This document shows positions 1 to 64,000 of a DNA stretch of 64,000 bases, piece after piece. Under the pieces are notes generated by a model. That model had not been told where the DNA came from and searched no databases. It saw only the letters and a program-made list of their open reading frames with translations. A program made the translations under genes and the position numbers. This stretch comes from a bacterium. GTDB taxonomy: Bacteria > Electryoneota > Electryoneia > Electryoneales > Electryoneaceae. How positions within the stretch are numbered: position 1 is the first letter of the stretch; each line of letters begins with the position of its first letter. Location of the stretch: NCBI GenBank assembly GCA_020444425.1, contig JAHLLB010000001.1:266938-330937 (forward strand). The letters run 5' to 3'.

Positions 1-484
1 AATTAGCCCTATTTTCATTGAAAACTTACCCTTTTCTTCATGTTTAAGCCAATAATGTCCATCGTTGCCTAAAGATCGTTCTCTATCAAAATATTCGTAA
101 TATATCACCTCGTATCTCATTCCACCTGCAACAAAAATATAAGCATTATTGTCTATCGCTTTCGTCAAACCAATAGAACCGCCGATAGTTTCCACCTCTG
201 TATCCCCCCGTACATCATTATAAGTATCGTCAATATAATCCTCATTCAATTTTTCGTAATAGTTGCCTTTGCTAGTAATTGCCGCATATCTTCCATTCAC
301 ACTTGCATACAGTCCTAATTTTCTCGGATGCAAGCTGGAAAAATAGATACCAAACGGCATTGTATTTAAAACCGTTTCAAACCCGAATATGTATTTTATT
401 GTTGGTTCAATCTTTTCTTCGGCACCCAAACAATTGTAAACGTGAGTAAAAACAAGAAATAGAACTATCAGCAGAACTTTCATT
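1..484 (-). CDS. Hypothetical secreted protein, 5' part only (start codon 484-482; gene runs off the window start). Anomalously low GC.
   Basis: Reverse-strand reading from ATG at 484 gives MKVLLIVLFLVFTHVYNCLGAEEKIEPT..., a signal-peptide-like N-terminus. The complement of GGGGGAGGAA at 485-496 is a strong SD. The frame stays open to the window edge. GC is about 35% against >60% elsewhere. Not in the ORF track because it is open-ended. Confidence 0.45.
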
Positions 485-501
485 TCCTCCCCCACATTGC
501 A

Positions 502-1413
502 TCACTCCACGTGCTCAGGGCGTGTTTTCCAGCGTCTGTGCAGCCACAGCCATTGTTCAGGATGGCGGCGAATATAGCTTTCCAGGGTGCGGGTGAGCTC
601 GGCGGTCAGCTCCACGATGTCTCGCTCACGTTCACCGGTGTTCGGAATCTCGACTTCGCGGAAGCGGAAATGGATGCGCCCGTCCTTTTCGCGCCAGCTC
701 TCGAACGCCAGCACTGTCGGCCGCCGCTTGACCGCGAAGGTTGCCACACCACGGAAGGTGGACGCCTGCCGTCCGAAGAACGGAACGAAGACACCGTCCC
801 GGCGTGCGTCCTGATCCATCAGCATCGCGACGATGCGTTTGCGTTTCAGCGCTTCCAACACGCCACGGCCGGCGTCGGTGCGTTTCACAATCTCGATCCC
901 CGCCGCGCGGCGATGGTGGTCGATCAGCTCCTCGATCAGCGGGTTCGACTGTTGCGCGACGACGTACGTGGTGGGATAGCCTTTCCACGCCGCCCACGCA
1001 CCAACCAACTCCCAGTTGCCCAGGTGTCCGCTGACCACGATGCCGCCATGCTCATCGTCCGCAGCCTTCTGGAGGGCGGCAATACTCTCGTCGTCGGTGG
1101 AAACCCACTTGTCGAACGACCCGTCAACCAGCACCGGGATGCGTGCCAGCTCCCCCGCGACGGCGCCGAAATGCGAATACACCTGCCGCACAGTCTTTTT
1201 GCGCCACTCAGGTGTGCTGTCCGGGAAGGCATGCTGCAAATTGTCGAGTGCAACCTCGACGCGGATGTGCAGCAGGTCATGAATCAGGGTGGCGAGGATG
1301 CTGCCCAGGCGTTGCGTGGAACGATGCGGCAGTGCGCGGAAGACAGTCGCGACGAGTTTCGCGGCTGTTTCCTCGAGAATCATCAGCCAACGTGGTTTCT
1401 TGTGACGGCCCAT
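502..1413 (-). CDS. Lysophospholipid/lipid A biosynthesis acyltransferase (LpxL/HtrB-like LPLAT family)
   Basis: 303-aa ORF. Carries the H(X)4(D/E) acyltransferase motif (SGHLGNWELVG) and overall LpxL-like layout. High GC3. Confidence 0.65.
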   Translation of the reverse strand: MGRHKKPRWLMILEETAAKLVATVFRALPHRSTQRLGSILATLIHDLLHIRVEVALDNLQHAFPDSTPEWRKKTVRQVYSHFGAVAGELARIPVLVDGSFDKWVSTDDESIAALQKAADDEHGGIVVSGHLGNWELVGAWAAWKGYPTTYVVAQQSNPLIEELIDHHRRAAGIEIVKRTDAGRGVLEALKRKRIVAMLMDQDARRDGVFVPFFGRQASTFRGVATFAVKRRPTVLAFESWREKDGRIHFRFREVEIPNTGERERDIVELTAELTRTLESYIRRHPEQWLWLHRRWKTRPEHVE

Positions 1414-1569
1414 GCGCGTATACTGTCATCTGGTAGATGGTCGTGGCAAGGCAGAACGTAGCAAACGAAGAAGCGGTGGAACTCCTCCCGGGAGCCAACG
1501 GTGCAACGGTGGGAGTTCGACACAACACGCGCAATCAGGCAGGATTCACCCTCACGAACAGACCCGTCC

Positions 1570-3615
1570 ATGAGCCCTCGTGCTATTTTACATCGTGGTT
1601 TGCCGCTGCTGCTGGTCATCGTGCTGGCGGCTTCAATCTTCGCGCAAACTCCGCAACAGCGCAGAAATTCCAACGCACCGCAGAGTTCGCAGCCGGACTC
1701 CCTGCTGTGGCAGACGAAACCGGAAACGCTGCGCATTGACCGCACGTTGCAGCCGGAGCCCATCCGTCCCAATTTTAATCCGTTCCAGAACGTCGAGCAG
1801 AGTACCGAAGAAGCGGCGCAACGGCGGCAATTGTCGCAGCTGAACAATGCCGCACGGCAGTTCGAGTTCATGGGACAGCACGAACGCGCACTCGACATGT
1901 ACCAGCGGATGTACGATATCGATCCGGACAGCCGGCAGGCGTACGACGGCCTGAAACGCACTCTTGGCGCGCTCGGCCAGTGGGACACGTTGGAACTGCT
2001 GATCCGCGAACGGATGGTGAATCCGTCCGGCTGGAGCGACCGTGCCAGCTTGCTCGCGGAACTGGGCGGAGCGTTGTACAAGTCCGGGCAGATGGCGCGT
2101 GCGGACTCGGCATGGGATGCGGCATTAAGCGAATCGCCGGTCTCTGAGCGCAATTACCAGGAAGTCGCGGGTGTGCAACTGAGGCTGCGGCTGATGGAAG
2201 AAGCGATCGACACCTACAAGCTGGGCCGCGAGGATCTTAATCGTCCGACCCTCTACGCCATCAACCTTGCCAGCCTCTACACCGGCATCATGAACTGGAA
2301 GGACGCAACCAGCGAATTCCTGCTCGTTCTGAGGGAGAACGACCGCCGGGTACACTATGTCCGGCGTGGATTGGCCAATTATCCGGACACTCCCGCCGCC
2401 AACGAAGCGGTGATCGAGGGCATCGAGGACGAACTGGACGCGACTCGCAGAAGTGAACCGTGGCCGGGGCACCGTGCGCAATTGCACGAGCTGCTGGTTG
2501 ATCAACGCACCAAGAACGGGCAATACGAGGAAGCTCTGGAAGCGGTCGCGGAACTGGACAATCTGGTCAGTGCGCACGGCGACCGGTTGCTGCGTTTCGC
2601 GGCGGATGCGATCAATGAAGGCTACGAGGATGTTGCCGAGCAGGCGCTGGACATCGCGGCGGAGCGATTGCGTGATCCGGAAGGTGCAGACGTTGTCAAC
2701 CTGATGCGCGCCCAGGTTGCGCAGGTGGAAGAGAATTTCCAGCGCGCGGATTCGTTGTTCACCGTGGTACTCGACCAGCCGGCATCCGCACGTGTCGAAC
2801 GGTCGGCGTTGATGAGCCGTGGGCTGGTCCGGTTGCAGTTCCTCGATCAGGCGAAGGACGCGGCAAAGGATTTCCGTGGTGTGCGCACTCTCGGCTGGCC
2901 CGACTACGACCGCCGGCTGGATTATTACGAAGCGATTGCGCTGGTGCGGATTGACAGCTTGGATGCCGCTTTGATCCCCCTCGAGCGTCCGCTACAACGG
3001 GAACGGCCCGAGAGTGACACCCATGTTGGCTTTGAAACCGAGCAAGGTGTGATCACCGATGCCGACCTGACCCATCTCGCCGCGCGGATCATGCTGTGGC
3101 AGGGTGACAAGGAAGCCGCGTCCACGTTGCTGGATTCGGTGTTGAGCCCACCGGTCGGGGCGTCCGCAGAGAACGAGACGTTACTCCTGCTGCAATTGCT
3201 GACAACAACGCAGGACACAACCGCGCTGGACCTGTACGCCGAGGCCGATCACGCCGGGTTCAAGGGGGATACAGCGCGGGCGTTGACATTGCTCGATTCA
3301 CTGGCTCAGAACGCGGAAACGCCGGAGATGCTGCGCGTCGAAGCGGGCTACAACGCGGCGCTGCTGCGTCTCGATGGCGGTGACACGCAGGCCGTGGTCG
3401 ATTTCGCCAACGCCAACCCGGGCCACCCGAAGGTCGAGGAGGCATGGTACCTGCTCGGGCAGTGGTGGGAAGCGCAAGGCAACGCGAACGAAGCCTCCAT
3501 CGCTTACGAGATGGTGCTGCTTGATTTTCCGGACGGTCTGCTGCAGGCGTTGGCACGACTGCGACTGGAGGAACTGACGCTACAGGAGTTTCTCCCCGAA
3601 CCGGCGGAGGGGTGA
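1570..3615 (+). CDS. Secreted TPR-repeat protein
   Basis: ORF 1501..3615. The likely start is the internal ATG at 1570 (MSPRAILHRGLPLLLVIVLAASIFAQ is a signal peptide). Alpha-helical repeat composition (A/L/E/R-rich, periodic W/Y/G) is typical of TPR proteins. Confidence 0.55.
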   Translation: MSPRAILHRGLPLLLVIVLAASIFAQTPQQRRNSNAPQSSQPDSLLWQTKPETLRIDRTLQPEPIRPNFNPFQNVEQSTEEAAQRRQLSQLNNAARQFEFMGQHERALDMYQRMYDIDPDSRQAYDGLKRTLGALGQWDTLELLIRERMVNPSGWSDRASLLAELGGALYKSGQMARADSAWDAALSESPVSERNYQEVAGVQLRLRLMEEAIDTYKLGREDLNRPTLYAINLASLYTGIMNWKDATSEFLLVLRENDRRVHYVRRGLANYPDTPAANEAVIEGIEDELDATRRSEPWPGHRAQLHELLVDQRTKNGQYEEALEAVAELDNLVSAHGDRLLRFAADAINEGYEDVAEQALDIAAERLRDPEGADVVNLMRAQVAQVEENFQRADSLFTVVLDQPASARVERSALMSRGLVRLQFLDQAKDAAKDFRGVRTLGWPDYDRRLDYYEAIALVRIDSLDAALIPLERPLQRERPESDTHVGFETEQGVITDADLTHLAARIMLWQGDKEAASTLLDSVLSPPVGASAENETLLLLQLLTTTQDTTALDLYAEADHAGFKGDTARALTLLDSLAQNAETPEMLRVEAGYNAALLRLDGGDTQAVVDFANANPGHPKVEEAWYLLGQWWEAQGNANEASIAYEMVLLDFPDGLLQALARLRLEELTLQEFLPEPAEG

Positions 3616-3869
3616 GGCGGCAAGCGGTATACGGTTGTCGGTAGGTGGTTGTCCGTGATCGGTGAACGGTTGATGATAGATGAAATACGATGTCGCCCGG
3701 GCTGAAGCCCAAGGGCGTGTGTGCTGTGGGTTCCTGACTTACGGACAATCCCGGGCTGAAGCCCGAGGGCAAGAATAGATACCCCAGAAGCGATGTTCTC
3801 CAGATAGCGATGTGCTCCGGATTGGTATGTGCCCCTGATGGCTTTGCCAGCAGGGATTATCCGCACAGA

Positions 3870-4760
3870 TGTCCCCCGCGCAGGAAAGGGGACATGTGAA
3901 CGGATTCATGTCCTCAATTCGAGTGGGTCTGCTGAAGAGATTATAGTCCTTTTCCGATGTGTGGCGCGTCAAGCCGTTCACTTGTCCCCGTCTGGATTGA
4001 GCTGACAGGGGGACAACTGTGGCACAAACCGGTCCCCACACCCTATCCACCCCCGCTATCGACTTGGTCACTCAGATGTCCCCCGCGCAGGAAAGGGGAC
4101 ATGTGAACGGATACATGTCCTTAATTCGAGTGAGTCTGCTGTAGAGATTGTAGTCCTTTTTGCGATGTGTGGCGCGTCAAGCCGTTCACTTGTCCCCGTC
4201 TGGATTGAGCTGACAGGGGGACAACTGTGGCACAAACCGGTCCCCACACCCTATCCACCCCTCAATCGACTTGGTCACTCACACCGATCCGACAGCATCC
4301 AATGCCACAGATGTCCCCCGCGCAGGAAAGGGGACATGTGAACGGATACACGACCTTAATTCGAGTGAGTCTGCTGTAGAGATTGTAGTCCTTTTTGCGA
4401 TGTGTGGTGCGTCAAGCCGTTCACTTGTCCCCGTCTGGATTGAGCTGACAGGGGGACAACTGTGGCACAAACCGGTCCCCACACCCTATCCACCCCCGCT
4501 ATCGACTTGGTCACTCAGATGTCCCCCGCGCAGGAAAGGGGACATGTGAACGGATACATGTCCTTAATTCGAGTGAGTCTGCTGTAGAGATTGTAGTCCT
4601 TTTTGCGATGTGTGGCGCGTCAAGCCGTTCACTTGTCCCCGTCTGGATTGAGCTGACAGGGGGACAACTGTGGCACAAACCGGTCCCCACACCCTATCCA
4701 CCCCTCAATCGACTTGGTCACTCACACCGATCCGACAGCATCCAATGCCACAGATGTCCC
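3870..4760. repeat. Tandem array: two ~440-bp copies, each of two related subunits (~207 and ~237 bp), so four units at about 3875, 4074, 4311 and 4518. Each unit holds several perfect hairpins.
   Basis: Direct reading shows near-identical copies of ATGTCCCCCGCGCAGGAAAGGGGACATGTGAACGGATACATGTCC...TTGTCCCCGTCTGGATTGAGCTGACAGGGGGACAACTGTGGCACAAACCGGTCCCC. Three hairpins are evident: ATGTCCCC/GGGGACAT, GGACATGT/ACATGTCC and TTGTCCCC/GGGGACAA. The two subunit types alternate and end CCCCGCTATCGACTTGGTCACTCAG versus CCTCAATCGACTTGGTCACTCACACCGATCCGACAGCATCCAATGCCACAG. Confidence 0.85.
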
Positions 4761-4767
4761 TCGACAG

Positions 4768-4800
4768 TAAAAAGCCCGGCATCACATGGATGCCGGGCTG
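4768..4800 (-). terminator. Rho-independent terminator for the 4866..6527 gene
   Basis: AAAAGCCCGGCATC-ACATG-GATGCCGGGCT. On the minus strand this reads as a GC-rich 10-bp stem followed by a T-run. It lies 65 nt downstream of the stop. Confidence 0.55.
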
Positions 4801-4865
4801 GATGTCTTACTGAGTACTGCGCACTGACCACTGATCACTGACAACTGAGTACTGGCAACTGTCCC

Positions 4866-6527
4866 TTACCGCACCAGCATAACCTTCTGCGTGGCGTTCA
4901 GCTTGCCCGGAACGGTCGCACGGACGAAGTACAGGCCGCTCGCCAGGTTGTGCGCGTCGAACGTCAGCTTGTGCTCACCGGCGGTGTAGCGGCCGTTCGC
5001 CAGCTCGGTCACCAGCTGTCCGGTCACGTTGTACACCTGCACCTTGAGATCCGAAGCTTCCGGCAACGCGACGGCCACGGTGGTCGACGGGTTGAACGGG
5101 TTCGGGTACGCGCTTCCGATCGCAAATTCGGTCGGCAGGCTGACGAGCTCGCCGTTGGCATCAGCAGCCAATTCCGCGAAACGATCCGCGCCCGTGGCTG
5201 TCCAGTCTTCCGGGTTGAAGTCAAACTCGGCGTCCGAGGTCGGACCTTCCTTGAGGACATAGAACTGGTCCGTCATCTGGAAGCTCGGGTTGGTGTACGA
5301 TCCGACGTACGCCGTGAACCAGTAGCCACCGCCCGGCGCGAGATCCGGGAAGTACTGGGTCATATCCAGCACCTCAAAGTTGAACATCGCGGGGATGGTG
5401 AAGTTGATCCTGCTGACTGGACCAAACAGCTGGCCGTTCGGGAACAGGATCTCGGTCCAGTACGAACCATTCGGGAACGGCTGCGCGATCTGACCGGTGA
5501 AGTACACGTCATAGACCACATCACCGCCGCCTGCAGGCACCACCGAAGTCTGCGGAATCAGGTTGAAGATGATGCCTTCCGGATCGGTATCCGCGAGCAC
5601 GCCGACATTATCCACACCAGCGTACCAGCCCCAGCTGCCGAGGTCATCGTAGTACCAGCTGAACATGACCGCGTCTGCGCCGAAAACGTCGTCGGTCACA
5701 TCAAACGAGGCGGTCAGGTTGCCACCGGTATCGCCGTCGACGGTGAAGATGACGGTCCAGTTCGCACCGGAATCCAGCGACCACGCTGTTTCCATCATTT
5801 CGGTTTCGTATTCCTGGAAGTAGTACTCATAGCTGAGCACAACCCCGGCGGCGTCGGTGATGTCCACATCCGGCGTCAGCAACCGCTCCATCAGGTGCAC
5901 GCTGCTGCCCGGGTAGTCGGAGTCAACGAGCATGTACGGCGTCGAGAACAAACCACGGGAATTCGGGATCGTGCCATCATCGACCGTCCAGGTGCCCGAC
6001 GCAACCGTCGTTTCCACCGCCCAGTCCGTCGGGAAACCGTCGTCGAAATCTTCCAGCAACGCCCAGTCCGCCGGATCGAACCAGATCATGGTCACCGGGC
6101 CGGCCGGGGTCGATTCACCGTCCGTGTAGTATGCGGTCACTTCGTAGTCGTAGGAACCGTAGTCCGGCAGCAGGTCGAAGTAAGTTTCGTCCGTTGCGGC
6201 ACCGATGAATTCACCTTCACGGTAAACGCGGTATTCGACGAACTCTTCGAGATCGTCCGTGTTGTTCCACTGCTGCATCGCCTGATTCCAGAGACGCGGG
6301 TCGATCCGGAAACGCGGGGTGCGCTTCTGATCGTCAGCCGTGTCGACTTCCGGTTCAAACACATTCTGCTGCAGCACGGCATCCGTGGCGACAGGAGCCG
6401 ACCATGTCAGCGTGACGCCACCGGTATTCTGATCAATTGTTCCGGACAGATTGGTCGGCGGGTTCTGCGCGAACGCAGGCGCGACACACAGTGCCAGCAG
6501 CAACAACCCCAACATCGTTTTTTTCAT
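4866..6527 (-). CDS. T9SS C-terminal-domain secreted protein with Fn3-like N-terminal domain
   Basis: Signal peptide MKKTMLGLLLLALCVAPAFAQ. Fn3-like segment (GVTLTWSAPV...YRVYREGEFIGAATDETYFDLLPDYGSYDYEVTAYY). C-terminus YPNPFNPSTT...[23 protein letters not shown] is a T9SS type A sorting domain. Confidence 0.75.
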   Translation of the reverse strand: MKKTMLGLLLLALCVAPAFAQNPPTNLSGTIDQNTGGVTLTWSAPVATDAVLQQNVFEPEVDTADDQKRTPRFRIDPRLWNQAMQQWNNTDDLEEFVEYRVYREGEFIGAATDETYFDLLPDYGSYDYEVTAYYTDGESTPAGPVTMIWFDPADWALLEDFDDGFPTDWAVETTVASGTWTVDDGTIPNSRGLFSTPYMLVDSDYPGSSVHLMERLLTPDVDITDAAGVVLSYEYYFQEYETEMMETAWSLDSGANWTVIFTVDGDTGGNLTASFDVTDDVFGADAVMFSWYYDDLGSWGWYAGVDNVGVLADTDPEGIIFNLIPQTSVVPAGGGDVVYDVYFTGQIAQPFPNGSYWTEILFPNGQLFGPVSRINFTIPAMFNFEVLDMTQYFPDLAPGGGYWFTAYVGSYTNPSFQMTDQFYVLKEGPTSDAEFDFNPEDWTATGADRFAELAADANGELVSLPTEFAIGSAYPNPFNPSTTVAVALPEASDLKVQVYNVTGQLVTELANGRYTAGEHKLTFDAHNLASGLYFVRATVPGKLNATQKVMLVR

Positions 6528-6740
6528 CCTGTGCTCCCTCCCAGCTTGTCACGGGCGCCATCTGATTGGACAACAGCGGGACCGTGCTATGTCAACGTTA
6601 CATGTGTGTGCGATCTGAATCGGTACGACAACCAGAGGTGAGGACAGAGCTCGCCCCCGTTCATTTCCGACGTGTAAATATACCGCATCTGCAGTGCGAT
6701 AAAAACCTGGAATTCGAATTCTCTGAAATTCTCTCAGTAC

Positions 6741-6768
6741 AAAAGGCCGGGCTCCGAGGCCCGGCCTG
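6741..6768 (-). terminator. Rho-independent terminator for the 6802..8637 gene
   Basis: AAAAGGCCGGGCTCCGAGGCCCGGCC: an 8-bp GC stem preceded by A4 on the plus strand, which is a T-run after the hairpin on the minus strand. Confidence 0.55.
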
Positions 6769-6801
6769 TGATAGGATCAATCGAAATGTAACAGCCCGTG
6801 A

Positions 6802-8637
6802 TTAGCGGACGAGCATCACTTTCTGGGTCGCGTTCAACTGGCCCGGGACCATCGCGCGGATGAAATACAGCCCGCTGGCGAGGTTGGACGCGTCAAACGT
6901 CAGGTTGTGCTGACCGGCGCCGAACTGGCCGTTCGCGATCTCGGCCACCTGCTGCCCGGCGACATTGTACGCAACAACCGTCAGGTCCGCCGTTTCCGGC
7001 AACGCGATGTTGAGCGTCGTCGTCGGGTTGAACGGGTTCGGGTAGGCTGCGTTCAGAGCATATTCGCTCGGCAGCGTTTCGTTGCTGCTCAGGTCGGCCG
7101 TTTCGCTGGCGACCGGCCTGGCGACCCATTCGTATCCGTTCAGCGGGAAGATATCGCCGCTGATGTCCGCGTTCTGAGCGGGCACCACTTCAAACTCGAA
7201 GCAGTCGGTCACATACTCGTTGGCGACATCAACACCAACGCAGAGGGTAAAGAATCCCGGAGGTGCGCCGTTCACAGCCTGGTTCAGGGTGAGGTCGAAA
7301 ATGTTGCCGGAAACGTACGTGAACTGCTCCTTGCTGATGTTGTATTCACGGCCGTTCTGCAGGATCGCGTAGATCCAATACTGCGCAAGCAGGTTGCCGG
7401 TCGTGTTGGTCGCGGTGAAGTACAGGTCGTAGTCGAACGTGCCACCCTGCGGAACCTGCAGCGGGTCCGCGGACGGGGTCAGGTCGAGAACGAGACCGTA
7501 CACCGAGCTGTTCATGTCCCAGAAACCGACACGGGCCGCGTAGTGCGCCACACCGACCAGTTCAATGTCGTCATCCATGTCGATGTTCGCCGCAGCAACC
7601 GCGCTCGCGCCGTTGTACAGGATCGAGATGACATGCTTCTGGTAGTTGTGATCGCCGAGGTTTTCCCACCAAGCGACTTCGTCGTCACCCAGCGCTGCGC
7701 CGTAGATGTCCAGGTCGCCGTCACCGTCCATGTCCGCCACGCCGATATCCATTACGCCGTAGAAGCCCCAGGAGATGTCGATACGGTCCCAGCTTGAACC
7801 AGTGCCGCTGAAGTTTTCGAACACCGATACGGTGCTGCCGTCGCCAACATCACCACAGGCGACGAGGTCCAGGTCGCCGTCGCCGTTCAGGTCGCCGACG
7901 TCGATAGCCTTAGGATGCTCGTAGTTGTTCCCAACGGAGAAGTGCTGCCAGTTGGTGCCGTTGCTGCCGATGGACAAATCGTTCCACCAGGCGATTCCGT
8001 TGGCACGCGCGCTGACGATGTCCGTCCGGCCGTCACCGTTGAAGTCACCCTTGGCAATGCCGACACGCTGGAATTCGTTGAAATCGGCGTCGGTACGGTT
8101 CCAGTACGAGACACCGTCGCCCGGATTACGGAACCAGCCGATCTGGGAACCGGCAATCGCGGCGTCGAGGTCGCCGTCGCTGTCCATGTCGAACAGTTCG
8201 ATCTGCCACGGCATCCCCATGTTGCCCTGGGCCTGGTCGCTGATCACGTGATCGGTCCACACGGACGCGTCGCCGTTGTCGTTGGACAACCAGCCGGCGC
8301 GATGATCGGCCGGACCGTAGCCCTCACGGGCGTAGGCGATGTCGATGTTGCCGTCGGCGTCGATGTCGTCGAGATCGACACGCACGAGACCCGGCATGTT
8401 GGTCAGGATGTCATGCTGGGTGTACTGCGCGTCACCATCATTTTCCCACCAGCTCAATGTGCCGCCGTAATACGTGGTGGTCACGAGATCCGGGAAGGTG
8501 TCACCATTGAGGTCGGCCACCTGTACGTCAATCGGGCCGTCCATGTTGTTTCCTACCGCCATATACCCCCAGTCCTGCGCGGACGCGATGGACGCGACCA
8601 GCAGCAAGGGCAGGCAAAACGCGACTACTTTTTTCAT
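6802..8637 (-). CDS. FG-GAP/VCBS-repeat beta-propeller protein with T9SS C-terminal sorting domain
   Basis: ORF 6802..8844. The likely start is ATG at 8637 (MKKVVAFCLPLLLVASIASAQ signal peptide, GGAGGA SD). Repeated DxNGDGxxD(I/L)V motifs (DLNGDGDLDLVACGD, DFNGDGRTDIVSA, DMDGDGDLDIYGA). C-terminal YPNPFNPTTT...GLYFIRAMVPGQLNATQKVMLVR. Confidence 0.75.
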   Translation of the reverse strand: MKKVVAFCLPLLLVASIASAQDWGYMAVGNNMDGPIDVQVADLNGDTFPDLVTTTYYGGTLSWWENDGDAQYTQHDILTNMPGLVRVDLDDIDADGNIDIAYAREGYGPADHRAGWLSNDNGDASVWTDHVISDQAQGNMGMPWQIELFDMDSDGDLDAAIAGSQIGWFRNPGDGVSYWNRTDADFNEFQRVGIAKGDFNGDGRTDIVSARANGIAWWNDLSIGSNGTNWQHFSVGNNYEHPKAIDVGDLNGDGDLDLVACGDVGDGSTVSVFENFSGTGSSWDRIDISWGFYGVMDIGVADMDGDGDLDIYGAALGDDEVAWWENLGDHNYQKHVISILYNGASAVAAANIDMDDDIELVGVAHYAARVGFWDMNSSVYGLVLDLTPSADPLQVPQGGTFDYDLYFTATNTTGNLLAQYWIYAILQNGREYNISKEQFTYVSGNIFDLTLNQAVNGAPPGFFTLCVGVDVANEYVTDCFEFEVVPAQNADISGDIFPLNGYEWVARPVASETADLSSNETLPSEYALNAAYPNPFNPTTTLNIALPETADLTVVAYNVAGQQVAEIANGQFGAGQHNLTFDASNLASGLYFIRAMVPGQLNATQKVMLVR

Positions 8638-8963
8638 TGCGATCCTCCATGACTGTGAAAAAGCCGGCAGCAGCCCGCAACAGGCTGGACCGGTGGATGT
8701 ACGTGTTTCGGCAAAGATGCGCGAATTTGTTTGAAAGCTACCCCTCTCTCGACTCCAAAGTTCCAACCGGAGTCCCCGAGAGTCAGGCAAACCTAACTTC
8801 GAAATGTTTCCGCACCATGCAGGCTGTGTGGTGAACAAGTACACGGGGGATGTACGAATCCTCTCTTACAACGACAGGGTGTGAAAACGGCTGGTAGTTT
8901 ATGATTCTTTCATCATACTTATGATACTCCTGTTTGTGATAGAATTTGTAGAAATTCGCCGTT

Positions 8964-8979
8964 TGTGACCTGTGTCACA
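8964..8979. promoter_or_regulatory. Perfect CRP/FNR-type palindrome TGTGA-N6-TCACA in the AT-rich promoter region upstream of the FG-GAP gene
   Basis: TGTGACCTGTGTCACA read directly. It matches the TGTGAnnnnnnTCACA consensus exactly. It sits in the 488-bp intergenic region (8638-9125), about 330 bp upstream of the 8637 start codon, in locally AT-rich sequence. Confidence 0.35.
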
Positions 8980-9125
8980 GCGGCTCCCGCCAAAGCGGGG
9001 TTGGGTTCTTACCCGTGTCGATATGGCCTGATTTCGGGCTCAATTTCGCAGGCGCTAGTAGTAACTACAACCGGCATTTAGTTGTTGTCAACGGACACGG
9101 GTGGAGCATGCGAGATTTTTGGGGT

Positions 9126-19899: not shown

Positions 19900-20364
19900 A
19901 TGTACGGTTTTGCAGGCATAGAAGCGGGGAACGGGCTGACGTTGATGCTGGCAGGAATGCTGGTGGTCTTCGCCGCCCTGGTGACCCTCCTTTTCCTGAT
20001 GAAGTTTCTCAAGAAGGGGTTGGACGCGCAGCGTGCGGCGGTAAACCGGCGCCAGAAAGCACGTGAGGCGAAGGCGGCCGCGGCACGTGGTGACACGGTC
20101 GACGAGCCCGGCATCCGTGCCATCGAAGGTCCGGAAGGGCACGACATCAGCGGTGTCGAAATTGCTGCGATTGCGCTGACGTTGCTGTTCGAATCGGAGC
20201 AGGTGCACGACAACGAGTCGATGGTGTTGACGTTGCACGGGCTGCCGAAACCTTACAGCAACTGGTGGCAGGGTCGAATCGATCCGGCGTGGCGTGCTGC
20301 GGTGACCAAGGGACGTCCGGCAACATTGCAGACATCTGACCCGGAACGCGGGACCAGGGTGTAA
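19900..20364 (+). CDS. Na+-pump decarboxylase gamma subunit (OadG family membrane anchor)
   Basis: 154 aa with a single N-terminal TM helix (GLTLMLAGMLVVFAALVTLLFLMKF) and a soluble tail (GVEIAAIALTLLFE) like OadG/MmdD. Position between the alpha and biotin-carrier genes supports the call. Confidence 0.55.
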   Translation: MYGFAGIEAGNGLTLMLAGMLVVFAALVTLLFLMKFLKKGLDAQRAAVNRRQKAREAKAAAARGDTVDEPGIRAIEGPEGHDISGVEIAAIALTLLFESEQVHDNESMVLTLHGLPKPYSNWWQGRIDPAWRAAVTKGRPATLQTSDPERGTRV

Positions 20365-20466
20365 GAAACAACTACCGTCCACGAAAGACACAAAAGTTAG
20401 CGAAAATAGTACAAAGAGTTTTTGAGTGGCATCAAGTAGTTTTTTTCGTTCGTTTTCGCGGTTTTC

Positions 20467-20937
20467 GTGGACAGTTCATACGTTGAGAGCAACATGAACA
20501 CGTACAAGTTCAAGATTTACGGCCATGAGTTCGAAACGCGCGTCATCCGTCGTGACGAGGATGAGGTCGTGGTTTCCGTGAACGGTCAGGAATACAAGGC
20601 GTACCTCGAGCCGACCAAGCGGTCGATGCGGGCCAAGCCGACGCCGAAGATGGCACGTCCCGCGGCGGTCCCGTCGGAAGGGTTGAAGAAAACCGCGCCG
20701 CCGACGGAGGCCAAGGGTGCGGGTGCGGTCAAGGCACCGTTGCCCGGCTTGATCCTCAAGGTGCTGGTCAAGGAAGGCGACACGGTCAAATCCGGCGACC
20801 CGCTCTGCATCATGGAAGCGATGAAGATGGAGAATACCGTCGCCGCGCCGATGGGCGGAACCATCGCCAAGGTGTCGACCGCGGAAGGCCAGTCGGTGCT
20901 GGAAGGCGCGGAACTGGTGCTGATCAACCCGGCGTAA
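20467..20937 (+). CDS. Biotin carboxyl carrier protein of the decarboxylase (biotinyl-domain protein)
   Basis: C-terminal biotinyl domain with the CIMEAMKMENTVAAPMGGTIAKV motif (EAMKM biotinylation site) and an A/P/K-rich linker. Confidence 0.8.
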   Translation: MDSSYVESNMNTYKFKIYGHEFETRVIRRDEDEVVVSVNGQEYKAYLEPTKRSMRAKPTPKMARPAAVPSEGLKKTAPPTEAKGAGAVKAPLPGLILKVLVKEGDTVKSGDPLCIMEAMKMENTVAAPMGGTIAKVSTAEGQSVLEGAELVLINPA

Positions 20938-21073
20938 AGCCAGCTTCGTCAGAATCATGGAGACCGTTTTTTCCGGGCGGCACGCCTAACTGTTTGCTTT
21001 TTCGATTGATGTACAGCTAGTTATACCTATACACGACAGTTTGCTCAAATCGAACAAACGGGGGATTGGTATC

Positions 21074-22339
21074 ATGACGAAGCGTACATCGTTGTTTGTC
21101 AAAGCACTGATGTTGCTGGTGCTGGCGTTGCTGATCGCAACGGGATGTGAAGACGAAAAGAGTGCGGTTTCACCAGAAGAAACGTACGACGGCGATGGTT
21201 TTCCGGTAGCCATCATCACGGCTACCCCGGACGGTGACGACAGTTCGGATATCGTCGCCGCGTTCCGAGCTGCCAGTGAGACCACGGGCGATGATATTCC
21301 AAAGGAACTCATTCCTGAGGTGTACGATGTGCTGTATACACAGAACAATCCGGATGCGGCGCGTTCGTTCCTGAATTCGATGCGGGACGAGGATAACCGT
21401 CCAATGGTTGTCGTGGGACCAACGACAGATGAGGAGCTGGTTCGCTGCCTGGACTACTGTGATGATGATCCACTGCTCTTTCTAAGTCCAAATGGAGTCT
21501 CTATCGACCACGAACTGGAAGATGAGTATGTGCTCAGCTTCGGCGTCGATCTGCAGCATATCGTGAATGCATATATCAGTCAAACACTTGTTGATCGCTC
21601 GATCCTGGAGTACGGATGCCAGATTGTTCTGTTGGTTCCGGAAGCTTACGAAGAAAAAGACAGACTGGCTTCAATCTTCAGCGGATACAGCAACAGTCTT
21701 GGTAGTTGGTATATCGAGAACTCGACACTGTTTACGTACAGTCCGGAATCCATCGATATCGTATTGAATCAAATCCGGGACCAGTTCCCACTGGATATGA
21801 TGGATCCCGATTACTTGTACGTCTATTTCACTGGTACCAGCGACAATGCTGAGGAGCTCCGGAAAACATTGGAATGGGCAGCGAACACCAGTGAGAAGAT
21901 TCGTTGCATGGCGTCGCCTGAGTTCGCCAGGAATGAAGCATTGTTAAGTGATGCGGCATTTGTCAGAGTTGCGGAAGCACGAATTTTTTTCTGTTTGCAG
22001 CCTTCCGTCAACATGTATGGCGGGACAGGGGAATACTACAATCGTCTGGAAGCGCGGCTTCATCGCTCCGCGGATTTCAAGGCGCACATCAGTCATGATA
22101 TCCACCGCCTGTTGGCGGATGCCGTGCAGTCGATTACACCAGCGGAATCCAGGGCGGGAACCATTGAACGGTTACGCAATCGCATCATCGAGCTGGGCGT
22201 GAACCGTGAGGGAATTTCCGGTCCACTTGAGTTCGATGTTCATGGCGAACGGTACAACTTCAGCTTTGATGTTTTACGGATCCACAACGGCCAGTGGAAA
22301 ACCGATGGCACGATGACGGGCCACAACTTACGTAAATAG
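21074..22339 (+). CDS. Hypothetical lipoprotein (possible periplasmic-binding-protein-like fold) inserted within the decarboxylase operon; lower GC (~50%)
   Basis: ORF 21041..22339. The likely start is ATG at 21074 (MTKRTSLFVKALMLLVLALLIATGC, with lipobox LIATGC). Codon usage is clearly less GC3-rich than the flanking mmd genes. No catalytic motif recognised. Confidence 0.45.
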   Translation: MTKRTSLFVKALMLLVLALLIATGCEDEKSAVSPEETYDGDGFPVAIITATPDGDDSSDIVAAFRAASETTGDDIPKELIPEVYDVLYTQNNPDAARSFLNSMRDEDNRPMVVVGPTTDEELVRCLDYCDDDPLLFLSPNGVSIDHELEDEYVLSFGVDLQHIVNAYISQTLVDRSILEYGCQIVLLVPEAYEEKDRLASIFSGYSNSLGSWYIENSTLFTYSPESIDIVLNQIRDQFPLDMMDPDYLYVYFTGTSDNAEELRKTLEWAANTSEKIRCMASPEFARNEALLSDAAFVRVAEARIFFCLQPSVNMYGGTGEYYNRLEARLHRSADFKAHISHDIHRLLADAVQSITPAESRAGTIERLRNRIIELGVNREGISGPLEFDVHGERYNFSFDVLRIHNGQWKTDGTMTGHNLRK

Positions 22340-22406
22340 GCCGGCAGAGTTAACGAACGATTTAACCGTGAGCACCGGAATTCCGGTGTGAACCAGGACA
22401 GCAGAC

Positions 22407-23552
22407 ATGGACCTGCTAGGTCAGTTCATTGAATTCACCGGGTTTGCGCAACCCGGGCTGTGGAAAAATCTGATCATGATCGCGGTAGGCTTGTTCTTCA
22501 TCTACCTCGCGATCAAGAAGGATTACGAACCGTTGCTGTTGATCCCGATCGGGTTCGGGATTCTCGTTGGCAACATTCCGTTCCCGCAGGATGCCGGCCT
22601 CAACATCGGGATCTACGAGGAAAGCTCCGTCCTGCATTACCTCTACTTCGGGGTGTCGAAGGGTATCTACCCGCCGTTGATCTTCCTCGGCATCGGCGCG
22701 TTGACCGACTTTTCGGCCTTGCTCAGCAATCCGAAGCTGGTGTTGCTCGGTGCGGCGGCTCAGGTCGGCATCTTCATCACGCTACTTGGGGCGTTGGCGC
22801 TGGGCTTTTCTCCGGAACAGGCGGCGGCGATCGGCATTATTGGCGGTGCGGACGGTCCGACGGCAATCTTCATCTCGTCCAAGCTGGCGCCGGAACTGAT
22901 GGGCGCGATTGCGATTGCGGCATATTCGTACATGGCGCTGGTGCCGGTGATTCAGCCGCCGATCATGAAGCTGCTGACGACGGAAGCAGAACGGAAGATC
23001 CGGATGAAGCCGTCCCGTTCAGTGCCGAAATCGGAGAAGGTGATCTTCCCGTTGGTCGGTCTGCTGGCGACGTGTTTCATCGCGCCGGGTGCGTTGCCGC
23101 TGCTGGGCATGCTGTTCTTCGGTAATTTGCTGAAGGAAAGCGGCGTCACCGAACGTCTCGCGAAAACCGCCGGTACCTCGATGATCGACATCGTGACCAT
23201 TCTACTCGGGTTGACCGTCGGCGCGTCAACCCAGGCGAGTGTCTTCCTGACCCCGCAATCGATCTACATTTTCGTGCTCGGTGCGGTCAGCTTCATGATC
23301 GCGACCGCGGGCGGCTTGTTGTTCGCCAAGTTCATGAACCTGTTCCTCAAGGGGGACGCGAGGATCAACCCGTTGATCGGCGCGGCGGGAGTCAGCGCGG
23401 TGCCGGACAGCGCCCGTGTCGTGCAGCAGGTCGGTCGTCAGATCGATCCCGACAACTACCTGTTGATGCACGCGATGGGTCCGAACGTGTCGGGCGTGAT
23501 CGGTTCGGCGACGGCTGCCGGTGTATTGCTGTCGTACTTCCTCGCGGGGTGA
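22407..23552 (+). CDS. Na+-translocating decarboxylase beta subunit (OadB/MmdB family integral membrane protein)
   Basis: 381 aa, polytopic. The N-terminus MDLLGQFIEFTGFAQPGLWKNLIMIAVGLFFIYLAIKKDYEPLLLIPIGFGILVGNIP is characteristic of OadB/GcdB/MmdB. Confidence 0.85.
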   Translation: MDLLGQFIEFTGFAQPGLWKNLIMIAVGLFFIYLAIKKDYEPLLLIPIGFGILVGNIPFPQDAGLNIGIYEESSVLHYLYFGVSKGIYPPLIFLGIGALTDFSALLSNPKLVLLGAAAQVGIFITLLGALALGFSPEQAAAIGIIGGADGPTAIFISSKLAPELMGAIAIAAYSYMALVPVIQPPIMKLLTTEAERKIRMKPSRSVPKSEKVIFPLVGLLATCFIAPGALPLLGMLFFGNLLKESGVTERLAKTAGTSMIDIVTILLGLTVGASTQASVFLTPQSIYIFVLGAVSFMIATAGGLLFAKFMNLFLKGDARINPLIGAAGVSAVPDSARVVQQVGRQIDPDNYLLMHAMGPNVSGVIGSATAAGVLLSYFLAG

Positions 23553-23646
23553 TGATCGGTAGTCGGTAAACGGTTGTCGGTTATTGGTAATCGGTAATCG
23601 GTAATCGGTAATCGGTAATCGGTAATCGGTAATCGGTAATCGGTAA
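23553..23646. repeat. Heptanucleotide tandem repeat (CGGTAAT)n, 8 perfect units preceded by about 5 degenerate units
   Basis: GATCGGTAGTCGGTAAACGGTTGTCGGTTATTGGTAATCGGTAATCGGTAATC... ending ...CGGTAACTGAG. Begins immediately after the mmdB stop codon. Confidence 0.9.
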
Positions 23647-23684
23647 CTGAGACCAAGTAAGAAGTATTGAAGATGAAATAAATC

Positions 23685-23712
23685 GGGGACACTTACTCCG
23701 TTAAGTGTCCCC
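23685..23712. repeat. Palindromic element GGGGACACTTA-CTCCGT-TAAGTGTCCCC; may also terminate sodC on the minus strand, since a T-rich tract follows
   Basis: Perfect 11-bp stem. Member of a family that recurs at 31995, 32072 and 34082. On the minus strand the hairpin is followed by GATTTATTTCATCTTC. Confidence 0.6.
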
Positions 23713-23802
23713 GTTGCTCTCATCGTCTCTGTACTTCTTTTTACTTCGTACTTCTTTTCTACTTTCGACTTCTTTGCGACTCTGTACTTCTGATCGACTT
23801 CG

Positions 23803-24393
23803 TTATTCCATCCCATCCTTCGCGACACCAATCACACCGCAGGCGACACGTGCGCCCGCCGCTCCGGTCGGTTGGCTGCGGAGGTCATCTTCGCCGGCGT
23901 GTACAATGACCCCGCGCCCGAGAATCGAGCTGGGTCCGTGCAAGCTCATCTTTGGATCGATCCAACGGTATTCAGCCTTCCCCTGTTCGTCCGCGACCAA
24001 GTTGCCGAGATCGCCGGCATGGCGTGTCTCATCGGCGGGTCCGGCGTGTGGATGGCCGGTCGGGTTGAAGTGTCCGCCTGCCGAAGTCCCGTCCGGCGCG
24101 GAGCAGTCGCCGAATTCATGGATGTGGAATCCATGCTTGCCGGGAGTCAGCCCTGTGACGACGGCCTCCACCAGTACGCCATCTTGTGACTGGGTAAAGG
24201 TCACGGTCCCGTGGACATCGTTGCCTTGTGTCGGTTGCAGCACGGCGATGGCTTTGGTCACGTTCATCCCCATCCCGTCGTGCATCGGCATTTTGTGATT
24301 CTCGTGCATCTGCGCCCAGGTTGTCGGCATCAGGGCGAGCAACAGAACAGCGAGAACGGTCAAGGTGACCGTCAAATTGGCTCGGAATTGCAT
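23803..24393 (-). CDS. sodC: Periplasmic Cu/Zn superoxide dismutase
   Basis: ORF 23803..24507. The likely start is ATG at 24393 (MQFRANLTVTLTVLAVLLLALMPTTWAQ signal peptide, GGAGG SD). Cu/Zn-SOD signature is GFHIHEFGDCS...GGHFNP...HAGDLGN...GRGVIVHAGEDD...RVACGVIG. Confidence 0.85.
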   Translation of the reverse strand: MQFRANLTVTLTVLAVLLLALMPTTWAQMHENHKMPMHDGMGMNVTKAIAVLQPTQGNDVHGTVTFTQSQDGVLVEAVVTGLTPGKHGFHIHEFGDCSAPDGTSAGGHFNPTGHPHAGPADETRHAGDLGNLVADEQGKAEYRWIDPKMSLHGPSSILGRGVIVHAGEDDLRSQPTGAAGARVACGVIGVAKDGME

Positions 24394-24643
24394 CGTACTC
24401 CTCCTCTCCCCGGCGCACCGGGTCATCTTGTTTATAGCATGTTGGGTACTGGTTGACGTTCTTGTGAACGGATCAGACAGGTACGGAGTTCCGTGCCGAT
24501 CGGGCATTCGTTCGCCCTCTCGAGGAAGGCTCTCCGCGAGGGAGAACTATCGGGTCCGGGGAGAAATGGAACTGGTTTCCCTCCACAACAGCTCCTAGAT
24601 TCACACTTTCACCGAACCCACAGACTGAGCGTACGAGGAAATC

Positions 24644-25273
24644 ATGACCGCTGAAGAAGCACTGAAACGATTGCAGGACGGAAACAAGCGATTTGTCGAT
24701 CGTTCGCACGAATACGCCGGGTTGGACGACGAGAAACGCAAGGCGCTTGTCAGCGAGGGGCAGAACCCGCTTGCGTGTGTGTTGTCCTGCAGCGATTCAC
24801 GTGTTCCGAGCGAACACATCTTCGACTGCGGTTTCGGCGATTTGTTCATGGTACGGGTGGCTGGAAACATCGTGCATTCGATCGAAACCGGCAGCGTCGA
24901 GTTCGCGGTCTGGGAACTGGGAGTGCCCCTGGTTGTGGTGCTGGGACATACCCACTGCGGCGCGGTGACGGCAGCGGTCAGTGAGGAAACAGCGTTCGGC
25001 GCAGTGCGGTTGATTCTTGACCGTGTGCTGCCCTCAGTGCATCAGGCGCAGACCGAAAACCCGGGTGCAGACACGGACACGATCATCAATTCCGCTGTCC
25101 GGAAGAACGTGTTCAAGTCGATGGAAGATCTGTTGCTGGGCAGTATGGTTGTGCGGCGCTCGGTGCGTGTGAACCGGATGGAGTTGCACGGCGCGATCTA
25201 CGACATCGAGACCGGCACGGTGGAATGGCTGGGCGAGCATCCCCGTCAACGGGAATGGCTGGAGCTGGGGTAA
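24644..25273 (+). CDS. Beta-class carbonic anhydrase
   Basis: CSDSRVPSEHIFDCGFGDLFMVRVAGN and GHTHCGAV are the zinc-ligand motifs (Cys-Asp-Arg / His-x-x-Cys) of beta-carbonic anhydrases. Confidence 0.8.
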   Translation: MTAEEALKRLQDGNKRFVDRSHEYAGLDDEKRKALVSEGQNPLACVLSCSDSRVPSEHIFDCGFGDLFMVRVAGNIVHSIETGSVEFAVWELGVPLVVVLGHTHCGAVTAAVSEETAFGAVRLILDRVLPSVHQAQTENPGADTDTIINSAVRKNVFKSMEDLLLGSMVVRRSVRVNRMELHGAIYDIETGTVEWLGEHPRQREWLELG

Positions 25274-25350
25274 AACGGGCTCTGGGCTCTGGGCTCTGGG
25301 CTCTGGGCTCTGGGCTCTGAGACCTCAGACCGCAGACCGCAGACCGCAGA
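25264..25350. repeat. Heptamer tandem repeats (GGGCTCT)x5 followed by (CAGACCG)x3-4
   Basis: GGGCTCTGGGCTCTGGGCTCTGGGCTCTGGGCTCTGAGACCTCAGACCGCAGACCGCAGACCGCAGATAG. Overlaps the last codons and 3' flank of the carbonic anhydrase gene. Confidence 0.9.
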
Positions 25351-25424
25351 TAGAAATGTGGCCGTGTCTGCTCGTCAGACGCGGCCCCGTTGCTCGTACC
25401 AAGTGCTGACCGCAACGGACCACA

Positions 25425-25666
25425 AGCTCTTGCCCGTGTTGGCTCTGCCAACGCGGATCAACCGCCTACCATATCCTGGCAGCTTCCGCGGGCATCAGCT
25501 CTTGCCCGTGTTGGCTCCGCCAACGCGGGTCATCCGCACGGTAAGCTTCGCTCACCATCGACCATCCGCGGCAGCACAGCTTCCGCGGGCATCAGCGGCC
25601 ATCCGTGGAGTACCGGACCTCTTATTGTTGGTTTACTCACATCTCACATCTCACAACTCACAGCTA
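25425..25666. repeat. Repeat-rich intergenic segment: two ~45-bp direct repeats, two 20-bp direct repeats and an (ATCTCAC) heptamer tract
   Basis: AGCTCTTGCCCGTGTTGGCTC(T/C)GCCAACGCGG(A/G)TCA(A/T)CCGC at 25425 and 25497. CAGCTTCCGCGGGCATCAGC at 25480 and 25577. ACTCACATCTCACATCTCACAACTCACAGC at 25634-25666. Confidence 0.8.
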
Positions 25667-26080
25667 CCGTTTCCCATGCTCGATCTTGATGCACTTGTCC
25701 ATCACCACGCCAAGCCCGGCATTCCGTGCGATCTCGGCGGCTTCGTCATTGACAATCCCCAGCTGCAGCCAGAAGTATTTCGCGCCGATTTTCGCGGCGG
25801 CTTCGGCGACCGGGACCACGCGATCCGGGTTGAGGAACACGTCCACCACCTCCACCGGCCCGTCGATCGCTTCCAGGTTCGGGTAGCACTTCCTGCCCAG
25901 GACTTCGGTCGCCTTTGGATGTACCGGCACAACATCGTACCCATGGTCAATCAGGTATTTGCCGACTTTGTAGCTGTCGCGGTGTTCCTTCGGTGACAGA
26001 CCGACGATGGCGATACGGCCCTTGGTGTTGAGGATTTCGTTGATCACGGACGGATCGTTCACGGGACGAGTTTCAGACAT
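25664..26080 (-). CDS. CoA-binding domain protein (YccU-like)
   Basis: 138 aa. RIAIVGLSPKEHRDSYKVGKYLIDHGYDVVPVHPK matches the Rossmann-like CoA-binding fold. Confidence 0.65.
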   Translation of the reverse strand: MSETRPVNDPSVINEILNTKGRIAIVGLSPKEHRDSYKVGKYLIDHGYDVVPVHPKATEVLGRKCYPNLEAIDGPVEVVDVFLNPDRVVPVAEAAAKIGAKYFWLQLGIVNDEAAEIARNAGLGVVMDKCIKIEHGKR

Positions 26081-26112
26081 GGGGACTCTCCAGTAGCTTC
26101 GGGTTACTGTGT

Positions 26113-26481
26113 TCAGGCGAAACTGAGCCAGGACGGGAACAGCAGGTTCAGCAGCGACAGGATCGCGATCAGGATCATCAGCACCCCGAAGGACAGATTC
26201 ATCAGGAACTTCGGGCTCTGTTTCAGTTTCGCGTTCGCTTCCTCGAGTTCGACGATCCGTTCCCGCAGGTCCGAGGAGCTCGGATCGCTGGCTCGCTGCA
26301 CTCCTTCCCGTTCAGCCAGTTCAGTACGTTCCAGCCGCAACTTGAGTTCGATGAGCTGGTTGCGCAATCGTTTCGGCTGGCGGTAGAGGTACTCAACCAG
26401 CAGGAACAGGCCGAATGCGAACAACGCGCCGTTGATCGCGGCCAGCACAAGACGCATGATCGTCAAACCGTCTGAGCTCAT
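26113..26481 (-). CDS. Hypothetical small membrane protein with central coiled-coil
   Basis: 122 aa. Two hydrophobic helices flank a charged E/R/L-rich segment. Confidence 0.35.
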   Translation of the reverse strand: MSSDGLTIMRLVLAAINGALFAFGLFLLVEYLYRQPKRLRNQLIELKLRLERTELAEREGVQRASDPSSSDLRERIVELEEANAKLKQSPKFLMNLSFGVLMILIAILSLLNLLFPSWLSFA

Positions 26482-26693
26482 GAACTTCTTCTCGTTGCGG
26501 TGAATCGTGACGGGGAAATGTAAACTGTTGCGAGTTCGAACGGATGACTCAGCACGATCCGTTCGCCGTCAGAGAGTATACTCGTTCGCTGGCGCAGGTT
26601 TCCGTGGGAAAGCGCGGAGTGTTACGCGAACAGTACCGGGATGGAGAAGGAACCCGTCTTGCGATCAAGCCGGGGCAGACCGTAGAAACAACC

Positions 26694-29297
26694 ATGCCTG
26701 CAAACGACCAGAAAGAAGCGAAACGCCGTGCCGCGATGGCCGCCTTGGATTATGACAAGGTGCTGGACGCCGTCGCCGGGCTGTGCCTGACCGGATACGG
26801 ACGCGACCGCGTTCTCGATCTGTACCCGTCATTCGAACCGGATCCGGAGTGGACGCAGCGTGTGGACCAGGTCGAGACCTTGCGTGACGAATTCGACCGC
26901 ATCGAGACGTTAACCGGTCTGATCGAACGCGACCAGCCGCTCAATTTCGCGGGTGTGCGTGATCTCGGCGATAGCCTGTTGCGGGCGCAAGTGCCGGGCA
27001 GCCGGCTGGAAACCGGCGAATTGCTCGACATCGCACAGATGCTGACCGCGACGGACCGTCTCCGCGAACAGATCAACAAGCGCGCCGACGAGATGAACGC
27101 GTTGCAGCCGTTCGCGGACATCCTGCCCTCCGCCCCACGCCTGGTCAGCCGCATCGAAAAGATGATCAGCGTACGCACCGGCCTTGTCGTCGATAATGCG
27201 ACGCCGGAGCTGAACCGTCTCCGCCGTTCGGTTGAGACTTCGATCAGCAACATGCGCAACAAGCTGGACGGCCTGATCCGCCGTCACAGTGACGCCGGCG
27301 AACTCGTCGAGAGTAGCTTCAGTGTGCGTGAGGACCGGTATGTGCTGGCGGTGAAGTCGTCGTCCCGGAACCGTGTACACGGCATCGTTCACGGCATGTC
27401 CTCCTCCGGCAACACAGTGTACATCGAGCCGAACGAACTGGTCGCGGCGGGCAACGAAATCCGCCGGTTGCAGGAAGAAGAAGCTGAGGAGGTGCGGCGA
27501 ATCCTGCGACTGTTGACCGATGACGTCCGTGAACACCTGGACGATCTCAAGGACGCCGTCCTCTGTGTCGGGTTGCTCGACAGCCTGCAGGCGCGGGCGA
27601 AGTTCGCGGTGGAGGTCGGCGCGATGCGGCCGGCAGTTCAATCGGGCATGCTCAGGTTGGTCGAAGCGCGTCACCCGCTGTTGGTGTTGCGCAAAGGGAT
27701 CGACGCAACGGTGCCGTTGACACTGTATCTCGGCCGCGATCCGGATCAGCGGGTGGAGAATCCACGACCTGAAGGTCGTGGGCATGATGGCGAAACGGTC
27801 CGTTCTGTGGGGGCGCATCCCGAGGGCGCTCATCCCGAAGAAGCGCTGGGCCGTGCGTTTGTCATCACCGGTCCAAACGCCGGCGGGAAGACCGTTTTGC
27901 TGAAGACGCTCGGCCTGTGTTCAGCGTTGATTCACGCCGGCATCTGGCCACCGGTTGGGGATGGAACCGTGGTGCCGCCGTTGGACGAGTGGCATGTGAT
28001 CATCGGGGACGATCAGTCGCTCGAGGGCGATTTGTCGTCGTTCACCGGGCACCTTGAGAAACTGAAAACGATCACCGTCAGCCCAGCACCGAACAAATTG
28101 GTGCTGGTAGACGAAATCGCCGCAGGAACCGATCCCGCCGAGGGGGGACCGTTAGCCGAATCGTTCCTCGAGATGGCGGTCGAGCGGGGCTGGTGGACGC
28201 TGGTCAGCACTCACATGGGTGAGCTCAAGGCGTTTGCGCACAAAACGGACGGCGTTCGCAACGGGTCGATGCAGTTCAACCGCGAGACCCTCTCTCCCAC
28301 CTACGTCTTCCAACCCGACCTGCCGGGTTCCAGCTATGCGTTGGAAATTGCCGCACGTGTCGGCATGCCGAAGAAGGTGGTCAAGCGGGCGCGCACTCTC
28401 GCCGGTTCGAAACGCGCGAAGCTGGAAGACCTGATTGAGGAATTGTCGCAGCGGTTGCGTGGCGCGAAGGAACGCGAACGAGAGTTGGAGAAGTCGCTCG
28501 CTTCTGCCAATGACCGGGACGCGAAGCTACAGGAGAAGATCGACGCGCTGGAGGCGAAGCGGGACGAACACATCGCTAAAGCCACTGCGGAAGCGCAGCG
28601 GATCTTAGACAATGCTAATCGTACGCTTGAGCACACGGTGAAGCAGATCCGTGAGCAGCAGGCGTCCAAGGAGTCGATCCTCGCCGCAAAGCAGCGGTTC
28701 GCCGAGTTGCAGGACACGGTGCAATCCGAGGCGAACGCCGCCGACGAACGCCGCAAAAAGCGCCAGCAGAAACCAAAGCCGAAGAAGGTTCAGAAGCCCA
28801 CTGCCGCCAAAAAGCAGGAACCGGAAACGGTCACGTTGGACGGTCCTCTGGAAATCGGTGACGAGGTTCTCATTGGCGAGGGTGATGTACGCGGTACGGT
28901 GCTGGCGTTGAAGAAGACCAGCGTGCAGGTCGCGACCGGATCAATGAAATTGTGGATGGCACCGTCCGAATTACGCAAAGTCGGCCGCAGCCAGCCGACC
29001 GCACATAGCCGCGTTGAAGTCGGCCTTGGGGACGAGGACAAGGGCCCGATCAGCACGGAACTCAAGTTGATCGGCAAACGTGCCGAAGAAGCATCGGCAG
29101 AGCTGGAAGCGTACCTGGAAGAGCTCGCGCTGGCGAACCTGCCCTATGCACGGATCGTACACGGCAAAGGCACTGGCACTCTGCGCGCGATGGTGCAGGA
29201 ACGGTTGAAGAACAGCCCGCTGGTCGCGGAGTACCGTTTCGGTGAACCGGGCGAAGGCGGGGACGGTGTCACGGTTGTGCAGATGACCAAGTCCTGA
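26694..29297 (+). CDS. mutS2: Endonuclease MutS2 (MutS domain V plus C-terminal Smr domain)
   Basis: ORF 26544..29297. The likely start is ATG at 26694 (MPANDQKEAKRRAAMAALDYDKVLDAV). Walker A ITGPNAGGKTVLLKTLGL. Long coiled-coil. C-terminal Smr-like region (ELKLIGKRAEEA...IVHGKGTGTLRAMVQERL). A low-complexity insert (PRPEGRGHDGETVRSVGAHPEGAHPEE) precedes the P-loop. Confidence 0.85.
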   Translation: MPANDQKEAKRRAAMAALDYDKVLDAVAGLCLTGYGRDRVLDLYPSFEPDPEWTQRVDQVETLRDEFDRIETLTGLIERDQPLNFAGVRDLGDSLLRAQVPGSRLETGELLDIAQMLTATDRLREQINKRADEMNALQPFADILPSAPRLVSRIEKMISVRTGLVVDNATPELNRLRRSVETSISNMRNKLDGLIRRHSDAGELVESSFSVREDRYVLAVKSSSRNRVHGIVHGMSSSGNTVYIEPNELVAAGNEIRRLQEEEAEEVRRILRLLTDDVREHLDDLKDAVLCVGLLDSLQARAKFAVEVGAMRPAVQSGMLRLVEARHPLLVLRKGIDATVPLTLYLGRDPDQRVENPRPEGRGHDGETVRSVGAHPEGAHPEEALGRAFVITGPNAGGKTVLLKTLGLCSALIHAGIWPPVGDGTVVPPLDEWHVIIGDDQSLEGDLSSFTGHLEKLKTITVSPAPNKLVLVDEIAAGTDPAEGGPLAESFLEMAVERGWWTLVSTHMGELKAFAHKTDGVRNGSMQFNRETLSPTYVFQPDLPGSSYALEIAARVGMPKKVVKRARTLAGSKRAKLEDLIEELSQRLRGAKERERELEKSLASANDRDAKLQEKIDALEAKRDEHIAKATAEAQRILDNANRTLEHTVKQIREQQASKESILAAKQRFAELQDTVQSEANAADERRKKRQQKPKPKKVQKPTAAKKQEPETVTLDGPLEIGDEVLIGEGDVRGTVLALKKTSVQVATGSMKLWMAPSELRKVGRSQPTAHSRVEVGLGDEDKGPISTELKLIGKRAEEASAELEAYLEELALANLPYARIVHGKGTGTLRAMVQERLKNSPLVAEYRFGEPGEGGDGVTVVQMTKS

Positions 29298-29393
29298 TCG
29301 TCACCGGGGGAACATGCGCCCGTCTGGCAATCGGGAACATGAACTGTTACCTTGTGCGCGTTCAGGTTGTGACATTAAACCCATGTGGGTCCG

Positions 29394-29843
29394 ATGAATC
29401 GCATCTCCGCATTCTCCTTGCTGTTGCTGCTGCTGATCGTGGTTGCGTCGCCGCTGACCGTTCAGGCCAACGAAGTCAAGACGATGTATGACCGCGCCTA
29501 CGCCCTGTATGAACAGGGACAGCTCAGCTCTGCGATTCCGACGTTCCGTGAGATCACGGAAAAGTATCCGAACAGTTCACTCGCCGACAATGCGCAGTAC
29601 TGGATCGGGGAAGCGTATTTCGTGCTCAAGCGCTACGAGCAGGCGATCATCGAATTCGACAAGACCCTGACCTACAAGAACACGAACAAGCGTGAGGACG
29701 CGCTGTACAAGCTGGCGTCGTGTCATGAACGTCTGGGCAAGAGCGAAACGGCGCTGGAGCTGTACACTCGCTTGCTGGCGGAATTCCCGAATACGCGGCA
29801 CGCGTCCTACGTGCTCAAAAAGCTCGACATGCTCGGCTCATGA
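29394..29843 (+). CDS. Secreted TPR protein, YbgF/CpoB-like (Tol-Pal associated family)
   Basis: Signal peptide MNRISAFSLLLLLLIVVASPLTVQA. TPR units (AIPTFREITEKYPNSSLADNAQYWIGEAYFVLKRYEQAIIEFDKTL...). Confidence 0.55.
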   Translation: MNRISAFSLLLLLLIVVASPLTVQANEVKTMYDRAYALYEQGQLSSAIPTFREITEKYPNSSLADNAQYWIGEAYFVLKRYEQAIIEFDKTLTYKNTNKREDALYKLASCHERLGKSETALELYTRLLAEFPNTRHASYVLKKLDMLGS

Positions 29844-29924
29844 ACGGATCAATCTGCCACCTCAAGCATCGAACAAACTGAAGAAGACGACGTACACCCA
29901 ACCTATCCCTGAGATACCCACCCG

Positions 29925-31943
29925 ATGAACCGACTGCTGACCGTGCTGCCCCTGCTGCTTGTTCTGCTGTGTGCTTTCGTTGCTGACGCGACTCAGCCGA
30001 TCGAGGAATACACCAACGAGGGGCTGCGTTGGCCGACCGACATTTCCCGTCGCATCACCAGCACCTACGGCGAATACCGCGCGGACCGTTTTCACGCCGG
30101 TCTCGACTTCAGCATCAACGGCAGCATCGGCGCCCCGGCCTACGCCATCGACAACGGGCACATCTCGCGGATCAAGACAACCTTCAACGGTTACGGCCGG
30201 GTCATCTACTTCACCCTCGACAGCGGCGACATCGCAGTCTACGCTCACCTTGACGGGTTCGAGGATCGGATTGAGGCGGTCGTCCGTCAGCAACAGTTGC
30301 ACCAGGGCCGCTACGAGATCGAGTATTGGCCGGGACCAGACGAGCTACGCTACGAAAAGGGTGACGTGGTCGCGTATTGCGGCGACACCGGCGCGGGTGC
30401 ACCGCACCTGCATTTTGAGTTGCGCACTCCGAGGAATGAACCGTACGACCCGGTGATGGCGGGCTTCTACTACAAGGATTCCTACGCACCGTATGTGCGG
30501 CGAGTGGCGATCCGTCCGCTCGACGGCGACAGCGAGGTCGAGGGCCGGATGGAATCGCATGTGTTCGATGTGCGGCAGGGAGTTGTCGCGCCGGTTCAGT
30601 TTTATGGCAAGGTCGGGCTCAGCGTGCAGGCGCACGATTTCCAGCAGGGCGGCTGGTCGCGGCTGGGTGTAAAAACGTTCGAGATGTACCTGGACGATGT
30701 CCTGTTGCACAAGACGGTGATGGACACCTTCCAATACTCGTTCAACCGTCATTCACGACTCGAATTCGACTACGAGCTGCGGCGCGACGGCTGGAACAAG
30801 TTCCGCCGCATGTACCCGGTTCCCGGCAACAAGCTGACGCTCTACGACGAGTCCCTCCCCGGCGGAATCATCGACAGCCGGGAGATTGGCGCCGGCATGC
30901 ACATGGTGCGTTTCCGCGTCACCGATCATCGCGGAAATGTCGGCGAGGCGACGTGGCCGATTGAAGCGTTGCACGAACCAGCGTTGCCCGCCGCCTCCAC
31001 CCCAGACAGCCTGCCGATGTTTGCATTGACGGAACGAGTTCAGATGGATCTCGACCTGCGTTTCACGTTGACCGGCACAACCGCTGAACTGTTCTTGACG
31101 GATCCGGACACGATTGAGGTTGCCCGTGCCTACGCAAACAGCCCGGCGTTTCTCACGCCGAAACGAATGGTCCCATTGCGGCGAGGATGGTACACGCGCA
31201 CGACGATGTCGCTGGACCAATCCGGTCTGACACCGGTTACGGTGCTGCTCGAGGACACGGCAGGTGTTGTGTATCAGGTTAGCGAGGAGAAACGGCTGAT
31301 CCCGTTGCGTGCGGGGAACAACCGTGACTTTCATCTGCCGGAGTATGGCCTCAGCATTCACTTCAACGGTTACGGGCTACCTTGGGACATGGTCGCCGAA
31401 TTGACAGTTGACACCACCGAAACCGGCACCGACGCGCCGGTCTTCACCATCACGCCAAACGACTACCCGTTCCTGACCACGTTCGAGATGACGTTCGATT
31501 CTCAGTCAGATCCTTTCCCACGTCACGCGTTGATGGTCTACCGCGAGCATGACGGGCAACGGTGGAACTACCTCAGCAACGAACGGGCGGCGAACGGGCT
31601 GCGTCTGATTGCGGATGTACTCAGCTTCGAATCGTTCTCGGTTGCTCAGGATACGATTCCGCCGGAGTTGTACAACCTTACACCCAACAACGGGGCCGCG
31701 TTCAAGACTCGCAAGCCGTTGCTGGCGGCCCGAATCCGGGACACGTTCAGCGGGCTCGATATGGCAGAAAGTGGCATCTGGCTGGACGGCGAAGAGGTGA
31801 TCTGGGTGTACGATCCGGACGCCGCCCGCATTGAATACCGGCCGTGGGAATCACTATCCGCCGGACGCCATGAGTGGCGGATTGTCGCGGCTGACAACGC
31901 TGGCAACCGCACCGAGTACACCCGAAGTTTTGTGATTGATTGA
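29925..31943 (+). CDS. Secreted M23-family metallopeptidase domain protein with large C-terminal extension
   Basis: Signal peptide MNRLLTVLPLLLVLLCAFVADA. M23 motifs HAGLDFS and GDTGAGAPHLHFELR (HxxxD ... HxH). Confidence 0.7.
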   Translation: MNRLLTVLPLLLVLLCAFVADATQPIEEYTNEGLRWPTDISRRITSTYGEYRADRFHAGLDFSINGSIGAPAYAIDNGHISRIKTTFNGYGRVIYFTLDSGDIAVYAHLDGFEDRIEAVVRQQQLHQGRYEIEYWPGPDELRYEKGDVVAYCGDTGAGAPHLHFELRTPRNEPYDPVMAGFYYKDSYAPYVRRVAIRPLDGDSEVEGRMESHVFDVRQGVVAPVQFYGKVGLSVQAHDFQQGGWSRLGVKTFEMYLDDVLLHKTVMDTFQYSFNRHSRLEFDYELRRDGWNKFRRMYPVPGNKLTLYDESLPGGIIDSREIGAGMHMVRFRVTDHRGNVGEATWPIEALHEPALPAASTPDSLPMFALTERVQMDLDLRFTLTGTTAELFLTDPDTIEVARAYANSPAFLTPKRMVPLRRGWYTRTTMSLDQSGLTPVTVLLEDTAGVVYQVSEEKRLIPLRAGNNRDFHLPEYGLSIHFNGYGLPWDMVAELTVDTTETGTDAPVFTITPNDYPFLTTFEMTFDSQSDPFPRHALMVYREHDGQRWNYLSNERAANGLRLIADVLSFESFSVAQDTIPPELYNLTPNNGAAFKTRKPLLAARIRDTFSGLDMAESGIWLDGEEVIWVYDPDAARIEYRPWESLSAGRHEWRIVAADNAGNRTEYTRSFVID

Positions 31944-31994
31944 GTTCCAGCTATCCAGTCCATCTGAACTTGTCTTTGATTACTCCCCGCCACT

Positions 31995-32022
31995 GGGGAC
32001 ACTTTGTCCCCAAAGTGTCCCC
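31995..32022. repeat. Palindromic element GGGGACACTTTG-TCCC-CAAAGTGTCCCC
   Basis: Perfect 12-bp inverted repeat, read directly. Upstream of valS. Confidence 0.8.
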
Positions 32023-32071
32023 AATGGCAGAACTATCTGCGTCGCAACTGCTTTGACTCAGGTGGATGTAT

Positions 32072-32106
32072 CCCGGGGACACTTTCGGAGAAAGCGTCCC
32101 CCGGGT
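32072..32106. repeat. Palindromic element CCCGGGGACACTTTC-GGAG-AAAGCGTCCCCCGGG; 25 of 27 bases match the copy inside valS
   Basis: Read directly. One mismatch within the stem. Confidence 0.8.
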
Positions 32107-32189
32107 GTAGGGGCTTTCGTGATCGACTGATCGCTCGATCTCCGGTTTTCATCTCGCCATTTCCCTGACTACCTTCCGTGCTGCATTCT

Positions 32190-32256
32190 GATGCGGACTG
32201 CGGACTGCGGACTGCGGACTGCGGACTGCGGACTGCGGACTGCGGACTGCGGACGC
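32190..32256. repeat. Heptamer tandem repeat (TGCGGAC)x9
   Basis: GATGCGGACTGCGGACTGCGGACTGCGGACTGCGGACTGCGGACTGCGGACTGCGGACGCAC, about 50 bp upstream of the valS start. Confidence 0.9.
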
Positions 32257-32305
32257 ACATTGTAACAGCATACAGCTCATTGCTCATAGCTCAGGACTTA
32301 CAGCC

Positions 32306-34972
32306 GTGGATATCCCGAAGCAATACGACCCGAAAGAAGTGGAAGCGCACTGGCGCGAATGGTGGCACGAGAACGATTTCTTCAAGACCAGTCCGAGCAT
32401 GTCGAAGGAACCGTACGTGATCATGATGCCGCCGCCGAATGTAACCGGCGTGCTGCACATGGGCCACGCGTTACAGGACACGATCCAGGACGAGCTGATC
32501 CGTTACTACCGCATGAAGGGCTTTGAAGCCCACTGGCAGGCGGGCAAGGATCACGCCGGGATCGCGACGCAGACTGTGGTCGAACGGGAGATGAAGAAAA
32601 ACGGCGAGCCGGACCGTCGCACGATGGGCCGTGAGAAGTTCATTGAACGTGTCTGGCAGTTTGTGGAAAAGAACCGCAACACGATCAGCACGCAGAAGAA
32701 GTCGCTCGGTATCTCGCCGGACTTCTCGAAAGAGCGATTTACTCTTGACGACGGCCTCAGCGACGCCGTCCAGGAAGCGTTCATCAAGCTGCATCGGGAG
32801 GGCCTGATCTATCGCGGACCGTACATCGTTAACTGGTCGCCGAAGTTGCAGTCCGCCATCTCGGACGAAGAGGTGGACTTCAAGGACGAGCAGGGGCACC
32901 TGTGGTACATCCGCTATCCGGGTGTGGACGGTGGCGAGGGTGTGGTTGTCGCGACGACCCGTCCGGAGACGATGCTCGGCGACACGGCGGTGATGGTCCA
33001 TCCGGAAGACGACCGATACAAGCATCTCGTCGGCAAGGAAGTGGTGTTGCCGTTGACCGGACGAAACATTCCGGTGATCGCGGACGATTACGTCGATCGT
33101 GAATTCGGCACCGGCGCGGTGAAAGTGACCCCGGCGCACGACCCGAACGACTTCGAGGTCGGCCGCCGTCACGATCTGGACATGCCGGTCATCCTCGACA
33201 CCGAGGCCCGGATCCAGGCACCAGCGCCGGAGACCTACATCGGGCTGGACCGTGACGCTGCCCGAGAGGCTGTCGTCAAGGATCTCGAGGATCAGGGCTT
33301 CCTCGTCAAGACCGAGGAGTACACGCACAGCGTCGGCTATTGCCACCGGACCAAGGTGCGCATTGAGCCGTATCTGAGCACGCAGTGGTTCCTCAAGATG
33401 AAGCCGCTTGCAAAACGGGCTATCGAAGTCGTTCGCAACGGCGAGATCAAATTTGTCCCGGATCGCTGGGGCAAGGTCTACTTCCAGTGGATGGAAAACA
33501 TTCGCGACTGGTGCATCTCGCGGCAGTTGTGGTGGGGTCACCGGATCCCGGCGTACTACTGCGAGGAGTGCAACTACGTCCACGTTGGCACCGACCACCC
33601 GGACATCTGCCCGGCGTGCGGGTCGAACCAGTGGCGGCAGGATGAGGACGTGCTCGATACGTGGTTCTCGAGCTGGCTGTGGACCTTCTCAACCCTCGGC
33701 TGGCCGAAACAGACCGGCGATTTGCTGTATTATCACCCGACGAATGTACTCGTCAGCGGCTACGACATCATCTTCTTCTGGATCGCCCGGATGATCGTCG
33801 CAAGTTTGTATTTCGTGGACGAGATCCCGTTCAAGCAGGTGTATATCACCGGGATGATCAAGGACAAGCAGGGCCGTTGGATGAGCAAGTCGCTCGGCAA
33901 TGGCATCGACCCGCTGGAAATGGTCGATCAATACGGCGCGGACGCGGTGCGTTACTCATTGACTGTGCTCAACACCGTCGGGCAGGACATTCGCTTGGAT
34001 CCCAGCCGTTTCGAGATGGGTCGCAACTTCGCGAACAAGCTGTGGAACTCGTTCCGTTTCCTCGTCAATCGGGAACTGGACGGTGACACTTTCGGAGAAA
34101 GTGTCCCCTCCCCGATGGAAATCGAAGATCGCTGGATCGAGGGCCGGATGATCCAGACCGCGCGTGAGCTGGAAGAAAAGATAGAACAGTACCGGCTGGA
34201 TGAGGCGTTGATCGGCCTCTACCGTTTCATCTGGAACGATTTCTGTGACTGGTACATCGAGACGATCAAGACGCGTATCGGCGACGACGCCGACGCTGCC
34301 TCGGCGAAGCAGACGCTGCACTTTGCGATCAACGTTTTCGACAAGATCATTCACCTGCTGCATCCGTTCATGCCGTTCATCACCGAAGAGATGTACCAGA
34401 CATTGAACGGTGTCATGGGTGAAGCGTGGGCGCAGGACCGTGCGGGCAGCATCGCGGTGTCGCCGTTCCCGGACTTTTCGGATAGTTCGATCGACGAGAC
34501 GGCGGTCATGGAATTTGAATACGTCCGTGAGTTGGTCGGTGCAATCCGCAATGTGCGCGGCGAACTGCTGGTTCCGCCGGTCGCGGAAGCGCAGTTGGTG
34601 ATGCGTGCGGACGATCCGAAGCTGGACATCGTGCGTCGTGAGTGGGTGACGGTGAAGCGACTGGCCCGGTTGAGTGGTGACGAACTGGTGACCGCCAACA
34701 CCAAGCCGAAAGCCTCCGCGACGACGTTGGTCGAAGGCCGCGAGATCTACATCCCGCTGGAAGGGTTGATCGATCTGGACGCCGAGAAAGAGCGTGTGCA
34801 GAAGGAAATCGGTAAGCTCGAAGGGTTGTTCAAGGGCGTGGAAAAGAAGCTGTCGAACGAAAAGTTCGTCGCCAACGCGCCGGAGGATGTGGTCGCGAAG
34901 GAGCGCGAGAAGATGGACACCTACAGCAACGATCTCGCGAAACTGAAGGCGCATCTGGCGGATTTGAGCTGA
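32306..34972 (+). CDS. valS: Valine--tRNA ligase
   Basis: 888 aa, GTG start. HIGH motif PPNVTGVLHMGHAL. KMSKS motif (GRWMSKSLGNGIDP). Editing and anticodon-binding domains. C-terminal coiled-coil. Confidence 0.95.
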   Translation: MDIPKQYDPKEVEAHWREWWHENDFFKTSPSMSKEPYVIMMPPPNVTGVLHMGHALQDTIQDELIRYYRMKGFEAHWQAGKDHAGIATQTVVEREMKKNGEPDRRTMGREKFIERVWQFVEKNRNTISTQKKSLGISPDFSKERFTLDDGLSDAVQEAFIKLHREGLIYRGPYIVNWSPKLQSAISDEEVDFKDEQGHLWYIRYPGVDGGEGVVVATTRPETMLGDTAVMVHPEDDRYKHLVGKEVVLPLTGRNIPVIADDYVDREFGTGAVKVTPAHDPNDFEVGRRHDLDMPVILDTEARIQAPAPETYIGLDRDAAREAVVKDLEDQGFLVKTEEYTHSVGYCHRTKVRIEPYLSTQWFLKMKPLAKRAIEVVRNGEIKFVPDRWGKVYFQWMENIRDWCISRQLWWGHRIPAYYCEECNYVHVGTDHPDICPACGSNQWRQDEDVLDTWFSSWLWTFSTLGWPKQTGDLLYYHPTNVLVSGYDIIFFWIARMIVASLYFVDEIPFKQVYITGMIKDKQGRWMSKSLGNGIDPLEMVDQYGADAVRYSLTVLNTVGQDIRLDPSRFEMGRNFANKLWNSFRFLVNRELDGDTFGESVPSPMEIEDRWIEGRMIQTARELEEKIEQYRLDEALIGLYRFIWNDFCDWYIETIKTRIGDDADAASAKQTLHFAINVFDKIIHLLHPFMPFITEEMYQTLNGVMGEAWAQDRAGSIAVSPFPDFSDSSIDETAVMEFEYVRELVGAIRNVRGELLVPPVAEAQLVMRADDPKLDIVRREWVTVKRLARLSGDELVTANTKPKASATTLVEGREIYIPLEGLIDLDAEKERVQKEIGKLEGLFKGVEKKLSNEKFVANAPEDVVAKEREKMDTYSNDLAKLKAHLADLS
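34082..34108 (+). repeat. Palindromic element GGTGACACTTTC-GGAG-AAAGTGTCCCC located in-frame inside valS, encoding the GDTFGESVPSP segment
   Basis: Perfect 9-bp stem GACACTTTC/GAAAGTGTC with loop GGAG. Near-identical to the intergenic copy at 32072-32106. Confidence 0.8.
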
Positions 34973-34999
34973 CAGGTTGTATTTTAGCCCTATGCCAAT

Positions 35000-35239
35000 T
35001 TGCAGGGGTTCAGCATGACGAACTACAGATTTACGGTGCTGATTGAGCACGATGAAGACGGTTGGATCGCGACTGTTCCAGAGTTGCAGGGGTGCTTCAC
35101 GCAGGGCGATACCTATGAGGAACTCCTTGCGAACGTGCAAGATGTGCTGAAGGGTCACGTTGAACTGTATCTGGAACGTGGCGAACCGGTACCACAACCC
35201 GGGACACTTACCGTGACCAGCGTCGAGGTGGCGGTGTGA
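35000..35239 (+). CDS. hicB: HicB-family antitoxin (UPF0150 domain)
   Basis: MTNYRFTVLIEHDEDGWIATVPELQGCFTQGDTYEELLANVQDVLKGHVELYLERGEP matches the HicB N-terminal fold consensus. Confidence 0.7.
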   Translation: MQGFSMTNYRFTVLIEHDEDGWIATVPELQGCFTQGDTYEELLANVQDVLKGHVELYLERGEPVPQPGTLTVTSVEVAV

Positions 35240-35450
35240 GTCCGCGCTTACCACGAATGACGGCCAGGGAAGCCATCCGTTTGGTTGAAAAGCACGGTTT
35301 CCAATGGGTGCGAACAACGGGAAGCCATTACATCTATGAAAACAAAAGGGTCGAAAGGTCTCGATACCTTTTCATGCAGGAAAGATCTTGCACCCCAAGA
35401 TCCTGAAATCAAGCCTGACGATTGCGGAGATTGATCCGAACGACCTTTGA
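35236..35450 (+). pseudogene. hicA: HicA-family toxin (mRNA interferase), disrupted by a frameshift at the A4G3 tract around 35344-35350
   Basis: The frame from GTG at 35236 gives VSPRLPRMTAREAIRLVEKHGFQWVRTTGSHYIYENK, then runs out of family similarity (RVERSRYLFMQERSCTPRS*). The -1 frame that opens after the TGA at 35337 gives KGRKVSIPFHAGKILHPKILKSSLTIAEIDPNDL*, which continues the HicA consensus (GSHxxFxHPxKPG-VTVPHHxxKDLxxGTLxSILKQAGL). Confidence 0.55.
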
Positions 35451-35483
35451 TTCAGAGTTTCTTGGAGCTTTTATAAGACGATC

Positions 35484-35518
35484 AACCGGGACATGTCATC
35501 GACGTGCCCCGTTTTTTT
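35484..35518 (+). terminator. Candidate rho-independent terminator after the hicBA module
   Basis: CGGGACATGTCATCGACGTGCCCCG followed by TTTTTTTT. The stem pairing is imperfect. Confidence 0.4.
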
Positions 35519-35555
35519 TACTCAAACCTCAAACCTCACACCTCATACCTGCCGT

Positions 35556-36218
35556 TCACGCCACATACAGCATCATCCCAATCCAGTGGCTGATCGACCC
35601 ACCGAGCACGAACAGGTGCCAGACAGTGTGGTGGTAGGGAAAGGTCCGCCACGCGTAGAAGACAACGCCCAGCGTGTAACATGCCCCGCCGATCGCGATC
35701 CACGTCAGCAGGCCTGTTGGCATCACGGTCAGCATTGGTTTCCACGCGATCACGATCATCCACCCCATCGCAAGGTAGACGAGGATCGAGACGACCTTGA
35801 AGCGTCCGATGAACAGCATTTTCATCGTTACCCCGGCGGCTGCCAACCCCCAGACTATGCCGAACATGCTCCATCCCCATGCATCCCGCAACAGAACCAG
35901 CATCAGCGGTGTGTAACTTCCTGCGATGAGCACATATATCATCGCGTGGTCCATCTGCCGGAAGAACTTTTTCAATTTCGGTGCGCGGAAGCTGTGGTAC
36001 AGCGTGGATGCAAGGTAGAGCAGAACCAGCGATGTGCCGTAAACACTGAAGCTGACAACCTTCCACGGATCTCGTTGCAGCGAAGCAAAAACAACCAGTA
36101 CAACCAATCCTGCTATTGCAAGGGCAGCACCGATGCCGTGGGTGGCAGCATTGGCGACTTCCTCACGCGGGCTCTGGTGCTGCTGTTGAGTGGGTTCCGG
36201 TTTGCTGTTTTTGGGCAC
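35556..36218 (-). CDS. Hemolysin III family (PAQR/YqfA-like) 7-TM membrane protein
   Basis: 220 aa. EEVANAATHGIGAALAIAGLVVLV...YHSF...MDHAMIYVLIAGSYTP...WHLFVLGGSISHWIGMMLY is typical of the HlyIII family. Confidence 0.75.
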   Translation of the reverse strand: MPKNSKPEPTQQQHQSPREEVANAATHGIGAALAIAGLVVLVVFASLQRDPWKVVSFSVYGTSLVLLYLASTLYHSFRAPKLKKFFRQMDHAMIYVLIAGSYTPLMLVLLRDAWGWSMFGIVWGLAAAGVTMKMLFIGRFKVVSILVYLAMGWMIVIAWKPMLTVMPTGLLTWIAIGGACYTLGVVFYAWRTFPYHHTVWHLFVLGGSISHWIGMMLYVA

Positions 36219-36392
36219 CGTTTGGTCCTTCTTACCGGTTCGTGGGAACGCAAATTTTGTGGGTTTGGCATTGTACGATGTTCAAACCGGCTCGTGTGCA
36301 TCAATCAGGCCGGGAACCCTGCCTCTCCGTCGTTGTGCAAGAAGAAACGCGGGACAACAACCAACCCTGACAACAACCAAGGGGGAACGATC

Positions 36393-37733
36393 ATGGCTCG
36401 CTACCTGGTCGTATTGCTTTCTTTTCTGATGATTGTGCCTGCCTTCGCGCAGGATCCTGATGTGGCTGTGACGGTGTACAATCAGGGCCTCGGGCTCGTG
36501 CGCGAGGTGCGGGATATCAATCTCGACCGTGGAGTGCAGTCCTTTGCGTACGATGGTGTTGCGGCGAAAATGCTGCCGGCATCGGTGCGTTTCCACGCAA
36601 CCGACGTGGACATCCTTGAACAGAACTTCGAATACGATCTGGTCAGCCAGCAGGCGCTGATGCAGAAGTATCTCGGCCAGATGGTGGACATTGTGCTCGA
36701 GGATGGAGTTGTCAGCGGCAAACTGTTGTCGGTCTCCGGCGGAATCATTGTCGAGGAGGATGACGGCGGCGTGCGCATCATCTCCAACGACGCCGTGAAA
36801 TCGGTTCGCTTTCCCGAACTTCCGGACGGCTTGATCATCAAACCAACCCTGCGTTGGCTGCTCAATTCAGACAAAAGCGGCGACGTCGAGTCAGAACTTG
36901 CCTACCTCACCCGTGGATTGAGCTGGGAAGCCAGTTATGTCGCGGTCGTTGGCGAGGATGACGACGAGCTCGAACTCTCCGGCTGGGTACAGATGAGCAA
37001 CCAGAGCGGCACCGACTTCATGAACACGAAGCTGAAGCTGATGGCGGGTGACGTTCAGTTCGCGGAACAGCCGCCGTCACGGAATCGTGGCATGTACGCC
37101 GAAGAAGCGATGATGGCGATGGACGGCGCAGGAAAAGGCTTCGAGGAGAAGAGCTTCTTTGAGTATCACCTCTACACCCTGCCCCGCCGTGTCGACATCC
37201 TCGACAACCAGGACAAGCAGATCCGTCTGATCGAACCGGCGACAACCGATGTGACGAAGAAGTACATCTTCGAGCCGAACCGTGGCGGTGATGTCCAGGT
37301 CAAGCTCGAGTTCACCAACAGTGAAGATGCCGGCCTCGGCATGCCGCTTCCCGCCGGGCTGGTCCGAATGTACAAGGTCGATCCAGACGACAACACGATG
37401 CAGCTGATCGGTGAGGATCGGATCGATCACACGCCGCGTGACGAGGATCTCAGCCTGAAAACGGGGAACGCGTTTGATGTCGTCGCTGAACGCAAGGTGA
37501 TGGACACGCAGCGCATCAGCTCGAGTGTCCGTCAGCAGATGTACGAGGTTGAGGTTCGCAACCGGAAAGATGATGCCGTTGAAGTTGTCGTGCGCGAGCA
37601 CTTCTACGGCGACTGGCGGATTGTGACCGAGTCGATGAACGGCACCAAGATCGACGCGAACACCTACGAATGGGTTGTCCCGGCCGGCGCAGACGAGGAA
37701 GTGAAGATGTCCTACACCGTGCGCTTCCAGTAG
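36393..37733 (+). CDS. Secreted DUF4139-like domain protein (conserved hypothetical)
   Basis: ORF 35493..37733, but its 5' part overlaps the opposite-strand hemolysin III gene. The likely start is ATG at 36393 (MARYLVVLLSFLMIVPAFAQ, SD GGGGGAA). The VAVTVYNQGLGLVREVRDINLDRGVQSFAYDGVAAKMLPASVRF pattern resembles DUF4139/DUF4140 proteins. Confidence 0.5.
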   Translation: MARYLVVLLSFLMIVPAFAQDPDVAVTVYNQGLGLVREVRDINLDRGVQSFAYDGVAAKMLPASVRFHATDVDILEQNFEYDLVSQQALMQKYLGQMVDIVLEDGVVSGKLLSVSGGIIVEEDDGGVRIISNDAVKSVRFPELPDGLIIKPTLRWLLNSDKSGDVESELAYLTRGLSWEASYVAVVGEDDDELELSGWVQMSNQSGTDFMNTKLKLMAGDVQFAEQPPSRNRGMYAEEAMMAMDGAGKGFEEKSFFEYHLYTLPRRVDILDNQDKQIRLIEPATTDVTKKYIFEPNRGGDVQVKLEFTNSEDAGLGMPLPAGLVRMYKVDPDDNTMQLIGEDRIDHTPRDEDLSLKTGNAFDVVAERKVMDTQRISSSVRQQMYEVEVRNRKDDAVEVVVREHFYGDWRIVTESMNGTKIDANTYEWVVPAGADEEVKMSYTVRFQ

Positions 37734-37814
37734 GTTTGATGGGCTGCGGGCTGCGGACTACGGTCAGCGGTCCGTTGACTGAGGTCCGAGGTCTGGGCTC
37801 GTGAAGAACGATGT

Positions 37815-37850
37815 GGCCGTGTCAGAGAACTTGTCTGACGCGGCCGTTTT
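37815..37850 (+). terminator. Rho-independent terminator after 36393..37733
   Basis: GGCCGTGTCAGA-GAACTTG-TCTGACGCGGCC followed by GTTTTGTCTCT. 12-bp stem with one G.U pair. Confidence 0.5.
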
Positions 37851-37929
37851 GTCTCTGATGCTATAGGCATCAGTCCGTTTTCCGCAGCCAGTTGTCTCAA
37901 GACTCAGGACTCAGGACTCCTGTGCTGGC

Positions 37930-40128
37930 GTGAACGTTTGGTCACCCCTATCTTCCCGCATGCCTTCAACCCCTGGAAACAAGAAAGCCGCGCCGCTCGA
38001 ACTGCCGGTCGCGTACCTGCGCGGGATCGGTCCACGCAAGGCCAGCGCATTCAAGCAGGTCGGCGTAACCACGCTCCGTGACCTGCTGTACTACGTTCCC
38101 CGCCGTTACATCGACCGCAGCACCGCGACGAAAATCGGGTCCATCCGTGGCGAGACCAAGGGTGAGGTCTCGATCATCGGCCGGATCACCGAAGTGCAGA
38201 TGGTCAAGGGCCGGGGTGGAACCAACCGTTACGAAGCCGCGCTCGACGACGGCACCGGCACGTTGCACCTGATCTGGTTCCGGCAGACCAACCGTGTCCG
38301 CAAATGGATCACCGAGGGCTTTTCGGCTGTCTTCTCGGGCAAGGTGAACATGTATGGCGGCATCCCGCAGATCGCGCACCCGGAGGTGATGTCGCTGTCC
38401 AAGGGCGAGGCGGTGGATCTGCAGCAAGGCAAGGGCCGTTGGATCGCTTTGTACCCGGGCGGGAAAGAGTTCGACAAAGTCGATCTCGACCAGCGCGCGT
38501 TGCGAAACCTGATGGACCGCGCGGTTGGCGAATATGTCCATTCGGTGCCGGAAATCTGGCCGCAGCAGTTGCTCGACCAGTTCAAGCTGCCGACGCTCAG
38601 CGACGGACTGCGCATGGTACACCGTCCGCACAACGCGAAGGAGCGTGACCTCGGTTGGAAACGGCTCAAGTTCGACGAGCTCGTGTTGTTCCAGTTGCTG
38701 TGGTCATGGTCACGACGGCGGAACCGTGACAAGGTGAAAGGGATCGCCTACCCGGAAGTCGGCGGGTTGACCCGCGCTCTGATCGAGGAAAAGCTGCCGT
38801 TCCAGTTGACGGATGCTCAGAAACGGGTCATGCGTGAGATATGGAACGACATGAAGCAGCCGCACCCGATGACACGTCTGTTGCAGGGCGATGTTGGCTC
38901 GGGCAAGACGGTGATTGCGTTGATCGCGATGTGTATCGCCGTCGAAAATGGGCACCAGGCGGCGTTAATGGCGCCGACCGAAATCCTCGCTGAACAGCAC
39001 TGGCTGACCAGTCGTAAATTCCTTGACAATCTTGACATCCACGTCGACCTGCTCACCGGCAGCATGTCGGAAAAGGAGCGGCGCGGCAAGTACGAGCGCC
39101 TGTCGCAAGGCCAGCCGGGAATTATCATCGGCACGCACGCCCTGATCCAGGACAAGGTGAAGTTGCCGAATCTCGGCCTCACCATCATTGACGAACAGCA
39201 CCGTTTCGGTGTCGCGCAACGATTGAAGCTGATGGAACCGGACCATGTCAAGGGCCGCAATTTCGACGGGTCGGATCTGCTGCGGCCGGACGTGCTGGTA
39301 ATGACCGCGACCCCCATCCCCCGCTCGCTGGCGTTGACGCTGTACGGCGACCTCGATGTCAGCCGGTTGGACGAAATGCCGCCGGGACGTGGAATGGTCA
39401 CGACCAAGGCCTACAACGCCGATTTCGAGCGGCAGAAAATTTATCAGCAGATTGCGGGACGAGTGCGCAAAGGCGACCGTGCCTATGTCATTTTCCCGCT
39501 CGTGGAACAATCGGAGAAGCTCGACCTCGCCGCTGCGGAAACCGGGCATGAGGAGTTGTCCGCCGGTGCCTTCAAAGGGCTGAAGGTCGGCCTGTTGCAC
39601 GGCCGGATGAAGATGGAGGAAAAGGCGGAGGCGATGCGCAAGTTCGCGTCCGGGGAAACGCCGGTGCTGGTCTCAACGACCGTTGTCGAAGTCGGTGTCG
39701 ATGTGCCGGAAGCGACGATCATGATCATCGAACACGCCGAGCGTTTCGGCCTTAGCCAGCTGCACCAGTTGCGTGGGCGAATCGGACGTGGCGGACGCGA
39801 TGGCTTCTGCTGCCTGTTCTTCTATCCCCCACTCGGCCGCACGGCGGAAGGGCGATTGTCGATCATGCAGAAGACGACGGACGGCTTTGTCATTGCCGAG
39901 GAAGATCTGCGGCTGCGCGGCATGGGTGACTTTTTCGGTGTCAAGCAGAGCGGTCTGCCACCGTTGCGTTTCTCGGATATCGTCGAGGATCAGGATCTGG
40001 TGCGTCTCACGCGCAAGGTCGCGGATGACCTGATCAACCAGAGTCCCGACCTGAGACAATTCCCTGCGCTCGAAAAGGAATTCCGCCGGACGGCGCTGGG
40101 GCGTGTTGGCTGGCTCGAGGCGGGGTGA
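37930..40128 (+). CDS. recG: ATP-dependent DNA helicase RecG
   Basis: Wedge-domain N-terminus. Walker A GDVGSGKTVIALIAM. DEQHRFGV (DEAH-box variant). Helicase C motifs (QLRGRIGRGG). Length is typical for RecG. Confidence 0.9.
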   Translation: MNVWSPLSSRMPSTPGNKKAAPLELPVAYLRGIGPRKASAFKQVGVTTLRDLLYYVPRRYIDRSTATKIGSIRGETKGEVSIIGRITEVQMVKGRGGTNRYEAALDDGTGTLHLIWFRQTNRVRKWITEGFSAVFSGKVNMYGGIPQIAHPEVMSLSKGEAVDLQQGKGRWIALYPGGKEFDKVDLDQRALRNLMDRAVGEYVHSVPEIWPQQLLDQFKLPTLSDGLRMVHRPHNAKERDLGWKRLKFDELVLFQLLWSWSRRRNRDKVKGIAYPEVGGLTRALIEEKLPFQLTDAQKRVMREIWNDMKQPHPMTRLLQGDVGSGKTVIALIAMCIAVENGHQAALMAPTEILAEQHWLTSRKFLDNLDIHVDLLTGSMSEKERRGKYERLSQGQPGIIIGTHALIQDKVKLPNLGLTIIDEQHRFGVAQRLKLMEPDHVKGRNFDGSDLLRPDVLVMTATPIPRSLALTLYGDLDVSRLDEMPPGRGMVTTKAYNADFERQKIYQQIAGRVRKGDRAYVIFPLVEQSEKLDLAAAETGHEELSAGAFKGLKVGLLHGRMKMEEKAEAMRKFASGETPVLVSTTVVEVGVDVPEATIMIIEHAERFGLSQLHQLRGRIGRGGRDGFCCLFFYPPLGRTAEGRLSIMQKTTDGFVIAEEDLRLRGMGDFFGVKQSGLPPLRFSDIVEDQDLVRLTRKVADDLINQSPDLRQFPALEKEFRRTALGRVGWLEAG

Positions 40129-40132
40129 TCTG

Positions 40133-40153
40133 AGTGGTGAGTGGTGAGTAAAA
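40133..40153. repeat. Heptamer tandem repeat (GAGTGGT)x3 immediately after the recG stop
   Basis: TGAGTGGTGAGTGGTGAGTAA. Confidence 0.7.
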
Positions 40154-40202
40154 CAACACATCCTCTAAACAACAAATCCACCAGTTTCGATATGGACGAA
40201 AT

Positions 40203-40234
40203 CCAAAGGTCGCGACAGATGTCGCGACCTTTGG
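40203..40234. terminator. Perfect 15-bp palindrome between the convergent recG and 40266..44039 genes; candidate bidirectional terminator or protein-binding site
   Basis: CCAAAGGTCGCGACA-GA-TGTCGCGACCTTTGG. No strong U-tract on either side. Confidence 0.4.
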
Positions 40235-40265
40235 AATGAAAGCTTGCCTGGTACCGGGCCTGTGG

Positions 40266-43200
40266 TTAGAAGTCCGCTCCGATGGAGAAATAGTATCTCG
40301 GTTTGGTGACGGTGTCCAGCTCGTTCTTCCACGCCATGTCCCATTTCAGCAAGAAAATGCCTAGATTGGCCCGGAATCCCCAGCCGTAGCCCATGTGGAA
40401 ATCGTCGAACTGGGCGTTCCCGTCGGGCGGGTCATCAATGAAGCGGAAGAAGTCGTCACTCCACACCGCGCCGGCGTCGAGGAAAATTGCGCCACGGATG
40501 TTGCTGAAGTAGAATGGTAGCGGCCACCCGAACAGCACCTGGCGAATCAATGGGAAGCGGAACTCGTTGTTCAGCAGCACGTACCGGTTGCCGTAATCCT
40601 CATAGTAATCCGCGCCACGCAACGGCGTCGCGAACCCGGAGAAGTAGATATCCTCGATGTCATCCCGGATGTACCCGCCCTCGAAGCGACGGTTGATCCA
40701 GTTGCTGACACCGCCGAGGAAGAAGGTCTGCGGGTGTTGGCCGAAACTGGCCGCACCAGACAGACGGAACGCGAAGCTGTAGTCCAGGCCAACGTGGTAA
40801 TACTTGCGCGCGTCCAGCGACACGGTCTGGAAATCCAGTCCCCATAAATCCTTGGACGTCTTCGGGTCTTCTCCGTCGAGGTCCGGACTGTAGGCAAATC
40901 CGATACGATACCGGTGTCCGTTCAGCGGACCAGTCCAGCCCCAGAGGGTGTTGTCGTGGACGTACGCAATCGACGGCAGGATGAAGTGCATCTTGCGGTC
41001 AGGGATATAGTCGTAGCGATCGTAATCCCAGCGGTCGCGGTCGATGTTGACCAGGCTGGCGGAGAAGTCGAACCGGTTGTAGCGTGAGAATGGGTAGCTC
41101 ACGGTTCCGGACGCACCCCAGTTGCGGTCACGGATATCGCCACCGTCGAAGAAGTAGACGTTGTGGAACGCGCCGCCACCGAAGTCCCACCGTTCCGGCA
41201 AGTGGTAGTAGTAGAGATTGAAGTTGCTGTTCTCGAAGTTGTAGTAGAGGTCGGTTCCAATGAAGATGACATGATTGCCGAGCACGTCGGATATCATGAT
41301 CTGGCCATACCCCTGCAACCCGAAGAACGCACTGTACCCCGCCGCCGCGGAGACAATATCCGGACTGAACTTGAGCTTGTACTTGCGTGGGATGAAACGC
41401 CCGTCCGCGCCAAGGATCGAATCCTGTTCGACGTCGGTGAGTTCGGTGTCGTTGTCGTCGCTTCCACTCCATCCCGCCGGATAGAAGATGAAATTGCGAT
41501 ACGTGCCCGAGGCACCTTCTTCTGCCGGACGGGTCCGCCGTCCAGACACCAGCCGCACCTTTTCCTCGTGCTCGGTGGTATCATTCACCGCCACCGTGGA
41601 GTCCAGCTGCGCTGCTTCGTGCGCGGTCAGGGACGTGTCAGTCACGGTCGAATCGGAAACGTCCAGGTTCAGGTCTTCCTCGTTGACAACGAGCTGGTCT
41701 TCGTCAAGGATGACGGTGCCGTTGCCTATCGCGAACGCCGTATCAAACGGGGATTTCTCAAGCAAGGTTTCGGGTTCGACAGCGAGAGTGTCCATGCTGG
41801 TGCCAACAGAATCGCCAATGGCTTCATGCCCGAGCGCCTCGAGGATTTCCTGTTCTTCCGGACTGCCCGGTTCAACCGGTTTGCCGCCTGTGAGTTGATC
41901 AAGCCACGGGTTTCCATTCGGACCGTTGAGCCCGTTCTCCGCCAGCTCGGTCATCGCCTTCATCCGCGCTTCGAGGTCGTCGGAATCCTTGATGATGCCG
42001 CGCACCTTCTGCTGATAATACGTCAGGCTCGGTTTCTTGCGGCGATCTTCATCGAACGGATTCTTGTACAGGTACAGATCGTACCCAGCGTTGAAGAAAC
42101 TGGCGAAGGCAACACTTCCGTTGTCCGACCAACTCGGCGTGAACACACCCGTCAGGATGTCTGTCGTCGCCCAGGTCTCGTCCGTGTTCAGATCATGCAT
42201 GTACAGGTTGTACGCACCGCTGCGGTCGGAGACGAAGCTGATGACCCCTTCCCTTGAGGTAAACGATGGCGATCGATCCTCATAAACGTCGTTGGTCAGC
42301 CGGGTAATCGTGTTCGTGTCAAGGTTGATCATGTAGACGTCGTGCTGCTCGTAGTTCTGTTCCCACAGGTCCAGAACTGTCCCGCTTGCTGACAGCTTGT
42401 CGCCACGGTCGGAAATAAACAGCACGTCACCATTCGGCCCCCACTCAGGGTCATAGTCGCTGTAACGGTCGTCGGTTACCTTGGCAAGGCTTTCCACATC
42501 GCCGATGTTGAACACGTACAGGTCCGTTTGACCGTCCGCATAGGCGGAGAACAGGATGCGTGACCCATCCGGCGACCAGCTCGGGCTGAACAGGCCGTCG
42601 AGACCGAATTTGTACTCGCCGGTGATTTCGCCGTCGTCAACGTTCAGCGTGTACAGCGCATCCTCGCCGCCGTCTTCCGCGACGAATGCGATGGACCGTC
42701 CATCGGGCGACCAGTCAATCCACGGCCGCAGCCATAGCAACTGCTCAAACAGGTACACCCCGCCGCCGCCACTGACCACCTTCTCCTCGACTTCACCGGT
42801 GACCGTGTTGACCAGGTACATGCTCATGTAGTCGTCCTTGTCGGAGAGCATGATCAATCGATCACCCTCGGGCGACAAGGCCGGAGACGTGTTGACGAAG
42901 TTGTACCACTCTTCATGGTCAGTGATCCGGACCGCAAAATCTTCCGGGGATTCAAAGTGTGCCGCTGTTGGCCAGATCTGGCGCTTCAGATGCTTGTGCC
43001 AGCGTTCGGACAGCTCTTCCAGGTCGTACCCGAGCACATCCTTGACCGCTGTGCCGAAATTCCTCCGGCTGCGGACCTTGCGCAGCAGTTCGCCGACTTT
43101 TTCCGGTCCGTAACGTTCCTCGAGGAAATACAGCAGCGACTGGCCACCCTTGTAGATGAAGTAGCCCTGCAGGTAATCCAGCGGCATCAGGTAATCGTTG

Positions 43201-44039
43201 ATGATCGCGTCGCGGAGGTACATGTCCGCTTCATTTCCCCAGCCGTAGCGGCTTTCGTACTCGGCAATACCTTCAATGAACCACAGCGGTAGCGGCAGAC
43301 GGCTGATCCCGGTGAGGATGCTCTGCACCCCTTCCCCATAGAGCATGCGCAGCATGACCGCGTGCGTCAGCTCATGGTGAATGACGTGCCGGAACATCGA
43401 ATTCGATCCCTGGAATGGGATCACGACACGGTTCTTGAGGAATTCGGTGAAGCCGCCGGTGGATTCGCTGGGTGTACCGCCGCTGACATTGTTGTTCTGG
43501 AACGAGTTGTGACTTGGGAAAACGATAATCGAGATCCGGCCCTCGAGGGTGTAGTTCCACGAATCCTCGATTGCGACCAGCGCTTCTTCCGCTTCCCAGC
43601 CGGTAAACTCGCCCGCTTCGAAATATTCCTGCGGGTAGTAGATATCGAAGTGTTCGGTCTTGAGGAAGTACCACGTGAAATCGCGGTAATTGACCTTGTT
43701 CTGGCCGAAGTACTGCGCGTTCGCAACGGGAATATGCAGCAGCAGCGCGAACAACAGGAGGCCGGCCAACCAGCCGAAGGTGCGTCGTCGAGAGTGCCCG
43801 GCACCAAAGGTCAGGGGGTCAGTGCGATGAAGAGAGCGTCTGTGCGTCAACGGGTGACGCAACTTTGGCGCGAGCATAATGCCACTCGTGTCGGTAAATG
43901 AAGAACCCATTGCAGATCGTATACTCGCTGGTGAGCGTTGAAGATCCAACCCCGTAAGGTAGGCGCTGGAGTTCGTGGAAAACAGCCCACGTTGAACAAT
44001 GCAGGCAGCCTTCGTGTTTGCCGCGAGATCTCCGGTCAC
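40266..44039 (-). CDS. Large multidomain envelope protein: HExxH metallopeptidase-like domain, then PD40/TolB-like beta-propeller repeats, then a C-terminal Omp85-like (bacterial surface antigen) beta-barrel
   Basis: 1257 aa. HExxH in FRHVIHHELTHAVMLRML. PD40-like repeats (WSPDGRSIAFVAEDGG, SWSPDGSRILFSAYADGQTDLYVFN, PEWGPNGDVLFISDRGD). C-terminal barrel ends YYFSIGADF (terminal Phe). The GTG start at 44039 overlaps the stop of the upstream gene (GTGA). A hydrophobic signal-like segment (WLAGLLLFALLLHIPVANAQ) lies about 85 aa in, so the true start is uncertain. An alternative ATG is at 43877. Confidence 0.55.
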   Translation of the reverse strand: MTGDLAANTKAACIVQRGLFSTNSSAYLTGLDLQRSPASIRSAMGSSFTDTSGIMLAPKLRHPLTHRRSLHRTDPLTFGAGHSRRRTFGWLAGLLLFALLLHIPVANAQYFGQNKVNYRDFTWYFLKTEHFDIYYPQEYFEAGEFTGWEAEEALVAIEDSWNYTLEGRISIIVFPSHNSFQNNNVSGGTPSESTGGFTEFLKNRVVIPFQGSNSMFRHVIHHELTHAVMLRMLYGEGVQSILTGISRLPLPLWFIEGIAEYESRYGWGNEADMYLRDAIINDYLMPLDYLQGYFIYKGGQSLLYFLEERYGPEKVGELLRKVRSRRNFGTAVKDVLGYDLEELSERWHKHLKRQIWPTAAHFESPEDFAVRITDHEEWYNFVNTSPALSPEGDRLIMLSDKDDYMSMYLVNTVTGEVEEKVVSGGGGVYLFEQLLWLRPWIDWSPDGRSIAFVAEDGGEDALYTLNVDDGEITGEYKFGLDGLFSPSWSPDGSRILFSAYADGQTDLYVFNIGDVESLAKVTDDRYSDYDPEWGPNGDVLFISDRGDKLSASGTVLDLWEQNYEQHDVYMINLDTNTITRLTNDVYEDRSPSFTSREGVISFVSDRSGAYNLYMHDLNTDETWATTDILTGVFTPSWSDNGSVAFASFFNAGYDLYLYKNPFDEDRRKKPSLTYYQQKVRGIIKDSDDLEARMKAMTELAENGLNGPNGNPWLDQLTGGKPVEPGSPEEQEILEALGHEAIGDSVGTSMDTLAVEPETLLEKSPFDTAFAIGNGTVILDEDQLVVNEEDLNLDVSDSTVTDTSLTAHEAAQLDSTVAVNDTTEHEEKVRLVSGRRTRPAEEGASGTYRNFIFYPAGWSGSDDNDTELTDVEQDSILGADGRFIPRKYKLKFSPDIVSAAAGYSAFFGLQGYGQIMISDVLGNHVIFIGTDLYYNFENSNFNLYYYHLPERWDFGGGAFHNVYFFDGGDIRDRNWGASGTVSYPFSRYNRFDFSASLVNIDRDRWDYDRYDYIPDRKMHFILPSIAYVHDNTLWGWTGPLNGHRYRIGFAYSPDLDGEDPKTSKDLWGLDFQTVSLDARKYYHVGLDYSFAFRLSGAASFGQHPQTFFLGGVSNWINRRFEGGYIRDDIEDIYFSGFATPLRGADYYEDYGNRYVLLNNEFRFPLIRQVLFGWPLPFYFSNIRGAIFLDAGAVWSDDFFRFIDDPPDGNAQFDDFHMGYGWGFRANLGIFLLKWDMAWKNELDTVTKPRYYFSIGADF

Positions 44040-45745
44040 TTGCCGCCGCTCCAGTCACTTCGCCGCTGCTCCGAGACACGAAGCATCTCGTTCACCCGGT
44101 GCCGGACGGTGTGCCCCTCGAGCACAGCTTTACGCATCCTTTCCCCGATCTCCGCTCGCAGACTCGGCTTCGCAATCAGTTCGCTGACCTTCGTCTGCAA
44201 ATCAGCGGCGGACGTGAACGCAATCCTGTCCGCCAGCTCTGCACCGAACAATTCCGGCAACGCCGCGAGATCATCGTTGAGCACCGCTCGGCCGCACGCT
44301 CCCACATCAAACGGCCGCTGGTTCGGATGGGTCTGCATCTGCAGGTTTGTCAACGAGATGTGCACGGCATCGGTTCGGTACAGTTTCGGCAAATCGGTGT
44401 AGAAATCCAGCGGTTCGCGCAGCTCGATGCGTTCGTCCAGCAGTCCTTCCCAGCCCATGCCGAAGACCGTCAGGTGATTGGACGCGAGAGAATTCAACAG
44501 GTTTACCCGGTACGCCAGGTTCGCCTGCTGTACCGCATAGGCCGGGAGCCGCCGCTTGGCTTCCAGATCCAAAGTTTTCTCAGGATCGAGCGTTCCGAGC
44601 AGCTCGTCAACGCGTTCGTGTGCTGGCGGTTGGCGTGTCCGCAGGATCTCCGTTTCCAGTGCACGCGCCGCCTTGCCCGCAATTTCGGACTTGTCCAGCG
44701 CGGCAAAGAAGCCGAACGTGCTCGCAAACCTCGGGCTACCGACGAACACGACACGTCCCGTCAGCTCGGCGAATCCGTCACCTGGTTTGAACAGGGTCTC
44801 GTCCGTGGCGAGTGGTAATGGGTGCGCGTTCGGAAAGCCGGCGTCCCGCCAACCGTCGATCCCGTTGCGGTCCCAGCAGAAGCCGATGCGTTGCCGGCCA
44901 GCGCCGTGGATTTCATCCGGATGCAACAGGAAGCGCGGATCATCCAGCAGCCACGTTGCCCACGCTACCCCCGCCTGCTCACACGCCTCCGGCAGCAGGC
45001 CGATTTCGTCCGATCCACGATTGTTCGTGGACAGCACCAGGTCAGGCGTATGGGTGTTAAGCAAGTCCAACGCCGACGTGGCGTTGAGTCCGGTCAATGC
45101 AGTCTGTTGAATGTGTGTCACATGGATCGAGCGGCGCTGCAGTTCGCTTAGCAGTTCACGTTCATACAGCCCCCCACTGCCGACAAACAGCACCCGGCGG
45201 ATGGCGGGATCGGTCGCTCGAGCTGGTTCTGCTGTATGATGGCGGGCGACGTGCACGTCCAGCGCGCCGTAGAAGCCGGGAAACGCCTTCGTCTCGCGCG
45301 GATGCCGAACGATGACCGCGTCCGGATAGCGGTCCAGAAACGGCTGCACGTGGTCCCGCCACACACGCGCCGGGTCGTCATCCGCGACGAGAGACATCTC
45401 TTCGGAGGCGTCTGCGAAACGGCGGTTGATGCGTTTCACGTTCGCGTCAAGTAGCGCCCGCGAACGAACCACCGCCAGCGCCGGCGTGTAGCCCTCTTCG
45501 AGTGCGGTCCGTGTGAAGTATCCGCTTCCGGATCCCAGCAACAGCAACGGCGTTCCCGGCTTACATCCGGCCTTCAGCAAGGTGCGAGTTGCTTCTCCAC
45601 GGGGCTCGTAGGGCGAGTCGATGGCTTTCAGACCGGTCGGCGTTTCAAGGCTATAGGCTGTCCACAAGCCGCCGCGCGCGAGTTCTTCGCTTACGTGTTC
45701 GACCAGCGATTCCGGCAGATTGTCGCTCACTCGCAGAGTCTTCAT
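44036..45745 (-). CDS. CgeB-like / DUF3880-type glycosyltransferase-family protein
   Basis: 569 aa. The C-terminal part (TVFGMGWEGLLD...VGACGRAVLNDDLAALPELFG...AADLQTKVSELIAKPSLRAEIGERMRK) resembles the CgeB/Glyco_trans_1_2 fold. Start ATG at 45745 overlaps the upstream stop (ATGA). Confidence 0.45.
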   Translation of the reverse strand: MKTLRVSDNLPESLVEHVSEELARGGLWTAYSLETPTGLKAIDSPYEPRGEATRTLLKAGCKPGTPLLLLGSGSGYFTRTALEEGYTPALAVVRSRALLDANVKRINRRFADASEEMSLVADDDPARVWRDHVQPFLDRYPDAVIVRHPRETKAFPGFYGALDVHVARHHTAEPARATDPAIRRVLFVGSGGLYERELLSELQRRSIHVTHIQQTALTGLNATSALDLLNTHTPDLVLSTNNRGSDEIGLLPEACEQAGVAWATWLLDDPRFLLHPDEIHGAGRQRIGFCWDRNGIDGWRDAGFPNAHPLPLATDETLFKPGDGFAELTGRVVFVGSPRFASTFGFFAALDKSEIAGKAARALETEILRTRQPPAHERVDELLGTLDPEKTLDLEAKRRLPAYAVQQANLAYRVNLLNSLASNHLTVFGMGWEGLLDERIELREPLDFYTDLPKLYRTDAVHISLTNLQMQTHPNQRPFDVGACGRAVLNDDLAALPELFGAELADRIAFTSAADLQTKVSELIAKPSLRAEIGERMRKAVLEGHTVRHRVNEMLRVSEQRRSDWSGGK

Positions 45746-46536
45746 ACAGCCATTCCGGGCAGGGGTTCATCGGGGACGGAAATCGTCTCGCGGTCGTGGT
45801 GTTTCTGCAGGAACCATTCCATGTCCGTCTGCCACTTGCTGTCGGAGGCGGACGCACCGCCGGAATCATGCAGCACCAGCAGCGGAAGGGTCCAATTCTT
45901 TAATCCGGCATTGTGCGCACTGAGGCAGAAGTCCATGTCGTAGAAATGGAAATGGTCTGGATCGCCGCTGCGGGGCGGTATGTCGCGCACCGTCCCGGCG
46001 CGTGCCGCCATCAGCAGACCATCGACCACGAGCACACGGGACCACCCGCCGTACGCGTTGACGCGCAATCCTTCCGGACGGCGATGCAGCACCATGCCAC
46101 TGAGCTTCTCATGCTGCCACCAGCCGCGTCCCGGGGTCATTTCGCAGCTTCCGGCAACTCCGGCGAATCCGAAATCCGGCTGGCTGGCCAGTTTACGCAG
46201 GATCACCCACCACGCCGGTCCCTGGGGTGTGGGTTCGATCCAGGTTTTCAGCGGTGCCTGCAGTTGAGCCGGCAGGCCGTTGATCGTCTCGAGGGTTGCG
46301 GGAACAATATCCTGATGCACGAACAGCATCAGGCTGTCGCGGCTGGGTATCATGCGCGCCGCGTTGTGGTAAGCTACTCGGAGTGAGTCCACCTGTCCCA
46401 GCCGCATCGGGTTAACGGTCGCGTACGGTTCGAGCACGTCACGGAATCCAGCTTCCATGCGCTCCAACCGCTCGGAGTCGTCCCCGGTGCTGACAAGGTA
46501 CAGGGTATCGGGATGTTGCGGAGTCGATTTGTTCAC
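45742..46536 (-). CDS. Hypothetical protein, possibly a GT-A-like glycosyltransferase
   Basis: 264 aa, GTG start. No firm motif. Operonic with the flanking genes. Confidence 0.35.
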   Translation of the reverse strand: MNKSTPQHPDTLYLVSTGDDSERLERMEAGFRDVLEPYATVNPMRLGQVDSLRVAYHNAARMIPSRDSLMLFVHQDIVPATLETINGLPAQLQAPLKTWIEPTPQGPAWWVILRKLASQPDFGFAGVAGSCEMTPGRGWWQHEKLSGMVLHRRPEGLRVNAYGGWSRVLVVDGLLMAARAGTVRDIPPRSGDPDHFHFYDMDFCLSAHNAGLKNWTLPLLVLHDSGGASASDSKWQTDMEWFLQKHHDRETISVPDEPLPGMAV

Positions 46537-46614
46537 GCCGGAAAGTACAATCCCGTGCGCAGCATCGCCTCGTCAACACCCGGTGCAGATGGATTGCGGA
46601 GAACGCCCGGGCGC

Positions 46615-47064
46615 TCAGTGATGGTGATGGCCACCCTTGCACAGCGACCCTCGCGGATCCGCGACAAACTCGCCCATGCGGTACTTTTCGACGATCGCCT
46701 CGACCGTGCGTTCCCGGGTGTACATCACGTCGATGCCGGCTGCACAGAAGTCCTGTTGCAGGCGCGGTCCCATCCCCAACGCGATAACCACATCGACACC
46801 GCGCAGGTTGTCGATCATCGTCGCATGGCTGTGATGGTGGCCGTTACCTTGCCCCTGGCCCTGGCCAAAACCCTGTCCGAGTTGCTGGTTGCCGCCGTGC
46901 TCCTGCCCGTGGGCATGCTGCTGGTGATGATGCGGGCTGTCATGTTTTACGAAGCGGGGTTCTGAAACTTGCGAATCGTTGACCTCGTAGACGAGGAACC
47001 CGGCCGCACGTCCCGTGTGGGGAATCAGGCCGTGGTTCTCATCAACGGGTATCGCGATGGTCAT
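46615..47064 (-). CDS. NifX/NifB-like dinitrogenase FeMo-cofactor-binding-domain family protein, with a His/Gln/Gly-rich insert and a natural His4 tail
   Basis: MTIAIPVDENHGLIPHTGRAAGFLVYEV...VDVVIALGMGPRLQQDFCAAGIDV matches the Nitro_FeMo-Co fold. Insert HDSPHHHQQHAHGQEHGGNQQLGQGFGQGQGQGNGHHHSHA. C-terminus GGHHHH*. Confidence 0.55.
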   Translation of the reverse strand: MTIAIPVDENHGLIPHTGRAAGFLVYEVNDSQVSEPRFVKHDSPHHHQQHAHGQEHGGNQQLGQGFGQGQGQGNGHHHSHATMIDNLRGVDVVIALGMGPRLQQDFCAAGIDVMYTRERTVEAIVEKYRMGEFVADPRGSLCKGGHHHH

Positions 47065-47466
47065 CTCACCATCTCCTTGATGTTAATCCTGGCGTAATGG
47101 ATGCTCTCACTGCCGGCTGATGTGCCGAATTTCAGCTATGCCGGTTTGTAGAGAGAAACGGCACCGCAACGTAACCGTCATGGGAGCCCCCCAACCACCA
47201 CGCGATTCGCGCCACGATGCCATCTGCTTGTGTTTTAGCAATCTCTGCACCAAAAACAGCCAGTGTCTCGAGGCACAGAGATCTCGTTAAATACCAGCCA
47301 ACTAACCGGCCTCCAACTCTCCTGACTGGTTGACTGATCGTACCAGACTTGAAACAGTCCTCTGAAACAGTTGCATTTCTGCACCATACTCACTATTTTC
47401 TTCTCGAACAACGTAGACCGAGTTTGCCACACCGGCCGACTCCCGAACCCGATCCTGGATCCCCCC

Positions 47467-48855
47467 ATGAGCCAGTCTCATCCTTCTGCCCGGCCTCACC
47501 CGTCTGATGCAGAGATTGTAAACGCTCTTCTCGCCAGTGTTGCCTGCGGTGTCTTGATTCTCGATCACGAGCTACGAATCGTGCGCATCAACGATAGCGC
47601 CAGCGCGATTACCGGTGTTTCGTTGGAAACCGCGCGGGGCATGCGATGCTTTGAGATGCTCCGTCCGCAGGGCCGTTCAAAACGCTGCCTCGTCGATGAT
47701 TGCCTGACATTGAACAAAGCACATGATGAGCAGACCATGACCATCCTCGGTCGTGACGACATCGAATTGACGGTGCGTGTTGCCTGCCGGCTGATTCGTG
47801 ACGCGGAACGTGAGTTACTTGGAGTGGTGGTGACTTTCGGCGACCTGTCGACGGTACACGACCTGCGCCTCCGCATCGACCACCGAGCGTTGTTTCACGG
47901 CATGGTCTCGCAGGACCACATGATGCGCTCGATCTTCGAGGTGTTGCCACGCATGGCGCAGAGCAACAGTACGGTGCTGATTCGTGGCGAAACCGGCACC
48001 GGCAAGGACCTGATAGCCAGGGCCATCCACGACCTTTCGGAACGGTCGGCAAAACCTTTTGTCTCGGTCAATACCGCCGCTCTGCCGGACACGTTGCTCG
48101 AGGCGGAATTGTTTGGTCACACCAAGGGCGCGTTTACGGATGCGAAAGCTGACCGCGCTGGACGTATCGCGGTCGCCGAGGGCGGTACGCTGTTCCTGGA
48201 CGAAATCGGCGACATCAGCCCGATGATGCAGGTTAAGCTTCTCCGTTTCCTGCAGGAGCGAAAGTACGAACCGTTGGGATCGAGCCGGTCACGAAAGGCG
48301 GATGTGCGCGTGATCGCGGCGACCAACCGCAACCTCGAGCAGATGATGACCACCGGGCAGTTTCGTGAGGATTTCTTTTACCGGCTGAACGTGCTCACCA
48401 TCGACCTGCCGCCGTTGCGGGATCGGGTCAACGACATCCCATTGCTGGTCAGCCATTTTCTGCACGCGCTGGATTTGATCGAAGGTCACATCCCGCTGGA
48501 AGTTTCCACCGACGCGATGCAGGCGCTGGTAGCCTACGAGTATCCCGGCAACGTGCGCGAGTTGGAAAATATCATTGAACGGTCGGCGATTCTGTCGCGT
48601 GACCGGGTCCTCAACCTGCACGACCTGCCGGAGCATATGCGGTCGAATGGAAACGCGGCGACCAAGACGAGTGATTCGGACAAATTGTCCAACGGTTCTC
48701 CGGTCAAAGGGTTGACGCCAATGGAGCAGGCGGAACGCGAAGCGATCCGTTCGATGCTGCAACACAACCACGGCAACAAATTGCGCACGGCGGAAGCGTT
48801 GTCGATTTCCCGCACCACCTTGTGGCGCAAGTTGAAGAAGTACTCGCTCTTGTAG
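47467..48855 (+). CDS. Sigma-54-dependent transcriptional activator (PAS sensor, AAA+ sigma54-interaction domain, Fis-type HTH)
   Basis: The likely start is ATG at 47467 (MSQSHPSARP...). Walker A GETGTGKDLIARAIH. ESELFGH-type ELFGHTKGAFTDA. GAFTGA-equivalent. C-terminal HTH RTAEALSISRTTLWRKLKKY. Confidence 0.85.
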   Translation: MSQSHPSARPHPSDAEIVNALLASVACGVLILDHELRIVRINDSASAITGVSLETARGMRCFEMLRPQGRSKRCLVDDCLTLNKAHDEQTMTILGRDDIELTVRVACRLIRDAERELLGVVVTFGDLSTVHDLRLRIDHRALFHGMVSQDHMMRSIFEVLPRMAQSNSTVLIRGETGTGKDLIARAIHDLSERSAKPFVSVNTAALPDTLLEAELFGHTKGAFTDAKADRAGRIAVAEGGTLFLDEIGDISPMMQVKLLRFLQERKYEPLGSSRSRKADVRVIAATNRNLEQMMTTGQFREDFFYRLNVLTIDLPPLRDRVNDIPLLVSHFLHALDLIEGHIPLEVSTDAMQALVAYEYPGNVRELENIIERSAILSRDRVLNLHDLPEHMRSNGNAATKTSDSDKLSNGSPVKGLTPMEQAEREAIRSMLQHNHGNKLRTAEALSISRTTLWRKLKKYSLL

Positions 48856-49008
48856 ACCTTGAGTGAGATGGCTCGTGGACTCCCGCAGGCGTGCGAGTGC
48901 TGTATCCAAGTATATTGTCGCACACGTTTTTTGGCTGATGTGGATCACCTGGAGGACGGTTTGAGCGAAGACTTGCTGAGAACGCGAAATGTCTCATCTC
49001 GCAAGCAC

Positions 49009-50280
49009 ATGGACTTGTGCTGGTGTCTCGCGGTTGTTTTCGGGTTGGCGTTGTTCACTCCCGGAATCAGCCGGGCGTTCTTCGAAGACCTGTATGTGAG
49101 CGGGTTTGTCAGCCAGGGCTACTACAAGACTTCCGAGTACGATTTCATTCTCTCGAACAGCACCAAAGGCACGTCGGAGTTTAACGAAGCCGCGATATCG
49201 GTGCAGGCGAATCCGATCGAACGGCTGCGCATTGGCATCCAGTTGATCGCCACAGACGCAGGCGACATGGGCAACAACGAGATCCGTGTGGATTGGGCGT
49301 TCGGTGACTATCGCTGGCGTGACTGGCTCGGCTTCCGAGCTGGCAAGATCAAGATGCAGATGGGATTCTATAACATCGGGCGTGACATCGACATGTTACG
49401 TACGTCGATCTTCCTCCCGCAGAGTGTGTATTCGGAAAACTGGCGTGACTTCGCGATGGCGCAGGAAGGGATTAGTTTCTACGGCAATTCCGAAGCTGGC
49501 CCGGTGGGATCGGTTGAGTACGAAGCTTATGCCGGTGCATTGAACGTACCCGATCCCGACCACAGCTATTGGCAGCGGGCGTTTTCGTCGAGTGCGGAGT
49601 TCGATCTGGCAGTATTCAATGCCATGTTCGGCGGGGACACCCTGAGTTACGACCTGCAACAGATTGTCGGCATCAACCCGGCCTTCCCGTGGATTGCGGG
49701 CGGGTCGATGATCTGGAACACTCCGGTCGAAGGATTGCGTTTCGGTGCCTCCCTGATCACCGGGGAATACGAAATGACCTCAAAGGCGCTGGCATACGTG
49801 AACATTGTAGATCCGAACACCGGTGCCTTGAAGTCCAGCACCCTCGAAAGCCTGGATGTTCGTTGGGCTGCACGCTACCTGTTGTCCTTCTTCTCGGTGG
49901 AATACAGTTGGCGGCAGTTCATCCTGGCCGCCGAAACGCTACGGTTCGAGCAGGAGCATGAAATCAATCAAGGCACCTACATCATGCTGACCTGGGAACC
50001 GACGCCGGTATATTCGCTCAGCGGTTATGTCTCGGAATTCATTCCGGACATCGACAACCGTGACGGCAAGAACTTCGAGGATCCGCTGCGCAAGGATTTT
50101 ACCGCATGGCAACGTGAAGCGGTCCTGTCGGGCCGGGTAAACCTCACCAGCAACTGGCTGGTCAAGGCGGAGTTTCACGCCGTTGACGGCATCGGGCAGA
50201 TCTTCTACACGCCTGAGGTACTTGAGTCCAATTCTCGCTACTGGACAATGTTCGCGCTCAAGACAACGTTCCACTTTTAA
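49009..50280 (+). CDS. Hypothetical outer-membrane beta-barrel (porin-like) protein
   Basis: ORF 48859..50280. The likely start is ATG at 49009 (MDLCWCLAVVFGLALFTPGISRA). Alternating amphipathic beta-strand composition. C-terminal ...FALKTTFHF* carries the aromatic terminal residue typical of outer-membrane proteins. Confidence 0.4.
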   Translation: MDLCWCLAVVFGLALFTPGISRAFFEDLYVSGFVSQGYYKTSEYDFILSNSTKGTSEFNEAAISVQANPIERLRIGIQLIATDAGDMGNNEIRVDWAFGDYRWRDWLGFRAGKIKMQMGFYNIGRDIDMLRTSIFLPQSVYSENWRDFAMAQEGISFYGNSEAGPVGSVEYEAYAGALNVPDPDHSYWQRAFSSSAEFDLAVFNAMFGGDTLSYDLQQIVGINPAFPWIAGGSMIWNTPVEGLRFGASLITGEYEMTSKALAYVNIVDPNTGALKSSTLESLDVRWAARYLLSFFSVEYSWRQFILAAETLRFEQEHEINQGTYIMLTWEPTPVYSLSGYVSEFIPDIDNRDGKNFEDPLRKDFTAWQREAVLSGRVNLTSNWLVKAEFHAVDGIGQIFYTPEVLESNSRYWTMFALKTTFHF

Positions 50281-50292
50281 CCGGAGGATGAG

Positions 50293-50721
50293 ATGAAGCT
50301 TTCCCGGCTCAGCGTCCTCCTGATTGTGACGCTGCTGTTGTTTGTCGCAAGCGTGTCGCAGGCGTCCGGCGTGGTCGTGATTGTGAACCCGAACGTGGAA
50401 GATTCGTCATTGGATAAGGATCTGCTGACCCGGATCTACCAGGGCAAGGTCTCGCGTTGGCACAGCGACAGCAAGGTTGTACCGGTGATGTTGAAGGATG
50501 GTCCGACGCACGAGACCTTCACCACCGACTACATGGGAACAACTCCGTCCCGGTTTCGTACGTATTGGAAACAGGCAGTCTTCAGCGGACGAGGGATCCC
50601 ACCGAAATCGTTTGACAGCGAGTTGGAACTTGTCAAATATGTCGCGTCCACACCCGGCGCGATTGGCTATGTGTCCCCGCTGACACCGTTAACGGGCGTC
50701 AAGAAATTGACGATCCGTTGA
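50293..50721 (+). CDS. Secreted PstS-like (phosphate-binding PBP fold) domain protein, short form
   Basis: 142 aa with a signal peptide. LTRIYQGKVSRW and TPGAIGYVSP resemble conserved PstS segments (IYLGKITxW ... NPGAIGYVE). Confidence 0.45.
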   Translation: MKLSRLSVLLIVTLLLFVASVSQASGVVVIVNPNVEDSSLDKDLLTRIYQGKVSRWHSDSKVVPVMLKDGPTHETFTTDYMGTTPSRFRTYWKQAVFSGRGIPPKSFDSELELVKYVASTPGAIGYVSPLTPLTGVKKLTIR

Positions 50722-50761
50722 CACTGTCGCGGTTGAACGGCACATCCACTTCGGGATCTCG

Positions 50762-53593
50762 ATGAAGTTTACCACGAAAATCCTGATGATGCCGCTGGCG
50801 GCACTGCTGGCGTTGACGACAATCTTCGGGTTGTTGTGGCGCACGGGTACCACCACTCTGCAGCAGTATGACCTCATCCAGGAAGAGCACGTCCGTGCTC
50901 TGGAACTCAGTCACAAGATGGAAAAACTGGCGATTGAGATTCGCCAGAACCTGGCTGACGCGGCCACGGTCGGCGATCCGGACCGTGTCCTCGAAGCGGA
51001 CAGCCTCGCACGTGAATTTCGTGCCGGTCTGCAGGAATTCAAGAGCATTCCCAGCGTTGATGTGGCCAGCGTGACTGTCGTCGGTGCCACCTTCAGCGAG
51101 TATTATGATCACGCGCGCAGTACCTCGTTGCAGATGCTGGATCAGGAGTTGAGTGACGACCTGATTGCGGAAGCGATCCAGATGAATGCCGATTTCGAGC
51201 AGTTGGTCGACCAGCTCGATGTTGCCACGCAACGGCGGCAGCAGGGCATCGAGGACGCGTTCGATGTCGCCCGCGACAGTCTGCAGCACTCAGGCAAGGG
51301 GATCAGCCTGACCATTCTCGCCTTGCTGCTGGTGTTGCTGGCAGTCTCATTCGCCGCAATTGCGTCGGTGCTGAGACCGCTGCGCCGCTTGATGAATGCC
51401 ACCGAGGCGATTACACGTGGCGATTTAAACGCCAACATCGACTACGACTGCAAGGATGAGATGGGCCGTTTGGCTGACTCGTTCCGGCATATGCAAGCCA
51501 GTTTGATCGCCGACATCGAGCGCCGCGAGAAGATGGAAACGGCGATCCGTGACAGTGAAAAAATGTACCGGCTACTGGCGGACAACAGTTCCGATGTCAT
51601 CTGGACGACGGACCGGGAAGGCCGGTTCACGTATTTCAGCCCGTCCGTGCAGCGTCACCTCGGCTACACCCCCACCGAAGCGATCGGGTTGATGATGGAA
51701 GATCTGTTCCCGGACACGGAGTGTGTCGAGTTCCGGGCGGCAACCGAACAGCTGTTCGACCGCAAGAACGTCCGCCACGATTCCATCCAGGATACCAAAC
51801 TGCTGCGCCGTAAGGACGGCAACACCTTCTGGTCCGAGATAACAGCCAACCTGCTGATCGACGAAACCGGCGAGGCGGTCGGCTTGAGTGGTGTCGCACG
51901 CGACATCACCGACCGCAAGCTGGCGCAGGAAGCGTTGCGCGAGAGCGAGGAGCGGCTGCGTTCCATCTTCATGAACAGCACGCTCGGCATTTTCCGCACC
52001 ACGCCACAGGGCAAAGTCATCGCCGCGAATCCCGCGGCCGCAGAGATGTTCGGCTACGAAGATCCCGAAGAAACCGCGCGTGCGATCGACGACATTTCGC
52101 AGGAACTTTATGCCGACCCGGAAGATCGAGTCTGGGTGATGGAAGCGTTGCAGCTCAACGGGCAGATGAACGCTGAGTTGATGTTCCGCCGTCGCGGCGC
52201 GGACAATTCCCACTTCCCCGCTCAGCTGAATTTGTGGACGGTGGCGAACGAGGACGGCAGCATCCGCTGTATCGAGGGCATGATCGAAGACATCACCGAC
52301 CGCCGCCAGTTGCTGGAAGCGGTGCGGCAGAGCGAGGAACGGCTGCAGCTCGCATTTGACGCCGCCAATGACGGTCTCTTTGATCACAACCTGAAGACCG
52401 GCTCGATGTACCTCAGCCCTCGCTATTACAGCATGCTCGGCTATGAATCTGGTGATTTCGAACCGAGCATGCACAAAGTCATCGAATTGCTGCATCCCGA
52501 TGATTATGAAAAAGGTCCGGAAGCATTTGAGAAGCATATTCAAACCGGAGATCCGTACGATCTGGAAGCACGCTTCCGCCACAAAAACGGCGAGTGGATC
52601 TGGATTCACACTCGTGGCAAGGTCGTCGAGTGGGACGAAGATGGCGACCCGATGCGGTTCGTCGGCACGAACGTCGACATCACCAAGCGCAAGCAGGCTG
52701 AAGAGGAACTCAAGCTGGCGCAGCAGGAACTGCTGGACGCCGCCCATAACGCCGGCATGGCCGAGATCGCCACCAGCGTGCTGCACAACGTCGGCAACGC
52801 ATTAAACGGCGCAATCACCTCCACAACGGTGATGGACAAAACGCTGAAACACACCCGTCTGAGCCATCTTACCCGTCTCGCGGACTTGATCGATCAGCAC
52901 AAGGACGACCTCGCGAACTTCGTCGCCAACAGCGAACAGGGCAGGAAGCTGCCGCAGTTCTTCAATCAGCTGAGCGGAGTGATATCCGGCGAGCACGCAA
53001 AAATCAAAGACGAACTGCACTCATTAGAGAAGAGTCACGAACACATCCGTCAGATCATCGCACTGCAACAGCAGTATGCGGGTATGCCGGGGTACAGGGA
53101 AGATGTATTCGCGGCGGAACTGGTCAACGACGCGGTGCAGCTGTTCGGCGCGTCATTCCAGCGGCACAACATCAAGTTCAAGATCGACCGTCCGAAGAAC
53201 CTGCCGGCGGTTCACGTTGAAAAGCACAAGGTGCTGCAGATCCTGATCAACCTGCTGAAAAACGCGCGTGACGCTGTGAGAGAGGTGGACCGTAGCGATC
53301 GTGAGATCAAGGTGCACATCCATCAGAACGGGAACGACAATCTGAAAATCGAGGTGAAGGATAATGGTATCGGCATCCGTGGCGAGGATATGCAGAAGAT
53401 CTTCGGCTACGGATTCACGACCAAGCGGGACGGACACGGCTACGGCCTGCACGGTTGCGCGAACAGTGCCCGGGAGATGGGCGGTGAACTGACAGCCAGC
53501 AGCGAAGGGGCGAACCAGGGTGCTACCTTCACGCTGACGCTTCCACTGGAAGAAACCGAGGATCAACGTGCCCGAACCGCAGACGTGGAATAA
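50762..53593 (+). CDS. Multi-PAS sensor histidine kinase (periplasmic/HAMP N-terminus, 3-4 PAS/PAC domains, kinase core)
   Basis: 943 aa. TM plus HAMP-like segment. PAS repeats (DVIWTTDREGRFTYFSPSV; TLGIFRTTPQGKVIAANPAAAEMFGY; NDGLFDHNLKTGSMYLSPRYYSMLGY). Phospho-acceptor region EIATSVLHNVGNAL. HATPase G-boxes (KDNGIGIRGEDMQKIF; GHGYGLHG). Confidence 0.8.
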   Translation: MKFTTKILMMPLAALLALTTIFGLLWRTGTTTLQQYDLIQEEHVRALELSHKMEKLAIEIRQNLADAATVGDPDRVLEADSLAREFRAGLQEFKSIPSVDVASVTVVGATFSEYYDHARSTSLQMLDQELSDDLIAEAIQMNADFEQLVDQLDVATQRRQQGIEDAFDVARDSLQHSGKGISLTILALLLVLLAVSFAAIASVLRPLRRLMNATEAITRGDLNANIDYDCKDEMGRLADSFRHMQASLIADIERREKMETAIRDSEKMYRLLADNSSDVIWTTDREGRFTYFSPSVQRHLGYTPTEAIGLMMEDLFPDTECVEFRAATEQLFDRKNVRHDSIQDTKLLRRKDGNTFWSEITANLLIDETGEAVGLSGVARDITDRKLAQEALRESEERLRSIFMNSTLGIFRTTPQGKVIAANPAAAEMFGYEDPEETARAIDDISQELYADPEDRVWVMEALQLNGQMNAELMFRRRGADNSHFPAQLNLWTVANEDGSIRCIEGMIEDITDRRQLLEAVRQSEERLQLAFDAANDGLFDHNLKTGSMYLSPRYYSMLGYESGDFEPSMHKVIELLHPDDYEKGPEAFEKHIQTGDPYDLEARFRHKNGEWIWIHTRGKVVEWDEDGDPMRFVGTNVDITKRKQAEEELKLAQQELLDAAHNAGMAEIATSVLHNVGNALNGAITSTTVMDKTLKHTRLSHLTRLADLIDQHKDDLANFVANSEQGRKLPQFFNQLSGVISGEHAKIKDELHSLEKSHEHIRQIIALQQQYAGMPGYREDVFAAELVNDAVQLFGASFQRHNIKFKIDRPKNLPAVHVEKHKVLQILINLLKNARDAVREVDRSDREIKVHIHQNGNDNLKIEVKDNGIGIRGEDMQKIFGYGFTTKRDGHGYGLHGCANSAREMGGELTASSEGANQGATFTLTLPLEETEDQRARTADVE

Positions 53594-54995
53594 TCGTCGC
53601 ATCCTCCTCGTGGACGACCAGGAACAGATCCACGAAGACTACCGCAAGATTCTCACGCCGGACGACTCCCACGGGCAGGAAGTTGACCAGCTCGCCAGCG
53701 ACTTTTTCGGCGACGGCGACACCGAGTCGTCCGCCGAAAACAGCAACCATGTCGATCTTCCCTCCTTCCAACTGGAATCCGCTTACCAGGGTCAGTCAGC
53801 GCTGGAAATGGTGAAGCAGGCGCTGGAGGCGGGAATTCCCTACTCGCTGGCATTGGTTGATGTGCGGATGCCGCCGGGCTGGGACGGTATCGAGACCATC
53901 GACCGCATCCTCCGTGTCGACAAGGATATCCAGATCGTCATCTGCACCGCCTATGCCGACTATGTCTGGGAGGATATCCACGACAAGTTCGGCGCGCGGG
54001 ACAATATCTTGTTCATGCGGAAGCCGTTCGACGCGACCGAAGTGCAGCAGCTCGCGTGCACATTGACCGAAAAATGGAACCTCGCGCGCCGGGCGAGGAT
54101 GAAAGTCGAGGAGCTTGAAACCCTCGCCGATCAGCGCACGCGTGAACTGCAACGGAGCAACGAGGAGTTGCAGGATGCGATGAAGGATCTGCGCCGGACT
54201 CAGGTGCAGTTGATCCAGTCGGAAAAGATGGCGTCGCTGGGTTCGATGGTCGCCGGGGTCGCGCATGAGATCAACACCCCGATCGGTGCCGTTGCCAGCA
54301 TGCACAGCACGCTTGTCAGCGCGATCAAGCGGATGAACGTCATTCTCAGCGACCTGTGCGACGAAACCGATCCGCGTCTGAAGAAGCTGGAAAAGACGAT
54401 GAAGGTGATCGGCGACGCGAACCGGGTGATTGCGTCCGGGACAGAACGTGTCACCACCATCGTCAAACGGCTGAAGAGTTTCGCGCGGCTGGATGAGGCC
54501 GAACTGAAGACGGTCAACATTCACCAGGGCATCGACGATACCCTCGAAATCGCGCATCACGAGCTGAAGTATGCGGTGAAAGTAGTTCGGGAGTACGGAG
54601 ATGTGCCGGAGTTCGCCTGCTTCCCTAGCAAGTTGAACCAGGTATTCCTCAACCTGTTCATGAACAGCCGGCAGGCGATCGAAACCACGGGCACCCTGAC
54701 GATTCGCACACGGATCGAAAACAGTCAGGCCGTGATCGAAATCGCTGACACCGGCAAGGGCATCAAAGCAGAGCATTTGAAGCGCATATTCGACCCAGGT
54801 TTCACGACGAAGGGCGTCGGGGTCGGCACCGGGCTCGGTCTGTCCATCGTTTACCAGATCATCGAAGAGCATTTCGGCACCATCGACGTGACCAGCGAAG
54901 TCGGTTCTGGGACAACATTTACCATCCGTCTGCCGCTGGATCTGGAAGAGCGCATCGAGCGGAAGAAAGCGAACGGTCAACGCCCGTCTGCGTAA
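53568..54995 (+). CDS. Hybrid response-regulator/histidine kinase (N-terminal receiver, HisKA, HATPase)
   Basis: GTG start; overlaps the upstream kinase gene by 26 nt. Receiver LLVDDQEQIHEDY...LALVDVRMPPGWDGIETI. H-box KMASLGSMVAGVAHEINTPIGAV. G-boxes DTGKGIKAEHLKRIFDPGFTTKGVGVGTGLGLSIV. Confidence 0.8.
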   Translation: MPEPQTWNNRRILLVDDQEQIHEDYRKILTPDDSHGQEVDQLASDFFGDGDTESSAENSNHVDLPSFQLESAYQGQSALEMVKQALEAGIPYSLALVDVRMPPGWDGIETIDRILRVDKDIQIVICTAYADYVWEDIHDKFGARDNILFMRKPFDATEVQQLACTLTEKWNLARRARMKVEELETLADQRTRELQRSNEELQDAMKDLRRTQVQLIQSEKMASLGSMVAGVAHEINTPIGAVASMHSTLVSAIKRMNVILSDLCDETDPRLKKLEKTMKVIGDANRVIASGTERVTTIVKRLKSFARLDEAELKTVNIHQGIDDTLEIAHHELKYAVKVVREYGDVPEFACFPSKLNQVFLNLFMNSRQAIETTGTLTIRTRIENSQAVIEIADTGKGIKAEHLKRIFDPGFTTKGVGVGTGLGLSIVYQIIEEHFGTIDVTSEVGSGTTFTIRLPLDLEERIERKKANGQRPSA

Positions 54996-55157
54996 GGTGA
55001 TTGACGAAGCGTGGAGCGCTCTCTGGCGCTCTTGCAGGTATCCAGGATTCCTCCCTCCCGCGCATCCCGTCCTATACTCACATTTATCTTTTTCCGGCCG
55101 GTTCCAACGGCACCTCAGGGTTCACCACGATCGGTTTCGATTGCGGCGGGAGAACGC

Positions 55158-56480
55158 ATGAAGCCATTGCTCAGATCTGTTTCGATTGGACTAGCGGTTA
55201 TCCTCTTAGCGGGTCTCGCTCTTTGTCCAGCGCAAGTCCGGGCTGAAGACGCGGATACCATTTACCAACCATCCATGACACACGCGGACAGCGTCAAAGC
55301 GTGGCAGGAAGCGGTTGAAAACGACAATGCGCTCGATGTCACCGGTGACGTCATCGGGGAAGTGGTGTTTTTCCCGTTGCGGGTCGTATTCACCGGTGTA
55401 CGCGAAGGCGCGCGGATCGTCAGCGAAGAGCAATTGATCGCGAAGGTGGACGATCTCCTCTCGTCAGATGATGGCACCCGCCGTGTCGTGCCCATCGCCT
55501 CGCCGACCACCGGTCTCGGCGCGAAGTTCAAGTACAAGCCGGATCCCACCATCAAGGCGAACATCGCTCTGCTCGGCGCGTGGTGGACCTACGGCCGTCA
55601 AACCTACCGTCTGCACGCGGAAAAGTGGCCGCTGCTGCCGAATGTGACCGGTCACCTCGCCGGTGAGTATCACCTCTACCCCGATGAACGGTACTACGGC
55701 ATCGGGATGGCGTCGAAGAAGTCCGACGAGGTGTTCTACCGGCACGAGGCAACGTTCGCGGAACTCGGTCTCGGGTTTAACCTGCATCGCTGGCTGGAGC
55801 TGACCGCGCACGGCGACTACCGTGCGAACAATCTCTACAACAGCGTACTGAAACCGACTGTCGACGTTGACACCTACGGCAGTGTGCAGAACCTGTCGCC
55901 CTATTCGGGCCGCATCGACTTGGTCAGCACCGAACTGGCGCTCGAATTCAACACGTCGATCAACCCCGCTCGTCCAATGAACGGGTTCGTCACCAAAGTC
56001 TCCGGCGGGTATCACAACCAGGTGGGTGACGATGTTTTCGGCTACTGGGACTCGCGCGTCCTGATCGGGAAATACTTTCACATCATGTACGAACGGGTGC
56101 TGTATTTCGACATCGCCGGGCAATTTACGGAACCGCTGAATGATCGCGTGATTCCGTTCTTCGAGCTTCCGGAGCTGGGTGGCCGGGAAACGTTACGCGG
56201 GTTCAAACGCGGACGCTACAGCGGCGAACACACGGTGCAGGGCACGGTCGAATATCGCCTGCCGATCCGTGACATCTGGTCCGCGTCGGGCTTCGATTTC
56301 GCCTTCTTTGCCGACTGGGGCAAGGTGGTGCAGGATGATGTCAGCGACTGGGACATGGATTCAATGCAGATCGGGTATGGATTCAGCTTGCAAACGTGGA
56401 CGCTGGCCGGTGCGGCAGCGCGTCTGGATGTTGGCTTCAGCCGTGAAGGCACGCGGCTTTACTTCACCATGGGGTTGTGA
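55158..56480 (+). CDS. Outer-membrane protein, probable Omp85-family (bacterial surface antigen) beta-barrel
   Basis: ORF 55011..56480. The likely start is ATG at 55158 (MKPLLRSVSIGLAVILLAGLALCPAQVRA). The C-terminal third (ELGGRETLRGFKRGRYSGEHTVQGTVEYRLPI...DFAFFADWG...LYFTMGL*) resembles the Bac_surface_Ag barrel. Confidence 0.5.
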   Translation: MKPLLRSVSIGLAVILLAGLALCPAQVRAEDADTIYQPSMTHADSVKAWQEAVENDNALDVTGDVIGEVVFFPLRVVFTGVREGARIVSEEQLIAKVDDLLSSDDGTRRVVPIASPTTGLGAKFKYKPDPTIKANIALLGAWWTYGRQTYRLHAEKWPLLPNVTGHLAGEYHLYPDERYYGIGMASKKSDEVFYRHEATFAELGLGFNLHRWLELTAHGDYRANNLYNSVLKPTVDVDTYGSVQNLSPYSGRIDLVSTELALEFNTSINPARPMNGFVTKVSGGYHNQVGDDVFGYWDSRVLIGKYFHIMYERVLYFDIAGQFTEPLNDRVIPFFELPELGGRETLRGFKRGRYSGEHTVQGTVEYRLPIRDIWSASGFDFAFFADWGKVVQDDVSDWDMDSMQIGYGFSLQTWTLAGAAARLDVGFSREGTRLYFTMGL

Positions 56481-58147
56481 TCATGAAAACACGCAACTCC
56501 ATGATCGTGCTGCTCGTTTTAGTGACGCTGGCCGGTTCGTGCTTCGCTGAGGCGTACACCCCTCCCCCGCCGGTCCCGGACGACAGGGCACCGATCCCGA
56601 AGCCGGAGTACGAAGGAGCGAAAGATGACTTCGCGGAAGGCATCAACTACGAGTTCATCTACAGCCTTAAAAACACGCTGAACATCAGCCGTCAGATCCG
56701 TTTGCTGACCGACACGCCGAAGCAAGCGCTGAACGTGAACGCATTCGGCGAAGTGGACGACAACTCGTGGTTCACCAACCGCAACGCGCGACACCCGATG
56801 AGCCTGGACGAAATTTCACGCGGGGCGTGCAGCGGTGACGGTCCGGATACGGAACACACGTGGATCATCAAGCGTGCGAAAGCGGAAGGTGTCACTCCCG
56901 GCTTTCACATCAAAGACGCCCGCGGCGACCGCTACGTGATTAAGTTCGACCCGATCGGCTACGGTGGGTTGAACTCCGGCGCGGATGCCTGCGGTGCGAA
57001 GTTCTTCTACGCGGCGGGCTACAACACCCCGGAGAACTACATCGTCTATTTTGATCCCGCCATCCTGCAGCTCGATCCGGACGGCGTGTCGTTCACCGAT
57101 TCCGATGGCCGCAAACGGCACATGACCGAGGAGGATCTGGACGCCGTCCTTGAGCGTGTCAACATCCTGCCGGACGGTCGCATTCAGTGCCTCGCCAGCA
57201 AGTATATCCAGGGCGACCTTCTCGGCCCGTTCTCGTTCAAGGGCACTCGCGAGGATGACCCGAACGACTTCATCCCGCACCATCATCGCCGTGAGCTGCG
57301 TGGGCAGAAGGCGTTCGCGGTCTGGGTCAATCACTATGACGCCAAGGGCGCGAACTCGATGGACGCCTACGTCGGCGAGGATGGCGAAGGTCATGTCGTT
57401 CACTACATGATGGACTTCGGCACGGTGCTCGGTTCCGGTGGACGCGGACCATATCCGCTGTTCCGCGGCTACGAGGATGAAATCCCGACCGGTCCGTTGA
57501 TGCGAAAGATCGTCACCATCGGTCTCGACGTTCGTGACTACGAAAAGCCGGACTCGGTACTGTATCCGAGTGTCGGCAGATTGCGGAATGCGTCCCTGAA
57601 CCCGGACAAGTACCGCACCGTGTTCCCGAATCCGGCGTACGACAACGCCACTGATCTCGACATGTATTGGGGCACGAAGCTGGTGACGTCATTCACGGAT
57701 GAACAGATCCGGGCGATCATCGAGACCGGTCCGTATCCGGCAGGTGGAGTTGATCACCTGGTCAACGTGCTCAGCGAACGACGTGATATCATCGGCCGCA
57801 CCTACTTCGGCCGGGTCAATTGCCTTGACCGGTTCGAAATGGTCGACAGGGATGTGCTCGCGTTCGACGACCTCTGGGTTGAGATGGGCTACGGCGAAGC
57901 GGACGAGGTCGTGTACAACTACGAACTGCAGAATGAGGACGGCGAAGTCCTCTCCAGCGGCGAATTTGCCGGCACCGAGCTCGAGCTGCCCCTGATCCCG
58001 GACAAGCTTGGTGACCATCGACAGGTAAGAGTGGAGTTGCGTCTGAAGCGGAGTGATGAAAAGAAGTTCGGGCGATACGTTCAAGTATGGCTCGAAGACG
58101 ATCTCGCAGGCGGGTATCGTCTCCTCGGTGTGGAACGGGAGGAATAG
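56477..58147 (+). CDS. Hypothetical lipoprotein
   Basis: 556 aa. Lipobox LVTLAGSC. Start overlaps the upstream stop (GTGATCATG; GTG at 56477 or ATG at 56483). No recognised catalytic motifs. Confidence 0.45.
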   Translation: MIMKTRNSMIVLLVLVTLAGSCFAEAYTPPPPVPDDRAPIPKPEYEGAKDDFAEGINYEFIYSLKNTLNISRQIRLLTDTPKQALNVNAFGEVDDNSWFTNRNARHPMSLDEISRGACSGDGPDTEHTWIIKRAKAEGVTPGFHIKDARGDRYVIKFDPIGYGGLNSGADACGAKFFYAAGYNTPENYIVYFDPAILQLDPDGVSFTDSDGRKRHMTEEDLDAVLERVNILPDGRIQCLASKYIQGDLLGPFSFKGTREDDPNDFIPHHHRRELRGQKAFAVWVNHYDAKGANSMDAYVGEDGEGHVVHYMMDFGTVLGSGGRGPYPLFRGYEDEIPTGPLMRKIVTIGLDVRDYEKPDSVLYPSVGRLRNASLNPDKYRTVFPNPAYDNATDLDMYWGTKLVTSFTDEQIRAIIETGPYPAGGVDHLVNVLSERRDIIGRTYFGRVNCLDRFEMVDRDVLAFDDLWVEMGYGEADEVVYNYELQNEDGEVLSSGEFAGTELELPLIPDKLGDHRQVRVELRLKRSDEKKFGRYVQVWLEDDLAGGYRLLGVEREE

Positions 58148-58148
58148 A

Positions 58149-64000: not shown

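Follow-up and report, generated by a model that had tools for sequence, protein, structure and literature searches.

A tandem array of palindromic units in a convergent intergenic spacer of an uncultured FCB-group bacterium

What kind of sequence occupies a gap of 1250 nt (positions 3616-4865) between two stop codons, when most of the gap is taken up by four long and nearly identical units lying head to tail? The gap separates the stop codons of a gene for a TPR protein and a Por_Secre_tail gene, and it was analysed here within a 64-kb stretch of DNA that we refer to as the window. A first-pass annotation, made from the letters of the window, had offered two readings of the array, namely a repeated structured RNA of the riboregulator type or a MITE-like element amplified in place.

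The gap and its repeats

Because the TPR gene and the cargo gene converge, the gap lies between two 3' ends (a 3'-3' spacer) and is no gene's 5' leader. The region is plain chromosomal DNA that encodes MutS2, ValRS, RecG, the OAD beta subunit and SodC, and no transposase (Y1 or DDE), integrase or Cas domain was found among the window ORFs scanned against Pfam. The array (3866-4750) and the 12-nt start of a fifth unit fill about 0.9 kb, and the rest of the gap also consists of repeats. The features are given below along the window.

1501-3615, plus strand, ORF of the TPR protein gene (704 aa)
3625-3680, plus strand, degenerate CGGTNNN heptamers directly 3' of the TPR stop codon
3696-3770, plus strand, two direct copies of a small hairpin, CCCGGGCTGAAGCCCRAGGGC, 54 nt apart
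3784-3845, plus strand, 17-nt repeats with the motif GATGT(G/T)C(T/C)CC
3866-4072, plus strand, unit U1, type A, 207 nt, edge unit
4073-4307, plus strand, unit U2, type B, 235 nt, with the 28-nt 3' insertion at 4280-4307
4308-4515, plus strand, unit U3, type A, 208 nt
4516-4750, plus strand, unit U4, type B, 235 nt, identical to U2 in the window
4751-4762, plus strand, partial start of a fifth unit, 12 nt, at the right-hand array junction
4305-4465, either strand, inverted-repeat core of 161 nt (other cores at 3863-4022, 4070-4230 and 4513-4673)
4773-4799, minus strand, intrinsic terminator of the cargo gene, an 11-bp stem and then T5 on the minus strand
4809-4861, plus strand, about seven ACTGNNN heptamers between the terminator and the cargo stop codon
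4866-6527, minus strand, ORF of the Por_Secre_tail (T9SS cargo) gene (553 aa)

Unit borders were set by the repeat search together with a MAFFT alignment. Tandem Repeats Finder returned a 443-nt period in 2.0 copies at 3864-4760 (97% matches, score 1722) and, as a second call, a 208-nt period in four copies, in agreement with the earlier description of a four-unit tandem array built from two A-B pairs. The units follow each other as A-B-A-B in two super-units of 443 nt that are 97% identical to each other, and whole units repeat at 95-100% identity. Compared to the A units, the B units have the 28-nt insertion at the 3' end and a CGCT/T-CA difference. The two classes had been said to differ only at their 3' ends, but eleven substitution columns were found among the units, most of them private to U1 and U3. 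The most diverged unit is U1 with 8-9 mismatches to the other units, and U2 matches U4 at 235 of 235 positions in the window. The fifth start has CAGATGTCCC at 4751 and is given for 4751-4762 as CAGATGTCCCTC. A candidate DnaA-type box (CTATCCACC) was observed in each unit and another one (TTATCCGCA) in the left flank.

Hairpins and the inverted-repeat core

The pairing of GTCCCC with GGGGAC at a spacing of 3-30 nt occurs eight times where 0.18 occurrences are expected. Three perfect stem-loops had been described for every unit. Two of them, P1 (ATGTCCCC-N11-GGGGACAT) and P3 (TTGTCCCC-N19-GGGGACAA), were indeed found to be perfect in all four units, whereas P2 (GGACATGT...ACATGTCC) keeps its perfect pairing in U2 and U4 only, its 3' arm having one uncompensated change in U1 and two in U3 (ACATGTCC to ACACGACC). 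P2 shares bases 4097-4102 with P1 and the two hairpins are therefore mutually exclusive.

The whole unit does not fold better than its dinucleotide shuffles (z of -0.78 on the plus strand and -0.09 on the minus strand), and the description of the unit as densely structured holds for the 161-nt core alone, where z is about -3. The ends of this core are two inverted modules of about 45 nt each with a centre of 70 nt between them, and a linker of either 46 or 74 nt follows the core. Each module is itself a GTCCCC/GGGGAC hairpin of the general form CCACAG-W-TGTCCCCC-loop-GGGGACA-W-GTGAACGG, in which the left module reads CCACAG-A-TGTCCCCC-loop-GGGGACA-T-GTGAACGG with a loop of 11 nt and the right module is its inverse with a loop of 19 nt. 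The two modules align at 14 of 15 positions in the outer block and at 15 of 16 in the inner block, and the terminal inverted repeats (CCACAGATGTCCCCC against the reverse complement CCACAGTTGTCCCCC) run on into the inner block.

The minimum-energy fold of the core is a single long hairpin of 28 bp on either strand. The two strands and the DNA form show the same excess of folding energy (z of -3.5, -3.2 and -2.95), and a fold that is alike on both strands is characteristic of a DNA inverted repeat, not of a strand-specific RNA. Compensatory changes between the copies, which would be expected from a conserved RNA fold, were not seen in a check that covered the array copies, there being no homologues outside the array to compare: covariation was zero across the four copies, the long hairpin is invariant at 27 of its 28 pairs and three pairs of P2 are broken by one-sided changes.

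All eleven substitution columns lie outside the 88 columns of the modules, for which the probability is (119/207)^11 or about 0.002 if the changes are independent. The invariance of the hairpin modules could mean that there is selection on them, unlike what is predicted for a purely neutral satellite, and it could also be explained by gene conversion or by assembler consensus.

An empty site in the sister species and the search for further copies

The TPR protein has few relatives, and the gene order PfkB-LpxL-TPR on the plus strand followed by the cargo gene on the minus strand is kept in every locus examined. The spacer between the last two genes is 242 nt long in the sister species (locus L007, on the 4.54-Mb contig CAXXKJ010000002.1; TPR identity of 93%), 92 nt in locus L003 (63%) and 116 nt in locus L004 (59%), and the array is absent from all three orthologous spacers. 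A TPR-alignment scan of metagenome_contigs gave no further relatives of the locus.

The genes flanking the spacer in the sister species have 87-88% DNA identity to the window. Between the two, homology is lost after the TPR stop codon, is present again at 3810-3862 and continues from 4769 onwards, which leaves two anchors on either side of the array. The left anchor (window 3827-3855, L007 8216-8244) contains the last copy of the 17-nt repeats, ATGTGCCCCTGATGG, of which 28 of 29 positions are kept. The right anchor (window 4768-4800, L007 8280-8312; 31 of 33 positions kept) is the shared terminator, with A5 preceding the stem on the plus strand. Only 35 nt lie between the anchors in the sister species against 912 nt in the window, and when all four units are taken out of the latter 27 nt are left. 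As the anchors bracket the array and the site in the sister species is empty, the array was gained in the lineage of the window after the split of the two species (about 88% nucleotide identity). An origin of the unit tail from the ancestral spacer was rejected, since the 35 nt of the sister species match the unit no better than shuffled sequences do (477/2000).

The other repeats of the gap show differing extents of conservation. At the position of the CGGTNNN heptamers, which have blastn similarity to an ATCGGTA array at 23555, the sister species has GGGCTCT in eight copies (L007 8121-8175). The small hairpin CCCGGGCTGAAGCCC, found in direct copies at 3696 and 3750, is absent from the sister species and has no further copy in the window, whereas the ACTGNNN heptamers are present in the sister species too. 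The array documents a fast turnover of 3'-3' intergenic spacers in an uncultured FCB-group lineage, whose closest named relatives, judged by one protein, are Ca. Electryonea and Ca. Hatepunaea, and in which a spacer of 242 nt in one species corresponds to one of 1250 nt in another at about 88% identity through the birth and amplification of a repeat.

Further copies of the core were sought at several scales. No second copy of the core or of its modules was found in the rest of the 64-kb window by blastn with a word size of 7 or by a covariance model of the core (R1), and none in about 170 kb of the relatives' loci by blastn or by the same model, so that the covariance-model search that had been proposed for finding homologues returned the four array copies and nothing else. 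An exact 23-base pattern fitting both modules had no match in genome_contigs (185,579 species, the sister genome included), in metagenome_contigs or in viral_contigs. The array had no blastn match in the plasmid and phage collections and, with the scans of viral_contigs also empty, an origin from a plasmid or phage was rejected. No direct repeat was found to flank the 161-nt core as a target-site duplication; the 12-nt sequence CACAGATGTCCC present at both array edges reflects the repeat phase only.

The signals expected of an RNA gene were looked for in the same way. Rfam gave no match at the gathering threshold over the whole window, and a search at E<=10 over 3500-5000 gave only sub-threshold miRNA matches at chance level, which speaks against a known RNA family. 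None of the units has a promoter of the sigma-70, TAnnTTTG or TTG-N-TAnnTTTG (Bacteroidota-type) kind, and no per-unit terminator was found, as no convincing stem stands before the T5 run that occurs in three units.

Several known classes of sequence were also considered and set aside. The open reading frames in the array had already been judged implausible as proteins and this judgement holds, as they have no Pfam match, neither is on record in the gene index, the product of the 92-aa ORF has no homologue among 5.8 billion proteins, and the periods of 235 and 443 nt are not multiples of 3. CRISPR arrays have direct repeats of about 24-48 nt, unique spacers and cas genes nearby; the array was rightly kept apart from them, with units of 207-235 nt that repeat whole, no variable spacers and no Cas domains in the scanned ORFs. 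Integron cassette arrays combine an IntI integrase with attC sites that have RYYYAAC/GTTRRRY cores, and in the array the GTGAAC/GTTCAC sequences fall outside the R''/R' consensus, the intervening 70 nt do not form an attC-like bulged stem and the scanned ORFs include no integrase. A role as replication origin or in DnaA titration was rejected on the number of DnaA-box matches with at most one mismatch (5 in the window against 7 expected) and on the GC-skew minimum, which lies near 18 kb and not at the array. A diversity-generating retroelement is contradicted by the differences between the units, which are not adenine-specific, and by the lack of a reverse transcriptase.

Nature of the array and alternative readings

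Taken together with its structure, the gain of the array after the split from the sister species points to what is probably a young tandem cluster, specific to this species, of an extragenic palindromic element, similar in kind to REPIN or BIME clusters. The array resembles such clusters and adds an orphan case to a known kind of bacterial repeat cluster; it is not filed as a REPIN because the dispersed copies that define REPINs were not found in the sequence available. The identity of U2 and U4, together with the position of the most diverged unit at the edge, is as expected for recent unequal exchange. Of the two readings offered by the first-pass annotation, a MITE-like element amplified in place is the closer one. 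It fits the 161-nt core with its inverted ends (each about 45 nt long) and the extra sequence at this site compared to the sister species, and mobility would be a further assumption, as no second copy, target-site duplication or transposase was found in the sequence available.

The array may have arisen when a B-type sequence of about 235 nt was inserted or rearranged into the hypervariable 3'-3' spacer and was then duplicated. One of the two copies would have lost 28 nt to become type A, and the A-B dimer could have doubled again through unequal recombination or replication slippage. Such an array would have no dedicated function and would encode no discrete RNA; if transcribed, it would probably be carried as the read-through 3' sequence of the TPR mRNA. 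The cluster adjoins a bidirectional terminator shared by the two convergent genes, and its hairpins could, as a side effect, hinder 3' exonucleases or read-through from the opposing gene, as those of enterobacterial REP and BIME sequences do. By this analogy a role at the RNA level may exist, for example in protecting the 3' end of a read-through TPR transcript.

The nearest described arrangement is that of Pseudomonas fluorescens SBW25, where ordered REPIN clusters consist of tandem, near-identical REP doublets that include their flanks, the largest having four REPINs and one extra REP in more than 700 bp (Bertels & Rainey 2011, PMC3116915). Both the SBW25 clusters and the array are extragenic, and the array has four cores and a partial start in about 900 bp. 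As in a REPIN, the core contains two inverted palindromic modules that form a long hairpin, but at 161 nt it is longer than a REPIN (roughly 70-110 nt) and its modules are without the GTAG/CGTC heads described for the REP superfamilies. REPINs have hundreds of dispersed copies and a cognate RAYT, of which neither was found for the array in the sequence available. RAYTs are IS200/IS605-type Y1 transposases flanked by the repeats.

The BIME-2 elements of E. coli form a genome-wide family with alternating REP types, conserved linkers and a period of about 100 nt, and BIMEs are bound by IHF, gyrase or Pol I. The array shares with BIME-2 the alternating palindromes, the two kinds of linker, the tandem expansion and the location at gene 3' ends and in convergent spacers, but its period is 207/235 nt and it is an orphan so far. 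Protection of mRNA 3' ends and termination are presumed to be by-products in BIME-2, and the same may be presumed for the array by analogy.

Among the alternatives, a truly mobile non-autonomous element comes first. The core would then be a MITE, or else a REPIN mobilised by a transposase of the RAYT-like or DDE kind, with dispersed copies elsewhere in the genome and with the array as a secondarily amplified insertion; we consider this unlikely. Correia/NEMIS, ERIC, RUP and other bacterial MITEs occur in many dispersed copies with target-site duplications, usually have a related IS and are rarely amplified in tandem. The core is like them in being non-coding, in its size range (100-200 nt), in its terminal inverted repeats (14 of 15 and 15 of 16 in the two blocks), in its long hairpin and in its place near gene ends; elements of the MITE and REPIN type typically land in places such as this one, in a convergent spacer and next to a terminator, and the empty site in the sister species makes the array an insertion. 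However, none of the hallmarks of a MITE (dispersed copies, target-site duplication, related IS) was found for the array in the sequence searched. Dispersed copies, which are shared by REPINs and MITEs, are absent from the 64-kb window and from about 170 kb of relatives' loci, exact-pattern matches are absent from the three collections with the sister genome included, and no transposase was found among the window ORFs.

Part of the case for mobility comes from a dispersed family of 28-nt palindromes, GGGGACACTTW-N6-WAAGTGTCCCC, with members at 23685-23712, 31995-32022, 32075-32101 and 34082-34108 of the window. This family recurs in relatives from other genera, sometimes with copies identical in the loop as well at non-orthologous sites, and its copies are often doublets in convergent spacers adjoining heptamer arrays. 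The array had been proposed to use the same core as these palindromes, and what the two have in common are the 7-nt arm ends GGGGACA/TGTCCCC and the location in 3' spacers. The ACTT/AAGT segment conserved in the family's arms is missing from the array modules, whose loops are much larger, and a profile HMM of the family finds no match in the array. An alignment of unit positions 4216-4246 and the P3 loop with family members and their flanks scored weakly above shuffles, for a pair of sequences chosen post hoc. The array hairpins were therefore not accepted as members of the family, the profile HMM being without a match and the pairwise alignments post hoc, and the two may have a common origin.

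A broader reading would make the array, the 28-nt GGGGACACTT...AAGTGTCCCC palindromes and the heptamer arrays the products of one uncharacterised hairpin-directed repeat system, based on RAYT-like mobilisation or on a protein that binds RNA or DNA hairpins of specific sequence, with the array as either an actively amplifying BIME-like cluster or a plus-strand decoy RNA with selected modules. We regard this as quite unlikely. If the modules were the recognition sites of a mobilising or binding protein, REP/RAYT or RNA-sponge biology would be extended to a new phylum, and we know of nothing REP/RAYT-like or RNA-sponge-like described in the host phylum. The lineage-wide palindromes and heptamer arrays are arguably worth more follow-up than the array itself.

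The array could also be a functional multi-hairpin RNA, in the form of a tandem sRNA array or a sponge that titrates a CsrA/RsmA-like or other loop-binding protein in the way of CsrB and RsmZ, and this we hold to be very unlikely. The GGA triplet occurs in all three plus-strand loops (CAGGAAA, ACGGAU and CUGGAU) and in none on the minus strand, the modules are invariant in all four units where the centre and the tail carry the eleven substitutions, and the array lies outside any ORF. Against this, GGA occurs 20 times on the plus strand and 28 times on the minus strand with no enrichment on the former, and the six-frame translation of the window has no CsrA-like motif. The structured-RNA proposal of the first-pass annotation finds no support in these counts or in the results above: no Rfam match, promoter-like site or per-unit terminator was found, P2 shares bases with P1 and has uncompensated breaks in two units, covariation is nil and the core folds alike on the two strands. 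The array is also absent from the relatives, including a sister species at about 88% identity, and a core regulator would rarely be so young. NsiR1 of Nostoc, the CsrB/RsmZ sponges and ToxI of type III toxin-antitoxin systems have a promoter and a terminator for each unit or for the whole array, conservation across species and a gene for a partner protein. The array is like them in its head-to-tail, hairpin-bearing non-coding units with loop GGA on one strand, and unlike them in having no promoter or terminator signal, no counterpart even in the sister species and, close by, no gene for a partner protein.

The last alternative is that the array is an artefact of the assembly, in which a repeat that is truly single- or two-copy, or two haplotypes chained together, has been drawn out into A-B-A-B as the minimal walk through a collapsed graph; we hold this to be highly improbable. 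The complete identity of U2 and U4 would fit such an artefact, and A-B-A-B with identical B units would be the minimal traversal of two A variants and one B node. Independent short-read contigs (Logan, SRR14069905), each found in six samples, include the flanking genes and break off at either edge of the array, as is expected at a true repeat. The right-hand contig is identical to the window at 2351 of 2353 positions, with both mismatches (4724 and 4745) in the last B tail, which means that the window consensus within the array is imperfect. The contig breaks off about one k-mer upstream of the first of these mismatches, as would be expected if the reads contained several copies of what lies beyond. 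The repeat itself is real, since the junction between a B tail and an A head (ATGCCA|CAGATGTCCCCC, 4302-4319) can come only from tandem copies and is distinct from the left-flank and right-flank junctions; there are also two distinct A variants and, when the Logan tail is counted, two distinct B tails. Given the identity of U2 and U4 and the Logan differences, unit-level detail and copy number depend on the assembly, and the number of copies and the perfect U2-U4 identity, both from one assembly, are provisional. The array is a likely break point of short-read assemblies and a possible strain marker of the VNTR type.

Palindromes shared across genera

A family of 28-nt palindromes with the consensus GGGGACACTTW-N6-WAAGTGTCCCC was found to be conserved across genera, occurring in the window as well as in the loci of relatives (L004, L009 and L010). 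Most copies are located in spacers that are 3' or convergent, and they frequently form doublets about 40 nt apart. Some copies are identical, loop included, at sites that are not orthologous.

Copies of the 28-nt palindrome (start positions only for L009 and L010)
Window: 23685-23712, 31995-32022, 32075-32101, 34082-34108
L004, locus of a more distant relative: 8073-8100, 22424-22451
L009, locus of a further relative: 11300, 13229, 13273
L010, locus of a further relative: 431, 11946, 11984

The family had no matches in viral_contigs and none in the literature. It could be REP-like, function as a shared terminator or resemble an uptake signal. The window copy at 34082-34108 (GGTGACACTTTCGGAGAAAGTGTCCCC) lies in frame within the ValRS open reading frame (32306-34972), where it is positioned between the catalytic and anticodon-binding domains. 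This copy is nearly identical to the intergenic one at 32075, which precedes the start of valS by 230 nt.

Tandem repeats in intergenic spacers

Tandem heptamer arrays occupy many intergenic spacers and abut stop codons, both in the window genome and in its relatives. The repeated unit differs from site to site, with ATCGGTA x13, GGGCTCT x6-8 and TGCGGAC x9 as examples, and comparison of the window with the sister species (L007) shows that the arrays turn over at the same locus. They are reminiscent of the cyanobacterial STRR and of the TAACTGA repeats of Beggiatoaceae (PMC4679880). Two other intergenic tandem repeats were found in the window.

Intergenic tandem repeats
Heptamer arrays, window, first half: 3625-3680, 4809-4861, 14945, 19788-19884, 23555-23646, 25277-25350
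Heptamer arrays, window, remainder: 32192-32254, 35521, 37741, 37896, 40131
Heptamer arrays, L007: 8121-8190
Heptamer arrays, L004: 13118-13150 and about 8050
Other repeat, window 14733-14797: 33-nt unit x2, 96% matches
Other repeat, window 23731-23791: 18-nt unit x3.4

Sequence of the array gap

The Logan short-read contig SRR14069905_47907 (L001) shares 2351 of 2353 positions with the window. Because both mismatches (window 4724 and 4745) fall in the tail of the last type B unit, the perfect identity of the two type B units, U2 and U4, in the window may reflect either a difference between strains or an artefact of the consensus. On the plus strand of the gap (3616-4865) there are 13 copies of the pentamer GATGT, and on its minus strand there are none; the pentamer is present in the 17-nt repeats of the leader and at the start and in the centre of every unit. 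A related motif, ATGTGCSCC, is likewise repeated in the spacer of the sister species (L007 8200-8237).

Neighbouring genes and strand switch

Five T9SS cargo genes with FG-GAP and Por_Secre_tail domains lie in a row on the minus strand (window 4866-18406); the cargo gene region in L007 spans 8358-14102. The 3'-terminal stretches of about 240 nt share 67-82% DNA identity among themselves, and the genes are therefore paralogues with a common C-terminal sorting domain.

Cumulative GC skew reaches its minimum at about 18000-21000 of the window, where gene orientation changes from minus to plus, two non-coding gaps are unusually long (642 and 452 nt) and small open reading frames have no Pfam matches. 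This region could be a replication origin, or the pattern could be a mere strand-switch effect. The organism is placed in or near Electryoneota, a candidate phylum of the FCB group, by its OAD beta subunit (window 22407-23552), whose closest named relatives are those of Ca. Electryonea clarkiae and Ca. Hatepunaea meridiana, with 83-84% identity.

Follow-up and report, generated by a model that had tools for sequence, protein, structure and literature searches.

By sequence comparison, the palindromes built on the arm motif GGGGACACTT form a multi-copy family that is conserved in no fewer than five species-level genomes, all from a single uncultured FCB-group clade. Four copies lie in the 64-kb window (the whole stretch of 64,000 nucleotides analyzed here), and one of these sits inside the reading frame of valS. 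On balance, we think it probable that the family consists of REP-type repeats, of the kind that flank single-copy RAYT/TIRYT tyrosine (HUH, Y1) transposase genes and are thought to be multiplied by them, and that one such repeat was written into valS.

A family of short perfect palindromes across the clade

We re-read the sequences of all four copies that an earlier note on this DNA had reported in the window and found each at the position claimed, the range 32072-32106 of that note being a core at 32075-32101 plus its ccc/cggg flanks. The copies and the features around them are as follows.

23685-23712, no strand assigned, palindrome copy of subtype B8 with loop actccgtt, GGGGACACTTactccgttAAGTGTCCCC
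31944-32305, + strand, intergenic slot between a Peptidase_M23-like gene (29925-31943) and valS, holding only a hairpin doublet
31995-32022, no strand assigned, palindrome copy of subtype A, GGGGACACTTtgtccccaAAGTGTCCCC, with arms GGGGACACTTTG and CAAAGTGTCCCC around tccc
32075-32101 (core), no strand assigned, palindrome copy of subtype B7, GGGGACACTTtcggagaAAGCGTCCCC, with arms GGGGACACTTTC and GAAAGCGTCCCC around gga
32113-32131, + strand, non-coding duplicate of the final ~16 nt of the M23-like gene, TTCGTGATCGACTGA
32306-34972, + strand, valS, encoding valyl-tRNA synthetase (ValRS), an uninterrupted ORF of 888 codons that begins with GTG
34082-34108, + strand, palindrome copy of subtype B7 in valS, GGTGACACTTtcggagaAAGTGTCCCC, codons 593-601

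These palindromes are present beyond chance. The arm 10-mer, allowing at most one mismatch, occurred 13 times in the window compared with 3.7 ± 2.1 times in shuffled sequence, a count of 13 being reached in 0 of 100 shuffles, and the pattern GGGGACA-N3-30-TGTCCCC was found twice with 0 expected. Every exact occurrence of GGGGACACTT in the window was an arm of a palindrome, and lone 10-mers with one mismatch were present at about chance frequency. DNA uptake sequences (DUS/USS) consist of a single short motif that is over-represented on its own, with pairs a minority; on the counts of exact and one-mismatch motifs, we rejected them as an identity for the family.

Further copies had been predicted beyond the window, and a pattern scan found at least 19 perfect copies in MAG CAXXKJ01 and at least 14 in MAG CAZKGR01, counting copies among the matches listed. 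Syntenic loci of 22.7 kb contained 3 or 4 copies each, and the 64-kb window contained 4. With multiple copies across relatives, the description of a lineage-wide, dispersed, REP-like palindrome family was borne out.

Statistics on the anatomy of the family were drawn from 40 perfect copies. The unit is 27 to 28 nt long and is made up of 12-bp arms (GGGGACACTT plus two compensating bases) and a loop of 3 to 4 nt whose core is TCC/GGA. Variation at arm positions 11 and 12 was compensatory, the loops were of a few types only, and 27 of the 40 copies had two extra compensating inner base pairs. At least three extra outer pairs were present in 14 of the 40, where about 0.6 would be expected, and a c...g flank was found on 21; the stem at 31995-32022 is prolonged to gccacT/Aatggc. 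An additional flank of ~60-100 nt is common to a subset of copies and is not general, and the 23685 copy has ~22 nt on its 5' side and ~40 nt on its 3' side in common with paralogous copies in loci L085, L096, and L017.

Almost all copies are intergenic, nearly all of them 20-130 nt past stop codons, and many occur as A-B doublets. In the window and at L102, L054, L072, L079, and L103, these doublets take the form A-spacer-B, with a spacer of 16-52 nt and opposite loop polarity (TCC versus GGA), the halves A and B being distinct subtypes and not one sequence inverted. Between the M23-like gene and valS, the doublet has the 31995-32022 copy as its first half and the 32075-32101 copy, with a loop inverted relative to that of the A copy, as its second, and the region folds at -71.4 kcal/mol (z -5.7). 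The 23685-23712 copy, which has an orthologue at position 1367 of L102, lies between a convergent OAD_beta-like gene (+) and sodC (-) and folds as RNA at -27.3 kcal/mol (z -5.9); ATTTATTT comes directly after it on the - strand, where the copy is terminator-like for sodC.

The position of copies past stop codons, especially between convergent genes, is in keeping with a different origin, in which they are 3'-end RNA hairpins under host selection (terminators or mRNA stabilizers, perhaps recognized by a sequence-specific factor). Selection would maintain their shared sequence, and recombination, gene conversion, or quasi-palindrome template switching would spread it without any dedicated transposase; the copy in valS would have arisen by ectopic conversion or template switching from the one 2 kb upstream. 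The variable complementary flanks that prolong the stems, the compensatory inner pairs, and the terminator-like copy beside sodC fit such a role as well. We regard this origin as possible but unlikely. Intrinsic terminators are GC-rich hairpins with a U/T tract directly after them, yet a T-run (T≥4 beside the stem) accompanied only 5 of the 40 perfect copies, and within the window this description fits the 23685 copy (- strand) alone. The genome also uses ordinary terminators whose stems are unrelated, for example at 35492, and the presence or absence of copies varies between orthologous intergenic regions of close relatives, both of which argue against a host-selected role. The suggestion that copies can sit at terminators, promoters, and inside ORFs stood for the ORF, given the valS copy, and mostly failed for terminators; a promoter role was supported for no copy.

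Neither a scan of the whole window nor a permissive scan of 31900-34300 matched an Rfam family, and a literature search with the sequence string returned primers and unrelated matches only.

The earlier note had also proposed that the stem core of the family builds the hairpins of a tandem array elsewhere in the window:

3864-4760, no strand assigned, four non-coding units of ~208-235 nt in tandem

Each unit contains the hairpins ATGTCCCC...GGGGACAT and TTGTCCCC...GGGGACAA. The array does hold eight occurrences of GGGGACA and eight of TGTCCCC, but there the arms are reversed (ATGTCCCC-loop-GGGGACAT) and lie within units of ~210 nt, and the array is a different element. It had no Rfam match and no copy in any locus examined. 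The array may be a related repeat cluster, its apparent common ground with the family consisting only of the GGGGACA heptamer.

The copy in valS and the loop that holds it

As had been described, the copy at 34082-34108 is read in frame, encoding GDTFGESVP (G593-P601) and then SP, and 25 of its 27 bases agree with the 32075 copy. Each of the two is identical at 26 of 27 positions to the B7 subfamily consensus GGGGACACTTTCGGAGAAAGTGTCCCC, which occurs identically in L054 and L075; since both copies are this close to a consensus that is also present in a relative, their 25/27 match alone needs no upstream donor. A local donor is plausible, given the shared subtype and the distance of 2 kb. That the valS copy has the subtype and orientation of its upstream neighbor also favors conversion or template switching of a host hairpin.

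The segment was absent from all 60 ValRS orthologues inspected. In the nearest relative (P0001 in L102), whose ValRS is 96% identical, the stretch corresponding to GDTFGESVPSPM of the window reads GVTEAPGDAL and is well conserved on either side, and the repeat is missing at the valS site in L102, L103, L104, and L106. On such alignments, the valS copy appears to represent the derived state. An ancestral coding segment that is palindromic by chance, or palindromes acting as DNA-uptake-type signals, would sit well with the similar length of the ValRS loop in distant species, but with 0 of 60 orthologues carrying the segment, its 26/27 identity to a dispersed consensus, and isolated arms that are not over-represented, we consider either extremely improbable.

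The expectation of a clean insertion between conserved blocks, which the alignment was also meant to reveal, did not hold. The loop is pre-existing and hypervariable in all ValRS, and that of T. thermophilus (1GAX) is of approximately the same length. Approximately 30 nt of the loop are unlike the nearest relative, with a net gain of 6 nt, or 2 codons; comparison with that relative revealed no target-site duplication, and the copy has no clean element boundaries. A simple insertion into valS was rejected because the loop was already present, ~30 nt were replaced for a net gain of only 6 nt, and no duplication was found. The ~30-nt difference does not resolve into a single event because the window and the nearest relative are only 86-90% identical at the DNA level. 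The resemblance of the change to a patch replacement without target-site duplication is a further point in favor of the spread of host hairpins by conversion.

In an AF2 model of ValRS (mean pLDDT 89), the copy maps to a low-confidence inter-helix loop, in line with the surface loop that the earlier note had envisaged. This loop, residues 588-605, lies between helices 566-587 and 606-627, and the block 591-600 has a pLDDT of 60, the lowest in the model. As modeled, the copy probably sits in a floppy surface loop and is harmless there. A second translated copy was found in protein P0121 of L075, where it forms part of a C-terminal extension of ~28 residues (GDTFSESVPS...) that is absent from homologues. 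The window ValRS sequence, with either a V or an M start, had no matching protein record, and a metagenome scan with exact valS anchors for linker variants gave 0 matches.

Could the valS hairpin instead be functional in the mRNA and under selection, either by pausing translation where the catalytic body meets the anticodon-binding domain or as the partner of the 5'-UTR hairpin in the regulation of valS? In the sister lineages L104/L105 and L106/L107, this loop carries another perfect palindrome, CCGGGGCTTYAGCCCCGG, and a near-identical hairpin is present in the valS leader of the window, both of which point in this direction. We nevertheless judge such a function very unlikely: there is no strong hairpin at the site in L102 or L103 (fold z -0.5 and +1.25), the local fold in the window is unexceptional in its context (z -1.6), the upstream doublet is missing from L102 and lies elsewhere in L103, no RNA family in Rfam was matched, and published intragenic REPs span many unrelated genes (PMC3733652). 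A family search found no other copies of the linker palindrome CCGGGGCTTYAGCCCCGG of L104 and L106 in the sequence examined.

Y1 transposase genes beside valS in related lineages

Where the window has only a hairpin doublet upstream of valS, the corresponding slot of the relative L218 holds a RAYT-like Y1 transposase gene between two hairpins, in the order Peptidase_M23, Y1_Tnp, valS, with CAAAAGTGACAGTTACCTTTG hairpins on either side of the transposase gene. L218 is one of three sister lineages with a Y1_Tnp gene next to valS. In L216, this gene lies 178 nt upstream of valS and is accompanied by GTGACAGTT hairpins; in L211, it lies 2 kb upstream, between palindromes with 24-bp arms, of which a third copy is found 7 kb off. 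Homologous transposases from Alphaproteobacteria (L050 and L214) have GGGACACTCTGGTGACAGTCAC and GGGGACAGTATATATTTAT on their flanks, and transposase genes are likewise flanked by GGGGACAG in L214 and GGGGACAC in L050. All five transposases have kept the HUH motif and the Tyr, and they match the NCBIfam REP-associated tyrosine transposase at 63-78 bits, which is below the cutoff of 80.

The hairpins around the RAYT-like genes at these five loci (L218, L216, L211, L050, and L214) have the core GKGACAST in common with the GGGGACACTT family. According to PMC3733652, the TIRs flanking TIRYT genes share the motif GGGGWSAS, which the outer arm motif GGGGACAC matches as GGGG-W(A)-S(C)-A-S(C). The agreement of the arm motif with that of transposase-flanking repeats, both at the five loci and in that publication, speaks against hairpins maintained by the host alone, as does the recurrence of the same arms as multi-copy families in unrelated phyla, for which a shared enzyme family is a simpler explanation than a host RNA function. 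These cross-phylum matches may be hairpin background, and a rough estimate is compatible with that, but the GGGGWSAS/TIRYT motif link provides a better reason for them. Scans of viral collections gave 1 match for the palindrome and 0 and 0 for two composition-matched controls, numbers too few to calibrate the background.

Using tblastn with E. coli RayT and IS608 TnpA and later with the L211 and L050 proteins as queries, we detected no RAYT/TIRYT gene in the window or in ~420 kb of window-clade sequence, and no RAYT remnant in the window. Y1 matches among all loci examined were limited to L050/L145, L211, and an IS200-like gene in L206. The 4.54-Mb CAXXKJ contig contributed no protein to the best 120 homologues of the L211 transposase, which is weak evidence of absence because that list ends at ~53% identity. 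In L067 and L003, ORFs with a palindrome on each side were considered as transposases and rejected, being stomatin-like and aminotransferase-like by sequence look. Moreover, the transposases of the sister lineages (L218, L216, and L211) are flanked by GTGACAGTTAC-type hairpins and not by GGGGACACTT, and the GTGACAGTTAC type is absent from the window clade, so that no cognate enzyme can be assigned to the GGGGACACTT family. The lack of a transposase in the clade sequence examined is a point for host hairpins spread by other means; for the REP-type origin that we favor, it means that mobilization is something we infer.

The sequence at 32113-32131, TTCGTGATCGACTGA, is identical to the end of the M23-like gene in L102 and, together with 31926-31943, constitutes an imperfect direct repeat around the 170-nt doublet block. 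In L103, where the doublet is placed differently, a copy related to that at 31995-32022 is found upstream of valS. Because A-B doublets occur at several other loci, the one ahead of valS does not have to be the scar of a transposase.

Relation to known repeats and proposed origin

MITEs have terminal inverted repeats and a target-site duplication and are usually 100-400 bp long. The label "REP/MITE-like" that had been given to the family stands in its first half; the second fails because there is no target-site duplication and the core unit is only 27-28 nt. Direct repeats flanking the copies are not general, the imperfect 16-nt repeat of the block upstream of valS being the only one found. 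RPEs of Rickettsia are 100-150 bp long and are inserted in frame, adding a peptide. The analogy drawn with them holds for the outcome, a palindrome translated in frame in an essential enzyme as a short peptide in a presumably tolerant linker or loop, but not for size or for the added peptide, since the valS copy is 27 nt long and replaces loop residues with a net gain of 2 codons. Intragenic REPs, whose listed hosts include IleRS and GlyRS-beta (Additional file 3 of PMC3733652), are the closer precedent; unlike the hosts of these elements and of RPEs, valS is the immediate neighbor of an ancestral transposase slot.

The family has the short stem-loop, the dispersed extragenic 3' placement, and the inverted paired units by which REPs are recognized. 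It resembles the REP/REPIN/BIME elements of E. coli and Pseudomonas (PMC3116915, PMC3337134, and PMC5581495) in its stem-loops of 20-40 nt at extragenic 3' ends, its inverted two-unit dimers, and its vertical and clade-specific inheritance; a tie to a single-copy Y1 gene that is itself flanked by the repeats, as REPs and REPINs have it, would be a further parallel. Most REPs follow coding regions and lie between genes that are convergent or co-directional (PMC3733652). In contrast to classical REPs, however, the GGGGACACTT family has no GTAG or CGTC tag, its arms beginning with GGGG; these arms pair almost perfectly, REPs being usually imperfect, and the halves of its doublets are separate subtypes. 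TIRtron TIRs (Di Nocera et al. 2013, PMC3733652) are similar in their fit to GGGGWSAS, in forming a moderately abundant dispersed family, in being self-complementary in some cases, and in occurring as singles, dimers, and clusters. The comparison with them was made by published motif; the units of the window family are short perfect hairpins of 27-28 nt and not long TIRs, and no transposase flanked by the GGGGACACTT repeat was found in the window-clade sequence examined.

Under the REP-type origin, a Y1 transposase would, formerly or still, have multiplied the family in trans by copying hairpins of single-stranded DNA, and the doublet in the window would be a remnant of, or a replacement for, a transposase cassette in the slot between the M23-like gene and valS. 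A B7-type copy would have been written into the adjacent valS either by the Y1 enzyme or through short-patch repair that used the copy 2 kb upstream as its template. The new copy may have persisted because it was in frame, free of stops, and located in a surface loop that is hypervariable and joins the catalytic body to the anticodon-binding helical bundle, where ValRS would tolerate nine different residues. The intergenic copies are probably incidental 3'-end RNA hairpins.

The GGGGACACTT hairpin of the window and the unrelated perfect palindrome CCGGGGCTTYAGCCCCGG of two sister lineages occupy the same loop, and this leads to a further reading, which we hold to be doubtful: a Y1 transposase beside valS, past or present, would prefer nearby DNA, and the ValRS loop would have been hit repeatedly, or an mRNA hairpin at the domain boundary would itself be selected. 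If this were true, the locus would preserve, as a natural record, hairpins that RAYT-type enzymes wrote into essential coding sequence.

Intragenic REPs, including those in IleRS and GlyRS-beta, and transposase-flanking repeats of the GGGGWSAS type are already published, and existing knowledge is unchanged in these respects. What the present locus adds is a REP-like family from an uncultured FCB-group lineage that is tied by motif and synteny to the RAYT/TIRYT transposase class, and a clean example of a repeat translated inside an aminoacyl-tRNA synthetase, with a repeat-free orthologue in a relative whose ValRS is nearly identical. The intragenic copy adjoining an ancestral transposase slot offers a testable hint as to how such poorly understood elements spread.

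A dispersed hairpin family and its anatomy

Four palindromes lie where an earlier note had placed them, and the one inside valS is read in the frame of that gene.

Family copies and valS in the window
23685-23712: copy with perfect 10-bp arms GGGGACACTT/AAGTGTCCCC around 8 nt
31995-32022: copy with perfect 10-bp arms GGGGACACTT/AAGTGTCCCC around 8 nt
32075-32101: copy with one mismatch in the arms
32306-34972: valS, an 888-codon ORF
34082-34108: copy in valS, GGTGACACTTTCGGAGAAAGTGTCCCC, in frame, encoding G593-P601

The 10-mer (at most one mismatch) occurred 13 times in the window versus 3.7 ± 2.1 times in shuffles, and the hairpin pattern twice versus 0 expected. A scan for GGGGACACTT-N3-14-AAGTGTCCCC in a database of one genome per species matched at least 101 loci and revealed many more copies in relatives: among the matches listed, at least 19 family loci were in the metagenome-assembled genome (MAG) CAXXKJ01 and at least 14 in the MAG CAZKGR01. 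CAXXKJ01 encodes the closest valyl-tRNA synthetase (ValRS; P0001, 96% identity), and its locus L102 is syntenic with the window at 86 to 90% DNA identity. Two further syntenic loci, L103 and L104 (ValRS, 86 to 87%), and bin DRR093004_bin.59 also carry the family. The dispersed hairpin family is genuine, and the copies in relatives, their intergenic placement, and their arrangement in doublets support the earlier proposal of a REP-like family, which is lineage-wide.

Anatomy was read from 40 perfect copies. The true stem is 12 bp, with covariation at arm positions 11 and 12 (TG/CA, AC/GT, or TC/GA; two such inner pairs in 27 of the 40), and the loop is 3 to 4 nt with a TCC or GGA core. Subtype A has tgtccYca, subtype B8 NctccgNN or its complement, and subtype B7 tcggaga or its complement. 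Flanking c...g bases were present on 21 copies, and 14 had at least three extra complementary flank bases of variable sequence (~0.6 expected). A-spacer-B doublets with opposed loop polarities occurred in six loci, including the window pair at 31995 (A) and 32075 (B7), between an M23-like gene and valS. Two copies of the final ~16 nt of this gene (31926-31943 and 32113-32131) enclose a 170-nt block containing the doublet; the 32113-32131 copy is non-coding and identical to the end of the M23-like gene in L102.

Some B8 copies, including that at 23685, had ~60 to 100 nt of extra flank in common, and therefore at least a subset belong to a longer repeated unit. A ~22-nt 5′ flank, AGTATTGAAGATAAATAAGTT, preceded by tandem 6- to 7-mers of differing sequence, was common to B8 copies at window 23661-23760, L085 2060-2170 (reverse), L096 4543-4593, and L017 2545-2596; the window and L085 copies also had ~40 nt of 3′ flank in common.

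Nearly all family copies were intergenic, 20 to 130 nt past stop codons and often between convergent genes; those “inside ORFs” near 5′ ends most likely reflect over-extended ORF calls. Presence, number, and position varied between orthologous intergenic regions of close relatives. The suggestion that the family sits at terminators held for the copy at 23685, the sole window copy resembling an intrinsic terminator (minus strand, after sodC), but a T-run followed the stem in only 5 of the 40 perfect copies. The RNA hairpins were very stable (z of −5.7 for the doublet and −5.9 for the 23685 copy) and had no Rfam match.

In this lineage, tandem repeats of heptanucleotides take up many of the intergenic regions, often beside hairpins (window 23555-23646, 25277-25350, 25636-25662, 32192-32254, 35521-35550, 37896-37919, and others; also L102, L103, and L104). 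Examples are ATCGGTA ×13, TGCGGAC ×9, and CTCAnnn-type runs directly before start codons, and the unit sequence differs at orthologous sites of close relatives. Other small hairpin-repeat families, GTGGCCGTGTCTGCTNGNCAGACGCGGCC and GCTCTTGCCCGTGTTGGCTCYGCCAACGCGG (the latter twice in the window), occupy the same intergenic regions (window ~25360-25400 and 25430-25560; L102 3020-3060 and 3170-3210).

The tandem array at 3864-4760 had been described as built on the family stem core. The heptamer GGGGACA/TGTCCCC is indeed present, but it is all that the two have in common: the arm order is opposite and the units are ~210 nt, and we did not count them as family copies. The array is non-coding and comprises four units of ~208 to 235 nt (2 × 443 nt, 97% identity), each with two hairpins (ATGTCCCC...GGGGACAT and TTGTCCCC...GGGGACAA). 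It had no Rfam match and no further copies in any compared locus. Possible readings are a tandem array of small RNAs and a cluster of repeats related to the family. An array similar in style lies at 40-700 of L216, a valS locus of a more distant relative; it has a period of ~108 nt and carries AAGTGTCCC and GAGTGACTGTCAC; the latter is the core of the repeat that flanks the transposase gene in that lineage.

RAYT-like transposases beside valS in sister lineages

The element appears to be a REP-type hairpin repeat of the kind associated with RAYT and RAYT-like (TIRYT) tyrosine transposases. Among valS loci fetched from more distant relatives, a Y1_Tnp-domain gene adjoined valS in three lineages.

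Transposase genes adjoining valS
L211 (GCA_020444265.1; ValRS, 74%): 7177-7951, 2 kb upstream of valS; flanking 24-bp-arm palindromes ...TTAGTGACAGTTACTAATTA..., third copy 7 kb away
L216 (ValRS, 72%): 3930-4720, 178 nt upstream of valS; GTGACAGTT-type hairpins
L218 (GCA_043801585.1): 7912-8690, in the order Peptidase_M23, Y1_Tnp, valS; CAAAAGTGACAGTTACCTTTG on both sides

This linkage looks vertically inherited. The slot of the L218 transposase is the exact place of the window's only doublet, found in just one of ~50 intergenic regions. In two alphaproteobacterial loci, homologous transposases are flanked by GGGACACTCTGGTGACAGTCAC (L050, with a GGGGACACTT palindrome 3 kb away) and GGGGACAGTATATATTTAT (L214). 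All five proteins match the NCBIfam model “REP-associated tyrosine transposase” at 63 to 78 bits, below its cutoff of 80, and all five retain both the HUH motif and the tyrosine. The motif GKGACAST at the outer arm end is common to the transposase-flanking repeats, the window family (GGGACACT), and the valS copy (GTGACACT). Di Nocera et al. (PMC3733652) describe this very class: TIRYT genes flanked by inverted repeats with GGGGWSAS, which the window-family GGGGACAC fits; the published repeats occur singly, as dimers, and in clusters, in families of moderate abundance.

In unrelated phyla, the same 10-bp arms build multi-copy families of their own (raw matches; genome scan L001-L101, metagenome scan L108-L209), with the loops gtatac in high-GC Sphingomonadales-like contigs, tgccagca in soil contigs of 68 to 70% GC, gatttt in Desulfuromonadales, and ttttcaaa in Clostridia. 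The GGGGWSAS/TIRYT enzyme class offers a reason for this recurrence, and the families, known from raw matches with an uncalibrated background rate, probably belong to it.

Searches of the window and of ~420 kb of window-clade sequence revealed no RAYT-like transposase, and the 4.54-Mb CAXXKJ contig encoded none of the best 120 homologues of the L211 transposase (down to 53% identity, below which an orthologue could fall). Also absent from the window clade was the GTGACAGTTAC-type repeat found in the sister lineages, and the sister-lineage transposases are thus not assignable as the copier of the GGGGACACTT hairpins. Given both absences, we only infer, from its position, that the window doublet may be a transposase scar.

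The copy inside valS

The 25/27 match between the valS and 32075 copies is real, but it does not require a donor relation: each matches the B7 consensus GGGGACACTTTCGGAGAAAGTGTCCCC, identical in L054 and L075, at 26 of 27 positions, so their common subfamily accounts for it. A local donor at 32075 would be plausible from the 2-kb distance and the common subtype and orientation, a combination seen in ~2 of 22 copies in CAXXKJ01.

Across 60 homologues, ValRS is hypervariable in sequence and length between NKLWNSFRFLVNR and EIEDRWIE, and the window has ELDGDTFGESVPSPM versus DLAGVTEAPGDAL in the 96%-identical orthologue. DNA comparison with the nearest relative revealed well-conserved flanks around ~30 differing nt (net +6 nt), whose boundaries bore neither a duplication nor any other mark; because genome-wide identity is only ~87%, the difference is not separable into a single event. 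In an AlphaFold2 model (mean pLDDT, 89; pTM, 0.81), residues 588-605 form a non-helical link between helices 566-587 and 606-627, with the lowest confidence in block 591-600 (pLDDT, 60), which bears out the loop placement raised earlier. In Thermus thermophilus ValRS (1GAX), the segment aligns with a loop of similar length. Since the loop pre-existed at similar length and the net gain is 6 nt, the repeat rewrote a tolerant loop and added no new insert. The segment does differ from the 96%-identical orthologue, as a lineage-specific insertion between conserved blocks would, but what changed was an existing hypervariable loop.

At the same loop, two sister lineages (L104/L105 and L106/L107; ValRS, 85 to 87%) have a perfect palindrome of another sequence, CCGGGGCTTYAGCCCCGG (L104, L105, L106 11784-11801; L107 4594-4611), with no further copies in the compared loci. 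A second translated family copy lies in the L075 ORF P0121 (390 aa), 39 nt before the stop codon, where its translation in the same frame is GDTFSESVPS; P0121 homologues (357 to 372 aa) end ~28 residues earlier.

Directly downstream of valS is a hicAB-like toxin-antitoxin pair (window ~35010-35450). A HicB-like gene occupies the same position in L102 (12795-13019) and L106 (12734-12958), and a full HicB/HicA pair in L107; in L103 and L104 these genes are absent and hairpin copies are there instead.

The family is new and belongs to an uncultured lineage of the FCB group. Neighbouring genes carry Por_Secre_tail domains, and the closest ValRS among named groups, at 55%, come from LCP-89 and Calditrichota. 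Intragenic REPs, including some in isoleucyl- and glycyl-tRNA synthetases, have been published with the same neutral-loop argument (PMC3733652); the valS copy is therefore a good, well-supported instance of a phenomenon already known, not a new kind of system: a repeat tolerated in frame in a variable ValRS loop, beside a putative ancestral transposase slot.

Follow-up and report, generated by a model that had tools for sequence, protein, structure and literature searches.

A WD40-like Omp85 protein that joins a gluzincin peptidase and a TolB-type propeller to an outer-membrane barrel, with a proposed role in envelope upkeep

Introduction

Omp85 barrels have an even strand number and turn both of their ends to the periplasm. 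BepA is an M48 metalloprotease of E. coli that docks on BAM and acts in the quality control of outer-membrane proteins.

The WD40-like Omp85 subfamily was catalogued in 2014 (Heinz & Lithgow, Front Microbiol 5:370; PMC4104836). Table S3 of that study gives aminopeptidase, TolB and BamA/TamA matches (Phyre2 1z5h/4kxd, 2ivz/2w8b and 4k3b/4c00, respectively), and the members include H1XQ58 (Caldithrix abyssi), D0MEQ5 (Rhodothermus marinus) and B3QRX6 (Chlorobaculum). The subfamily comes up again in PMC11116518, PMC11358297 and PMC12204202, with 'WD40 and peptidase domains' ascribed to it in the second of these and OMP-TolB-like proteins discussed as possible ancestors of TolB in the third. The literature contains no experimental work on any of its members. 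A related arrangement is found in the patatin-like protein PlpD of Pseudomonas aeruginosa, whose patatin domain is experimentally periplasmic (PMC11116518).

Architecture of the fusion protein

The window is a 64,000-nucleotide stretch of bacterial DNA. The product of 40266-43877 belongs to the WD40-like (TolB-propeller plus gluzincin-peptidase) Omp85 subfamily, to whose 2014 members it is likened by architecture rather than by placement in a common tree. A sequence-only reading of the window had implied that the fusion was new, which does not hold, since the architecture is already described (PMC4104836, Table S3). Species-representative genomes contain 564 stretches with relatives (from Calditrichota, KSB1, LCP-89 and other groups), and this type of barrel is almost always C-terminal in proteins of ~950-1180 aa. 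The protein consists of a signal peptide, a gluzincin peptidase, a six-bladed propeller, an acidic linker and an Omp85 barrel. Residues are numbered from the maximal open reading frame.

40266-44039, minus strand: peptidase-propeller-Omp85 fusion gene, maximal reading frame in the ORF list, from GTG 44039 to a TGA stop
40266-43877, minus strand: fusion gene from its most likely start, an ATG at residue 55 of the maximal frame; 1203 aa, ending at TGA
43716-43877, minus strand: signal peptide, residues 55-108, core WLAGLLLFALLL, predicted cleavage ANA/QY
42960-43673, minus strand: gluzincin Zn-metallopeptidase domain, residues ~123-360 (Pfam Peptidase_MA_2, invariant residues, Foldseek)
42066-42896, minus strand: six-bladed TolB/PD40-type beta-propeller, residues ~382-658 (Pfam PD40, 1.2e-14)
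41370-42065, minus strand: spacer, residues 659-890, with short helices followed by an acidic disordered linker of 134 residues (739-872)
40269-41369, minus strand: Omp85-type 16-strand beta-barrel, residues ~891-1257 (Pfam, model, Foldseek)

The peptidase domain matches Peptidase_MA_2 at 2.2e-8 and 34.6 bits, just over the cut-off of 32.4. Its HELTH motif occupies residues 222-226 (43362-43376), with E256 and E260 as candidate third ligands; H222, E223, H226, E256 and E260 are invariant in an alignment of 61 homologs at 43-78% identity. In Foldseek, the domain model (pLDDT 81) matches the peptidase domains of ColG, ColT and ColH, M1 aminopeptidases, AM0627 and M61, of which the M9 collagenase and M1 aminopeptidase catalytic domains are the best. 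The HExxH motif, earlier called only metallopeptidase-like, therefore lies in a gluzincin peptidase fold. From the invariant active-site residues, we infer that the HExxH+E zinc peptidase is catalytically intact and active.

The PD40 blades were correctly described as TolB-type, with TolB as the best match of the propeller in the PDB both by sequence (1.2e-13) and by fold (2.5e-12). The model displays six groups of strands, mostly at pLDDT >90. TIGR02800, the TolB family, matches in part, over the propeller only (110 bits, cut-off 343), and no match to the TolB N-terminal domain was found in the protein. Homologs named 'Protein TolB' in databases are mis-annotated.

The long linker is acidic by composition, as had been read from the sequence, with 30 D/E against 7 K/R in the 134 residues 739-872, and it is disordered in the model (pLDDT <50 at model residues 654-787). 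The spacer between propeller and barrel spans 146-235 aa in the close clade in contrast with 73-103 aa elsewhere. The linker in the window carries seven D-[ST]-[AILVMT] sequons. Across linkers, D-S/T-hydrophobic sequons are about five-fold enriched (100 observed against 20.7 expected, z = 18.6), where the expectation derives from mononucleotide-level shuffles and a composition bias specific to linkers could yield enrichment that such shuffles do not capture. Control motifs in the linkers have observed/expected ratios of 0.4-1.8, and the secreted proteins of the window taken as a whole show no sequon enrichment (33 observed against 30.8 expected). The motif is the O-glycosylation sequon of Bacteroidota, where the site of glycosylation is periplasmic (PMC8550257, PMC12871550). 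As a new lead, sequon density suggests that the linker may be O-glycosylated.

Scanned by themselves, the last 378 residues give a Pfam Omp85 match (PF01103) of 5.4e-11 and 43 bits against a cut-off of 24. The barrel model has sixteen long strands and ends in Phe (...SIGADF), as the sequence-only reading had proposed, and Foldseek aligns it with BamA barrels (E ~1e-11, TM ~0.6) and also with TamA (4c00). A barrel profile gave no sequence match among PDB chains; what connects the barrel to BamA is its Pfam match and its fold. The loop-6 PLRGADYY sequence (1139-1146) and FLDAG (1186-1190) contain the RG and FxDxG motifs, both conserved among homologs, and no POTRA domain is present by Pfam or in the model. 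The view that the protein is not a standard BamA or TamA is borne out by NCBIfam scores of 23.5 bits against a cut-off of 297 for BamA and 29.8 against 400 for TamL. The names BamA and TamA, which some databases apply, should be avoided for this protein. Checked for propeller docking, the AlphaFold model gives the enzyme module no confident position with respect to the barrel, owing to the disordered linker.

Locus organization and start of the fusion gene

The genes adjoining the fusion gene are on the same strand.

43878-44035, minus strand: conserved non-coding spacer of 158 nt, from the stop of the Glyco_trans_1_2 gene to the likely fusion-gene start (DNA comparison, five loci)
44036-45745, minus strand: CgeB-like glycosyltransferase, 569 aa (Pfam Glyco_trans_1_2 C-terminal domain, 2.6e-20; weak DUF3880 match)
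45742-46536, minus strand: Glyco_tranf_2_5 family protein, 264 aa counted from the maximal GTG start (Pfam, 3.9e-10)
46615-47064, minus strand: His-rich Nitro_FeMo-Co (NifX/NifB-C-like) small protein (Pfam, 1.9e-14), with an AAGGAG ribosome-binding site 5' of the gene

The four open reading frames lie in a row as first described, and Pfam agrees with the family calls, including that of the NifX-like gene, whose translation contains His-rich runs. Only 4 of the 10 loci of the glycosyltransferase type have the Nitro_FeMo-Co gene in this position. A sequence search found no PDB relatives of the CgeB-like glycosyltransferase.

Translational coupling had been proposed for the last three genes from start/stop overlaps, and the tetranucleotides ATGA (45742-45745) and GTGA (44036-44039) are both present in the sequence. 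The former stands: the stop of the Glyco_tranf_2_5 gene overlaps the start of the Glyco_trans_1_2 gene, and the identical 4-nt overlap is found in the related locus L001. The latter does not. A DNA comparison of the region between the glycosyltransferase stop and the signal peptide in five related loci revealed conserved blocks that fall in different frames and give unrelated peptides. The identical NCBI protein (KQI52_01225) is called from M55 with 1203 aa, and in a 77%-identical locus the called glycosyltransferase and fusion genes are 224 nt apart. Hence coupling is supported for the two glycosyltransferase genes only; GTG 44039 is probably not a real start, and the likely start is ATG 43877. 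The spacer has no Rfam match and no terminator of note. A proximal ATG is used in L001, L007 and L008, and CGC occupies that place in the window and L019. The signal-like segment noticed about 85 residues into the maximal frame is located at residues 86-108, followed by the conserved ANA/QYFGQNKV junction. The n-region of the signal peptide is long and basic (8 K/R, 5 H and 1 D/E in residues 55-108), and the mature N-terminus QYFGQNKVNY is kept in homologs.

Upstream of the cluster are a promoter and a divergent regulator.

47237-47252, minus strand: sigma-54 type -24/-12 promoter TGGTGCAGAGATTGCT (TGG-N8-TTGC)
47371-48855, plus strand: PAS / sigma-54-interaction / HTH_8 enhancer-binding protein, divergent to the cluster

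The window and 7/7 related loci with the activator gene each have one strict TGG-N8-TTGC match at the corresponding position, for a chance expectation of about 0.04 matches per 700 nt. The divergent activator is kept in L001, L004, L007-L010 and L019; it probably starts further downstream than the maximal TTG, and ACTGTTTCA repeats lie at about 47350-47372. Since the sigma-54 promoter comes with a divergent PAS-sigma-54 activator, expression of the cluster in the clade of the window is probably signal-dependent.

The order Glyco_tranf_2_5, Glyco_trans_1_2 and fusion gene is kept in 10 loci whose fusion proteins span 44-95% identity. Together with the common sigma-54 promoter and activator and the abundance of O-glycosylation sequons in the linker, this order fits the idea of a surface-glycan machine, in which the fusion protein processes a glycan or glycoprotein made by the two co-encoded glycosyltransferases or is their dedicated substrate. 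However, of ~84 distinct loci only 10, all from the window's own clade, carry the pair along with the fusion gene; the remaining ~74 lack it, among them P0021/L003 and other homologs whose linkers are long and rich in sequons. Neither glycosyltransferase has an evident signal peptide (N-termini judged by eye), no flippase or oligosaccharyltransferase gene was found in 40266-47064 by ORF list and Pfam, the enzyme domain is a peptidase rather than a glycosidase, and the conserved non-coding spacer separates the glycosyltransferase and fusion genes. We regard this earlier suggestion as very improbable.

The neighborhood is heterogeneous, with no partner gene common to the whole family among ~84 loci, and the recurrent neighbors are envelope-related. 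A gene for a GWxTD-domain protein is directly downstream of the fusion gene in 29/84 loci, and MlaE and MlaF genes are directly downstream in 12-13. Upstream are an ECF sigma factor (12 loci), a zf-HC2 anti-sigma factor (9), a BamD/YfiO-like TPR gene (7) and, directly adjacent, a POTRA-Omp85 gene (5 distinct loci). The last two, the retained RG and FxDxG motifs and the resemblance to BamA and TamA barrels are in line with an outer-membrane protein assembly or translocation factor, in which the barrel does the work of insertion or translocation, as in BamA, TamA or FhaC, the propeller docks in the manner of BamB, and the peptidase processes passing clients; a 'BamA-BamB fusion' has already been put forward (PMC4104836). 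We consider such a role unlikely, as the protein lacks a POTRA domain, its propeller is TolB-type with six blades while the BamB type has eight, and PlpD is a case in which an Omp85 barrel serves mainly as a scaffold (PMC11116518).

Proposed function

We lean towards an outer-membrane-tethered periplasmic protease for envelope upkeep, and infer its topology, activity and substrates. The Sec signal peptide would be cut at the predicted ANA/QY site, and the C-terminal 16-strand barrel, of BamA/TamA type by sequence and model, would then enter the outer membrane. Given the even strand number and the periplasmic position of both barrel ends, the N-terminal enzyme module would stay in the periplasm, where the putatively active zinc peptidase would be packed beside the six-bladed propeller, most likely a substrate selector or gate. 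The long acidic disordered linker may allow the module to sweep under the outer membrane, and its O-glycosylation, suggested by sequon density, would also shield it from proteolysis. The most likely job would be degradation or processing of envelope proteins at the outer membrane for quality control or remodelling, in effect by a protease that never leaves its Omp85 scaffold. This role and that of an assembly factor are compatible, and both could hold.

With a passenger, a long flexible linker and a barrel at the C-terminus, in that order, the protein also recalls autotransporters. A self-exported, type V-like surface protease, carried outside by barrel and linker to digest external proteins for nutrition, would suit an organism that encodes many secreted proteases, among them Peptidase_C10 proteins with T9SS C-terminal sorting domains in the same window, and was the original proposal for PlpD (PMC4104836). 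Yet the PlpD enzyme is periplasmic, as are the known N-terminal domains of Omp85 proteins, and export of folded domains via an Omp85 pore is judged energetically unfavourable (PMC11116518). Here, ~550 residues of passenger form a well-folded module that includes a closed propeller, and glycosylation of Bacteroidota-type sequons is mostly found on segments that face the periplasm (PMC12871550), making surface export distinctly improbable.

Comparison with known systems

In the M9 collagenases, M1 aminopeptidases and Peptidase_MA_2 proteins (clan MA(E) gluzincins), as in the window protein, HExxH is followed by a Glu ~30 residues past the second His; in ColG the distance is 28 residues. The M9 and M1 catalytic domains share the fold (TMq ~0.55, probability 1.0) at an identity of only 12-16%, and the window protein lacks the collagenase accessory domains and the N-terminal and C-terminal domains of M1. 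TolB has the same six-bladed PD40 propeller and matches that region best by sequence and fold; unlike TolB, the window protein is membrane-anchored and bears a peptidase. BamA, TamA and TamL share the 16-strand barrel, loop-6 RG, FxDxG and C-terminal aromatic residue (TM ~0.6), whereas the window protein scores far under their family cut-offs and has no POTRA domains.

BepA offers a functional analogy only, as a periplasmic Zn-protease at an Omp85 machine, and homology is not claimed: it belongs to another peptidase family, has a TPR domain instead of a propeller, and is a separate soluble protein. PlpD has its enzyme N-terminal to an Omp85 barrel that serves as a scaffold (PMC11116518), as proposed here, but is a homodimeric lipase with one POTRA domain, in contrast with the Zn-peptidase, propeller and long disordered linker of the POTRA-less window protein. 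The 2014 WD40-like Omp85 proteins share the aminopeptidase-like domain, the TolB-like propeller and the BamA/TamA-like barrel without POTRA, and their hosts, like that of the window protein, are FCB-group and other environmental diderms. The window clade differs from them in a much longer acidic linker (146-235 aa compared with about 80) with abundant D-S/T-hydrophobic sequons, and in a gene context of its own, with a sigma-54 activator and two glycosyltransferases.

Gene cluster and surroundings

The four minus-strand open reading frames (ORFs) proposed in the sequence-only reading were found at exactly the coordinates claimed, and a Pfam domain search matched all three domains that it had called in the last product (Peptidase_MA_2, PD40 and Omp85).

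Genes of the cluster
46615-47064, minus strand: Nitro_FeMo-Co (NifX-like) protein, 149 aa (Pfam 1.9e-14)
45742-46536, minus strand: Glyco_tranf_2_5 protein (GT2_5), 264 aa (Pfam 3.9e-10)
44036-45745, minus strand: CgeB-like Glyco_trans_1_2 protein (GT1_2), 569 aa (Pfam 2.6e-20, plus weak DUF3880)
40266-44039, minus strand: fusion protein, 1257 aa in the maximal ORF (Pfam Peptidase_MA_2 2.2e-8; PD40 1.2e-14)

The 149-aa product contains several histidine runs and ends in HHHH at its C-terminus. PDB sequence searches with both glycosyltransferases gave no matches. The flanks of the cluster are ordinary, with ValRS, a DUF4139 protein and RecG on one side, and a divergent PAS/sigma-54-interaction/HTH_8 activator, an unknown 473-aa protein, a PBP-like protein and histidine kinases on the other. 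The ORF for the 473-aa protein (48859-50280, plus strand) directly follows the activator gene, is without a Pfam match, and is kept at the same position in two related loci, L001 (55%) and L019 (58%).

The window harbors a second, short Omp85 protein (55011-56480, plus strand, 489 aa, PF01103 2.8e-15), followed by an unknown 556-aa ORF (56477-58147, plus strand) and a Metallophos (PF00149) protein (58053-59387, plus strand); the trio is reminiscent of the 'Metallo-Omp85' subfamily, with the parts encoded by separate genes. Elsewhere, five large secreted proteins are encoded in a row (4866-18406, minus strand), each with a T9SS C-terminal sorting domain; they mark the organism as a member of the FCB group. 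FG-GAP repeats are present in four of the five, accompanied in two of these four by a Peptidase_C10 (streptopain-like) domain, in one case with an Inhibitor_I69 prodomain.

Translation start of the fusion gene

The sequence-only reading proposed that GT2_5, GT1_2 and the fusion gene are translationally coupled through start/stop overlaps, and both tetranucleotides are present (ATGA at 45742-45745 and GTGA at 44036-44039). The ATGA overlap between GT2_5 and GT1_2, which is also found in L001, is, to judge by the sequences, a real and conserved coupling. The GTGA overlap, in contrast, is most likely a by-product of taking the longest possible ORF, which sets the start of the fusion gene at GTG 44039; several observations favor a later start. 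The identical NCBI protein, KQI52_01225 ('hypothetical protein [bacterium]'), has 1203 aa and starts at residue 55 of the maximal ORF, ATG 43877. The spacer between the two genes appears to be non-coding: in a DNA alignment from the GT1_2 stop to the signal peptide, covering the window and four relatives with 75-95% protein identity, 43878-44035 (minus strand) displays strongly conserved blocks in all five loci (e.g. CTGTTTTCCACGAACTCCAGCGCCTACCTTAC), the frame of which differs between loci and the translations of which are unrelated. Such a pattern is expected of a non-coding element under conservation rather than of a coding region; the fusion gene could have a second promoter or an RNA leader here. 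Finally, the called GT1_2 and fusion genes of L001 lie 224 nt apart.

A later start also fits the homologs, which begin ∼20-60 residues ahead of a conserved junction between ...A and QYFGQNKVNY. L001, L007 and L008 have a proximal ATG immediately ahead of the signal peptide's hydrophobic core. The same codon is CGC in the window (43775-43784, minus strand) and in L019, and the next usable upstream start is the conserved ATG 43877; translation in this lineage would therefore start at the upstream ATG and produce a signal peptide with an unusually long basic n-region of 36 residues (8 K/R, 5 H, 1 D/E). The sequence-only reading had itself called the translation start uncertain.

Domain architecture of the fusion protein

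An AlphaFold model of residues 86-1257 (numbered on the maximal ORF), built on a 61-sequence alignment, reached a mean pLDDT of 77 and a pTM of 0.73.

Segments of the AlphaFold model
Residues ∼123-360: helical-plus-sheet domain
Residues ∼382-658: six four-stranded blades
Residues 674-735: a few helices
Residues 739-872: 134-residue segment with pLDDT <50
Residues ∼891-1254 (model residues 806-1169): sixteen long antiparallel strands, block-mean pLDDT mostly 75-95

The peptidase domain matches Pfam Peptidase_MA_2 at 34.6 bits against a cut-off of 32.4, over profile positions 2-200 of 201. A separate model of this domain (residues 106-385, pLDDT 81) retrieved in Foldseek the catalytic domains of M9 collagenases and M1 aminopeptidases, AM0627 and one M61 enzyme, with E from 1.6e-5 upwards and a query TM of ∼0.55. 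Because of these fold matches, and because H222, E223, H226, E256 and E260 are invariant in 61/61 sequences, the HExxH motif is placed in a predicted gluzincin (clan MA(E)) fold and looks catalytically competent; the M9/M1/M61 matches answer the earlier concern that the motif might lie outside a peptidase fold. The closest PDB match of the propeller in Foldseek is TolB (E = 2.5e-12). The protein as a whole was rejected as TolB (TIGR02800), scoring 110.2 bits against a cut-off of 343.15 with the propeller part only matched.

The C-terminus is an Omp85-superfamily barrel with 16 predicted strands. When the last 378 aa are scanned alone, they match Pfam Omp85 PF01103 at 5.4e-11 and 43 bits (cut-off 24) over profile positions 18-325 of 325; the match is absent from the full-length Pfam scan of the fusion protein. 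Seven of 14 homolog barrels also match PF01103. By fold, the barrel resembles BamA barrels (Foldseek against PDB, E 8e-12, target TM ∼0.6) and TamA 4c00. The conserved loop-6 motif of the superfamily, (V/I)RG(F/Y), is represented by PLRGADYY at 1139-1146, in which R and G are invariant; Ala follows RG in place of the Phe/Tyr of the consensus, with Tyr-Tyr two residues on. Its partner in a C-terminal strand, (F/G)xDxG, is represented by FLDAG at 1186-1190 with D invariant, and the C-terminal residue is Phe. A profile HMM of the barrel found no match among PDB sequences even at E = 10, and the full-length profile found propeller proteins only; the identity of the barrel therefore rests on Pfam and fold comparison. 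Together, the 16-strand model and the PF01103 match bear out the barrel and its Omp85 similarity, a point on which the sequence-only reading had staked its interpretation.

No POTRA domain was found, either as a PF07244 match at E ≤ 0.1 or in the model, in which the region ahead of the barrel consists of helices followed by disorder. Absence of POTRA is typical of the WD40-like Omp85 subfamily (PMC4104836). Assignments to BamA (TIGR03303; 23.5 bits against an NCBIfam cut-off of 297.15) and to TamL (NF052279; 29.8 bits against 400) were rejected. A barrel working as an active insertase or translocase, as its fold matches to BamA and TamA might suggest, is compatible with the tethered protease proposed below.

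An acidic linker rich in O-glycosylation sequons

The spacer between propeller and barrel is acidic in both of two length groups of homologs: the 20 closest have 146-235 aa, and the remaining 41 have 73-103 aa. The sequon of the general O-glycosylation system of Bacteroidota is D-(S/T)-(A/I/L/V/M/T) (PMC8550257, PMC12871550). The window linker contains seven D-[ST]-[AILVMT] motifs versus 1.1 expected from composition-preserving shuffles; the other 947 residues contain one.

Sequon cluster
41370-42065, minus strand, residues 743-875: seven D-[ST]-[AILVMT] sequons in the disordered linker, with Ser/Thr at 744, 751, 767, 797, 814, 821 and 874

Linker enrichment is approximately five-fold. Across the 20 long-linker homologs, which are related and not independent sequences, 100 sequons were counted versus 20.7 expected (z = 18.6, largest shuffle 33), and they are spread across 37 alignment columns. 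Six control motifs gave observed/expected ratios of 0.4-1.8 in the linkers. The enrichment is thus specific to the sequon, and it is common to homologs of Calditrichota-like and KSB1-like lineages.

The Bacteroidota system modifies non-cytoplasmic proteins, mostly in periplasm-facing segments, and has been seen as all but limited to that phylum, in which the motif is described as mainly enriched (PMC8550257, PMC12871550). The linker has the predicted attributes of such a substrate, as it belongs to a non-cytoplasmic protein and carries its sequons in a soluble region. Because the sequon signal is specific, O-glycosylation of the linker is a reasonable hypothesis.

The secreted proteins of the window display no general sequon excess overall. 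A signal-peptide-bearing TPR protein (1501-3615, plus strand; 10 versus 2.4 expected) and an M23 peptidase (29925-31943, plus strand; 5 versus 2.2) have more sequons than expected, the five T9SS cargo proteins (4866-18406, minus strand; 6 versus 18.6) have fewer, and the cytoplasmic proteins are neutral (17 versus 18). The contrast hints at a compartment-specific glycosylation pattern, in a sample too small for a genome-level claim.

A conserved sigma-54 control region

Control elements upstream of the first gene
47237-47252, minus strand: sigma-54 -24/-12 promoter, strict TGG-N8-TTGC match
47371-48855, plus strand: PAS/sigma-54 activator gene, divergently encoded in the window's clade

In the window and in each of the seven related loci with the activator (at L001 6939, L004 4706, L007 6351, L008 6048, L009 5329, L010 5132 and L019 6533), the first gene is preceded by exactly one strict TGG-N8-TTGC; the chance expectation is ∼0.04 per 700 nt. 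Candidate activator-binding repeats, ACTGTTTCA, occur twice at ∼47350-47372. In the leader (∼47150-47215, minus strand), an invariant run of at least six G lies ∼45 nt past the promoter in all eight loci (the window, L001, L004, L007-L010 and L019), inside a ∼60-nt block that is nearly identical among the window, L019 and L001.

Several searches for further elements were negative. Rfam gave nothing credible for the operon leader or the spacer between GT1_2 and the fusion gene, RNAalifold found no consensus structure in the eight leaders, the peptide of a small leader ORF past the G-tract is not conserved across the loci compared, and a scan of 39800-47450 for terminators and sigma-70 promoters gave no excess over shuffled sequence.

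Gene neighbors in related loci

In 84 non-duplicate loci, the ORFs lying up to 6 kb from the fusion gene were clustered, supplemented by targeted tblastn. No neighbor is universal across the 84.

Recurrent neighbors of the fusion gene
Immediately downstream, same strand, median distance 112 nt: GWxTD-domain protein (PF20094, ∼430 aa), 29/84 loci, the commonest neighbor
Immediately downstream: MlaE / MlaF, 12-13 loci, other than those with GWxTD
Upstream: ECF sigma / zf-HC2 anti-sigma, 12 / 9 loci
Upstream: BamD/YfiO-like TPR protein, 7 loci
Directly upstream: POTRA-Omp85, 5 distinct loci
Upstream: GT2_5 and GT1_2 pair, 10 loci

The MlaE/MlaF, GWxTD and BamD-like neighbors have no counterpart in the window. 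The POTRA-Omp85 partners of L002 and L006 share homology; the short Omp85 protein of the window (55011-56480) was rejected as an ortholog of the POTRA-Omp85 partner seen in other lineages, with weak barrel-level similarity only. What the recurrent neighbors share is a general link to the cell envelope rather than a specific one to glycans.

The co-encoded glycosyltransferases had suggested a dedicated glycan machine. This reading has specific evidence against it: the pair is restricted to the ten loci of the window's clade, in which the fusion protein is 44-95% identical to that of the window, so the glycosyltransferase link does not hold as a general feature of the protein. The NifX-like gene is narrower still, present in only four of the ten.

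Proposed function and implications

Sequence and predicted structure give a signal peptide, an apparently intact gluzincin site, a TolB-type propeller, a disordered acidic tether and a POTRA-less Omp85 barrel. By the topology of Omp85 barrels and the precedent of PlpD, the patatin-Omp85 protein of Pseudomonas aeruginosa, the enzyme module would be periplasmic; export of the module to the surface is the alternative placement, and specific evidence stands against it. Most likely the module is a tethered protease that works on envelope proteins, for which the propeller would serve as a substrate platform or gate; the linker, probably glycosylated, would give the module reach. A broader and, taken whole, rather unlikely proposal is that WD40-like Omp85 proteins act as self-sufficient zinc proteases, anchored in the outer membrane and gated by the propeller, for envelope protein quality control in the FCB group and related phyla, to which the Calditrichota-like clade has added a heavily O-glycosylated acidic tether and a dedicated sigma-54/PAS switch shared with two glycosyltransferases.

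The locus offers handles for study, such as the intact catalytic site to mutate, the predicted cleavage site and topology, and the probable glycosylated linker; the conserved sigma-54 promoter and activator could serve to switch the fusion gene on. If the linker sequons are truly modified, motif-driven O-glycosylation would reach beyond Bacteroidota into sister phyla.

Relation to the WD40-like Omp85 subfamily

The Omp85/TpsB superfamily, which is central to outer-membrane building, comprises ten subfamilies, one of which, 'WD40-like', is defined by PF07676 + PF01103 domain strings (Heinz & Lithgow 2014, PMC4104836). Members listed in Table S3 of that study come from Caldithrix abyssi, Rhodothermus, Chlorobaculum, myxobacteria and others, with Phyre2 matches to TolB, M1 aminopeptidases or tricorn factor F3, and BamA or TamA. 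The subfamily is described as having 'divergent WD40 and peptidase domains' (PMC11358297), and recent papers still call this branch uncharacterized ('not been well characterized', PMC11116518). A literature search found no functional study of a WD40-like Omp85 protein.

Relatives of the fusion protein are numerous. A protein search returned 3946 matches, the close ones with 1000-1210 aa and an identical Pfam string, under source names such as 'Protein TolB', 'PD40 domain-containing protein', 'peptidase MA family metallohydrolase' and 'BamA/TamA family outer membrane protein'; automatic annotation often gives the name TolB to OMP-TolB-like proteins (PMC12204202). Correct class assignment would mend the common 'TolB' or 'BamA/TamA' mis-annotations. 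A search with the barrel alone gave 1522 clusters of 50% identity at E ≤ 1e-3; at the stricter E ≤ 1e-30 the number was 217. Most full-length matches have the barrel at the C-terminus of a protein of ∼950-1180 aa. In species-representative genomes, 564 stretches encode relatives; among the best 80 of these, the phylum-labelled ones are mostly MAGs of Calditrichota/Calditrichaeota, KSB1, LCP-89 and Zhuqueibacterota. Because these 80 include a Caldithrix sp. MAG (L037) and Calditrichaeota/Calditrichota MAGs (L018, L031, L086), the window protein and the published members likely share one subfamily.

The present analysis adds a corrected start codon, a conserved sigma-54 control region, an unbiased neighbor survey and a sequon-rich linker. 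The sequence-only reading was right about the domains, which it recognized from raw sequence, but the new kind of machine that it implied belongs to a class already described (PMC4104836). The window protein is arranged like the WD40-like Omp85 subfamily, with an aminopeptidase-like domain and a PD40/TolB-like propeller that precedes the Omp85 barrel, and is a new member of a known, uncharacterized class.
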